A DNA stretch of 64,000 nucleotides from Ranitomeya imitator (GCF_032444005.1 NC_091283.1:765266001-765330000); one strand, 5' to 3'; positions 1-64,000 are shown, counted from the stretch's first letter. Numbers and translations: made by a program. Notes: generated by a model not told the origin, from the letters alone.

Positions 1-781
1 TGTGGTCCCGAGTGCCGGCGGCAGTGTCGGGTATTGGTGAGAGAGACTCGTGCGAGTTTCTCGCATTGCACGCACAAGTGTGACATCGACCTAAAGGGAG
101 AAATCATGGGAGATACCTGCTGGCCAAATGAGTGACTGAAACATCTACCAGCTATCTAAAGTGTATGGGGGCTTTAGTAACTACAATCATATAATTGATT
201 CTTAATTGGCTTATAATACTCTTTTTAGGGCAATGTAAATGGAAGAAAAGATTTATGATAGTGTTTCCAGATTCGTAAGCTAATGAAGTTCGTTTTATCA
301 TTTCTTGCTTTGCAGATAATCCTGTGTAATGCTGAATATTCTGTTTTCTATTGGATAATCAGTTTACGCATACTGCTATTCACCCAACAGGATGATAAGC
401 GGACCATACATCATTTTTAATGCTTATAGTTTAACATGAATGCTCTGATTTTGTCTGAGTCCAAATCTTAGTAACTTTGGCCTGCAATATTTTCTTCATG
501 TAACATTCCTGGAAAGATTTACTAAGATACAGTGAAAAATCCTTTGAACTTGAGACTGACATAATTTTATAGACAATCATCTTGGCTATCTCATACATAA
601 ATTTGACTTGCAACTATTTAGCATATGATTAGTTATGCAGATTCTTGTCATGTCACTGCATTGTTATTGTTTTGCTCTTAAAGCTCTAAATTTAAATTTT
701 TATTTTATCAGTATTTTGTAAATCCACCTTTGGCTTTCAACACTGCCTGAATCCTTCTGGGCATGCTCTCGATCAAATTCA

Positions 782-1227
782 GAATAAGTTCACACGTGAC
801 GGTTTTTTTTCTGCAGCAAAATTTGATCTCTTAGAAGGAAAAAAGCACGTTTTCCTTGTTTTTTCGTTAATTTTTTGGGGCGGTTTTGGCATGCTAGATT
901 TGTCTCTTGTGCATGCTGATAAAATTTTAGTGTTGAAAAGAAGTCCTATTCCAAAGAATCAGGTTTTGGCACAAGAAATCAGCAAAATATGATACCTGCG
1001 TTTTTGGTGCTTTTTTTCAAACGCTGAAAAACCGCTGAAAATAGTGACAGGCTCTATGTCCAAAAAAAACATGCAAAGTACAAAATACTGATGACAAAAA
1101 ATACTAATGTGTGTATATGTGATTTTTGAAATAGCATAGGCTTTGCTGGTACTGAAAAATACAGCTGAAAATTAGCATTAAAAAAGTATTAAAAAAAGCA
1201 GCAAAAACACCTAGTGTGAACTTAGCC
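782..1227. mobile_element. PIF/Harbinger-type MITE inserted into the Tc1 transposase
   Basis: TIR taagttcacac / gtgtgaactta; 3-bp TSD TCA at 779-781 and 1228-1230; removing it rejoins the transposase C-terminus. Confidence 0.75.
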
Positions 1228-2154
1228 TCAAATATGTGTCAACCGAAATTTGATCTCAGTTTTCTTCTACATGTTTCCAAAGTTGGTGCTTACTGGTCGA
1301 CTCATTTGGGTATGTATCAGTTTTTTCTTCAATTCTACCCACAAGTGTTTGATTGGTTTGAGGACTGTAAGGACCATTCCAGCACCTCTACTTCATTGTC
1401 ATTGAACCATTTCTTCACCAGTCTCGATGTATGCTTAGTGTTGTTGTCCTGTTGGAACAATATGTTTTCCTTTTTATAGCCATAGTACTAGAGAGTACAA
1501 AGTAACTCATGTTGTAGAATACTCACTTATAACTCAGCATTGAGACCACCATTGATCCTGGTGAAGTACCCAATGCCTTTGCCTGTGAAAAAATCCCATG
1601 TTATTAGATTTCCTACACCAAATTTGACATTTCCTTCAATTTCTTAATCAGTTAGCCATTTTTTCTTTTGTTTCTTTCAGACCATTTGCACCCATCATAG
1701 CCTAGTCTATTGAATTTTGTGTAATTGCTCCAAATCACCTGTTTCAAATCTTTACTGTCCAATTTTGTACTTTTTGAACCGACGTGTCTTATGACAATAT
1801 TGAAGTTGAGACTTCTTCACTATTTTCGGGCCACAATTTCAGAATTGTGCAATGTGCATCACACGGTGCTTGGATCGACGTCTGTGATCTCACTATTATG
1901 AAGCATATGAGCCACCTCCACTGCTTGTTGCACCAGAACTAATAAACCTTGGGATGAGCTGACTTGTTGAATCCAATATTTTGCCTGGACGTCCAAGTTT
2001 TGACTTTTGAATGGGTGAATGGACATCAATTCGTATCCTCCTAACTTTCATGGCACTCACATGATGCAGTTTGGCAACTTTCTTGGCCAAGAGACCGCTA
2101 TTGATGAGCTGGATGCGGTTTCTGTTTTCTGTTTTCTTGGGAAATCGTTTTCAT

Positions 2155-2226
2155 TGTTGCTCCTCGATTCGAACCAGTGACCTTTTGCTTGGGAATCAAA
2201 CTAATAACACGCTGAGCTATTAGGGA
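2155..2226 (-). promoter_or_regulatory. tRNA-like segment with Pol III A box and B box directly upstream of the Tc1 ATG
   Basis: Minus strand TCCCTAA-TAGCTCAGCGTG (A box, 2208-2219)...AGGTCACT-GGTTCGAATC (B box, 2166-2175) with tRNA-like spacing; stems degenerate, so not a functional tRNA. Confidence 0.6.
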
Positions 2227-2882
2227 ATGTGAGAACAGGTTGTATTTTGTAGTATTCAGGGAGAAAAAGATTTTTCCACCACCAGGAGCAAAACAGTAAC
2301 AACGCAGTGACAAGAATCTGCATAACTAATCATATGCTAAATAGTTACAAGTCACATTTATGTATGAAATACCCCAGATGATTGTCTATAAAATGATGGT
2401 AGTCTCATGATCAAAGTAGTAGTGGATGGTGAGATATGGAGCCTGAAAGTCAAAAGTTCAAAACATTGTTATCCTTTTGCTCTTCACACTATGTTAAAAT
2501 AAGACAAAATATTTGATAGTATTAAAAGTTGTTGTTCGCTTTAATAAAAGGATCCCTAGATATTAAGCTGATAATAGAATATCCTTTTACAGTGACCTCC
2601 ATTGTTCAGGTGAGAATTATGGAGAAAACTAGCAGCAAGTGTTTGGTTATCTGCAGTATCCAATAAAATCAGGGGGCTGTCGTTTTCCAGTCTGTAAGTG
2701 CATGAGTTGTACTTTCTAGTTGCGCTCTACTCTGGTCAATACATGATAAATTTTATAATAAGGTGTTTACTAAAATAAGACAACTCATGCTATATACAGT
2801 ATATTATCCCAATTTTGCCATCTCTTTACACTAAATGTGGTTCTGACCTTTGAAATCCCCACTGATTATGATAATGAAGTGG

Positions 2883-3467
2883 TGCCTTGCCTCGGGATTC
2901 GATCTGGCTTTTGTCCACTGAGCCACAGGAGATCTTGTCGCTGTCCGGGTTCTGATTACCATTTGCCTTTCGTCCATTCCTTTCTGACAGCAGGTGTTTT
3001 CCATTTGCTATCTAACCTGTCCTATCATACTGCATGTGCTTATATTTAAACCTACCTCCTGATTCTGTTCTCTGCTGGTTATAGAGTCATTTGGATTTTC
3101 TAACATTATTGATTGTTGGAGCCAGTCTGAGAAACTCCATCTATAGGTTTTCGCTTTACTGTTTCTTTGCACTACTTTGCACCTATCTTCAGTTTATCAT
3201 TAGTAAGTAGGCATTATATTTGTTAGCAGTACTTGCTTTATTCTTTGCTTGGTATTTAGTTATTTACTTTACTCACTCTGGGATCTTCCCTTTGTTCAGC
3301 ACACTTCTCCTCTTGTACGGAATTCAAACTCTGCTCTTGCCTTTTTTTAGGAGGAATGTGAAGCAACATGATGGCCATTTAGGCAGGTTAAGTCTGAGTA
3401 GCCATTTGCTAGTCTGCGGTTAGGGCTATCTCTGCACCCGCAGGCACCACTAGGGACTGTGGTGTCA
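2883..3467 (+). mobile_element. Degenerate LTR-like repeat (solo LTR)
   Basis: Starts tgccttgcctcgggattcgatc; 2883-3080 is similar to an inverted second copy at 3560-3789 whose minus strand starts TGTCATG. End approximate. Confidence 0.45.
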
Positions 3468-3559
3468 GGATATCTAGTCTGTACATGAAGCGGCAAGGTC
3501 AGTTTCAGTTTTTTTTAGTGTATAACCTATTATTCCCAAGTGACTTACAACACAGTCAT

Positions 3560-3789
3560 AACATCATCACTAGCAGAGAACAGAATCAGGAGGTAGGTTA
3601 AAATAGAAGCACCTGCAGTGTGATAGGACAGGCTAGATAACAAATGTAAAACACCTGCTGTCAAAAAGGAATGGACGCAAGGCAAAAGATAATCAGCACC
3701 CAGGCAGTGACAGGATCTTCTGTGGTTCACCGGACATAGATGCTAACAGAAAAGCACAGGACTGCTGGATCGAATCCTGAGGCATGACA
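3560..3789 (-). mobile_element. Partial inverted copy of the same LTR-like family
   Basis: Reverse complement aligns with 2883-3080 (roughly 85% by eye). Confidence 0.5.
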
Positions 3790-4299
3790 AATGGCCCCTT
3801 CATTGATTTTCCCTGCATTGAAAAAAAGTCTTAGAATGTGATAAAACACAAATATGTATTCTTAGGATTACAGGAGCCCTAGACTTTGGATATCCTGGTG
3901 ATATACCATAAATTTATGGGATGGGTGGAATTACCTCTTTATGCATGGTGCTGCTAAAGATTTGTACAACATTTTTCTTTAACAGTAATTGCAATTGGGA
4001 ATTGAATGTGAAAAAGAAACATTGTGTTCGTGCCATAAGAATGATGTTCTGCACAGGAGCAAATATCAGTGCAGAGCTACAAGGAGACTTTTGATAATTG
4101 ATTCCTGGTCTGACCCATTGTTTACAAGAGCTCATATATCAATCCAAACACAAAGGGCTATGCCATTTATCTGTCCTAGTGCAAACCATAGATCCTTCCC
4201 TGTGTAAACTCAACCTCAGTGGCAAACAAATCACTTTTGTCGCTGCAGCACTGCTGTACTATATGGGCTAAATGTATTAGAGGAACAAGTTGGCAAACT

Positions 4300-4341
4300 A
4301 TCGCTTCTCAGACTTTTGGCTAAGATCAAATATATCATCTG
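4300..4341 (+). pseudogene. 5' fragment of U2 snRNA
   Basis: ATCGCTTCTCAGACTTTTGGCTAAGATCAA matches U2 nt 1-30 (ATCGCTTCTCGGCCTTTTGGCTAAGATCAA, recalled sequence) at 28/30; weaker similarity to nt 42. Confidence 0.7.
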
Positions 4342-5714
4342 CAGCGCCGGTGTCTCCACTTTCTGCTTCTCTCCCCCGGGAGAGATGCTGACTCAATCAC
4401 CGCCGTGTCCTCGCTCTCGCTCTTCCTGCTCTGGCTGCTGATGCCCGAGGTGCACCCAGGGGAAAGCTTAAAACCCCAGACCGACCTTTGCACTCAGTGT
4501 TAGGGGGCACAGCTATACAAAAGAGACTGCATGCGGGAAGCAGGGCGGACTTGGCGGAAACGTGCAGCACGCAGAAGGACATATCGTAGTAAAGGACAAA
4601 ACGTGCACTCTCGCTAATAGTGGTGCAGACTGAACATGGAGAGATACTCCAGAATATAGTCATGTACAGCAACAGTCGCACTCAAAAAATAAGTTTTCAG
4701 ATTTTTTGTTTCAGCAAAAAACGTGGTTTTCTTTATTATAGTGAACAAACACCAAAGTAAAGGTATCACCGCAGTGTTTCAAGGTAACGTTTCGACCCAC
4801 AGGGTCTTTCTCAAACCTTCTAATAGTAGAAACCGAGCGGAGGGCACAAATCCCTGGAGGGGTGCAGGAGTCCCGTTAGGGGCTATAATTGGAGAGTCAC
4901 AGGTGTCTGCGGTGGTCACACCACCACCGCAGACACCTGTGACTCTCCAATTATAGCCCCTAACGGGACTCCTGCACCCCTCCAGGGATTTGTGCCCTCC
5001 GCTCGGTTTCTACTATTAGAAGGTTTGAGAAAGACCCTGTGGGTCGAAACGTTACCTTGAAACACTGCGGTGATACCTTTACTTCGCAGAAGGACATAGT
5101 CAGGGCTCCGACCAGTGTGCAATGGGATGGACCAGGCCCAAGCCTAAAGGGACTCAGATCCTCAACCAGAGACTGCCAACAAACACCAACTAAGTCTACG
5201 CTGAAACTAGAGACTGTGAGTGACAAATTCCCCTGTCAGGAATGAGAAACGCACGTTCAGAGACAAGCACGTCGGGTGACCTGCTGTGGACTGTATCATG
5301 ATACACCCACTTGCCAATGCCAAGTAACATCCTACTCTGGCAGTGCTAGAGACTGTGACGGTACCTCTACTCTGTTTTCTGGACCCAGGACCCCCGTCAG
5401 GATAACGAGGATCCACCGCCACCGCCAGCAACCGGACCTCCATCTTCCTCATGATGACGCCAGACCCCTTATGCGCCAAAGCCTTGTTGCCACCACTCGA
5501 CTACAGGATTCCAATTTCTGACGTCGTCTGACTGATAAGTGTTACTGAACTTCCCCTTTAAATTGCCCGAACCTGTTTTATTCCAAGTCAACATTTACTG
5601 CTCTATTCAGTTTAACCCCTTTTCTCCCTGGGTGGAGTATCCACTATTAAATAAATTCCACGTTAACCATTGCTCTGTCTCCGGTCTGTTACTGCACCCT
5701 GCAACCTGCCCACA
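4340..5714 (+). mobile_element. Probable solo LTR (~860 bp once the Penelope-like insert is removed)
   Basis: TG...CA ends, near-TSD TCATC/TCATT (4335-4339, 5715-5719), AATAAA near 5650 about 60 nt before the 3' end. Confidence 0.45.
4584..5084 (-). mobile_element. Penelope-like (PLE) pLTR insertion with inverted 5' copy and hammerhead-like motifs
   Basis: 14-bp direct repeat CGCAGAAGGACATA at 4570-4583 and 5085-5098; perfect inverted repeat 4755-4916 / 4923-5084; TTGAGAA-A-GACCC-TGT-GGGTC-GAAACGTT motif; AATAAA and GAGTGC downstream on the minus strand. Confidence 0.65.
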
Positions 5715-5719
5715 TCATT

Positions 5720-6288
5720 GTTGTAAGTTTCTTCCTAAACACTCTTCTTAGTTCTGAGGTCCCAGTGCTTGTATTCCTGTACATCTTCCTGCCCATCAGC
5801 CGTGTCCACCTGCCTATCAACCGTGCCCGGCTGAGTGTCCATCAGCCGTGCCCGCCTGTTGTCTCTCAGCCGGTCCAATTCGCACCTGCCAGTGCTCTTC
5901 TGTACATCAACTGGTCCAGTCTGCACCTGCCAGTTCTCTTCTGTACTTCAGCTGGTCCAGTCCTCACCTGCCAGAGCTCATTTGCACATCACCCCATCCA
6001 GTCACATCTGCCAGTAATCTTCTGTACATCAGCCGGTCCAGTCCGCAACTACTACTGCTCATCTGTACATCAGCAGGTCCAGTCCGTATCCGTGGTTTCC
6101 TTGTTCCTACAGTGCCTGACAGCATCTACTGTTCCCTTCTCCTGGCCATCCCTGCTACCTATCCCTGGGGGTCAGCTTGCAGTATCGTCAGCCGACTTAT
6201 ATCCTAAATCGAATTGGTCAGGCACTTAGTTACGCCCCTCCAGACTTTCCTTAGTCCTCAGCACAGTGGTTCCAGCACCCAACTGTTA
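5720..6288 (+). repeat. LTR-like fragment with degenerate ~30-40 bp tandem repeats (ctgtacatcagc.ggtccagt core)
   Basis: Recurring ctgcacctgccag / ctgtacatcagc motifs at 5770-6085; source of several spurious Ser/Pro-rich ORFs. Confidence 0.4.
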
Positions 6289-8841
6289 AAGCATCTTTCA
6301 AAAAGATGGTTTTGGCCTGGGCTGCCCAAGTAAATTAATACATCATGCATACTGGGTACGGTGAGCGGGGAAAAACCTAGAACTCTGGGATCAAAACCAT
6401 TAGTTCAGGTAAGTTTGAAAGCCCGAGGTGCACAGTGCCCAAGCAGTTGTGACCCTGAGGTGTCTATACTCACTGGGCATGGGAAAGCCACTGAGTTGTA
6501 GGGCACATTTGCATAGCACTTCTCTTTCACACTTACAGTACTTTGAGCACACACTCTCAATCCGGGCCTCCAACCAAGAATGGGGGAATTTTTTTAATTC
6601 CCAGAGGGGGTCTAGTCAGTTTTGCATTGAAAATACCTTCCTCAATTTCTTTTAATTGTTTTCTACTATTTGTCACTTTTTACAAGCTTGTCTTGTTTCA
6701 AGGACTTCTCGGGATGCGGTTCACTTATGGGTTCCCTCCTGAACAGTCTAGAGGGGGAATGTGGCCATCAGGTTCTGCTCCTCCTTGGTTTAACTTGGGT
6801 AGCAGCCCTGTTGGATGCCCGGAGCACAATTTGGGCTTTCACTCGCTGTGGCCTTCTGGTTTGGAGGGATAGAAAATGGTTTGTTGGGGCCCTCCTCCTT
6901 TCGAAGTGGGCTGCTATAGACCGCATCCTTCACTGTTTTTTTTTATGTTGCATCATTTACTTTTTTCAGAGCACCTGGGGGAAAAGAGGATAATTTCGGG
7001 CTTGAAAAAAAATGAATAATAATAAGTTGGCAAAATATCATTCAAATTGCAATGCCCCAAATATTAGAAGGCAAATTCATTAAAAATGAACAATACTGGT
7101 GCATTTTTTTTACATGCCTCCCCTTGTAGTAGATAAGCTTGAATCTCCTTGATTTGGAAGTTGCTGCTCACAATTTTTACAGGCTATATGAAAATGATGG
7201 CATCACTGCAAATCTTTATACTTGATTGAATTAAAAACAGAAAAGTAAAGATGCCCATGCATGGGCCAATGTCATTGGCTTCTATGATATTGAACAGGTA
7301 GAAATATATTGTATAGTGTTGGTTCTAAATAATTGTTGATTGATGTGTTATCTAGCTGATCTCATCAGAATTAGAAAACTCTATTTAGGCATTTTCATGC
7401 CCCCAGAAACTGCTTTTTAAGAAATATTAATTGAGAGACCCTGACATTTGAATACAACCTTATTTACACCTCAGTACATGGACACATTATATTCTATGGA
7501 ATCATTCACATGTCAGATTTTTCTTCGCTGATCGATGATCCTCATTATAAAAACACATTTTTTGCAGACAAAAACACACCCATTTAAGTAAAAGGGTTAC
7601 TGATAAAAATGAATAGCTCAAGGATGACATCTTTGCTTCCTATTTGATAAGAGAAGCTTGGAAATCCTAAATTTGTTTTCTGTATACAAGAAATACGGAT
7701 AATACATGGATGGTTAAATGCATACAGAAAAAAATCACTGTCATGTGACTATAGCCTAATCTATGTATGTTTAAGTGTAAACTAAATCTTAAGTAGGCTT
7801 AAATGTAATATTTATACAGAACTTTGTTAGAATGAGCAATAATTAATGATCTACAAGTCTAAAATGAATATTAGCTTGTACAATGCAGTAATAATAATTA
7901 GTATCAGGTAGTAAAAATTCAGTATAAGTTGAAACATTCAGCTGCAGAAGTAAAAAGACCAATAAATCTGTAATTGTGAGGCAAAGCTATAATAATTATA
8001 GTCAACTCATTTTTTTGCACAAATCTTTACAAATGGATCACCCTTCATTCTAAGCTCTGTATTTATTGGATTTTTCAGAATAAAAAAAACCCAAAGCATC
8101 CAAAAGATACTGCAAAAAATAAATATTAGAGTATAGAGTTCATATGTTTATCCTCAAAATAAAGTTTGTAGAGGATAAAACATACTACTTTTAAATATGT
8201 GTGTTTACAGCAATACAAGTAACGCCTTATTAAAGTGACCGAGCTACCTATACCAAATGCAGGAACCAAATATGGCAAAGAGGGAATGTATCAAAAATGA
8301 AATTTGTGAGTCTCTTTGTAAAAAACAAATAATACAAAAAAAAAAAATCAATGTTATAAGTATTTTAAAATATAGCTTGATCTTTACAATAGCTCTGAAA
8401 TTAGAAAAAAACCCACAATATCCAAAAGAAAACCTTGTACAAGTGTTGATATTTTCCATCAGTTACTTGCAGTAATTCACCAGTAATGCAGAATGAAAAA
8501 ATCAAAATATGTTTTTAAATATTTATAATGTGAGAATATTGAAGATATAAACACAACACATAAATATAGAGGAAGATCAGAAGTGCTGATTCACATACAG
8601 AGCAATTTTCATAACTAATTGTGATGAAAAGTCCATATATATCAGCAAGAATGTGATTACTAAACTAATACACTAGTGACCATAGACCTGAAAAGGTCCA
8701 CTGGGTGAGCAGATGGTAACCTCTAATGGATGAATTTTGTGTAAATCAAAAATTTGCATCTGTTGGGGCACATAAATAATATATAATAATGTAACAAATT
8801 TTTAGGCTAACCCTATGAGTTCACTATTGCTGATAGTATAT

Positions 8842-8881
<40 letters not shown>

Positions 8882-8884
<3 letters not shown>

Positions 8885-10009
8885 TACAGACAAAAAGTTT
8901 GGACATACCTTCTCATTTAAAGATTCTTCTGTGCTTTCATGACTATGAAAATTGTAAGTTCACAATGAAGGCATCAAAACTATGAATTAAAACATGTGGA
9001 ATTATATACTTAACAAAAAAGTGTGAAACAACTGAAATTATGTCTTATATTCTAGGTTCTTCAACATAGCCACCTTTTGCATTGATGACTGCTTTGCACA
9101 CTCTTGGCATTCTCTTGATGAGCTTCAAGAGGTAGTCACCGGAAATGGTTTTCACTTCACAGGTGTGCCATGTCAGGTTTAATAAGGACAGACAACAAGC
9201 AGAAGAGACTTGTTTGGGCTAAAGAACACAAGGAATGGACATTAGACAAGTGGAAATCTGTGCTTTGGTCTGATGAGTCCAAATTTGAGATCTTTTGGTT
9301 CCAACCACCGTGTCTTTGTGCGACGCAGAAAAGGTGAACGAATGGAATCTGCATGCCTGTTTCCCACCATGAAGCATGGAGGAGGAGGTGTGATGGTGTG
9401 GGGGTGCTTTGCTGGTGACACTGTTGGGGATTTACTCAAAATTGAAGGCATACTGAACCAGAATGGCTACCACAGCATCTTGAAGCAGCATGCTATTCCA
9501 TCCGGTTTGCGTTTAGTTGGACCATCATTTATTTTTCAACAGGACAATGACCCCAAACACACCTGCAGGCTGTGTAAGGGCTATTTGACCAAGAAGGAGA
9601 ATGATGGGGTGCTACGCCAGATGACCTGGCCTCCACAGTCACCAGACCTGAACCCAATCGAGATGGTTTGGGGTGAGCTGGACCGCAGAGTGAAGGCAAA
9701 AGGGCCAACAAGTGCTAAGCATCTCTGGGAACACCTTCAAGATTGTTGGAAGAACATTCCCCGTGACTACCTCTTGAACCTCATCAAGAGAATGCCAAGA
9801 GTGTGCAAAGGAGTCATCAACGCAAAAGGTGGCTACTATGAATATAACCTAGAATATAAGACATATTTTCAATTGTTTCACACTTTTTTGTTAAGTATAT
9901 AATTCCACATGTGTTAATTCATAGTTTTGATGCCTTCAGTGTGAATATACAATCTTCACAGTCATGAAAATAGAGAAAAATTAGGTGTGTCAAAACTTTT
10001 GGTCTGTAC

Positions 10010-10011
<2 letters not shown>
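8882..10011 (+). mobile_element. Internally deleted Tc1-like transposon with DD38E catalytic spacing (Intruder-type), between TA-rich microsatellites
   Basis: TIR CAGTACAGAC..AAAGTTTGGACA at both ends (~170-200 bp long); WSDESKFEI (frameshifted), KHGGGGVMVWGCF, FQQDNDPKH..WPPQSPDLNPIE with 38 residues between D and E; N-terminal HTH region deleted. (TA)n at ~8843-8881, (TG)n(TA)n at ~10010-10052. Confidence 0.9.
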
Positions 10012-10053
<42 letters not shown>

Positions 10054-10400
10054 CTTTATATATAATGTGTAAATATTTTTCACTCTCCAGTATGCCCTTC
10101 AAGTTCATAAGGATTAGTAATTGGTTTACAACCCATAATTCTCATCTACTAATTAAATGTCAATGTATATTTTTTAAGCAGAAGCATTTTTGACATTCAC
10201 TAAGCAGTAATGGTTCTTTCTGGAAATTCTCTATATAACTTTTTGCCACACTTACAAATTCATAAATAATTCTAGGTAATCTCAAACTAACTGTCAGCTC
10301 AGTAGCTAAAATATATGTAATAGATATAGAATGATATTACAAAATATTCCATATGAGAAACCTGCGTTCATTTCTCAGAGTTAGTAAGAACCGTACCTAC

Positions 10401-10680
10401 CTCTAATTCCATGGACGATGTGGGCACAGCATTGTGAGCATATGTTACCCCTCATACGCTCCTTTTCTTCCTGATAAGGTGGTGGGTCTCCCAAATTGTC
10501 CATACTGTCATACGGGTTTTCCAAAACAGTTTTGGGGTTGTATATGGCTTTGATTTTTAGAGATGGAGAACCATCATAGGCTGGGTTATCCCAAGCCCTT
10601 TTCCCTAAATTATCCATTTCTTGTTCCTCGTGAGCTTTGAACTGATTTTCTGTGCGGCTTCTAAGCTTGGCAGGGTTCAT
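10401..10680 (-). CDS. pkd2l1: Polycystin-2-like 1 (TRPP channel), coding exon 1
   Basis: MNPAK..EMDNLGKRAWDNPAYDG..CSQCCAHIVHGIRG resembles human PKD2L1 N-terminus (LGSGAWDNPAYSG..SCCLHICQGIRG, recalled). ATG at 10680; phase-1 donor AGAG|GTAGGT at 10400. Exon 2 not found in 1-10400. Confidence 0.85.
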
Positions 10681-10779
10681 GTTTCTTTTAATGTTGCTGG
10701 CTCTTGTACACAGGTCAGCTCTGATATAGATTAGACTCCGCTCCGACACTACACTAACAGATCTGGGAGTGCACGGGTC

Positions 10780-10788
10780 TTTTTATAG
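10780..10788 (-). promoter_or_regulatory. Candidate TATA box of pkd2l1
   Basis: Minus strand CTATAAAAAG about 100 nt upstream of the ATG. Confidence 0.45.
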
Positions 10789-11264
10789 TGTCATTCATAC
10801 TGGCTATTGTCTGTAGGATACAACCAGCAGTTGTATAAAGCAGGTTGTCTCATGATCGTACAGGGGCAACAGTTAGTATTTATACTCTTGATGCAACCAG
10901 TAGTTGGAAGCTTCTAACATATTTTCCAATGACAGGTGTATAATAACATGATTTATTTTAGATATCGTTCATTGTGATGCCATGTGAGTGACATTATAAG
11001 CAAATTATTAGCTGCAATACACTTTGTCTACTACAAAATGCCACTAATTTGTGTTTATATCTTGACTCGTGTATTTTAATATTAGCAGGCACTAAAATAG
11101 CTTCAAAAAATGTCAAACTTTTATTTGTGAAGCACAAGCAGGTGCCATTTTTAAAGACTAAATGATGACATTTGCAAACCCAACAATTGATTCACCTGAG
11201 CCTCATAATTTCTAAAGATGTAAATTTCTACAATCTTTATGACTTACATTTGTCTCACAATTAT

Positions 11265-11678
11265 AGGGAACCTGTCATATGATTCATGTTGCCGAAACGT
11301 GGGTAGCATGAATAAAATCCTAGCTGCATGATTGCAGCCATGTATACTCTTCTCTGACACTTAGATATACTTTAAGGATCTGTCTGGCTCTTCCTAGTGC
11401 TACTCTTCATGATTGACAGGTCTCACCCTAGGCACACAGGGAAGAAACCATTCAATTACCTGCAGCATTGTTGGGGAGGTGCCAGACAAGTCTTGTCTCT
11501 CCCTATAGTCCGCAGTCGGATTTATAGAAAAACATAACATGCCTGGATGTACCGGTCATCGTGCAGCCAGACTCCAATTCATGCTGCCAAACCATGGGCA
11601 GCATGAATCGGAGCCTGACTGCACGATTACATCCAGGCATGTTTTTCTATAAATCCGACTGGTGACTGTAGGTTCCCT
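11265..11678. mobile_element. T2/Kolobok-type MITE
   Basis: Termini AGGGAACCT / AGGTTCCCT with TTA(A)-like flanks and internal inverted repeats. Confidence 0.55.
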
Positions 11679-12249
11679 TTACAACTATATATATAAAAAA
11701 TAAAACAATCAATTCTCTTTCCATATTATAATTATGCATAGAATACATGATAATCACAATGCTCATCAAAAGGGCTCGTGCATAGGACCGATTTTCTCGG
11801 CTGCGTGCTATCTGTGGTTTTTACAGATAACACTCTTCCCTATAATATTTTATGGGTCCGTGCACATGTCCATTGTTTTCCTTGGACTGAGAAGTCCACG
11901 TAAAAAAAAAAAATTGAAGATATGTCCAATTTTGATAAAAGTGTCAGATCAAAATCCGCAATGTAAGATTATGGGTACATGAAAAAAATCGGATCGCACT
12001 GACGTCATGAAGCCACACGCGTCTGTGTCATGGAGAAAGTGCCAGGCAGGAAGCAGAGGACGGATCCCCTTAGTTCTGCTCCGCTGCCACAAAACACTCC
12101 CTGCCTGCCGTGTATGATGAGGGTAATCCGGCCATAGGCCCCCCCGGAGCCCGGATTCTGAGAAACAGGCCAGATTGCCCTCATTATTAGCCGCACTGCA
12201 AGGACCCCACTTCACCTCCAGGCCCCGTTGCAGCTGCACTGGTGGTATG

Positions 12250-13290
12250 TCCGTCCCTGAACTGAACTTTGGGGGACACCGACAGATGGGGGCGAGATGA
12301 GGAGGTGGTGTGGGAGATGCCGAATGTCCAGTCTGTTAGGTATGAAGAGATCCAAGATAGGGTCAAGTCTGTAATGCCAAGAAATGAGAGAATCTATAGT
12401 TAGAAGGAATGGTGCTTCGTGTCGAAGGCAGATGACAAGTCCAGAGTAGTGTCACTTGGCTCTGGCGGTTAGTAGCTCATTGGTGACTTTGGTTAGGGCA
12501 GTTTTGGTTGACTGATGTAGTCAGAAGCCAGATTGGAACCGGTCAAAGAGGGAGTAGGAGGAGAGGTGGGAGGACAGTTCAAGATGGACATGCTCTAACA
12601 GTAGTTTTAAGGTATAGGGGAGAAGTGATATGGGGTGATAGCTAGACACAGAGGATGGGCCAAGGGGGGCCTTTTTGGGGAGGCATGTGATCGAGGCATT
12701 TCTAAACCATGACGTGAAGACACCAGTTGTTAGTGACAGGTTTAAAGGGACTCTGTCACCTGAATTTGGCGGGACTGGTTTTGGGTCATATGGGCAGAGT
12801 TTTCAGGTGTTTGATTCACCCTTTCCTTACCCGCTGGCTGCATGCTGGCTGCATAATTGGATTGAAGTTCATTCTCTGTCCTCCATAGTACACGCCTGCA
12901 CAAAGCAATCTTGCCTTGTGCAGGCGTGTACTATGGAGGACAGAGAATGAACTTCAATCCAATATTGCAGCCAGCATGCAGCCAGCGGGTAAGGAAAGGG
13001 TGAATCAAACACCCAAAAACTCCGCCCATATGACCCAAAACCAGTCCCGCCAAATTCAGGTGACAGGTTCCCTTTAAGAGATGGCATAGGGTTGGGATGA
13101 AGACTGTGGTGAGATTTGGGATGAAGTGGGACGAGATCGGGTCAAGTGCACAGGTGAAGTGATCTGAAGAGTAGAGAAGAAAGTTTATCTTCTGTAATGG
13201 CGGAGATGCTGGTTTTCGAAGAAAAGGGCTGAGTAGCTATGAAGAGGGGCTATGGGGACTGTAGGCCAAAGCTGTATCTAAGTAATCAAA
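12250..13290 (-). mobile_element. L2-clade LINE reverse transcriptase fragment
   Basis: Minus-strand remnants of QSGFR..ST.TALTKVTNELLT, LTLSWISSYLTDWT and a degenerate VPQGS motif; split by a MITE. Confidence 0.7.
12746..13073. mobile_element. T2-type fold-back MITE, near-perfect hairpin
   Basis: TTAA TSD at 12742-12745 and 13074-13077; arms of ~155-160 bp with a ~12-nt loop (agcaatcttgcc). Confidence 0.85.
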
Positions 13291-13910
13291 GGTCTTTGGG
13301 CCTAATATCTGTATAGTGTTACAACCATTGGATGATGCTCTCATGTAATTATGATTGTCATCACTTCTGTTTTGATTAATAATAAATCGGTAGGACTCTC
13401 AGTTCTTTGTTGTATGTCATTTGTATCTGTGAAAAGCTAAGACGATTTACAAAACACAGGATAACAATTACAAACTGTTTGCGTATCTTTTGTAGAAATA
13501 CAAGCCAGCAATATGTCAGCATTAGTCTGTTTGGCTCTAGTCTTGTGTTTCTAATGTGGTTTAATGTTCCTAATGATATAAATAAGGTTGTAATCATTGA
13601 GGCTTCTTCTCAATGACCTTGAGTTTGTCTCAAGAGTATTCCAAATCCTTAAGCAAGTGAACAACCTCATCTCTTCCATGATACCAACTGCTGGGCTGAC
13701 AGCACGGCTGCAGATATTTTATTTGAGGTTTTCCTGTTATTGCTTTTATGCTGAGCTCCTATTGAATTGAGTTGTTAATTTTAAACCCTTTGTTATGAAC
13801 ATTAGGCCACCTTCACAGGGCGGTATTTTGATCAGTATTTTACATCAGCATTTATAAGTGAGAGAATAAAGACTGGAACATAACGACACTGAGCAATGTG
13901 AACCCTTAAA

Positions 13911-14260
13911 AGGGAATCTGTCAGTAGGTTTTTGCTAAGGAATCTGCAAGCAGCGTAATGTAGGAGCAGAGAGACAGATTCCAGCAATGTGTCACTTAGT
14001 GGGCTGCTTGATGTAGTTTTGATAGAATCTCTGTTTTCTCTGCTGTAGATGTAGCAGTGCTCAAATGTTGAGTTGTGTATAACCCCGCCCACACCAATGA
14101 TTGGCAGCTTCCTGTGTACACTGTATATTTTCAGCAAGTGGCCAATCAGTGGTGGGGGTTTGGTTGCCCAGATTAGCTGGACTGCCGTCCACGTGACACC
14201 TAGTCTTCTAGGGATAATCTCTTGCTGATGAAACATACTGCAACTGACATCCTGCTGGAT
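13911..14260 (+). mobile_element. T2-type MITE (AGGGAATCTGTCA family), truncated
   Basis: TTAA(A)-AGGGAATCTGTCAG start; related copy in opposite orientation at ~45290-45592. Confidence 0.55.
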
Positions 14261-15101
14261 AAGAATCGATTAATTATTGCCCTGATCATGGTTTTTTGAT
14301 TCCTTGGATGTTGTCAATTACAACATTTGCTATGGTGGCCCAAAACCTAGTAATGGTTTCAGGATCTACCAGCTCAGCAGGTAGAAAAAAACTGTTTGAT
14401 ATTAGAAACCAGGTTTTATATAAAAACATACAGTAGATATACCAAAAAAAATACATGTTTTGGCTTTGCTGCATTTAGAACGCCCAGAGCTATAAAGCTG
14501 TCACATGATTTAACCCGTATGGTGAACACTGTAAATATAATAAAAAACACAGTTTTTCCAGCATTCTGCAACACAAAAATTGTATGAAAAGCAATCTAAA
14601 AAGCTGTATGTAAGAGAAAATTATGTAACTGAAACATTGACATAAATTGCAAGACACAAGACCTTATAATATTAATAATATTCATCTTTATGTAGCGCCA
14701 ACATATTCCGCAGCGCTTTACAATTCGACAGTTCATACACAACAGTCATAAGTAACAACATTAAAGATAATATGGAGCGCCCCCGTAGGGACATTGAGGT
14801 ACTCGGAGCCGGGCCCTTCGGTTATCAAAGGGGATGTCATGGTAGTTGACCCGGTCCGTGGCCCTAGGGACGTCCGTTGTAAATGGGGGAAAGGTCTTTA
14901 AAGGGATAGTGTTCGTGACGCCACCTGTGGTATTCGGTCAGGGTGACCGACGCTGCTTAGGGGTCGCTGGGGTGATGTTATGGCAGCTGGATGATATACC
15001 TTCTCAGAGGTGAAGTGTGTCCCCAGGGCTTTCCAGTGTGTGGATGGTGTGAGGCACAGTGAAGAACGAGGACACAAGGTTGCTTCAGCGTCCACAGTCC
15101 A

Positions 15102-18100
15102 AGTGGTTGTTTGGTAACTATGGGCTGGAGGGGAGCCCTCTGACTGTCACGGTCCTTTCTGCGTAAGCTACACGGGCCACACTCTCGGCACCACTTTTAG
15201 ATGTTTTTTTTCATACCAATCCAGTAGAACCTTCCATGAAGTAGACTCTCCAACTTCCTCCATCCGAAGTGTCCTGCTCCATCGTGGTACGCTTCCAGAA
15301 CCATTGGCGCATCTTGTCTTGCGACCACTATTTGCCAAACCAACTCATGAGTGCGTGGGTCGATGTTTCTCCGGCACAGTTTACCATCATAGATAAATAG
15401 TTTGCCCTTCTCCTTCCACAGTTGTTGCGTCTCTTGTGGATCATCTGGACCAGGGCGTGCACCTGCCTGCATCAGGAGTTCTTTCACCCGATGGACCATG
15501 GGGTCACTGTCCTGGATCTCTGCCCATCCATGGTGGGGCAGGGGATTCAGCGTGGTGTCCTGCTTGTTCTTACGCCTGTTTCTCAAATGATGGGAATACT
15601 GAGTGGCCTTGGGGCGATGGAAAGCTGGCAACTCAATTTCTTTGAGGGTCTCCGAGTCTTCTCCCATTTCTGGCAAATTGGGCATTCTGGACCATGCATC
15701 GGCATTCGCATTCTTGTGCCCTGCCGGTACTAGATGGTGAAATCATAATTGGACAACCGGGCCATCCACCGTTGCTCCAGGGCACCCAGTTTTGCTGTGT
15801 CCAGGTGTGTCAGTGGATTGTTATCCGTGAAGATGGTGAATTTTGCCTAGGCTAGGTAGTGTTTGAATCTCTCCGTCACCGCCCAGACGATGGCGAGGAA
15901 CTCCAGCTTAAAGGAACTGTAGTTGTCAGGGTTCCTTTCGGTGGGACGAAGTTTCCTGCTGGTGTAGGCAATTACCCTATCTTTGCCTTTCTGGACCTGG
16001 GACAGCACGGCTCCTAGTCCCATGTTGCTGGCGTCCGTGTACAACACAAATGGTTGGTCATATTCAGGATAAGCCAATACCTCCTCCCCCGTCAGAGCCA
16101 ACTTCAAATGAGTGAAGGATATCTCCACTCCATCGTCCCAGTCAAATGGGGTATTCTTACCCTTGGTTTCTTGGATTGGCCCACTAACAGGTCTTGTAGT
16201 GGTGTGGCTTTCTTGGTGAAGTCTTTAATAAATCTCCTGTAGTAGCCTACCAACCCGAGGAACTGCCAGACTTCATGGAGGTTGCTGGGCTTCAGCCAGT
16301 CTCTGATCACAGTGACCTTGTCAGGGTCTGGGGCCACTCCTTCTGCACTCACCACATGGCCCAGGTACTGCACTTTGGGCTTTAACAGATGGCATTTGGA
16401 TGGTTTTACCTTTAGGCCAAAGTTGGACAGGGCCTCGAACACCTCGGCCAGGTGCTCCAGATGGTCCTCATAAGTCTTGGTGAAGACACTGACATCATCC
16501 AGATACAGCAAGACAGTTTCAAAGTTCTTGTGTCCAAGACAGCACTCCATCATCCTCTGGAACGTTCCTGGAGCGTTGCACAGTCCGAATGGCATGTAGT
16601 TGAACTCACAGAGACCCATTGGTGTGGTGAAGGCCGTCTTTTCCTTGTCCGCCTCTGCTACGGGAACCTGCCAGTACCCACTGGTGAGATCCAAGGTAGA
16701 GAAGTAGTTAGCAGATTTTAAAGCAGCTAATGATTCTTCTATTCTAGGCAAAGGGTATGCATCTTTATGTGTAATGCGGTTTATCTGCCTATATACAACA
16801 CACATCCTCATTGTGCCATCCTTCTTCCTGACGAGGACTAATGGAGCTGCCCAGGGGCTACAACTGTCTCTAACTACCCCAGCCTCCTTCATCTCTCGCA
16901 ACATGTCTTTGGCACACTGATAATGAGCTGGAGGTACAGGACGGTATCGCTCTTTAATGGGTGGATGATATCCCGTGGGGATATGATGTTTAATCCCTTT
17001 TACCTGCCCAAAATCTAGGGGGTGCTTGCTGAATACCCGCTCATACTCATGGACCACCCTGTAAGCTCCTTGTTTTTGGTGTGATGGTGTAGATTCAGTG
17101 CCCACATGTAATTTCTGACACCAATCTTCCATTTGTTCTGCAGAGCCATTGTCCTCCGCCTGGTTGGACGGGACCAAGGGTTCTGTTGACTGTATCACAT
17201 TGTTATCAACAGTAAATAGTTTGGCAATTGTGGCATATTTGGTTAGGTAGACCTCTTCCTCTCCACAGTTAAGGACACGTACTGGCACCCTCCCCTTGCG
17301 GACTTCAACCACCCCTCTGGCTGTCAGGATTGTAGGCCTACTTTCTGAATACACAGGTTCTACCAGGGCCTGGTAGTCTTTACCTCTGAGGCCTATTGCT
17401 GCCTGACACCATATTAACATTTCACTCCTGGGGGGTATTGCAATGGGGATTGAGTCACTCACTGTGGCATGGCCAATTTCTCCACGAGCTAGTTCTACCC
17501 GCTGTCTCTGTGATGATGTTCGTCCTTCGTTTTTGAAGATGACCATGACTTCAGGGTTAGAAGAGAATTGACGCAGTGGTTGAAGTCATGACTTGCGCTT
17601 GACTTGGATTAAAGTGAGGAGGAGTTGCGCAGTCGTCAACCTCACTCTCTCGCCCGTACCTATCGAGCCCCAGTGGCAAGAGCTAAGCGAGACAACTGGA
17701 GATAGGTCAGGGTGCAGTGGATGGCCAGCAGTGTCCTATATGTGCCTCGCTGCGCCCTCTCAGCGCTCCACAACACTGTGCTGGAAATCGCTTGCCTGTC
17801 CGTTGAACCTTGGTTTCTTCCGCACAGTCTGCCATATCCAGTCTTCACATGCAAGGGTAGACAAACCCTTGAAAATCACTGTAGGTCTCAAAGAAACCCA
17901 ACAGCTACCCTCACCTGGTTTGGCCCGCCTGCCGAGGCGGTGTTCCGGGGTGTACCCGCTGCCGCATGCTAGCAGCTACTTGGAGGTACAGGTGAGAGTT
18001 GAGCATCAGATGAGGACCAAAGATGGAAGAGCTGTCCAAAGAGGACACGGCAAGCACTCCACCAGAGGTGCTACCTCTCTCTCTGTCTCTGTACCAGAGC

Positions 18101-18520
18101 TCTGATTTCTTTCTGCAGGACACGTTGCTTACTGGAACCAGCTGTTTCTGCCATCTGCAGTAACAAGACAATAACCTCTGCAAGACAATTTTCTATGACA
18201 TTAGTACCAATGGTCATTATAGGGCTACATTCACGGCGATCAATATCAACAATCACGATCCCTTGGGATTTTAACTCTACCTGCCCCACTTTAATGGTGA
18301 CCTCTTTGTATCCCACTTGGGGTAGTGGCTGACCGTTACTGGCGAACTATGGTGAAATCGTCGTCAGGGCCACGAATGATGTCGGTGTCCTCCCAATAAC
18401 GTTTATAAAGGATGTAAGGCATAGTTGTCACCTGAGAACCGGTGTCCAACAGAGCGTTCATGGGGATACTGTCGACCACAATGGGGAGAACAGGCCGTCC
18501 TCCAACGTATTTGGCTCTCC
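15102..18520 (-). pseudogene. pol: Gypsy pol, frameshifted; integrase core deleted
   Basis: LLDTGS protease (~18440); RT in ORF 16104-17546 (LDLTSGYWQ, MPFGLCNAPGTFQR, YLDD); RNase H (YTDASNMGLGAVL, YSSFKLEFLAIVWAV); integrase Zn-finger (H..AGHFG..C..C) ends at 15102. Confidence 0.9.
17512..18092. other. Unidentified 581-bp insert in pol flanked by a 10-bp direct repeat
   Basis: CTGTCTCTGT at 17502-17511 and 18083-18092; removal restores ..KEIRALV-QRQRVELARGEIG.. Confidence 0.8.
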
Positions 18521-18549
18521 AGTTTTGCGGGCCTGATCGTCCTACTCCT

Positions 18550-19650
18550 GGGGGTTTGCCCTCTGCCCCAGGGGTTGCTCGTTTAAATGACAGTACCTTG
18601 TGATGTGGCCTGCCTGATTGCAGTGGCGGCAGATGGGTCGTCCGTCCTGATGATAGCGATCATCGTCTCTGCCTCTGGTCGGCGGGGTCCTCCTCTGTAG
18701 TCGCCAGGGAATATCCTCTGGTCTGGAAGCCAGCTTGATCTTCTCCTTGGGGCCTCCTGTAGGGACTGCACAGTCCAGGCTAATGCAGCAACGTTCTTGG
18801 TCAGCTCCTGCAGCTGGAGACGTAGTCCGCGGGAGAATCATCTTCCAGGGTTTGAGCCTTGGCCTCCTCAGAGACTTGAGGATAGGGCGCCACCTCCTGG
18901 TTGTGCGTGAGGGCTGGACACCGAGGGGGCACTGCACGGCTGAGCTGCCATTCCTGTAGCACCTGGATGGCCTTGTCTTTGAACTGCGCAAAGGCCAGGT
19001 CAGGATTCTGCATGGCCAGGAGATGCAGTTGGGCCCTTTGGTTATTGCACAGAAGTCCCACAATGAATGGCTCCTTTAAGAGTCTGTCCTCATCTGGCAC
19101 ATTGTTAGGGTCAACCTGCCTGACCGCCCACAGTGCTTCCTGGAGATTAAGGGCATAGTCCCGTAGGCTATCCTGCGGCCTCTGTTTGCACCCATAGAAC
19201 GTCAATTTAATTTCTGTAGTGGTGCGGGTGTCAAAGGTCGTCTTAAGCTTTGCAAAGACCCACTGCACAGTCTCTTTAGCCGCAGCTGGCCAGGTTTTCA
19301 CCTCCCTCTGGGCTGCTCCAAGCAGTTGGCCCATTACAATGTGAACTTTCTGATGCTCTGTCAGGGGGTAAACTTCAAGCAGGCTGCAGAGTCTCTCTTT
19401 AAAGTCAGGTAACGTATGCGATTCCCCGGAATATTGCGGGAGCCAGGCTGCTCCAGGTATGTATGGCATGGAGAAGGCATGATGGCCGCTGTAGCTGAGG
19501 CTGCGCCCGGCTGGCTGATAGGAGCGGCGAGCTCTGCGGCTGCGCCTACTGCGGGGCCTGCGGGTATGTCCGCTGCGAGGCCTGGGGGTGCCATTAGGTC
19601 TGCGGCTGCGACCGCCGCCAACTCCCTTCCCAGATGAGACATGGCAATTT
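18550..19650 (-). pseudogene. gag: Gypsy gag, frameshifted (capsid plus CCHC zinc knuckle)
   Basis: ORF 18801-19469 is capsid-like (LPQYSGESHTLPDFKERL..); CRHCNQAGHITRYC = CX2CX4HX4C. Confidence 0.85.
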
Positions 19651-19934
19651 CCCCTCGCTTACCTGATAGAAGCCGGCGTCTCCTTTTGCAGCTCCGCTGC
19701 ACGACCACTCCACTTCCGGCGTTTCAGGCAGCAGCGCGGCACCCGTCCTTCCTGCTTCGCGCTCTTTTCGGCTGGCTCCGCCCACGAAGGTACGTCTTCT
19801 CCTCCTCGCGCTCCACGCTGCACGGCAATGGCGGATTTTGGCAGGAAATGACACAGTCTTCCAGCACAAACAGTTCAAATACAATTCTGGCACAGTTCTT
19901 AGGCGCACATGACCTGATTTTCAGGCTTAAGTAG

Positions 19935-19952
19935 ATCCTGTTCGTGACGCCA
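19935..19952 (-). promoter_or_regulatory. Primer-binding site, tRNA-Ser(CGA)
   Basis: TGGCGTCACGAACAGGAT, 5 nt from the 5' LTR; complementary to the 3' 18 nt of vertebrate tRNA-Ser(CGA) (..ATCCTGTTCGTGACG-CCA, recalled). Confidence 0.8.
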
Positions 19953-22389
19953 AGAGTTGGAGCGCCCCCGTAGGGGCAGTGGGGTACTCGGAGCTGGGCA
20001 ATTCGGTTCTCAAAGGGGATGTCATGGTGGCTGACCCGGTCTGTGGTCCTAGGGACGTCCTTTGTAAATGGGGAAAGGTCTTTAAAGGGATAGTGTTCAT
20101 AACGCCACCTGTGGTATTCGGTCAGGGTGACCGACCCTGCTTAGGGGTCCGCTGGGGTGATGTTATGGCAGCTGGATGGTATACCTTCCCACAGGTGAAG
20201 TAGGTCCCCAGGGCTTCCTAGTGTGTGGATGGTGGATGGTGTGAGGCGCAGTGAAGAACGAGGACACAAGATTGCAGTCTCTTTACCTTTACTGACGGCT
20301 TCAGCGTCCACAGTCCAGAGCACCAGATCACAGTGCTGGCAGAGTCCGGCCGGTCTGAAGGTAAATCCAGAGTCCCCTTATCCAGGTGGAAATCAGTAGC
20401 CTTCCTCTAGTGCATAGATGTTGTAGTACCTTACTGCTGAGCTTCTCATAAGGTCCTCACAACTGTTGTTGGTGTTCTAGATATTATGTCTTTTTCTCTG
20501 TCCCCCAGATGGATAGGGACAACCCGTATGACTGATGGTCTGAGGCTTTTTACACGGACTCTAGCACACCCCAGCCTCCACTAGTTGGCATCGTGCCTCC
20601 TGGGTATAGGTCGGGCAGGTAACGTGGAATTATCTGTCCTGCCAGTCTCTGAAGTAAAGCGTAGAGATCCTTACTCCCTCAGTATTCTGGCTACCGGATC
20701 CTGCACCTCATAAAGAAGCAGCCTGCTCCTGGCTGGTCTCCCTCCGATATTCCTCTCCTGTGCTCTGCTTTCCTGCACACTCTCTGCAATATGCTCACTT
20801 TAGTGTTTTCTTCCAGGAGCTGCAGCACTTCAGGCTCCAGAACTCCTTCCTCTCCCTCTGTCTTCCTGACAGGAACTGAACTCTGAACTCCATTTTCCCT
20901 CCAGATCAGGATGTTTTATAGGGGAGCTCACCTAAACCAGGCTTAGAGCTCCCCCTTCTGGTCTGGAGTGTGAACATGTTGCATGCATTGTGTTTACCTG
21001 TAAAGTGATTTCCTTTATTGCCTTCAGACGTAACACCACTCCCCCCTAGAGGGTAATGATATTACTGCAACGACCAGGACCCTGGGGTGCTGCAAATACA
21101 ATAATTAAAACAAAAATAATGGTGACCGTGCCCATAAGAGCTTACAATCTACAATGAGGTTGGGGTAGACACAAAGTACAGGTGTGTATTTACAATGATG
21201 GTCCATCCATCTTGAGGAAATGGGGTATAGATAAAGGTCAGCATGAGTTGGTCAGCAGCCAGTATGTGTGGTGCTTCTGGGTGTGGTGGAGTTTGATGGA
21301 GAGTTATATTGATAGAAGTAAAGAATGGGCTATATTATATAAGGGGTTTGATTAGGGGATGTGATAGGCCGCTCTAAACAGATGTGTTTTTAGGGAGCGC
21401 TTAAAACTATGTAAGTTGTAATTAGTCCTAATGTCTTGGGGTAGAGCATTCCAGAGGATTGGCGCAACTCGGGAGAAGTCTTTGAGTTGGGAGTGGGAGG
21501 TACGGATTAGTAGGGCTGTTAGTTTGAAAGTCGTTTGTGCTGCATAACAAGTGAGCAGGTTGATAAACAGAAATGAGGGAGGAGATGTAGGAGGGTGCAA
21601 CACTGTCGAGAGCTTTATTGTGAGAACAAGCAGTTTAAATTGGATCCTATAATGTATGGGCAGCCAGTGCAATGACTGGCACAGAGCGGAGGCATCCGAG
21701 TAACGATTAGCCAGAGAGATGACTCTGGCTGCTGCATTAAGGATGGACTGGATAGAGGAAAGTTGAGTGATGGGGAGGCCAATTAATAGAGAATTACATT
21801 AGTCAAGGTGGCGGTGGATCAGGGCAACAATGAGGGTTTTTCTTGTTTCCATGGGGAGAAAGGGACGGATTTTAGAGATGTTCTTAAGGTGCAAGTGACA
21901 AAAGCGGGCAAGAGATTGTATATGGAAGGTGAAGAACAGATTGGTGTCAAACATAATACTCAGATTGTTGGCACAAAGTTAGAAACAGAATTGTCTAAAA
22001 CACTGCTTACATTGTTAACAAAGCAGCCTATGTTAGTTACATAGGGTATGTGCTCATTTTGTTTTTTTTCTTGTGTTTTGTCAATGAAAATGAGCACAGT
22101 GTGAACATGCTCTTGCACATTGCACGTATGCCAACTTATTCTCCGGCTCATTTCTTTGGCTTTCCTGTAGTTTCTTGTACTTTGTACAAACAGGGGTGTA
22201 GCCCTACTTGAGCTAGGCATTTAATCTACATTGCTTCCCATGGGCATGTGTCTGCACAGTCGGCCCCTGTCCTGCCCTTACATTCCACATTGAGGTCAGC
22301 TGACACAAGGTGAGGTTTTAATACTAGGGACAACATAGGACTGTACCGATTGGGTACATATTGTTGCAGTGGGATGGCTTTTATGCTTA

Positions 22390-22785
22390 GGCTACTTTCA
22401 CACTAGCGTTTTTTGCAATACGTCGCAATGCGTCGTTTATGGGAAAAAAACGCATCCTGCAAAGTTGTTTGCAGGATGCGTTTTTGCCCCATAGATTAAC
22501 ATTAGTGACGCATTGCGACGCATTGACACACGTCGCAACCGTTGTGCGACGATTGCGCCGTGTTGTGGCGGACCGCCTGGAGCCAAATAGTTACATGTAA
22601 CGTTTTTTGCTGCCGACGGTCCGCTTTTTCTGACCGCGCATGCGCGGCCGGAACTCCGCCCCCACTTCCCCACACCTTACAATGGGGCAGCGGATGCGCA
22701 GGAAAAATGCATCCGCTGCCTCCGTTGTGCGGCGCATTCACTGCTAGCGTCGGAACCTCGGCCCGACGCTAGTGTGAAAGTAGCC
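22390..22785. mobile_element. PIF/Harbinger MITE
   Basis: TIR GGCTACTTTCACACTAGCGT / ACGCTAGTGTGAAAGTAGCC; TSD TTA on both sides. Confidence 0.9.
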
Positions 22786-24095
22786 TTAGTTGATCAAAAC
22801 AGTGTTAACTAAGTACCCTATGTTATTTACATGCACTATTACAATTTACTTATTTTCTTGCTGCAGGGTACGTGCTCATTATGGTAGCACATACATACTA
22901 CGGTAGTCTGCACAAGCCCTAAAGGTGACTGAGTTCCATAGTACTACTAATGTTTGTCTAGTAATTGTATGATTATCATATTTTCCTACCATCCAAATGT
23001 ATGTTCCAGGCAGGGGTGAACCTAGCCTCTCTGCTGCCTGAGGCGAACTGCAAAACGGTGCCCCCCCACGTAGTAAAATTAGTATAAATAAGTCTTAGCA
23101 GGACCATATCTGACAACCTCAGCTCATCCACATAGGGTAACACACACCAACTCTGCTATATCCCACTTCCTTACTGCTTTCAGATCTGAAAACCCCAGCT
23201 GGTTCACATAGCTTATCTACTTCTGACAGTCTGATGGAGGGAAGCTGTGAATTGTGACAAAGATGTGCAGATGCAGCATGTGAGGCTGGGGGGGGGGGCG
23301 GTTGATGTTTTTTACAGCTTACTGCTCTGCGACTAGTCCGACTCCCAGCAATGTGTGTGTCCCAGCAGGTCAGGAGACTGGGCACCGCCTCTGCACCTCA
23401 GCCCGGGCAAGTAACAGTCACCTGCTGGGCATGCCACACATTAGGTTGTTGTGACACTGCACTGTCAGCAAATGTCAGAGCAGGGATTACAGGGAGAGTC
23501 GGCACCATGTGCTATGACTGCCGCTCTGCCGCCCCCTGTCTTTAAGGATGCTCTGCCGCTTGACGCAAGTTATTCAACTTGCCTCATGATAGCAGTGCCA
23601 CTGGTTCCAGGTAAATCTGCTGTAAAGGTAGAAGATAAAAAAAGATCATGTTACAGAATAAGTTATTAGGTATTAGGCTGGAGTCACAGATAACGTATAA
23701 AAAATAGGTCCGTTTTTCACGGGCGAGAATCGCAGAAATGTTCCCAAACAGTGATCCATATGTCATCCATCTACAATGCGGGGATGCGATTTTCTCACAT
23801 CTAAGCATCTGTGTGACATCTGTGTGACATCCGTATGGCGAGATTTTCTTGCCGGCTTGCAAAATGGACATATAATGTATCCCGGGTCAGAAAGTCATGA
23901 ATAAATAATGTGGAAGCCTATTTATTGGCTCCACAAGTTCCTTCCTACAAGTGAAAAAAAAAATTGCATGGTCTCCCTCGCAATTTTCTTCGCCAGAGAC
24001 GGAAAGCATATGGCCGGGGCTGATATTTGTAGCCTGGGAAGGGGTTAATACCCATGGATCTTCCCAGGCTATGAATATCAACCCGCAGCTGTATA

Positions 24096-25072
24096 CAGTT
24101 ATATGAAAAATTTTGGGCACCCCTATTAATCTTAAGCTTAATGTTTTATAAAAATTGTTTTTTTTTGCAACAGCTATTTCAGTTTCATATATCTAATAAC
24201 TGTTGGACACAGTAATGTTTCTGCCTTGAAATTAAGTTTATTGTACTAACAGAAAATGTGCAATCTGCATTCAAACAAAATTTGACAGGTGCATAAGTAT
24301 GGGCACCCCACCAGAAAAGTGACATTAATATTTAGTAGATCCTCCTTTTGCAAAAATAACAGCCTCTAGTCACTTCCGGTAGCTTTTAATGAGTTCCTGG
24401 ATCCTGGATGAAGGTATTTTTGACCATTCCTCTTTACAAAACAATTCCAGTTCAGTTAAGTTTGATGGTCGCCGAGCATGGACAGCCCTCTTCAAATGAT
24501 CCCACAGATGTTCAATGATATTCAGGTCTGGGGACTGGGATGGCCATTCCAGAACAGTGTAATTGTTCCTCTGCATGAATGCCTGAGTAGATTTGGAGCG
24601 GTGTTTTGGATCATTGTCTTGCTGAAAGATCCATCCCCTCCATAACTTCAACTTTGTCACTGATTTTACTGTGGGTAGCAAGTGTTTTTCTTGGAATGCT
24701 GTGTGTTTTGGCCGCCATGCATAACGCCTTTTTGTATGACCAAACAACTCAATCTTGGTTTCATCAGTCCACAGGACCTTCTTCCAAAAAGAAACTGGCT
24801 TCTCCAAATCTGCTTTTGCATACCTCAGCCGACTCTGTTTGTGGTGTGCTTGCAGAAACGGCTTCTTTCGCATCACTCTCTCATACAGCTTCTCCTTGTG
24901 CAAAGTGCGTTGTATAGTTGACCGAAGAACATTGACACCATCTGCAGCAAGTTGATGCTGCAGCTCTCTGGAGGTGGTCTGAGGATTGTCCTTGACTGAT
25001 CTCACCATTCTTCTTCTCTGCCTTTCTGATGTTTTTCTTGGCCTGCCACCTCTGGCCTTAACAAGAACTGTA
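24096..25072 (-). mobile_element. 5'-truncated Tc1 (DD34E) with in-frame internal deletion
   Basis: TA|CAGTTATATGAAAAA TIR; ORF 24370-25008 with WTDETKIELFG and FQQDNDPKH..WPSQSPDLNIIE (34 residues); the GGGSIM..WGC segment is missing. Confidence 0.9.
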
Positions 25073-25507
25073 GCCAGAAAGGCTACGCAAACAGCTTCTG
25101 GCTGATATTCATAGCCTAGGAAGGGGCCATGGATATTGCCCCCCAGCTAAAAAATCCAGCACCCAGCCACCCAAGAAAAGGCGCATCTGTAAGATGCACC
25201 AATTCTGGCACTTAGCCTCTCTTCCCATTGCCCTGTAGCGGTGGCATATGGGTTAATGTCACCTTGCTATTGTAAGGTGATATTAAGCCCAGTTAATAAT
25301 GGAGAGGTGTCAATAAGACACCTCTCCATTATTAATCCCATAGTATGAAAGGGTTAAAAATATACACACATTATGAATAAAGTCTTTTAATGAAATAATT
25401 AAACACACGGGTTTTCCATCTTTATTACACTCTCAGTCCACACGAAACCCTCGTTCTCCTGTAAAAAAAATCCCCCCAAAAATCAACAATATTCCATACC
25501 TGTCCAT

Positions 25508-26269
25508 TGTTACCGCTGCTGCTGCTGCTCGCCGCGGTCCTTGTGCCGGGTCCGGGCGCGTCCGTTCTTCCTCTCCTGCTGGGGTGCCTTCTCGTGCTGC
25601 GGCGCGCTCTCGTCGCTCTGTCTCTCCCTCTGCAGCGGCGCGTTCCCAGCGTTCCACTTCCGGGTTCGGGCGTCTCGCCAACTCCGCTTCACTTCCGGAG
25701 TCTCCTGCCGCTGGAGGCTTGCTGACCCTGCGCAGGCGCTCTGGTTTCCACAATAGGTGCAGGCGCATCGCACCCAATACTATTCCCCTAGCCTCAACCA
25801 ATCCCTACCCTTGTCTTTGCTATATAAGGCGTCCTCCTCTGTGCCTCAATGCCTGTTTGTCATAGCATTGTCTGTGCTTCTGGCCCCTCTCTTGTGCTTG
25901 TGCTTTGTTCGCAGTTCCTCCGACTCTTTGGCGGACTTCGTTCCTCTCCGTTTTCGTCCCTTGTTCCTGTGGTTCCCGTTTCTGTTTTGCCTTGTTTTCT
26001 TACCCCTTCCTTTTGTTTGTTCCACAGTCTTTTGCTGGCGTCGGAGTCTTCCTCCTTGTTCACAGTCCTGCCGGTGTTCCTTCTGTGCCTTTTCGTTTCT
26101 TCTCCCTGGAGCCGTCCCTCTCGGTACTACCACTGTGGGTAAGTGACCTCTGGGCCTGCCCCTTATGGTCCCTGTATAGGGGTCGGTTCATCCCAAGGTC
26201 TGCTCGCCCAGGGGTAGGGCTACCCACGGTCCAGAGGGTCCACTCTCAGTTCTAGTTGTGTTCGTTATA
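25508..26269 (+). mobile_element. Solo LTR
   Basis: TGTTAC..GTTATA ends (TG..TA, probably a mutated CA); perfect 5-bp TSD TCCAT at 25503-25507 and 26270-26274. Confidence 0.8.
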
Positions 26270-26292
26270 TCCATCGTACAGTCAAGTCCCAC

Positions 26293-28120
26293 TGTAATAC
26301 TATTGTAGGAACTCGAGGATTCTGGTAGCATGGGGCAATAAACAGACAGAGACGGGTTTCTTTAGTGCAAATAGTATATTTGTACCACAGCAATAACACC
26401 CAAAACAATATACTGATAACCCGCAATGAAACAAGTCCCTTAACCATACAACAAATCAGCAGAGTTCTTAGGGCAGAGTGCTCGGCAAGGTGAGTGTGAC
26501 AGGTGACGTGGTGCAGATTCAAAACACTGTCAGTGCAGAAAGCGTTAAATCCAGGTATGTAGTAAACACAGGGAAGTCCAGAACAAGACCTCAGGTTAAT
26601 CCCAGGTGTGTCATGAACACGGGTAAGTCCAGAACTAGTTCACATTAAAGTATTATACGGGTGTAGATTCCAGTAGCTCCAACCGGGGGGAGTAAATGAA
26701 GGATTAAGTAGCAAAAACACAGTCCAGCAACATACCGTATTTTTTGGACTACAAGACGCACCGGACTACAAGACGCACCCAGGTTTTAGAGGTGGAAAAT
26801 AGGGAAAAAAAATATTTAAAGCAAAAAAGGTGGTAAAATATTTAATAACATAAACATACTATTATATGTGTTGTTATTATATATAATAGTATGTTATTAT
26901 GTTGGAAGCTGCGGGTAGAAGATGGTACTGCGGGACCAGTGTGGTGTCTGTAAAGTACTGTATGAAGATGCTGGAGGGTGAGTATAAGAATGGGGGCACA
27001 GGGCTAATATTTAAAGCACCACTCCAGCACTGAAAAATAACACTGGAGTGCTGCTTTGAGATCCCATTGGGAGAACTGTAACTCCCAGCATGCCCTGCAG
27101 AACCTATGGCATGCTGGGAGTTATAGTTCACCACAGAAGTGGCAGAGTGCTTTACTGTGTGTTGTAGTGACTAACCGTTTAATTGTGGCAGCCAGCCACA
27201 CTGTGGTGAGGTGAAAAGCTGGAGCATCCCATGACACCACAGAGCACTCCCTCTTGTTGCCTCTCCACAGCACAGGAGTAAGCTTGCAGATTGTAGTGTG
27301 GTGTCTGCAGGACCTGTGATGACATCAGAAGAGGGAGGGCTCTGTGCTGCCATGTGATGCTCCAGCCCTCCCTCTTTATGACATCACACAGGTCCTTGTG
27401 CTGGAGCACTCAGCATCCATCCAGCACAGCCCCGGCAGGCAGGTATGCAGTGATCTTGTCCCCTCTGGCCCCTGCTGCTGCCCCCTCCTCCACCAGATAC
27501 ACAGATCTCCCCAGCTGCTGCAGGAATCCAGCGCTGGGGAAACCATGTGTGTCCCTGTGAAAGAGTATTCATTTGCTGCTCCCCACTCAATGCTCAGCTG
27601 ACAGGTGGGCGGGGAAACAGCTAATGAATATTCACTGCACTTTAATGATCTGGACCATGTGGTTTCCCCAGTGCTGATTCCTGAAGCCAGGCAGGGACAT
27701 TTTTCTGCCTCCTGCCTCCCAGTGCAATCCCACTCGCTGCTGCCCCCTCCCCACTTTACATCCCTACCATAAGATGCACCCACAGTTTCCTCAAATTTGG
27801 AGGAAAAAAAGTGCGTCTTATGGTCAGAAAAATACGGTAGTTCCAAAACACAGTTCAAAAACAGAGTTCTTACCAGGAGGAGTGAACCAAGGGTTAAGTT
27901 CCAAAGTCAAATAGACTGAGAGTGTAGCTTACATAGGCAGAGAATGAACAGAGCCACGGGTAGAAGCACAGTAGAACTAGCAGCTGAGCTGAAGGGGAAA
28001 CGGAAGCAGAATACTCCAGAAAGGAGGCTGACACCTGAGTCGGGTTTTAAACAAACGAACAGGAAGTAGGGCAGACAAAAACAGCAAACTTCATCTTAAC
28101 AAAGGGCAAGATCATTCACA
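26293..28120 (-). mobile_element. Probable solo LTR interrupted by a MITE
   Basis: TGTAAT..TTCACA ends, LTR-like composition; no TSD match found. Confidence 0.45.
26735..27837. mobile_element. pogo/Tigger-type MITE
   Basis: TA|CCGTATTTTT..AAGACGCAC / GTGCGTCTT..AAAAATACGG|TA. Confidence 0.85.
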
Positions 28121-28135
28121 ATGTGACTTGGAAAA

Positions 28136-28625
28136 TCCGGAATACTGACACCCACTCTGCAATCCATCTCAAGGGGTTAAATTGTTTACAACCAAGAGTG
28201 GTGCTATTGCTACCACTCCGACTGTAAACCACTGTGTAATGAATGAAAAGCTGCCTGTGCAGCCTCCTCGCCTGACCAGACATGAACTCTGTAGCATGGG
28301 AAAGTTTCTGAACTTTTTCCCATGCTGTCAAGTTCACCTCAGATCAGGCGGGGCCGCTGTGCAGCCTTAGTGACTACCGCTGACATCACTGAGCATGTGC
28401 AGACTCACAGCCTGACCTGAGGTGGACTTGACAACGTGGGAAAAAGTTCAAAAACTTTCCCACGCTACAGAGTTCATGTCCGGTCAGGCGGTGAGGCTGT
28501 GCAGGCAGATTTTCTTTCATTACACAGTGGTCTACAGTCGGGACGGTAGCATTAGCACCGCATACGGTTGTAAAGTATATATCCCCCAGATATGGATTAC
28601 GCCATGGGACTGACTGTATTCCGGA
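28136..28625. repeat. Diverged fold-back repeat (arms ~230 bp) in a composite MITE
   Basis: tccggaatac..gtattccgga; arms roughly 80% identical; ORFs 28116-28337 and 28422-28613 are mirror copies. Confidence 0.65.
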
Positions 28626-29604
28626 CAAGTATGGGTATATTGTTTTTTTTATATCATTTATTACAGGAGAATGAGGGCTTCATTTGGATTGGCAGAATAA
28701 TAAAGAATGCAAAACTGTGTTGTCTTTCATTTAATTAAAAGACTTTATTCTGCATGTGTGTATTTATTTAACCCTTTACAAACTTTAGGATTAGTAATGG
28801 ATAGGTGTCTTATTGAAACCTCTCCATTACTAATGGGCTTAATGTCACCTTACAATACAAAGGTGACATTAACCCCTTATTGCCCCTTATGCCAACACTA
28901 CAGGGCAGTGGGAAGAGAGATGCTAAGTGCCAGAATTGGCGCACCTTACAGAGGTGCCTTTTCTGGGGGTGGCTGGGGGCAGATGGTTTTAGCCGGGGAA
29001 GGGGGGGGGCGGGGGACAATAAAAATGGTCCCTCTCTAGGCTATTAATATCTGTCCTCAGTCACTGGCTTTTCCTCTCTGGTGGAGAAAATGGTGCGGGA
29101 GCCCACACCAGTTTTTTCCGTGAATACATTCTTTTAGTAAATACATGCAGGTCCCAAATTTTACACACATAATACTAACAGTATTAATCACTGACATATA
29201 TAAATCTAACTATTCTGAAATGCTTAACTGTATGTAATCCATGTCTCCTATCCTGTCAGCTTCTGCAATTATGTCACAGAAGCCGATAAATGAATTACCG
29301 GCTTTTCTGGTATCTATCTCTCTTTGAATTATAAAGATATATATATCAGTAACACACATACTGTATATATATATACACCTATTCTATGTGTATATATCTA
29401 TTCTAGTGTAGGCTGTCAGTGTGATTTTACTGTACACCGCACTGAATTGCCGACTTTTCAAAGGACACCGGTGCGTCTTTCTCGCAAGTCACACTGAGGG
29501 TCCGTATGGTGTGTGAGTTTTTCTTGCACCCATAGACTTTTATTGTCAAGTCTCGGCCAATATGCGATGCAAATCGCAGCATGCTGCGATTTCACTCGCA
29601 CGTA

Positions 29605-29980
29605 CAACTCCTGGCAAAAATTATGGAATCACCGGCCTTGGAATACACGCTGTTAGAAAAGCCTGAGGTGGTGCAACAAAATACTAGTGATGTTTTGGAG
29701 TGTTTTTTTGTTTGTTTGTTTTTTCATGATTCCATAATTTTTTCCTCAGAATTGAGAGATTCCATAATTTTTCTCCTATGCTTGGTTAAAAAAGTAACCA
29801 TTACTGACTACCACATTTTTTGTTCTTGATTTCTTTTAGTGTTTCTTAAAGCCAGAAAGTTGCCATTTGAAATGACTTTAGTTTTGTGCCATGTCTGTGA
29901 TCTGCTTTTTTTCTACAAAATTAAACAACTGAATGAACATCCTCCAAGGCCGGTGATTCCATAATTTTTGCCAGGGGTTG
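29605..29980. mobile_element. Non-autonomous Tc1-type element
   Basis: TA|CAACTCCTGGCAAAAATTATGGAATCACCGGCCTTGGA and its reverse complement ending at 29980|TA. Confidence 0.85.
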
Positions 29981-30084
29981 TATAATATGGCCGAGAAAAA
30001 AAAGGATGATGGGAGCTGCCCCATAGATTAACATTAGTCCGAGTGCTATGCAATTTTTTCTCGCATAGCACTCGTCTGTATTCC

Positions 30085-30232
30085 TCTCTAGTGTGTCAAG
30101 AATTGTCAACGGATCTATGGGAAAAGGTAGTTGAACTGTATAAAACAGGAAAGGGATACAAAAAGATATCCAAGGAATTGATAATGTCAGTCAGCAGCAT
30201 TGAAACTGTGATTAACAAATGGGAAATCAGAT
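30085..30232 (+). pseudogene. Tc1 transposase N-terminal HTH fragment
   Basis: QELSTDLWEKVVELYKTGKGYKKISKEL..SSIETVINKW. Confidence 0.75.
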
Positions 30233-30943
30233 TGCTTTTGCGTCAGGCACACTAAGTGCTGAGAGGGTTAATTTTAAAGTTACAATGGGCTGGTTTTATG
30301 TGAGAACCCATAGAGTGGGATGGAGGGTAGTGCTCATGGTATCCCCTCTTGTAGAGCCGACACCGGCATATGTACTAGCAGGACTTGCAGTGATGTCGCA
30401 ATCATGTGATTGTAAGGAGGAAGACCGGGCTGTGGGTGCCTGTACTGAGCTGGGTCCGGAAATGTCGAGGCTGTGTCCCATGTTGCCCGGGGGAAGGAAT
30501 AGAGAATCGGACATGTCACATGACCCGAGAAGAGGGGGTGTGTTTAAGCTGGAATATGAGCAAAACATGCGCGAAATGACAGTTAGTTTCCAGCTGGCGG
30601 AGACAGAGGCAGATGGGGTGTGTGCGCAGCATGCTCCGGTCTCCGGGGAACAGAACCGCAACGGGCTGCAGCTGACCTCCCGCAGGCACGGCATCGGAAC
30701 TGTGAGCAGAGACAAATATTGAATTAAAGACAGTGAAGAACCAAATGCCTAAGCAGAGCGAGTACTGGTAATGAAGAAGATGTAAGGTTGCTTATACAGC
30801 TTACAACACCGGAATTGTCTGTGTAGGAACACACCTTTCTATTTGAGAACTTGGCACCCCAAAGTTCTACTATGACCACAATGGGGAATACTGTAATTCC
30901 AGGAGAGCAATGTTGCTGCACAGATCTAATTGTACCATGCCTC

Positions 30944-31921
30944 TGTAAGGTTATTAGCAGGTGCGCGGTTTGCAGTGACGGACGGGAAGCAGAGCAAGAG
31001 TTCACAGTTTTATTAACAATAAACGCACTCCACGCAGGGAGTAGTGGGTTGCAGGATGATGGTAGGAAAATGAGAAAGAACTGGGAGAGCAGCAGGGTAG
31101 GTCAGTTAGGAACTAGAGTTCAGTATTAGAGGGAGAAGTTATCAGACTGCAGTCTTCTTGAGTGCGGCGTCTCAGGGTTCCAACGGTGGCACCGACAACA
31201 GCGGCACTTGATGTCTCAATGAAGTCTGTAACAAATGGGGATCCAACGGTGGCACCAACAACAGCGGCGCGTGCAGGTATATGGACCAGAAACTGCAAAA
31301 CTATAAGCCCCTAGCAAAGTCAGGTCACGCGTGTCAAGGCCGCTATTAACTAGCATAGTCAGGGGTAGCTGAAGGTTATACTCCTGGTCTCTTTTCAAGC
31401 AGCATGAGAGCGGTACTCACATTCGCATTGTGTCTTGCACCTGACTTTATGGCGGTCACCGGACACGAACTGTACATCTCTTTTCCTCTTGTCCTCGCTG
31501 ACGGCGGTGGGCGACGGCAGTCGCTGGTCTGTTTGGCGTAGGTGCTCCCCGGATGGAGCACTCCCCTCTTTGTCTGCGGCAGCACCTTACTTGGGTCTGC
31601 TCTGCGCGCACGGCTCTGAACCACTCTTCTCTGTATGCCTGGCCCTATTCTCCGCTGTGGCCTCTCTGCGAGTGGTGGGGCCTGTCACAGCGCTCGTACT
31701 GGAGGGACGGGGCGCAGCACTTTTCTTCCCATGCGCTGCTCTGCACTGGTGTCTTTCTGCTCTCCCTGCTCCCTCTTGTCAGCAGGAAGCTCTCTCTCCT
31801 CCCCTCCAGAAGCAGGGGAAGGTCTGCCTCCCTAAAGCCTTCCCCCTGGAAACAGAGGATGCAGCCCTTTCAGTTCCGGACCCGAAATGCAGGCACCCAC
31901 AGTTCGGTCTATCCTCTTACA
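30944..31921 (-). mobile_element. Solo LTR inserted in the DIRS RNase H
   Basis: TGTAAG..CTTACA ends; TSD CCTC/ACTC (1 mismatch); removal rejoins WP-EAWY..DLCSNIALLEL. Confidence 0.75.
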
Positions 31922-32456
31922 ACTCTGGCCAGGCATCCACGCACCAGTCGTTATAAAAATAGCTCCAAAACAGGAGGACCCAGCAGCATCAGTAAATAGC
32001 ATTGGATACTTCAGCTGATTGACAACAGATATGATCTTTGTAGCTTTGAAGAAAAATCCACCAAGCATTCAGATTGTGCGTAATAGGTCTGGTTATTACC
32101 AATATGAGATGTTCCAGTCTGGAGATACCTCTGGTGTAAATCAACAAACACCTTTCCCATGGGCATACCCCGACAGGCAAAAACCATCAGACCAAGTAGG
32201 GATTGCATCTGCTTCAGTATCACTTTGCTAACAGAACAAAAACCTAGAATCATATTAAGGCATTTTTCTAATTTTTCTAATTTTTCTAATGTTTCTAAGT
32301 AATGTATAATAGCCATAGAGCCAATGTCAAAACGCACAACCCACTCCAGAAAATTGCTGAACATTTCTAAATAGTGAAACGAAATAGAACAACCCATTGG
32401 CAGACATGTATTATAGTAAAATAGACCAACTAAACAACAACCTAAAAGGTGACAGC

Positions 32457-32769
32457 TAGTGATGAGCAAAAGTATGCTCGTTACTCGAGTTTTCCGAGCA
32501 TGCTCGGGTGTTCTCTGAGTATCTTGGGCGTGCTCGTAGATTAAGATTGAGTCCCCACAGCTGCATGATTTACGGCTGCTAGACAGCCTGAATACACGTG
32601 GGGAATCCCTAACAAACAGGCAATACCTGCATGGGTTCAGGCTATTTAACCGCCGCAAATCATGCAGCTGCAGGGGCACAAACATAATCTACGAGTGCAC
32701 CCAAGATACTCGGAGAACACCCGAGCATTCTCGGAAAACTCGAGTAACGAGCACACTTGCTCATCACTA
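32457..32769. mobile_element. hAT-type MITE inserted in the DIRS RT
   Basis: TIR TAGTGATGAGC / GCTCATCACTA; 8-bp TSD GTGACAGC/GTGATAAC; removal rejoins DCYH-LLG. Confidence 0.85.
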
Positions 32770-34628
32770 GTGATAACAATCAGGGTGCACAGGCAGCAGG
32801 CGAAAGGTTAACTTGATGTTGAATTTTGCCATAAGTGCGCCTTGGCCTGTGTTCCCCATCAACAAAACTGCTCTATCAAGGGAGACATAAGAAACCAATG
32901 CATCGTCTTTTGAAATGCCATCGTTCACTGATGCTTCCCTGGAATAAGACAGGTGATGAATTAAACCAAATTTGTTGGGCGGAGAAACTCTCAAATTTGA
33001 AAATGTGGGAGTGAAAAGGGCCCTCAATTCTGCCCTTAGTGATCTCTTTTTCAGTCTTTTCCCTAGCAATACTTGGGTTCTCAATGACAGATTTCATGTT
33101 TTTCTCTAAGGAGGGCTCACAGTAATAGAAAAACGAAATGAAAAAAGCAAAAGTGGAACCACAGCGGAGCTGAGCAGCTGAATCTTTATTGGGGTACTGA
33201 TCTAACCATGGAGACATGGCATCCTTACCTAATGTTACATTTGCTGGTTTACTGGTTGGCTTACCTGGCTTGGGACAGCAAAGCGCTGGCTGCTGACTGC
33301 CGCAGGCGGAACATTTGTGTTTATATTTGCATAATCTGTAAAACCTGCAGTGGCCTTCATTAAAAAGCAAACACGTTATGGGTGTGCCGTCTGCCCATGG
33401 CCACTGTCCCTTGAGTGAGGGAAGAGGAAGCAGTGACCAAGGATTGAAAGGGCGGGGTTCTTTGTGATATCATTAACCTTAGCTACACGTTAGTAGCCTT
33501 GGCCCCTCCCACCCAATATCCGATTGTAACGACAAGCGCCTCCTAAAGTCCTCATCATATTTGTACCATGCACTGCCACCGTGAGATTTAAAATCATTAT
33601 ATATGTAGTCCATGTAGTCCATGTAGATAAATAATTCTGGACAGCATTCGCTTACCCGTGACATAACTAAGCAGCATGAAGGCTTGAAGCCAGTTTTTCA
33701 TGGTTTTGGCAACTTTTGCGCATCTTTCAATTAACCTTTCAAAAATGAGCCTTTGCTCTTTATCTACCGTGTTCTGGTCTTCTGACATTAAAGACTAGAT
33801 GTCTATGTATTGGTTGTCCCATATATTTTTCTGCGTCTCCTCATCTAAGTAAGTCCCCAAAGGGCAAAATGCTTCTTTATGAAAACCGGGTCAAGGTTTT
33901 TCAGATTGCGGTTTGACCAACATTGGGAGTGGGGAATGTTTTTTTGGCTCTAACTTACCTATTAAGGCCCTTAAAGCCACTACTAAGTTTCCACCTGCTA
34001 ACTTATGCCCCCAAGTCCCCATAAAGTTAAACTCACCGTTTGCAGCTGGAACCTGTGGTGGTCATAATGGGATGTCCCGCACTTCGTGAGACTGACCTTC
34101 CCCTTGGCACAACCAACCGGCTGACTGTGAAGTCTCTCACCTCTTGCAAAGAGGTCTGACCTGTCCGATCCTGATGAGCTGCAAGAACTAACTGATGGAG
34201 AGCGCCAGTGTGAGGATCTGGAGTGGTGAGACCTCCTACTGCATCTTGATACTCTAAAGCAGGGGTGGGCAATTAATTTTTCCGAGGGGCCACATGAGAG
34301 ACTGTGGCTGTTGTGGAGGGCCGAACCAATAGACCAAAAGTAATTTTGCTCAATATTAATATTAACATATTCATTATAATTCTTTAATATTAATATTAAT
34401 TGCATCACTTAATATTGAGCAGAATTAAATATGCTGACATCCCCTATCAGGGGTGAACCTAGCCTCTCTGCTGCCTGAGGCAAATGGAAAAATGTCACCC
34501 CCCCACACAGTCTCTGCCAGAGGGGGGGGCGGGAAGGAGGGAGGGAGGAGGGGGGTGGGCACTTGACCCCGGAGTTTTATAAAAAAAAAAACAAAACAAA
34601 AAAAAACCTAGCAGCGCAAATCCAGTTA

Positions 34629-35305
34629 CCGTATAAACTCGAGTATAAGCCGACCCGAGTATAAACCACCCCCCTAATTTTGCAACAAAAAACTGGGAAA
34701 ACGTGATGACTCGAGTATAAGCCTAGGGTGGAAAACGCAGCAGCTACCAGTAAATTTCAAAAGTAAAAATAGATACCAATAAAAGTAAAATTAATTGAGA
34801 CATCAGTAGGTTAAGTGTTTTTGAATATCCATATTGAATCAGGAGCCTCATATAATGCTCCATAAAGTTTGATGGGCCCCATTAGATGCTCCATATTAAA
34901 ATATGCCCCATATAATCCTGCATAAAGGGTAATAAGGGCCCCATAAGATGCTCCATAGAGATATTTGCCCTATATAGTGCTGCACAAGCGTTATGACCCC
35001 ATAAGATGCTCCGTACAGTCACTTGCCCCTTATAGTGCTGCACAAACGTTATGGCCCCATAAGATGATCCATACAGTCACTGCCCCATATAGTGCTGCAC
35101 AAACGTTATGGCCCCATAAGATGCTCCGCACAGCCACTTGCCCCTTATAGTGCTGCACAAGTGTTATGGCCCCATAAGATGCTCCGTACAGCCACTTGCC
35201 CCTTATAGTGCTGCACAAGTGTTATGGCCCCATAAGATGCTCCGTACAGCCACTTGCCCCATATAGTGGGCTGAAAATCTTGGCTTATACTCGAGTATAT
35301 ACCGG
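34629..35305. mobile_element. pogo/Tigger-type MITE carrying a 58-bp minisatellite (~34938-35262, 5-6 copies)
   Basis: TA|CCGTATA.ACTCGAGTATAAGCC termini; unit gccccataagatgctccgtacagccacttgccccttatagtgctgcacaagtgttatg. Confidence 0.85.
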
Positions 35306-35456
35306 TACTACAGAATCTGCCGCCCCCTCTCTTCTGCCGCCTGAGCCAAAGAGCTCAAATCACCTAATGGTAGCAGCGTCACTGCCACCTATATACTGTT
35401 TGAACCTGCACACAGCCCCTTCTATATATCATATAAGTCACCACACAGCCCCTTAT

Positions 35457-38400
35457 TGTGAGGAAACAGACAGTGTGTGCAGTGCATACACACTAGAGAG
35501 AGAGAGGACTGTACCGAAGAAGACTGTACTTACCGTTCGCACACTCCAGACAGGGAGGGAAGGAGAGAGTAGCAGGCTGATGCGGTGGTGTCAAGAGACA
35601 CAGACAAGGACCTGGCGGGTCATGTGACCAGAGCGGGAAGGTCCTAAAGACAAGAGCTAGCACCCGAGCGTACTGAGGGGTGCAAGGCTGAAAATAAGAG
35701 TCGGCAGCGCAGGGAGCGAGGTCAGACAAGCTAAGGTCAGTAACAGGAGGACAGCGCAGGACAAAAGGAGTGAGGCAAAAACATAGTAAGGTGTCAAGCC
35801 GGAGACAATTAACCATAGAACAGAACAACAAAGTACAGAATCAACAGGCAATAGCAAAGTGGGGGACAGACCAGATCAGCAACAGGAAATATTCATGCAG
35901 AGCAGGCACAAGGCACAAACGCACAAAACACCAGGGTCAACTTAACTCAGCCGAGGGCAGGCATATAACTGACAAGGACTCGAGCAAACCAAGGCTATAA
36001 AAAGCCCTCCCAGAACCAGAAAGAGGCCACAAATAATTAACCCCTGGCACATCAATCCAAAAAATACCATAGGATCATGACAGTACCCCCCTCTCAAAGG
36101 GGGGCCACTAGACCCCCAAGCCCCTCCGGATGCTTGGCATGAAATGCTCAAACCAGACGATCCACATGTACCAAGTGAGCAGGGACCCAGGAGCGATCCT
36201 CCGGCCCATACCCCTTCCAGTTAACTAGATATTGCAAGGAGCGAGCATACTCCATGTGACCCTCCACCAACAACGGAGAAGCCACAGACCCAGGATCCTC
36301 TATGACTGATCCCAATGGTTTCAACGGGGATTTATGGAATACATTTGATATTTTAAACGCGGCAGGAAGACGCAACCTAAATGCCACCTGGTTGACTATT
36401 TCTACAATCTCATATGGACCAATGAATTTTGGTCTCAATTTGGCTGACTGAACCATAAGATTGATGTTCCATGTGGAAAGCCAAACCTTCTCCCCCACCT
36501 GAAATATGTGCCCCGGAGTTCTCCTTCTATCTGCAAACCCTGGAGATATTCCGGCGGACTTCAGCCCACAGATCTTTTAACTGCTGAATGGATCCCTCCG
36601 CCCCCGGGCACCCGGAATCTAATCGCAGAAATTCCCCCAAATTCCCCAAAATGTGGACTAAACGCATAGTTGACCAAAAATGGGGACATACCGGTGGATT
36701 AATTCACCTGATTGTTAAAAGCAAATTCAGCCAAAGGTAGAGCATCACACCAGTTATCCTGTCTGACAGAGGTCAAACACCTAAGAATCTGTTCCAGGCA
36801 TTGATTCGTGCATTCAGTCTGGCCATTGCTCTCCAGGTGATATGCAGAAGAGAACGATAACGAAATGCCCAATTTCTTACAAACTGAACACCTCTGTAAG
36901 ACACCCCATTCAGGGGTACCCCATGCAAGCGGACCACATGCTGCACAAACAACCTAGACAAAGTGTCAGCTGAGGGCAAAGCCGCTAAGGGAACAAAATG
37001 GGCCTGCTTTGAAAACCTGTCCACCACTACCCATATCACAGTATTGCCCCTAGAAGGCGGGAGACCGGTGACAAAGTCCATAGACAGATGAGTCCATGGC
37101 ATATCGGGAACCGGCAAAGGCACCAATTCGCCAGCGGGCCTGCCATGGGAGCTTTTGAATCGGTCACAAACCTGACATGCAGATATGAATTTTCTGACAT
37201 CAGAACCTAGTGAGGGCCACCAAAAAACCCTGGCCACTGCCTGTCGTGTGGCCGTGATACTGGGATGGACACTAAGTCTGGACTCATGAAATTCCTGTAG
37301 AAGCTTAGAACGCAAATGTTCAGGAACAAACAATTTATCCCCAGGCTTAGAAGCAGGGGCTAGAGATTGGGCCCCCACAATCTCTCATTCCAACTCAGAC
37401 GAGACCCCCACCACCACCACCACCCCAGGACAAAGAATGGAAGGTGGCGGTTTGGGGGAAGATATGGGCTCAAAACTTCTGGACAAGGCATCTGCCTTAA
37501 CATTCTTGGAACCAGGACGAAAAGTAATAGAAAACTGAAACTGTGAAAAAAAGGAACCAACGAGCCTGTCTAGGAGTCAGTCTTTTTGCAGACTCGATAT
37601 ATACCAAATTTTTATGATCCGTGATTACGGTATGGTATGAGCCGCCCCTTCCAAAAAGTGCTTCTATTCTTCGAATGCCAAATTAATCACAAGAAGTTCT
37701 CCATTGCCCACATTATAATTTTTCTCAGCGGACGAGAACTTCCTGAAAAAAAAGCACAGGGTTTGAGGTTAAAGTGGCAGGACCCTGGGACAACACTGCC
37801 CCCAACCCCACCTCAGAAGCGCCCACCTCCACAACAAATGGTTTGGACAAGACTGGTTGAATCAAAATTGAAGCAGACATAAAACATTTTTTGAGTGCCA
37901 AGAAGGACTTCTTGGCGGGCCCAGACCAATTTCTTTCATCCTCCCCCTTGCGGGTAAGATCAGTAAGAGGTTTAACCGCTTGTGAAAATCACTTAATGAA
38001 CTTTCGATAATAATTTGCTAATCCCAAGAAGAGCTGCAGCCCCTTAAGATCTCATGGTTGCACCCAGTCTGCAATCGCCTACACCTTCTTGAGATCCATG
38101 TGAAACCCCTCACAGGAGACAATAAGACCCAAAAAAGATAGTTCTTGAACAAAAAATGAGCATTTTTCCAAATTAACAAACAACTATTTTGCTCTGAGTC
38201 TTTGGAGAACCGTTCTTAAATGTTGTAAATGAGTCTGACTGTCCGGGGAATACACTAAAATGTCATCCAAATAAATAATAACAAAGCGGACTATGAGGTC
38301 CGCGAACACTATATTAATGAAATTTTAAAAAATAGCAGGAGCATTAGTGAGTCCAAATGGCATGACCAGATTTTCAAAGAGTCCAACTGATGTGAGGAAT

Positions 38401-41140
38401 GCCATTTTCCACTCGTCCCCCTCCTGAACCCTTATCAGATTGTAAGCCCCGAAGATCTAATTTGGAGAACCATTTGGCCCCTGATAACTGGATACACAAA
38501 TCTGGGATAAGGGGAAGAGGGTAGGCTATTTTGTTTAGTTCCCGAAAGTCGAGGCCGGGACGCAGACCGCCATCTTTTTTCTTAACAAAAAAAACCCGGC
38601 AGCCACAGGAGGAACGGAAGGCCGTATATGCCCCTTACTGAGGCTTTCCGCAATATACTTCTTCATGGCTAACTGCTCAAGACCAGACAAATTGAACAGA
38701 CGCGCTTTCAGTAACTTAGCCCCTGGGACTAACTCAATGGCACAATCAAAGGGTCTATGAAGCGGTAAAACCTCTGTCTCGCTTTCGGAAAACACATCCT
38801 CAAAGTCTTTCAGGTACTCCGTAATACCTTCCAGACCGACAGACGACACAGAGACAGATTTTACTGGTACAGATAATAATGCAGATTCACAACAATGGTT
38901 AATACAATTAGGACCCCATTGCACAATTTCCCTCATCTCCCTATTGATAGGGCATACCCAACACCAACCCAGCTGGTAAATTCTCCAAAACAAAACAACT
39001 TATTTTCTCAGTGTGATCAGAGCCCACTTTGAATGAGAAGACTTCCGAGACATAACGAATCCCTTCTTTGGTGAGGGGAGAAGAGTCAATGGCCACCACT
39101 TTAACAGGAGTCTGGACTCTAAAGGTACCGTCACACTTAGCGACGCTGCAGCGATACCGACAACGATCCGGATCGCTGCAGCGTCGCTGTTTGATCGCTG
39201 GAGAGCTGTCACACAGACCGCTCTCCAGCGACCAACGATCCCGAGGTCCCCGGTAACCAGGGTAAACATCGGGTAACTAAGCGCAGGGCCGCGCTTAGTA
39301 ACCCGATGTTTACCCTGGTTACCAGCGTAAAAAAACAAACAGTACATACTTACATTCAGCTGTCTGTCCCTTGCCGTCTGCTTCCTGCACTGACTGCTGG
39401 CCGTAAAGTGAAAGTGAAAGCAGAGCACAGCCACAGCGGTGAGTCACCACTGTGTGACTCACCGCTGTGCTGTGCTTTCACTTTCACTTTACGGCCAGCA
39501 GTCAGTGCAGGAAGCAGACGGCAAGGGACAGACAGCTGAATGTAAGTATGTACTGTTTGTTTTTTTACGCTGGTAGCCAGGGAAAACATCGGGTTACTAA
39601 GCGCGGCCCTGCGCTTAGTTACCCGATGTTTACCCTGGTTACCAGTGAAGACATCGCTGAATCGGTGTCACACACGCCGATTCAGCGATGTCTGCGGGGA
39701 GTCCAGCGACCAAATAAAGTTCTGGACTTTCTTCCCCGACCAGCGACATCACAGCAGGGGCCTGATCGCTGCTGCCTGTCACACTGGACGATATCGCTAG
39801 CGAGGACGCTGCAACGTCACGGATCGCTAGCGATATCGTCTAATGTGACGGTACCTTAACTGTCCCTATCTTGCATTGGGAAATGAGGGCTAACCAAGTT
39901 GATGGACGAACTGCAATCCACAAAAGCTGTAGAAAAAAAAGGAGAACCGTCCACTAAAGGTTCCACCTGCAGCAAAACTTTGAAACATGAGGACTAGTGT
40001 ACCTGAAGATCTGGATAGCCTCCTTGACTACTACCCAGACCGCTGCCTTGGATGATGAGGGGCAGGAGGGACAGTCCTTCCTCCAGCATCCTGATTCTCC
40101 ACAATAGAAGCACAACTGCTTCTCGCGGCGGCATCTTCTCTCTTTCTCCTTAAAGGTGATGGCGCCCACCTCCATAGCTTCAGGAGTAGGCCCCACCTCG
40201 CCTCCATTGGAGAACAATGGTGTTTCAAATTGCATAACACCCATAGTCTGTGATCCATACGAACCACTTGGGTCATGGCGTCTTCCAGGTAGTCCGGTAG
40301 AGGATGAAGTGCCAAGGCATCCTTTAGACATTCAGACAGGCCTCTATGAAACAAACCCCGGAGGGTGGCATCATCCCAAGAAACCTCAGCAGCCCAACAT
40401 CTGAATTCTGAACAAAACCACTCAGCCGAGTGTTTCCCCTGACAGACAGTCATCACCATGTCCTCAGCCAAGTGCACGCGATCAGGCTCATTATAAATGT
40501 GCCCTAGAGCCTCAAAAAATGCACCCACAGACACTCTCTTAAGGGCTGTAGAGGGGAGGGAAAACGCCCAGGCTTCCAGAGCCCCCCTAAGCAGAGACAT
40601 AACCACTCCCACCCTCTGATTCTCATCCCTAGAGGAGCGGGGTCTAAGGGAGAAAAATAGCTTACAGCCCTCCTTAAACACTCTGAATTCTTTTTTATTA
40701 CCAGAAAACGTATCGGGCAACTTGACCGGGGGTTCGGGAGAAACTAAAGCGACGTCCCTAGCCCCCGCCCCCTGAATCCCCGAGGCCAGAACCCCCTGAA
40801 CAGTATCCGCATCCTGCTGGTGTTACTGATCTAGGGCACGCTGCTCCAAGTTTAGCTTCTGCAGCATCTGAATCAGGTGTTTCACCTGCTCAGACAGAGC
40901 CTGCATTGGGTCCATACTACAGGGGGGGAAAGGTACTGGTCAGTTATAATGTGAGGAAACAGTGTGTGCAGTGCATACACACTAGAGAGAGAATGGACTG
41001 TACCGAAGAAGACTGTGCTTACCGTGCGCACATTCCAGACGGGGAGGGAAGGAGAGAGTAGCAGGCAGAAGCGGCGGTGTGAAGAGACACAGACAAAAAC
41101 CTGGCGGGTCACATGACCAGAGCGGGACGGTACTGAACTT
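35457..41140 (-). mobile_element. Chromodomain Gypsy (chromovirus, Tf1/sushi-type), decayed; 5' LTR truncated
   Basis: 3' LTR 35457-36082 preceded by PPT GAGAGGGGGGTAC; 5' LTR remnant 40950-~41140. gag ORF 40031-40720 with CFYCGESG zinc knuckle; RT YLDD (~38265); RNase H; integrase ORF 36773-37378; GPY/F (PKFIGPY) and chromodomain YLVNWKGYGPEDRSW in ORF 36148-36498. Confidence 0.92.
39123..39856. mobile_element. PIF/Harbinger fold-back MITE inserted in chromovirus pol
   Basis: AGGTACCGTCACA / TGTGACGGTACCT; TSD TAA; hairpin interior. Confidence 0.9.
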
Positions 41141-42609
41141 AAACCCGAACCCAGACCCCATTCAAATGAATAGGGCACTAGAGCATCAGGTATTTCCCAC
41201 ACCGTCATCTGTATGACAGTGCGAGAAACACCGGCTTACCACTGGTCAGAGGGCTGCGGTTCCCACGTTGTCATACAGATGACAGCGTGTGAACCAGCAG
41301 CTGTGACCAGCGGTAAAAAGGTTTCTGCCTATCACAGGCGTCAGCTGATGAGAGTACTACTCTCATCATCCTATACCTGGTCTCACTGATAGCAGTGAGA
41401 GCAGGTGTACGATGATGGAAGTATTCACCAGCCGGTGACTGTGCAATAAATAAATATTTTTTAAAAATGGCTTGGGATACCCTCTATTTTTGACAACCAG
41501 CCCAGGCAAAATCAACAGTGTGGGCTGCAGCTCCCAGCTGTCAGCTTTATCTTGGTTCGTTATGAAAAATAGAAGAGTTCCCACACAGCTTTTTTTTAAA
41601 TTATTTAAATAAATAATAAAAAAACTGCCTAGGGTCCCCCCATTTTTACAAGCAGCCACGCTAAAAGAGACAGCTGGGGGCTAGTATTATCACACTGATA
41701 AGGGGCCATGGATGTTCCCCGCAGCCTAAAAATAGCAGCCCGCAGCTGCCCCAGAAAAGGTGCATCTATTAGATGTGCCAATTCTGGTGCTTTGCCTGGC
41801 TCTTTCCACTTGCCCTGGTGCAGTGACACATGGGGTAATATTTGTTGGATTGATGTCAGCAGTCATCTTTGTAATGTCAGCTGACATCAAGCCCACAGGT
41901 TAGAGACGTCTATAAGATGTCCCTATTACTACACCCACAGTAAAATTGTAATAAAGACACAGCAAGAATAAAATCCTTTATTTGAAATAAAACTCCCCAC
42001 CCTCTTTTTTTCCCATTTGTTTTTCAAAAATTAAAAGTAATAAAACACCATATTCCTCAGCTGTTTGAGGAGAAGATAATCCATATCTGTCCCATGACGA
42101 TCTGCTTGGTTTGGAGAGCAGTCACATCAGTGATGTAACCGCTCTCCACGCCAGCCGAGTCACACTGAGCAGAGCATGAGAAGCGCTGCCTGCCTGTGAC
42201 CAGGGGTGACATCATTGAGGTTACCGCCAGTCTTAGGCACAGCTTATGATAGTGATTCTAAAATTATATATTTACGATATATTGTATTTATGTACTATTG
42301 ATGGCTCTGGTGTTATATTTATGTACTGATGGTGATTTTGGTTTCGTATTCATGTACTGATGAAGGTTCTAGTGATAAATATCAGAAGTACATGAATGCA
42401 GCATAAGAACAACCATCAATACATGAAGACTTGACAGACTTGACAAGAACCACCATCCGTACAGGAATATGACACCAGAAGCACGATCAGTTTTGCTGCA
42501 AGCTGTATTTGTCGCATAACAGACACAAAAACTATCATACGTATACCTTTATTTATAATGGGGTCTGTTTAGTTTCCATTAAATTATCCGTCAAATACTG
42601 GAGAACTTA

Positions 42610-44315
42610 CCGTATATACTCGAGTATAAGCCGAGATTTTCAGCCCAAATTTTTGGGCTGAAAGTGCCCCTCTCGGCTTATACTCGAGTCACGGTGGGTG
42701 GCAGGGTCGGCGGGTGAGAGGGAGAGGGCGCTGAGGCATACTTACCTAGTCCCGGCGATCCTGGCGCTCCCCCTGCCGTCCCACGGTCTTCGGGCGCTGC
42801 AGTTCTTCCCCTGTACAGCGGTCACGTGGGACCGCTCATTAGAAAAATAAATATGGACTCCACTCCCATAGGGGTGGAGCCGCATATTCATTTCTCTAGT
42901 CAGCGGTAATGGTGACCGCTGATAGAGGAAGAGGCTGCGGCACCGAAGACCAGCTGTCCGGGAGAAGGAGCAGGTAAGTATGTCATATTTACCTATCCCC
43001 GTTCCACACGCCGGGTGTCGCTCCATCTTCCCGGCGCCACTCCATCTTCCCGGCGTCTCTACACTCTGACTGTGCAGGTCAGAGGGCGCGATGATGCATA
43101 TAGTGTGCGCGCCGCCCTCTGCCTGATCAGTCAGTGCGGAGAGACGCCGGGACCGGACGCTGGGAGCTGCAAGCAAGAGAGGTGAGTATGGCATTTTTTT
43201 TTTTATTGCAGCAGCAGCAGCAATGGCAGAGCTTTCTATGGTACATCAATGGGGCAATAATGAACGGTGCAGAGCACTATATGGCACAGCTATGGGGCAA
43301 TAATGAACGGTGCAGAGCACTATATGGCAGAGCTATGGGACAAAAATGAACGGTGCAGAGCACTATATGGCACAGCTATGGGGCAATAATGAACGGTGCA
43401 GAGCACTATATGGCAGAGCTATGGGACAAAAATGAACGGTGCAGAGCACTATATGGCACAGCTATGGGGCAATAATGAACGGTGCAGAGCACTATATGGC
43501 AGAGCTATGGGACAAAAATGAACAGTGCAGAGCACTATATGGCAGAGCTATGGGACAAAAATGAACGGCGCAGAGCACTATATGGCACAGCTGTGGGACA
43601 AAAATGAACGGTGCAGAGGACTATATAGCACAGCTATGGGACAAAAATGAACGGCGCAGAGCACTATATGGCACAGCTGTGGGGCAAAAATGAACGGTGC
43701 AGAGCACTATATGGCACAGCTATGGGACAAAAATGAACGGTGCAGAGTACTATATGGCACAGCTATGGGACAAAAATGAACGGTGCAGGGCACTATATGG
43801 CACAGCTATGGGGCAATAATGAACGGTGCAGAGCACTATATGGCACAGCTATGGGACAAAAATGAACGGTGCAGAGCACTATATGGCACAGCTATGGGGC
43901 AATAATGAACGGTGCAGAGCACTATATGGCACAGCTATGGGGCAATAATGAACGGTGCAGAGCATTGTATATGGGGCACAGCTTTATATGGAGCATCTAT
44001 GGGGCAATAATGAACTGTATGGAGCATTATATGTGGCACATTTTTATATAGAGCATCTTATGGGCCCATCATGAACTGTTTGGAGCATTATATGGGGCTC
44101 CTGATTCAATATGGATATTCAAAAACACTTAACCTACTGATGTCTCAATTAATTTTACTTTTATTGGTATCTAATTTTATTTTTGACATTAACCGGTAGC
44201 TGCTGCATTTTCCACCCTAGGCTTATACTCGAGTCAATAAGTTTTCCCAGTTTTTTGTGGCAAAATTGGGGGTGTCGGCTTATACTCGGGTCGGCTTATA
44301 CTCGAGTATATACGG
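42610..44315. mobile_element. pogo/Tigger-type MITE, same family as 34629-35305 in opposite orientation
   Basis: TA|CCGTATATACTCGAGTATAAGCC..GGCTTATACTCGAGTATATACGG|TA. Confidence 0.85.
43258..43970. repeat. 43-bp minisatellite, ~16-17 copies, two interleaved variants
   Basis: atgaacggtgcagagcactatatggcacagctatggggcaata versus ..ggcagagctatgggacaaaa variant. Confidence 0.95.
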
Positions 44316-47300
44316 TAATTGAAACTAAACAGTCCCCATTATAGTTAAGCAATATTAGTTGGCATGACTATTCTTGGGTCTGACTTTAAAAATATAGGAT
44401 GTCAAGCATGAAAATCGCTATTTGTCCCTTATTTTGTGTAAATGGTCTGCAAACAATGAATGAATCTATACCCAACTTTAAAATTGCACTCCCTGTTGAT
44501 CCTCACCCCTAAAGTACATCACTTTGTTTTGTACTTTAGCTGGTATTTTTGGTTGAAGAAGTAACAATTCTACAATTGTAGTGGAAGAGGTTGCCTGAAC
44601 TTGTTGCCCAACACCTTTCAGAGAGGGATAGTGGTGTGCTAGGCAATGTGCCCACGATCAACATCTCTGTAAGAGAAATTGATATGCTGCGGATCTGAAA
44701 GACGCGCCAGTCAGTCTCTGCAGGTGATCTGCAGGTGCACATAAACGCACAGTGGACGTGGGATTTCTAGAAATCCCATCCACTATGCTGTAACATCTGG
44801 CCGCTGCATTTTTGATGCTGCATAAATCGCGTTAGGAATCTTACTACATTTAGCCTGTAACCATTCCTTTGTTGCAGTGGAGGGGGCAATCGGCTGATTT
44901 TACTTTAGCTACTCTAACTGTTGGTGACCCCTCTGTGCTTCAGCTCCGCTGCTACATTTATCTCTTTTTATTCCCTACTAAAAGTTTCTGACTGTATATA
45001 AATGCTCTGCTGGACTACATTGTCTCCTGACTACCCCAGTATTGACCACAGCTAGCCTTGTAGCTAAGATTCTGCTCTTCCTTTTTGTGTTCTATATGCC
45101 ATTGCAATGATCCACACTGCTTCTTTATGTTTCTGGTTTCAGCATCCAGGGAATATATATGAATCTGTGATCAGGTTTTTGCCACCTAATCTGAGAGCAG
45201 CAAGAGACAGGGACCGAGACCCTGATTCCCGCGGTTCACTTCCTCGGCTGTTTACTGCAGTTTTGATAAAATTACTGATTTATCAGCAGGATATTATCTC
45301 TAGGGGACTAGTAAACCTACTGCTACTTAGTCCTCCATATTCATCAGCTCTGTGTACCCTGCCCCCACCACTAATTTGCAGCTTTCTGCCTATGAACAGT
45401 GTACACAGAAAGCTGACAGTGATATATACAGGGTTCATCATTCAGAGAACGGGAAGTTCTGTGGTAAACAAAAGTGATTTTAGCAAAACTACAGCAATCA
45501 GCCCAAGTGATATGTTGCTGTAATCAGTGTCTCTGCCCTTACATCATGCTGCTCTCAGATGGGTTAGCAAAAAACCTTGTGACAGATTCCATTTAATTGA
45601 GTACTAGACAACCGACACATACTGCCATCTTGGGGCAAACTGAGACGCCAGACCATAAACAAAGGCATCTGAAGAGAAGTTACTACAGGTGACCTATATC
45701 GTTCTTTCTCTGGACGTTATATTACATTACATTATGGCCAAATTAGCTCTTTAATAAAAACCCAAGTCCTGCTATTTACCATGATATCCGGAAAGCAGCA
45801 ATGCCGTATTTCTCATTAGTAAATTACATAGGGAATTGACACAATCGACATGATAAAGTTTGTTCTTTTTTGCTAATTTTACTTCTTCACTCTAGAAGTC
45901 AGAGGCCATAATGTCTGAATGTTATCAGCTCATGAATCCACGGCTTTGTAAAATGAATTTACAACCTGCACTCCGATTTATACCTCCTTTATCAAACACC
46001 ATACGCACATAATACGTGTGTGCAACCTGTATCTCAAACAACACATGAGGGGCGCAGCCGGGAAACAAAACCGCCATTCATTGTCTTGTTCCAAAGCTTT
46101 TCTTTGAGGGATTGTTATCATTCAGAAGCAGAGTTCTCTAAAAGCCATCAGCTATATGCAGGGAATAATGGCCTTCTTTATCTGGGATACAACAGCCCTG
46201 AGTACACCAAAATAATGCTGAAGTCACATTTACATATTGGGGCCGAAGATGGAAAACAAGACGTAATTCTACATCCAGGTGATAGTAATCCTGTTACTAT
46301 GGCATTCTGTTATTAATGAAATGACATATTTCTCACTGGGATGTTTATTGAAGAATTTGGAGATTAGCGCACTCGTCAGACAAACAGGACTGTCACCTAC
46401 AACAGCAGATTGAATATGTACCTGCTTCCATTTAAGACTTACACTTATACGGTTTATGAACATGGCGGTATTGGGACATATTCACATGTAACAAAGTTGT
46501 TGCAGAAATTTCTGTGACTGTCTGTTTAAAGGGAATCTGTGAGCAGGATTTCACCCCAGTAGTGTATCATCCATATGTTTCGTCAAACTCAATCTGACAG
46601 GTGCCCCGCCCCTATCAAAGTGTATCAAAGTGTGTAACCCCTCCCCTCCCCTTGTCTGACAGCTAGTAGCCAGCTGTCCCTCCTTGTTTGATTTCCCCTT
46701 TTGATATAGTTTTATATAGTTTTATATTAGCTTTTTGATAATCCCCCTATTAGATGGCTGTGGTATATAATTATATCCTAGGATCTGTACGATTACATAC
46801 TGCATTCGGTAATCAGGGCAGTGTGTTTTATTCATGTTTTTATAACACACCATGTTTGATTTTGGTAATTTGATTCTGGGATAACACATGTTTATAATTA
46901 TATCCTAGTCGTGTATTTATTTTACACGTGGTTTATAACACCTTTCTCATTATATGGGCACATTATGTATGTGGCCATATTACAACACACGCAAGTAAGA
47001 AGCGGTGTGTTTTATTGGCTGGCTTCCCCTTTTGATATAGTTTGATATAGTTTGATATAGTTTTTATGCTTATAATGCATATTTATTTACATGGTTTACT
47101 GATAGTACTATACTGCTACGGGCTTATTTTTGTACAAATCCAGGCTGTTTGCTGATCCCCTTTTTGTATTCGCTTTCTCTTTGTGCCTGTAGATGTTATC
47201 TGAGGGTCATTTGCCCGGAGGTGTTATGGGGGTTTTTGCTTATAATGCATATTTATTTACATGGTTTACTGATAGTACTATACTGCTACTGGCTTATTTT

Positions 47301-47605
47301 TGTACAAATCCATGCTGTTTGGTGATCCCCTTTTTGTATTCGCTTTCTCTTTGTGCCTGTAGGTGTTATCTGAGGGTCATTTGCCCGGAGGTGTTATGGT
47401 ATATAATTATATCCTAGGGTCTGTACGATGTTTATATTAGCTTTTTGATAATCCCCTATTAGATGGCACCGTTATAAAATTATATCCTAGTTGTTTGTGA
47501 GCTTGGTGCTGAGCTTGGTGCTGTAACACACCATGGCGTCTTATATATTTTATATCCTAGTCGTGTATTTATTGACACGATATTGTAAAAATTTAAAAAA
47601 ATATT

Positions 47606-48088
47606 TTATTGTTGAAAAATAAATACATCTCAAAGACATTTCAATACTATAAAAATTCTTACAGAATATAAAAAGTAAAAACATTAAATAGTACAATGAA
47701 CATACATCATTACACATCTTACAAAATAATTAATATAGCGTTACAAGGCAAGTACAGCATTTATCCTTATTGTTGAAAATAAATACATCTCAAAGACATT
47801 TCAATACTATAAAAATTCTTACAGAATATAAAAAGTAAAAACATTAAATAGTACAATGAACATACATCATTACACATCTTACAAAATAATTAATATAGCG
47901 TTACAAGGCAAGTACAGCATTTAGCCTTATTGTTGAAAAATAAATACATCTCAAAGACATTTCAATACTATAAAAAATTCTTACAGAATATAAAAAGTAA
48001 AAACATTAAATAGTACAATGAACATACATCATTACGCTTCTTACAAAATAATTAATATAGCGTTACAAGGTAAGTACAGCATTTATCC
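47606..48088. repeat. AT-rich ~160-bp tandem repeat x3 (mirror copy ~56039-56520)
   Basis: Units start at 47606, 47767 and 47927 (ttattgttgaaaa..). Confidence 0.9.
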
Positions 48089-50954
48089 AGCTGTCACATC
48101 CCCCTCCGACAAAAACAGACGGGCATTTTACACAAGCAGGAAAAAAGGAAACAAGTTACCCACACTTAGCAAATTAGCCACAAGCAGGAAGATAAAAAAG
48201 TACGGGCATATGTTGCATAATTTTAGCACATTTCCTGTGCCACAGTATATTTTTTCATGTGCAGCTTTATTAGTCATTTAGGACTTATTTATGTTATCAT
48301 GTTTTTGCACTTTATTAATATGCGGTCCATATAGGTCAGTGAGATAGATATCTGTATGTGTGCCTGTTTTCCCCTTTGCACCTTGTGTACAGGCAATGGC
48401 CATATTATAGGCATTGTGGGTATTCGCTTTCTCTTTGTGCCTGTAGGTGTTATCTGAGGGTCATTTGCCCGGAGGTGTTATGGGGTTTTTTGCTTATAAT
48501 GCATATTTATTTACATGGTTTACTGATAGTACTATACTGCTACTGGCTTATTTTTAGGTGGGCATTACTGGCGGATTCAATCGCCTGTTTGAATTTAGGT
48601 ACTGCTACCAGTGTGTGCGTACTGCATTATATGCCATATATCTATAGGGCATTACCACTGAGTTCAGGAACCCATGTCGGCACTCTGTATGCCTTCAGCG
48701 CATTTTGTATATCTTAGCAGTTTATATACTCAGTTAGTGCGGCTTATTTATGTGTACTGCGTTACGTGCCATCTATCTATGGGGGCCTAGTTTAGTACTG
48801 GCATATGCTGCATAATTGTAGCACATTTCCTGTACCACAGTATATTTATTCATGTGCAGCTTTATTAGTCATTTAGGACTTATTTATGTTATCATGTTTT
48901 TGCACTTTATTAATATGTTGTCCATATAGGTCAGTGAGATATATATCTGTATGTGTGCCTGTATTCCCCTTTTCACCTTGTGTACAGGCACTGGACATAT
49001 TATAGGCATTGTGGGTATTCGCTTTCTCTTTGTGCCTGTAGGTGTTATCTGAGGGTCATTTACCCGGAGGTGTTATGGGGGGGGGGGTTTGCTTATAATG
49101 CATATTTATTTACATGGTTTACTGATAGTACTATACTGCTACGGGCTTATTTTTGTACAAATCCATGCTGTTTGGTGATCCCCTTTTTGTATGGCCTCTG
49201 CTTTTTCTTGTTTTTTGTGTAAAAATCTCTGGCAGACAGGCACAACTGTATCTCTACAAGACATGCTGGACACACCAGAGACATTGGAAATTGGGGTTTA
49301 TAATGCCGAATTCAGAAAATACCCATTTTATATTGAATGACTAATGATTTCTATAGGCATACTTTACTATGAAATTATGCATAAAAATCTTCTTGGTTAG
49401 CCCAAAACCCGTAAGAAACATACGTATAACTTTTAGCTCGACCACATCAGCATATATTATTCCAGTTTTTTGTTGAATTAAAAATTATACAGTTATTTCA
49501 TATTTTTGGGGCTTACTTCCAGGAGAAATTATTGATAGAAACCCAAAGTTTTGATACGTGTATGAAAATACACCAATATTAACTTTTTGGCCTATTTTTG
49601 GCTCAAATTTGGTCTATATGTATAACAGACCGGAGTGGGGCGAAGAAATATGTGGTACATGCGTAGTGAATTGCAAGCATATTCTGCAGTGTATGGCATT
49701 TTGAGAAATGTATAGCATAACCAATTACCTATCACGGCCACTAGATGGCAGAATAGCATATTAATTATACATTGGGGTTTACTTTTGGAAACTTACAAAT
49801 TCATTGGAAATTTTTAAGCCATTATTGCTTAGGCAAATTCATTGGAAATTATAAATTTATTATACTAACTACAGGCACGCATATTGATAAAACTTTACTT
49901 CAGCCTCAATGACCCATGTAATTTTTTTGTTGAATTAAAAATTATACAGTTATTTCATATTTTTTTGGGGCTTACTTCCAGGAGAAATTATTGATAGAAA
50001 CCCAAAGTTTTGATAAGTGTATGAAAATACACCAATATTAACTATTTGTGCTATTTTAGGCTCAAATTTGGTCTATATGCATAACAGTCAGGAGTTGGGT
50101 CGAAGAAATATGTGTTACATGCGTGATGAATTGCAAATATATTCTGAAGTGTTTGGCATTTTGAGAAATGTGTAGCATAACTAATTACCTATCACGGCCA
50201 CTAGATGGCAGAATATCATATTAATTATACATTGGGGTTTACTTTTGGAAACTTACAAAGGCGGTGTGTATGTGCACAGGTATGACTTATTTTGTTTTTA
50301 TAATCACTAGTATTCATATTAATAGTTACTTTTAACCAGCCTTTTAGAGTGTCTAGTAGTTTTATATTCTTTGTCTGATATATTTCTACACAAAGCTTCA
50401 AAACTATTTTGTGCTTTATAATGTATCACAGTAGTTTCATGTGAAGTTACATCTTAGGCGCTGTTCAGACTATTGTAATATCTGTAGCTTAAAATAGAGC
50501 CAAATAGCTACTTTCAAACCCGGACATACACCATTGATTTTCTTCACAAATGGATCCAATATACACTATATCTCCTTCCTCTCTCTCTCTCTCTCTCTCT
50601 ATATATATGTAGTTTGTAACATTCTGGTTCAAATACAGACGGCAGGCATCCTATTTACACTGCACTTCATAAAATCTTTCGTTTGATAGGTTATTCTGTA
50701 TTTCTAAAGCGCAACTCTGTGTCGATAAGCGAGTAATTCTAAAAGCACAGTCAAACATATGTATCACAGTTTATTTTTCTGCGTTATGGTTTAAAGTTAT
50801 AATCATTTTAATAATAATTTTCTCATTAGATATGGGACTTGCACTATTTATTTGCTTAGGCTAGATAATTTACAGTTTAACAATACATTTTATCACAAAA
50901 AATGACCTTATCTGGGGACCTAGAAATAACCTAGCAGCATTAGTAATCCCCTTA

Positions 50955-51687
50955 AGGTACCTTCACACATAACGATATTGTTAACGATATCGTTGCTTTT
51001 TGTGACGTAGCAACGATATCGTTAATAAAATCGTTACGTGTGACAGCGACCAACGATCAGGCCCCTGCTGGGAGATCGTTGGTCGCTGAATAAAGTCCAG
51101 AACTTTATTTCGTCGCTGGACTCCCTGCTGACATCGCTGGATCGGCGTGTGTGACACCGATCCAGCAATGTCTTCACTGGTAACCAGGGTAAACATCGGG
51201 TAACTAAGCGCAGGGCCGCGCTTAGTAACCCAATGTTTACCCTGGTTACCATCCTAAAAGTAAAAAAAACAAACAGTACATACTTACCTACCGCTGTCTG
51301 TCCCCGGCGCTGTGCTCTGCTCTCCTCCTGCACTGGCTGTGAGCGTCGGTCAGCCGGAAAGCAGAGCGGTGACGTCACTGCTCTGCTTTCCGGCCGCTGT
51401 GCTCACAGCCAGTGCAGGAGGAGTGCAGAGCACAGCGCTGGAGGACAGACAGCGGTAGGTAAGTATGTACTGTTTGTTTTTTTTACTTTTAGGATGGTAA
51501 CCAGGGTAAACATTGGGTTACTAAGCGCGGCCCTGCGCTTAGTTACCCGATGTTTACCCTGGTTACCGGCATCGTTGGTCGCTGGAGAGCTGTCTGTGTG
51601 ACAGCTCTCCAGCGACCAAACAGCGACGCTGCAGTGATCCGGATCGTTGTCGGTATCGCTGCAGCGTCGCTTAATGTGAAGGGGCCT
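50955..51687. mobile_element. PIF/Harbinger fold-back MITE present only in the left arm
   Basis: AGGTACCTTCACA / TGTGAAGGGGCCT; TSD TTA; the right arm (~53140-53155) shows the empty site ATCCCCTTACTTTT. Confidence 0.92.
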
Positions 51688-52227
51688 TTACTTTTTGCAT
51701 TATCAAGAATCCTTGGGTTAAGATAATGTAAGTTTATATGCATAAAGCATTTAATATAGTGCACCAAACATGATATGGTTTTTGATTTCTCTGAACTGTC
51801 GCAAACAAAACATATAAGGTTAAAAATATGAATATTATTGAATATAATGTTTTACTTTTGTTTACAGTATTTTATTTTCCTGGTGTTACTTTTGTTCATG
51901 TACTACTGGCTTCTTCTTCAGTTGTGATTTTTACCTTTTCTATATAAATATGGGTAAATGAATTGTCCATTATAGAACCATTTTGAATCCGTTCTTTGGC
52001 GGCCTTAAACATTTTGTATAACAGCTGTGTTTCTCCTGATTTTCTTGGTTAAGGGATCACTGATGTTTTAATAAACTTTGAATAAATAACTGGGCATACA
52101 TAAGAAACCTTGCAATATATCTTTATAGAAATAATACTTCTGCACTCATGGCCACTTCTCCGCCACCTTTGTCTCCTGAACTCATCATTCACTGTCAAAT
52201 AATGCAAAAATTCATCTTTGTATTTCT

Positions 52228-52524
52228 TGTGTGTGTGTGTGTGTTCTGTGTGTTTGTTGTGTGTGTTGTGTGTGCTGCATGTGTTGTAAGTGTTCTGTAT
52301 GTTGTGTGTGTGTGTGTATGTTTGTCGTGTGTGTTGTATGTGTTGTGTGTGTTTTGTATGTTATGTGTGTTTGTTGTGTGTGTGGGTTCTGTGTTGTGTG
52401 TGTGTGTTCTGTGTGTTTGTTGTGTGTGTTCTGTATGTTGTGTGTGTTCTGTATGTTGTGTGTGTATGTTTGTTGTATGTGTTGTGTGTGTTCTGTATGT
52501 TATGTGTGTTTGTTGTGTGTGTGT
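52228..52524. repeat. Degenerate (TG)n-rich simple repeat forming most of the fold-back spacer
   Basis: tgtgtgttctgtatgttg-type units. Confidence 0.95.
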
Positions 52525-53482
52525 CTGCAGCCATCTCCTTTCTGTAATTCTCCTCTCTCTTTACAGAACCATAAACTTATAATGGCAAAATGTTGCTGCC
52601 TCCGTCAATACAAAGATGAATTTTTGCATTATTTCACAGTGAATGATGAGTTCAGGAGACAAAGGTGGCGGAGAAGTGGCCATGAGTGCAGAAGTATTAT
52701 TTCTATAAAGATATATTGCAAGGTTTCTTATGTATGCCCAGTTATTTATTCAAAGTTTATTAAAACATCAGTGATCCCTTAACCAAGAAAAATCAGGAGA
52801 AACACAGCTGTTATACAAAATGTTTAAGGTCAACAAAACACGGATTCAAAATGGTTCTATAATGTACAATTCATTTACCCATATTTATATAGAAAAGGTA
52901 AAAATCACAACTGAAGAAGAAGCCAGTAGTACATGAACAAAAGTAACACCCGGAAAATAAAATACTGTAAACAAAAGTAAAACATTATATTCAATAATAT
53001 TCATATTTTTAACCTTATATGTTTTGTTTGCGACAGTTCAGAGAAATCAAAAACCATATCATGTTTGGTGCACTATATTAAATGCTTTATGCATATAAAC
53101 TTACGTTATCTTAACCCAAGGATTCTTGATAATGCAAAAAGTAAGGGGATTACTAATGCTGCTAGGTTATTTCTAGGTTCCCAGATAAGGTCATTTTTTG
53201 TGATAAAATGTATTGTTAAACTGTAAATGATCTAGCCTAAGCAAATAAATAGTGCAAGTCACATATCTAATTAGAAAATTATTATTTAAATGATTATAAC
53301 TTTAAACCATAACGCAGAAAAATAAACTGTGATACATATGTTTGACTGTGCTTTTAGAATTACTCGCTTATCGACACAGAGTTGCGCTTTAGAAATACAG
53401 AATAACCTATCAAACGAAAGATTTTATAAAGTGCAGTGTAAATAGGATGCCTGCCGTCTGTATTTGAGCCAGAATGTTACAA

Positions 53483-53487
<5 letters not shown>

Positions 53488-53544
<57 letters not shown>
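53488..53544. repeat. (TA)n microsatellite; the left-arm counterpart near 50579-50608 is (CT)n(AT)n
   Basis: Direct reading. Confidence 0.9.
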
Positions 53545-53548
<4 letters not shown>

Positions 53549-56500
53549 GGAGATATAGTGTATATTGGATCCATTTGTGAAGAAAATCAATGGTGTATGT
53601 CCGGGTTTGAAAGTAGCTATTTGGCTCTATTTTAAGCTACAGATATTACAATAGTCTGAACAGAGCCTAAGATGTAACTTCACATGAAACTACTGTGATA
53701 CATTATAAACTACAAAATAGTTTTGTAGCTTTGTGTAGAAATATATCAGACATAGAATATAAAACTACTAGGGAAAAGGATTCTATTTGTAGGATGTCTC
53801 TTACTCATAAAGCTAAAGAGGCATTTAATATGAATACTAGTGATTATAAAAAAAAAAAAATAAGTCATCCTGTGCACATACACACCGCCTTTGTAAGTTT
53901 CCAAAAGTAAACCCCAATGTATAATTAATATGATATTCTGCCATCTAGTGGCCGTGATAGGTAATTGGTTATGCTACACATTTCTCAAAATGCCAAACAC
54001 TTCAGAATATATTTGCAATTTATCACGCATGTAACACATATTTCTTCGACCCAACTCCTGACTGTTATGCATATAGACCAAATTTGAGCCTAAAATAGCA
54101 CAAATAGTTAATATTGGTGTATTTTCATACACTTATCAAAACTTTGGGTTTCTATCAATAATTTCTCCTGGAAGTAAGCCCCCAAAAATATGAAATAACT
54201 GTATAATTTTTAATTCAACAAAAAAATTACATGCGTCAGAGGCTGAGGTAAAGTTTTATCAATATGCGTGCCTGTAGTTAGTATAATAAATTTATAATTT
54301 CCAATGAATTTGCCTAAGCAATAATGGCTTAAAAATTTCCAATGAATTTGTAAGTTTCCAAAAGTAAACCCCAATGTATAATTAATATGCTATTCTGCCA
54401 TCTAGTGGCCGTGATAGGTAATTGGTTATGCTATACATTTCTCAAAATGCCATACACTGCAGAATATGTTTGCAATTCACTACGCATGTACCACATATTT
54501 CTTCGCCCCACTCCGGTCTGTTATACATATAGACCAAATTTGAGCCAAAAATAGGCCAAATAGTTAATATTGGTGTATTTTCATACACTTATCAAAACTT
54601 TGGGTTTCTATCAATAATTTCTCCTGGAAGTAAGCCCCAAAAATATGAAATAACTGTATAATTTTTAATTCAACAAAAAACTGGAATAATATATGCTGAT
54701 GTGGTCGAGCTAAAAGTTATACGTTTGTTTCTTACGGGTTTTGGGCTAACCAAGAAGATTTTTATGCATAATTTCATAGTAAAGTATGCCTATAGAAATC
54801 ATTAGTCATTCAATATAAAATGGTTATTTTCTGAATTCGGCATTATAAACCCCAATTTCCAATGTCTCTGGTGTGTCCAGCATGTCTTGTAGAGATACAG
54901 CTGTGCCTGTCTGCCAGAGATTTTTACACAAAAAACAAGAAAAAGCAGAGGCCATACAAAAAGGGGATCACCAAAGCCCGTAGCAGTATAGTACTATCAG
55001 CAAAACCATGTAAATAAATATGCATTATAAGCAAACCCCCCCTTCCCCCATAACACCTCCGGGTAAATGACCCTCAGATAACACCTACAGGCACAAAGAG
55101 AAAGCGAATACCCACAATGCCTATAATATGTCCAGTGCCTGTACACAAGGTGAAAAGGGGAACACAGGCACACATACAGATATATATCTCACTGACCTAT
55201 ATGGACAACATATTAATAAAGTGCAAAAACATGATAACATAAATAAGTCCTAAATGACTAATAAAGCTGCACATGAAAAAATATACTGTGGTACAGGAAA
55301 TGTGCTAAAATTATGCAGCATATGCCAGTACTAAACTAGGCCCCCATAGATAGATGGCACGTAACGCAGTACACATAAATAAGCCGCACTAACTGAGTAT
55401 ATAAACTGCTAAGATATACAAAATGCGCTGAAGGCATACAGAGTGCCGACATGGGTTCCTGAACTCAGTGGTAATGCCCTATAGATATATGGCATATAAT
55501 GCAGTACGCACACACTGGTAGCAGTACCTAAATTCAAACAGGCGATTGAATCCGCCAGTAATGCCCGCCTAAAAATAAGCCAGTAGCAGTATAGTACTAT
55601 CAGTAAACCATGTAAATAAATATGCATTATAAGCAAAAACCCCCATAACACCTCCGGGCAAATGACCCTCAGATAACACCTACAGGCACAAAGAGAAAGC
55701 GAATACCCACAATGCCTATAATATGGCCATTGCCTGTACACAAGGTGCAAAGGGGAAAACAGGCACACATACAGATATCTATCTCACTGACCTATATGGA
55801 CCGCATATTAATAAAGTGCAAAAACATGATAACATAAATAAGTCCTAAATGACTAATAAAGCTGCACATAAAAAAATATACTGTGGCACAGGAAATGTGA
55901 TAAAATTATGCAGCATATGCCTGTACTTTTTTTTATCTTCCTGCTTGTGGCTAATTTGCTAAGTGTGGGTAACTTGTTTCCTTTTTTCCTGCTTGTGTAA
56001 AATGCCCGTCTGTTTTTGTCGGAGGGGGATGTGACAGCTGGATAAATGCTGTACTTACCGTGTAACGCTATATTAATTATTTTGTAAGAAGTGTAATGAT
56101 GTATGTTCATTGTACTATTTAATGTTTTTACTTTTTATATTCTGTAAGAATTTTTTATAGTATTGAAATGTCTTTGAGATGTATTTATTTTTCAACAATA
56201 AGGCTAAATGCTGTACTTGCCTTGTAACGCTATATTAATTATTTTGTAAGATGTGTAATGATGTATGTTCATTGTACTATTTAATGTTTTTACTTTTTAT
56301 ATTCTGTAAGAATTTTTATAGTATTGAAATGTCTTTGAGATGTATTTATTTTCAACAATAAGGATAAATGCTGTACTTGCCTTGTAACGCTATATTAATT
56401 ATTTTGTAAGATGTGTAATGATGTATGTTCATTGTACTATTTAATGTTTTTACTTTTTATATTTTGTAAGAATTTTTATAGTATTGAAATGTCTTTGAGA

Positions 56501-58841
56501 TGTATTTATTTTTCAACAATAAAATCTTTTTTTAAATTTTTACAATATCGTGTCTTTGGTTTTATATTTTATATGCTTACTTGCGGGTGTTGTAATATGG
56601 CCACATACATAATGTGACCATATAATGAGAATGGTGTTATAAACCACGTGTAAAATAAATACACGACTAGGATATAAAATATATAAGACGCCATGGTGTG
56701 TTACAGCACCAAGCTCACAAACAACTAGGATATAATTTTATAACGGTGCCATCTAATAGGGGATTATCAAAAAGCTAATATAAACATCGTACAGACCCTA
56801 GGATATAATTATATACCATAACACCTCCGGGCAAATGACCCTCAGATAACACCTACAGGCACAAAGAGAAAGCGAATACAAAAAGGGGATCACCAAACAG
56901 CATGGATTTGTACAAAAATAAGCCAGTAGCAGTATAGTACTATCAGTAAACCATGTAAATAAATATGCATTATAAGCAAAAACCCCCATAACACCTCCGA
57001 GCAAATGACCCTCAGATAACATCTACAGGCACAAAGAGAAAGCGAATACAAAAAGGGGATCAGCAAACAGCCTGGATTTGTACAAAAATAAGCCCGTAGC
57101 AGTATAGTACTATCAGTAAACCATGTAAATAAATATGAATTATAAGCATAAAAACTATATCAAACTATATCAAACTATATCAAAAGGGGAAGCCAGCCAA
57201 TAAAACACACCGCTTCTTACTTGCGTGTGTTGTAATATGGCCACATACATAATGTGCCCATATAATGAGAAAGGTGTTATAAACCACGTGTAAAATAAAT
57301 ACACGACTAGGATATAATTATAAACATGTGTTATCCCAGAATCAAATTAACAATATCAAACATGGTGTGTTATAAAAACATGAATAAAACACACTGCCCT
57401 GATTACCGAATGCAGTATGTAATCGTACAGATCCTAGGATATAATTATATACCACAGCCATCTAATAGGGGGATTATCAAAAAGCTAATATAAAACTATA
57501 TAACACTATATCAAAAGGGGAAATCAAACAAGGAGGGACAGCTGGCTACCAGCTGTCAGACAAGGGGAGGGGAGGGGTTACACACTTTGATACACTTTGA
57601 TAGGGGCGTGTCCACCTGTCAGATTGAGTTTGACGAAACATATGGATGATACACTACTCACCCCCCAACATATTTATATGCTCATGTAGCTCTTTCAAAG
57701 ACAAGTCCAGCGATACCTTTACATGGCCAGTCTGTTCTTCCATTAGTGAGAAATCAGCATTTCTATTGATATGTAAATGAGCATAAAGAGCTATTTGTAG
57801 ATCTGAAGCTTCTGTCACTCCAGCTCTATTCCTCACTCAGTGACGCCTCTTCCTGCTTGACTGACAATCTCTGTGCTGTGTGACTTCAGGCAAAGGAGTC
57901 ATCAGTCATTCAGGTAAAGGAGATGGCACTAGGTGGGGAATAGAGCTGGAGTGACAGAGGTTTTAGATCTTCAAATAGCTCATTTACATATCAATTTAAA
58001 CACTGATTTCTCAGTGATGCATCAACGGATTGGCCATGTTAGGTATTGCTGGATTTGTCTTTGTAAGAGCTACATGCGCAAGAGCTAGATAGAGGCGTCA
58101 CACAAAGTCTCTGTTCACACCTGGGATTTTGAGACCCTTTTCTCCGTTCCATTCTATGAACAGACAAGGAGTTCACGTGAAAAACAGATGCGTTAAAGAG
58201 CTGCTGCAAACTGAAAAGGTGCCTTATCGACTATAAAGGGGTCTGTCTGGTTTGCATTCTGTGTCCATTTCTTCAGTGGAACAAACCGTTCTGCATGATG
58301 CAATTTTTAGGCCATTAAAAAAACGGACACAAAACAGAAACCAAATGGCTTTCTAAAGTCTTCTGTATATGCCCCAAATTAAGTGATTCGGATTATTCCA
58401 AGATCTAGTTGCTGATTTTTGTGGCTATCTATTTTCTGCTTGGAAGCTTCACTCATATGTAAATTTTGGATAGTGAGCCCCATGATTTGATCATAATAAT
58501 CTTATTACTGCCACTATTCCAGTTGATGGTGTCATGATGGTAGCACCGACTATTTCCTATATGTAAAGTCACCAGATGGAGCCCATTTAGTCAGTGGCGG
58601 ACTTCTGCTTCATTTTGTGTCTGTCCGGTTGCGGATCAGTTTTCCGTCTAAATTCAATTTATCTGTTCATAGAATTAAATAGAGAAAAATCAAAGCCTTT
58701 GTGGAACTGTACAACCTCCATGGATAGTCTGTCACCCAAAAAATGTTCTACAACATATGTGTTAGGTTAGTAACAGACTACAGCCCAATTAGGCCCTATG
58801 ATAATTGGGGTGAAAAAAATACTAATCCGACGAGAGGAACC

Positions 58842-59097
58842 AAACATGTTATAGAAAGCAATAGCAAAACTTTACTCAGTAACAATAAATTCCAATAAAA
58901 TTGTATAAAATTCAGGAGCATGTAAATGAAGAAAAAGAAGTAGAAAAACTGTTGGTATAGCGCTATGACCAATGGTAGACTAGCATCAGTTTTTTCTACT
59001 TCTTTTTCTTCTTCTACATACTCCTGAATTTTATGCAATTTTATTGGAATTTATTGTTACTCAGTAAAGGTTTTCTATTGCTTTCTATGACATGTTT
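58842..59097. repeat. AT-rich inverted repeat, arms ~110 bp, with a small nested hairpin in the spacer
   Basis: aaacatgttatagaaagcaatag..gtagaaaaactg pairs with cagtttttctac..ctttctatgacatgttt; spacer contains ttggt-atagcgctat-g-accaa. Confidence 0.8.
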
Positions 59098-60169
59098 TCC
59101 AAGGGTCTGGTTTCTCTCGACATATTAGGGGCAGACTAGGTTTATGCACACTATCAGGCGCATACACAAAGGACCCCAAAGTGACCCCATTTTACAAACT
59201 ACACCTCTCCCTAATTAATGCAGGGGTGCAGTGATCATACTGACACCACGGGTGTGTCAGAGAATTTTTATACCATTGGGCAGTGAAGACAAAATAACTA
59301 CATTTTTACGACTAAAATTTTGTTTTCGCCCCAGATTTTACATTTTCACAAAATAAGTGGGTAAAAATGGCACCATAATTTGTCTCACAATTTCTACTGA
59401 ATGTAGCAATACCCTATATGTGGCTGTACAGTACTACTTAGCCAGCGGGGTCTCCAGGTATGGACTAGGACTGAAATTCAGCCCTTGTCATCTATAATCA
59501 CACTGACCCGAGCACCAGATGGGATAGACCACTAATATTACCCTAGATTGAAGAAAGCAAGATTTACTACAAGACCAATATTTCTAATGATACCTGTGGC
59601 CTGCTGGGATAAGTGATGGAGTCAACGACTTTGTGCTCCATCACAACTTTTAACAGTATGGGCATCTTGAGAACACCGATTCTGCTAACAACGTAGCAGA
59701 CAAGGCAGCCCACGACCAGACAGGTCCTTCTGGCATTTGCCAGAATTGCCAGATGGCCAGTCCGGCCCTGGTGGTCTCCGATCCAAAGGCAGAGGGGATC
59801 TCAGCTGGCACCCGGAATGTTGCGATCTCATTTGATCGCAGCATTTCGGGATTAAATTTCTGGGAGCGATCTGTGACGGCTCATGGCACTTAGTGCCGGG
59901 TGTCAGCTGTCAGAATCAGCTGACACCCGGCAGCGATCATCCGGACACACACTGTGTGCGTGGGCGATCGCACACACGTAATAATCCGTCCCTGGTCAAA
60001 TAGACCCAGGGCACAGGGAAGGATTATTTTGTCTGATGTCAGAAAGGGGATAAAGAGGAATATGACCTGTCAGATCTATTTCTAATTCAGCAAATACTTT
60101 GATTCCCCATAAAATAACTATTTTGGAACATGTTTTTTTTTAGACCTCCATGTTGTGTTATTCTTCTTA

Positions 60170-60543
60170 GGGCTTGTGCAGATGACCTTAGTTTCAGTCC
60201 GAGTAGGATCCGACCAAACATCAGATGGAAGTGTGCTAATGTTATTCAATGGGGCAGAGCCCATCACAGCATGCATAATTTGCCTCCAAAAATTGGATAG
60301 CACTCGCCCATTCATATCTATGAGTCCATGGAAAATATTGGACTGCAGGCAGATGACATATGAGTGCAGTCCGATTTTCATGGGCAGACTGAATGGAGAA
60401 GATGGAGAAACTTTTTTTTTCTCTCCACCTCTGAGATAATTGGATCACATTCTGATCAAACTCTGATCTGAGACTGATCAAAGTGTGATTATAATAGGAC
60501 CGATTTTCTCAGATGGATAACATAAGATCGTTTGCACCTGCCC
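60170..60543. mobile_element. PIF/Harbinger-type MITE, degenerate
   Basis: GGGC..TGCA / TGCA..GCCC termini with TTA on both sides. Confidence 0.6.
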
Positions 60544-60698
60544 TTATAAGTCTATAAATAAATTGACAACTGGGTATTACCATTTACCTTGTGTTAATAA
60601 ACAGCCTGATATAGTCAGAACTACAGGATCCGGTGTAATTGGCTTATTAATGAAATGAAAGATGTTATATTTTGATTAATTTGCTCTCTACCTCCATC

Positions 60699-61058
60699 TA
60701 GGGTTGAGCGACTTTTACTTTTTTAGGATCGAGTCAGGTTTCGCGAAACCCGACTATCTCTAAAGTCGAGCCGAGTGAAATTGGCCGATTATGGCGAAAA
60801 GTCGGGGATCGACCGAAACACGAAACCCAATGCAAAATCAATGGGAATTTTTTTCTCTCCCTCTCTCATCACTCTGCCCACGCTCCTTCATTGGCTGAAA
60901 AAATGGCGCCAAGCGCGTCATACGAAACGCGACTTTGGCGTGAAAGTCGCGTACCGCATGGCCGACCCCACACAGGGATCGGGTCAGGTTTCATGAAACC
61001 CGACTTTGCCAAAAGTCGGCGACTTTTGAAAATGAACGATCCGTTTCGCTCAACCCTA
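60699..61058. mobile_element. hAT-type MITE
   Basis: TIR TAGGGTTGAGCG / CGCTCAACCCTA; perfect 8-bp TSD CCTCCATC. Confidence 0.92.
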
Positions 61059-63067
61059 CCTCCATCCCAGAACGGGAGAACTATTCTCATATATGGAAAT
61101 CTCTGAACAATAAGCATAATTATCTTCAAAATCAGGACATAGACGACTGACTGATGAAGAGAACAGCCACACAACTGGAAGTTCCTGGAGGTAAAGAATT
61201 GTATCCATCTCTAATGCCAATCTTAGAATGAAAAATACTGCTGTACATTAATTTATCCACCTCCAGTTTGGTGTCCTTGTGTTCCACATTTCTGTCTGCA
61301 TTATCTTATACCTTGGTCTTTCTATTGGACATAGCAGTTCTAGTCTAACAGACACAGACAAATTACATGAGCTCAGGTGGGATATGATTTGGGAAATATG
61401 GTCATAATCAACAGAGTACATAATTAAGCTATGATTTATTAATAACAAATTAATTATACCTTATTTTGCAGTTCTATTAAGCTTGATGAGTAATTTTATT
61501 AATCACCGTTGTGCTAATTGCAGACATGTACAGAAAGAACACTAATTATACAGGCAACGCAAGCGTATGCAAAACAGCACAAGCTGCTGAGATCTGCAGA
61601 ATATTTGGGTTACTTTTCAAAGTTTCCATTTTTGCTAGAAATAGAAAAGTTTTGCTAAAATCCATGACGTCTCTTATTAGCACAACTTTTGTTTGCAAGA
61701 TTCTTGGATAAAGGCTGCAATCACACGAGGAAATACAGGATTGAATCACATAAGGTAAAGACGGGAAGTTTGATGGCTTTTTTTTTAATGAAAAAGTCAT
61801 TACTTTGTTACTTTCCTCCTCTGATTGGTTTCTAAACGGTGGCTTAGGTGGTGGATGGTGGCCCCTTTAAAAGTAAGGCAGTATGGCTGTCCAATTAAGT
61901 TCTTAAAAGGGTGGTCCGAAACTAACACTGACTTAATCCTAAATGTCTATCTAATTAATGCAATAATCTAATTTCTTTTCTTATATACTTTAGTTAAAAA
62001 TCCCATACCATAACCGCTATATTCTATCTAACTGCTTTATTTTTTTTTTTTACCAACTTCCTGTTTGATGTCAGATTCTCAAGCAAGATGTCACCAGGGG
62101 GTGAGGTCACCTCCACGGCCTCTGCCCCCACCCTGAAACAAAGCATAGTCACGGAAGTCCATTTCAGGGGCTGGGCTAGTCCCCGCTCTACTGAGCATGC
62201 GATGGTTGTCAATCTCAACGTATACTCAATAGAATCTTGTCACTGTGCAATATTCTTTTTAATGTAAAGTGACGTCACTTTCCATCACCAACTCTGATGA
62301 GAAGTGACAAGCCGGAAAGAGCCTCTGCCCCTCACAGATGCACCCACCACATGCTTGGCCTTACAGCTTGCCACAAATTGGCAACACATTTTACTTGCTC
62401 ACAGGAGTCACATTTTTCCTTGTCCTTCCTTGCAGCTCTGTCTCTCCAACCAAGACAATGTAGCTGGCCTAAACTCATTGCGGAGGGATCTCTCTCTACA
62501 AGATGGCTTTCCTCTTTCACGCCTCCTAAGGTTGCATGAGAAATAGAATCGGAGAGTGGTTGAGTGTTGCTATGTCAATTTTTTTTAAATGGTTTGAACT
62601 TAGAAGTATAACAAACAGCACAAAGCAGTGCTGAGCAAAAAGTGAAAAAGAGAGAAAAAAAAAAGAATAAAGCTGAATCCAATTTGAGGCTATTCTGCCT
62701 TATAAATGGTCTTTGCTACCCATAAAGACCCAGAAAAGCACAGCTTTCATGTCATAAACTACTCTCATGAAATGAAAACTGTTCTGTGATTGGTTGTTTA
62801 TGCATGGATTAAAGGGATTAACTTGAATCTCTCTTTTACTTTACCCACATTAGAAAGACATATTACAAATATGGTTTTCAACATGCCAACTTGACCACGA
62901 AGACTGGCTATCCACACTGTGGTGGTGACTTAGCTTAGTTTTCTAGTTCAGTTGCCTTATCTGTGTGCTGAGCTTGGTTTTGTTCCTCTATCAATGTAGT
63001 ACGGTTGGTTCTGGTACCGTATTATGTACTAAACTTGGTTCTGGTACCATAATCACATGCTTTAAGG

Positions 63068-63221
63068 CTGTGTTCCCCAACCCCATTTCTCAAGAGCCAC
63101 CAACAGATCATGTTTTCAGGATTTCCTTAGTATAGGACAGATGATAGAATTATTACCTGGGTAATACTAAGGAAATAATGATCTTCTGGTTGCTCTTTGG
63201 GACTAGAGTTGGGGAAAACTG
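63068..63221. mobile_element. Short hAT-like MITE
   Basis: (c)tgtgttccccaac / gttggggaaaactg termini. Confidence 0.45.
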
Positions 63222-64000
63222 TTTATGGGAATCTTAAAGTGCATGCACTACTCCTTTAGTATTAGTAGTCACCACCATGGTTCTTCTGCTTTGTCCCCAC
63301 CTGAGAAGTCATCACCTGCTCTAAATCCTTACAGTCTCGAAATGGATTCTTTTGAGAAGATGTATCAAATTATGCATGAGTGCCTCATAGGGACCCCTAT
63401 CCATGTATCTGATAACATGACAAATTTGGTGAAAGGTCCTCTTTAATAAACATATTAGAAGACGTGTAATAAGTGAAGTGTCCAAACTTAATGAAAACCT
63501 AGTCTTACAGGATGATAGTTGCCATCCGACATATTTTCTTTATACTGAAGGTTCATGTTCATGTAAAAAAATGAATTTTTCTAGGTGTTACTCTGAAAGG
63601 TCTGATTGTACAGTAGCACATGCAAAAGATCTGCAGTATAGTTAGAAACCTTTTTTTATTATTGTAATCAATGTAGTGAAATGGGATTTTTGCCTGTCTG
63701 TCCCATCCTATAATCATACTCTTCGTCCTGATTTTATTCTGCACATCCCCATTGCCTTCTCGTAAGAAAAGATAATATTAATAATGTATAACTACCAAAA
63801 GTAATTACATAGATTAATAGAAAGTGACTGTTTCAGTCCATTAATGGATTAAGTCTTTTCATTATTATAGTTTAGAGTCGCCCATTGGCCACGATGCAGA
63901 TAGCACAAGCAACTATCAAACTAGGGCAGCGTTAGCAAAACAGACAGCATATGGCAGGCAGGTCACTGGGAGATCAATGAGTCAGTGATGTGTAGAAACC

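What the first reader, a model, noticed from the sequence alone, without database searches (positions are those of the whole stretch)
46558..57658. 11-kb snap-back Polinton-like element: one genome end duplicated into ~5-kb inverted arms
Seen: AGTAGT...ACTACT termini, a perfect 6-bp TSD (CACCCC), insertion into the middle of a T2 MITE, and arms reverse-complementary over ~4.9-5 kb around a ~380-bp spacer. Identity is about 98% in the 330 bp I aligned, with several indels. Known: Polintons/Mavericks have 6-bp TSDs and AG-starting termini made of short tandem repeats used for protein-primed replication, and their TIRs are normally hundreds of bp. Inference: nearly the whole element is TIR and it lacks pPolB, integrase and capsid genes. 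It therefore looks like a copy-back/snap-back defective genome, analogous to defective-interfering genomes of protein-primed viruses, replicated and integrated in trans by an autonomous helper.
Basis: partly seen in the sequence, partly recalled or inferred. Interest (0 to 1): 0.9.

Follow-up and report, generated by a model that had tools for sequence, protein, structure and literature searches.

The report
Palindromic gene-less Maverick-type insertion in frog DNA
An 11-kb piece of gene-less DNA, built almost entirely of two mirror-image 5-kb arms, carries the end sequences and 6-bp insertion scar typical of vertebrate Maverick/Polinton virus-like elements. It looks like a defective hitchhiker of such an element, but only this one copy could be examined.

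Summary
The structure is real. The element spans 46558-57658 (11,101 bp), starts AGTAGT, ends ACTACT, and is flanked by a perfect CACCCC duplication. Its two arms (5,667 and 5,052 bp) are collinear inverted copies, 98.3% identical, around a 382-bp centre. One arm carries a 733-bp Harbinger-like MITE that the other lacks, and the outer flanks are unrelated. This rules out an assembly fold-back.

The (AGT)2//(ACT)2 ends plus a 6-bp duplication are the published diagnostic of vertebrate Mavericks. IS3EU/GingerRoot also makes 6-bp duplications but has TA..TA ends.

The arms contain no gene remnant: 92 open-frame pieces gave no credible Pfam hit. They are AT-rich and full of tandem duplications. 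So this is not simply a copied-back end of an autonomous 13-17-kb Maverick. It is a non-coding, non-autonomous element whose single end has been duplicated.

The claimed insertion into the middle of a T2 MITE was not confirmed. The host looks like a neobatrachian frog, not clearly Xenopus.

No related copy or helper could be found with the available collections. Family membership by sequence, and whether the palindrome formed before or after integration, therefore remain untested.

Verdict: new variant of a known kind, moderately interesting.

The parts
46552..46557 (.). Left copy of the 6-bp target-site duplication (CACCCC)
   Evidence: Read directly. Identical to 57659-57664.
46558..52224 (+). 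Left arm (5,667 bp). Starts with the AGTAGT end motif and includes a nested MITE.
   Evidence: Inverted-repeat pairs I1-I11. Collinear BLAST blocks against the right arm.
46558..47062 (+). Terminal about 505 bp without tandem duplication. The first 42 bp are identical at both ends. Contains short repeated motifs.
47063..47399 (+). 170-bp unit x2 (mirror copy in the right arm at 56816-57153)
   Evidence: Tandem Repeats Finder and the repeat finder.
47606..48088 (+). 160-bp unit x3, GC about 0.24 (mirror copy at 56040-56522)
48199..49154 (+). About 595-bp unit x2. Each unit embeds a piece of the 170-bp unit (mirror copy at about 55045-55927).
49466..50259 (+). About 457-bp unit x2 (mirror copy at about 53890-54646)
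50955..51687 (.). Nested PIF/Harbinger-like MITE (733 bp). It has a TTA duplication on both sides, is present in the left arm only, and is not part of the original element.
   Evidence: Left arm compared with the uninterrupted right arm. A 79%-identical copy with a TAA duplication lies at 39120-39853.
52225..52606 (.). Unique centre (382 bp): a degenerate (TG)n-like tract at 52227-52524 plus 82 bp of unique sequence
   Evidence: Microhomology at the arm/centre junctions is at most 1-2 nt.
52607..57658 (-). Right arm (5,052 bp), ending ACTACT. Compared with the left arm it carries an extra internal duplication of about 100 bp (within 56555-56703) and a non-homologous block (53772-53868 against left 50281-50352).
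57659..57664 (.). Right copy of the 6-bp target-site duplication (CACCCC)

Best explanation
This is a non-coding, non-autonomous element of the Maverick/Polinton type that integrated as a single unit into a frog-like genome.

Shown:
- It has (AGT)2...(ACT)2 ends and a perfect 6-bp target duplication.
- It has only one kind of end.
- About 5 kb of gene-less, AT-rich, tandemly duplicated DNA is present twice in inverted orientation around a 382-bp centre.
- It has aged in place. The arms differ by 1.1-1.7%, by 15 indels, by one non-homologous block, and by a MITE that landed in one arm.

Inferred:
- The 6-bp staggered integration, and any replication, were carried out in trans by the integrase and protein-primed polymerase of an autonomous Maverick. 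The terminal trinucleotide repeat would serve the 'jumping-back' initiation proposed for these elements.
- The palindrome arose before integration. Replication of a linear, already gene-less parent would have switched strands about 5.4 kb from one end and copied back to that same end. The resulting molecule had two identical ends, both competent for initiation and integration. At about 10.4 kb it was also roughly twice the size of its parent, closer to the 12.7-14 kb of amphibian Mavericks.
For: - Ends, duplication and exact repeat boundary.
- The published diagnostic of vertebrate Mavericks is (AGT)2//(ACT)2 or (AG)3//(CT)3 plus a perfect 6-bp TSD, with the terminal repeats attributed to jumping-back priming. 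Intact Mavericks exist in two anurans (PMC8097293).
- 6 bp is the characteristic TSD of Polinton. IS3EU/GingerRoot also makes 6-bp TSDs but has TA..TA ends (PMC10045372).
- Arms are collinear and 98.3% identical.
- No terminus-like sequence lies near the centre, so this is not a dimer of a two-ended monomer.
- No genes are present.
- The MITE in one arm only and the unrelated outer flanks show a real, old structure that was inserted as one unit.
- Precedents in a protein-primed virus, from the adenovirus vector literature: replication-induced recombination through internal inverted repeats, tail-to-tail dimers, and undersized helper-dependent genomes that rearrange to grow (PMC2518115, PMC4189039).
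- Snap-back defective genomes are a recognised class (PMC13506859).
- Polintons with about 2-kb gene-bearing TIRs are reported in butterflies (bioRxiv 10.1101/2025.02.07.637071).
Against: - Only one copy was seen.
- No relative turned up: the terminal 20-mer and a subterminal 22-mer are absent from viral contigs, the two metagenome hits are chance, and the arm ORFs have no homologue or exact match in the protein collection.
- No Maverick gene lies in the window, so a helper is assumed rather than shown.
- Beyond the 6-nt motif there is no sequence link to any Maverick.
- Cut-and-paste families such as Galileo also evolve gene-less two-TIR copies, with TIRs extended by tandem repeats and by recruitment of internal sequence (PMC3573991). 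A palindrome therefore does not by itself imply copy-back replication.
- The timing of palindrome formation relative to integration cannot be read from one locus.
- Arm differences show about as many transversions as transitions, which is unusual for germline decay.
Confidence: 0.5

Rival explanations
1. Same kind of element, but the palindrome formed in the chromosome after a conventional short-TIR, non-coding copy had integrated. A break inside the element would have been repaired by copying from the other, inverted end (gene conversion or break-induced copying between the TIRs). This replaced one half of the interior with a mirror image of the other half.
For: - The outer ends and the duplication would be preserved exactly as seen.
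- TIR extension by recruitment of internal sequence is documented in Galileo copies (PMC3573991).
- The centre is a (TG)n-like tract, a plausible fragile or recombination-prone site.
- No second fold-back copy was found that would prove the palindrome itself moved.
Against: - It needs two events, where one replication error explains both the lost second half and the mirrored arm.
- No trace of a different second half remains.
- Microhomology at the junctions is only 1-2 nt, which fits either scenario.
Confidence: 0.2
2. A fold-back type cut-and-paste transposon of another, possibly undescribed, superfamily that happens to make 6-bp duplications. The AGTAGT ends would then be coincidental.
For: - Long, internally tandem-repetitive TIRs with a small centre are the classic Foldback/Galileo/Tetris architecture (PMC3573991; PMC4079207, listed).
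- There is no sequence link to Maverick genes.
- TIR length is a poor classifier.
Against: - Foldback-like Galileo makes 7-bp duplications.
- IS3EU/GingerRoot makes 6-bp duplications but has TA..TA or TG..CA ends.
- From memory, Dada makes 6-7-bp duplications but targets small-RNA genes, and none is found here.
- A chance AGTAGT at a fixed boundary has a probability of about 1 in 4,096.
Confidence: 0.12
3. A direct copy-back of the end of an autonomous Maverick genome. The arms would then be a helper's own terminal 5 kb.
For: The end motif, the duplication and the single kind of end fit. Precedents for defective genomes are as given for the best explanation.
Against: - The arms hold no detectable polymerase, integrase, protease, ATPase or capsid remnant, although they are only 1-2% diverged.
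- Reported amphibian Mavericks are 12.7-14 kb, lack accessory regions, and have TIRs of at most 1.4 kb. Their terminal 5 kb would be mostly coding.
Confidence: 0.1
4. An assembly or read artefact, such as a fold-back chimeric read or a collapsed or mis-joined repeat.
For: Large near-perfect palindromes are a known failure mode of long-read data. The transition/transversion ratio of the arm differences is odd.
Against: - The arms differ by a 733-bp MITE with its own 3-bp duplication, by an internal duplication of about 100 bp, by a non-homologous block, by microsatellite differences and by 1.1% substitutions.
- The two outer flanks are different, non-complementary DNA, and each abuts the same 6-bp duplication. 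A fold-back artefact would mirror the flank as well.
Confidence: 0.03

Closest known systems
Vertebrate Mavericks/Polintons (Kapitonov & Jurka 2006; Barreat & Katzourakis 2021, PMC8097293)
   Same: (AGT)2//(ACT)2 end motif, perfect 6-bp target duplication, terminal inverted repeats, and a host clade (anurans) known to carry intact elements.
   Different: No pPolB, integrase, protease, ATPase or capsid genes. Size is 11.1 kb against 12.7-24.6 kb. The arms of about 5 kb compare with TIRs of 46-1,447 bp, and almost no unique interior remains.
Rearranged or defective adenovirus genomes with a duplicated end. This covers recombination through inverted repeats and tail-to-tail dimers (cited in PMC2518115), size-driven rearrangement of small helper-dependent genomes (PMC4189039), and Daniell 1976 (recalled from memory, not read here).
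   Same: A protein-primed linear replicon in which one end is present at both termini in inverted orientation. It depends on a helper, and the product is larger than its undersized parent.
   Different: Those are extrachromosomal laboratory or infection products that carry viral cis signals of known function. Here there is a single germline-integrated fossil with no demonstrated helper or packaging signal.
Foldback-type transposons: Drosophila FB, Galileo (PMC3573991) and Tetris (PMC4079207)
   Same: Gene-less copies made of two long, internally tandem-repetitive TIRs around a short centre. TIRs grow by tandem-repeat expansion and by recruitment of interior sequence.
   Different: Galileo makes 7-bp duplications, belongs to the P superfamily, and has TIRs up to about 1.26 kb. 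Here the duplication is 6 bp, the ends are AGTAGT, and the arms are 5 kb.
Butterfly polintons with about 2-kb TIRs that contain hexon and adenain genes (bioRxiv 10.1101/2025.02.07.637071)
   Same: They show that Polinton ends can be duplicated inward far beyond a few hundred bp.
   Different: Those elements remain coding and apparently autonomous. This one is gene-less and nearly all TIR.
Snap-back / copy-back defective viral genomes (review PMC13506859; AAV snap-back genomes PMC8235507)
   Same: A highly symmetric palindrome made by reverse-complementary copying of one end.
   Different: These are mostly described for RNA viruses and parvoviruses. They are not known as integrated, TSD-flanked germline copies.

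Membership tests
Maverick/Polinton superfamily | 6-bp target-site duplication | tested here: met
   CACCCC on both sides, directly abutting the repeat boundary. The 6-bp length is characteristic of Polinton (PMC10045372; PMC8097293).
Maverick/Polinton superfamily | Terminal short tandem repeat, (AGT)2//(ACT)2 or (AG)3//(CT)3 in vertebrates | tested here: met
   AGTAGT...ACTACT. Motif definition from PMC8097293.
Maverick/Polinton superfamily | Terminal inverted repeats of tens to hundreds of bp (46-1,447 bp in intact vertebrate elements) | tested here: inconclusive
   Inverted repeats are present but about 5 kb long, roughly 3.5 times the reported maximum.
Maverick/Polinton superfamily | Encodes a protein-primed family-B polymerase and a retrovirus-like integrase | tested here: not met
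   No ORF in the arms is longer than 119 aa. The 92 open-frame pieces gave no polymerase, rve or any other hit above a Pfam cut-off. At most the element is a non-autonomous associate.
Maverick/Polinton superfamily | Encodes the capsid, protease and ATPase module | tested here: not met
   Same scans.
Maverick/Polinton superfamily | Termini homologous to those of an autonomous element in the same genome | not testable with these tools
   No frog genome DNA collection is available. The pattern scans of viral and metagenome contigs found nothing related.
Copy-back / snap-back defective genome of a protein-primed replicon | Both termini are inverted copies of one and the same end, and the other end is absent | tested here: met
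   Collinear arms run from the termini to the centre. There is no second terminus-like sequence anywhere in the element.
Copy-back / snap-back defective genome of a protein-primed replicon | Arms collinear with the end of a replication-competent parent | tested here: inconclusive
   No parent is available. The arms lack any gene remnant, so the parent cannot have been a typical autonomous genome.
Copy-back / snap-back defective genome of a protein-primed replicon | Formed during replication, before integration | not testable with these tools
   This needs other copies with the same centre junction and different duplications.
Foldback-like transposons (FB / Galileo, P superfamily) | Long, internally repetitive TIRs around a short centre | tested here: met
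   Tandem units of 170, 160, about 595 and about 457 bp in each arm.
Foldback-like transposons (FB / Galileo, P superfamily) | 7-bp (Galileo) or longer target duplication | tested here: not met
   The duplication is 6 bp, and an 8-bp reading does not match. Galileo's 7 bp is from PMC3573991.
IS3EU / GingerRoot | 6-bp duplication with TA..TA (rarely TG..CA) termini | tested here: not met
   The duplication length fits, but the termini are AG..CT.
Dada (features recalled from memory) | 6-7-bp duplication with insertion into small-RNA or tRNA genes | tested here: not met
   No Rfam family and no tRNA anywhere in the window.

The most novel reading that the evidence does not exclude
The locus is a germline fossil of a snap-back defective genome of a vertebrate Maverick. 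A gene-less satellite replicon would have been copied by the helper's protein-primed polymerase, doubled into a palindrome that brought it nearer to the helper's genome size, and then integrated by the helper's integrase. This would be sequence-level evidence that Maverick replication and integration act in trans on defective genomes, as with defective-interfering genomes of adenovirus-like viruses. If transcribed, such a palindrome could also act as a hairpin source of small RNAs against elements sharing the arms.
Probability: 0.3. Interest if true: 0.75.

Novelty: new variant of a known kind. Interest (0 to 1): 0.55.

Why it matters
Mavericks/Polintons are argued to be viruses, but their replication and trans-acting capacities in animals are known almost only by inference. 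Surveys of vertebrate Mavericks start from polymerase and integrase hits, so they cannot see gene-less derivatives (PMC8097293).

A gene-less, TSD-flanked palindrome with Maverick ends would show two things. First, the integration machinery, and probably the replication machinery, serves defective passengers. Second, the ends of these elements can be duplicated inward over kilobases.

If a family of such copies exists, it offers a descriptive handle on the cis requirements of Maverick ends and on size constraints. It would also show a class of repeats that standard annotation leaves unclassified.

If this is a one-off, it is a curiosity.

Tried and rejected
1. Looking for relatives.
- The terminal 20-mer and a subterminal 22-mer gave no hits in IMG/VR contigs.
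- The terminal 20-mer gave two hits in JGI metagenome contigs. Both lie inside compact prokaryote- or phage-like coding DNA with no other similarity to the window, so they are chance matches.
- Ten arm ORFs and eight neighbouring TE ORFs are not in the protein collection by exact look-up.
- The 119-aa arm ORF has no homologue.
- No tool here searches frog genome DNA.

2. Coding capacity. 92 open-frame pieces were scanned against Pfam and 20 were re-scanned individually. Only sub-threshold hits appeared. One weak PC4 hit (E = 0.0015, about 0.14 expected by chance) was not located and was dropped.

3. RNA genes: none found with Rfam or ARAGORN.

4. The 'T2 MITE' host site was rejected.

5. A tail-to-tail dimer of a complete two-ended monomer was rejected, because no terminus-like sequence lies near the centre.

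6. An assembly artefact was rejected (see rival explanations).

7. Papers not held: Kapitonov & Jurka 2006, Daniell 1976, and Daniell & Mullenbach 1978. What I say about them rests on secondary citation or memory.

Slip to report: the script defined an in-memory variable that joined the left arm across the nested MITE. It was never used, printed or saved. All comparisons were made on the two pieces separately.
Full report

Yes, in its core. The sequence reads CACCCC | AGTAGTGTATCATCC ... GGATGATACACTACT | CACCCC, with the element at 46558-57658. The terminal 25-mer occurs only at these two positions in the 64-kb window, with none expected by chance. The inverted repeat ends exactly at the AGTAGT. 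The six bases outside are a direct repeat, not an inverted one, and the flanks beyond them are unrelated to each other.

The arms are 46558-52224 and 52607-57658, and they align collinearly from the termini to the centre. Aligned as two separate pieces on either side of a nested insertion, they are 98.3% identical over 4,897 columns, with 83 substitutions and 15 gap events. Outside one divergent stretch, divergence is 1.1%.

The centre (52225-52606, 382 bp) is a degenerate (TG)n-like tract plus 82 bp of unique sequence.

**2. Is it an artefact?**

No. The left arm contains a 733-bp MITE (50955-51687) flanked by its own TTA duplication, and the right arm is uninterrupted at that point. A 79%-identical copy of the same MITE, with a TAA duplication, sits at 39120-39853. 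This 3-bp TWA duplication is the PIF/Harbinger pattern (my knowledge).

The arms differ in other ways too:
- an internal duplication of about 100 bp in the right arm;
- a non-homologous block (left 50281-50352 against right 53772-53868);
- a microsatellite that is (CT)n(AT)n in one arm and (AT)n in the other.

A fold-back read or mis-join would also mirror the flank. Here the two flanks are different DNA sharing only the 6-bp duplication. The palindrome therefore sits in the chromosome as one inserted unit and has aged there.

**3.

The only MITE-like palindrome nearby (57679-58080) lies entirely to the right of the insertion and begins about 15 bp beyond the duplication. The left flank has no significant complementarity to DNA beyond it.

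A neighbouring Gypsy-like polymerase ORF matches dendrobatid frogs best (75%), then Bufo bufo (72%). The host is therefore probably a neobatrachian frog. A Xenopus 'T2' label is unsupported.

**4. Anatomy of the arms.**

Each arm consists of:
- a terminal 505 bp or so without tandem duplication;
- a 170-bp unit x2;
- a very AT-rich 160-bp unit x3 (GC about 0.24);
- a unit of about 595 bp x2, which embeds a piece of the 170-bp unit;
- a unit of about 457 bp x2;
- about 2 kb of unique sequence reaching the centre.

Apart from the nested MITE, an arm contains only direct repeats. Nothing resembling the terminus occurs near the centre. The element is therefore not a tail-to-tail dimer of a complete two-ended monomer. 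One end plus its adjoining 5 kb is present twice, and any second kind of end is absent.

**5. Coding capacity.**

There is none. The longest arm ORF is 119 aa. It lies on a T-rich, A-poor strand (AT skew down to -0.38), which by itself depletes stop codons (inference). The 183-aa and 144-aa ORFs are read through the microsatellite.

All 92 stop-to-stop pieces of at least 35 aa from the left arm and centre were scanned individually against Pfam. None gave a polymerase, integrase, protease, ATPase or capsid match, and nothing reached a family cut-off (20 pieces re-scanned). There is no Rfam family and no tRNA.

**6. What is it?**

Barreat and Katzourakis (PMC8097293) report three relevant points:
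- Vertebrate Mavericks carry conserved 6-nt end motifs. The commonest is (AGT)2 at the 5' end with (ACT)2 at the 3' end, and the motifs come with perfect 6-bp duplications.
- These terminal repeats are expected to serve the jumping-back step of protein-primed initiation.
- Intact elements exist in Xenopus tropicalis and Rhinella marina.

The present element meets that structural diagnostic exactly.

Among other eukaryotic DNA transposons, 6 bp is characteristic of Polinton. IS3EU/GingerRoot also gives 6 bp but ends TA..TA or TG..CA (PMC10045372). Galileo-type foldback elements give 7 bp. I therefore assign the integration event to a Maverick-type integrase with fairly high confidence (about 0.8). 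Because the element lacks every defining gene, it can only be a non-autonomous associate, not a Maverick proper.

**7. How did the palindrome arise?**

That fits the one-end architecture but not the content. The relevant figures are:
- Intact vertebrate Mavericks have TIRs of 46-1,447 bp.
- The two amphibian examples are 12,723 bp and, from the coordinates listed in that paper, 13,973 bp. They lack accessory regions.

Five kb from either end of such a genome would therefore be mostly genes. At 98-99% arm identity, gene remnants would still be obvious, and none is present. The parent was already a gene-less, repeat-rich passenger.

My preferred mechanism (inferred) is a strand switch during protein-primed, strand-displacing replication of that passenger, about 5.4 kb from one end, with little or no microhomology. 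This would give a molecule with two identical ends.

The adenovirus vector literature supplies precedents for three of these steps:
- replication-induced recombination through inverted repeats;
- undersized helper-dependent genomes rearranging toward wild-type length (PMC4189039).

Before the MITE landed, the element measured about 10.4 kb, which is 74-81% of the two amphibian Maverick sizes. A single arm plus centre would be only about 40%. I note this as a suggestive coincidence, not as evidence.

**8. Why caution is needed.**

Cut-and-paste families also generate gene-less two-TIR copies. In those, the TIRs lengthen by tandem-repeat expansion and by recruitment of interior sequence. [quoted passage not shown] A post-integration repair event between the two inverted ends would leave the same picture.

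With one copy, I cannot order palindrome formation and integration in time. I cannot show a helper. I cannot link the termini to any Maverick beyond six nucleotides.

All attempts to find relatives failed or gave chance hits. The collections available do not include frog genome DNA.

The arm differences show roughly equal numbers of transitions and transversions. I cannot explain this. About half of the differences lie in the tandem blocks, where exchange between units may contribute.

**9. Comparison with what is known, and novelty.**

Long, gene-bearing TIRs of about 2 kb have been reported for butterfly polintons (bioRxiv 10.1101/2025.02.07.637071). Non-autonomous Polintons are catalogued in Repbase (my memory; the open literature searched here hardly mentions them).

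In the literature I could reach, I found no description of a TSD-flanked, gene-less, nearly fully palindromic Maverick-type element. I rate it a new variant of a known kind, of moderate interest.

It would become clearly interesting if a family of such copies and a matching helper were found in the host genome. It would be a curiosity if this copy is unique.

**10. Slip.**

In the script I defined, but never used, printed or saved, a variable that joined the left arm across the nested MITE. All statistics come from the two pieces aligned separately.

Noticed in passing
window 39120-39853 and 50955-51687: Two copies (79% identical) of a GC-rich, strongly self-complementary MITE of about 730 bp. 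Its TIR is AGGTACC(G/T)TCACA and it has 3-bp TAA/TTA duplications, the PIF/Harbinger pattern. One copy sits inside a Gypsy-like element and the other inside the left arm of the palindrome.
   Followed up: partly
window 57679-58080: A palindromic MITE-like sequence of about 400 bp (75% self-complementary), immediately right of the insertion site. There are no other copies in the window.
   Followed up: partly
window 4755-5084; 12742-13077; 28161-28598: Three further hairpin-like inverted repeats with tiny loops: 162 nt at 100%, 167 nt at 95%, and 213 nt at 81%. They are probably other MITE families.
   Followed up: no
window 43097-44084 and 34937-35317: A 43-bp tandem array of about 23 units and a 57/58-bp array. 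A 202-nt inverted pair (34668-34869 / 44074-44275) brackets the region that holds the second Gypsy-like element.
   Followed up: no
window 15197-19708 (-) and 36148-40720 (-): Gypsy-like gag/pol ORFs. The 480-aa RT-bearing ORF (16104-17546) matches Phyllobates and Dendrobates best (75%), then Bufo bufo (72%). This points to a neobatrachian frog host.
   Followed up: partly
window 9273-9902 (+) and 24370-25008 (-): Tc1/mariner-like transposase ORF remnants (209 and 212 aa).
   Followed up: no
window 46558-52224 against 52607-57658: Substitutions between the arms are 23 transitions to 27 transversions outside the non-homologous block. About half of them lie in the tandem-repeat blocks. This spectrum is unusual for germline decay.
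   Followed up: partly
L001:333-352 and L002:458-477: The terminal 20-mer occurs by chance inside ORFs of two short JGI metagenome contigs with compact prokaryote- or phage-like gene organisation. They show no other similarity to the window.
   Followed up: yes
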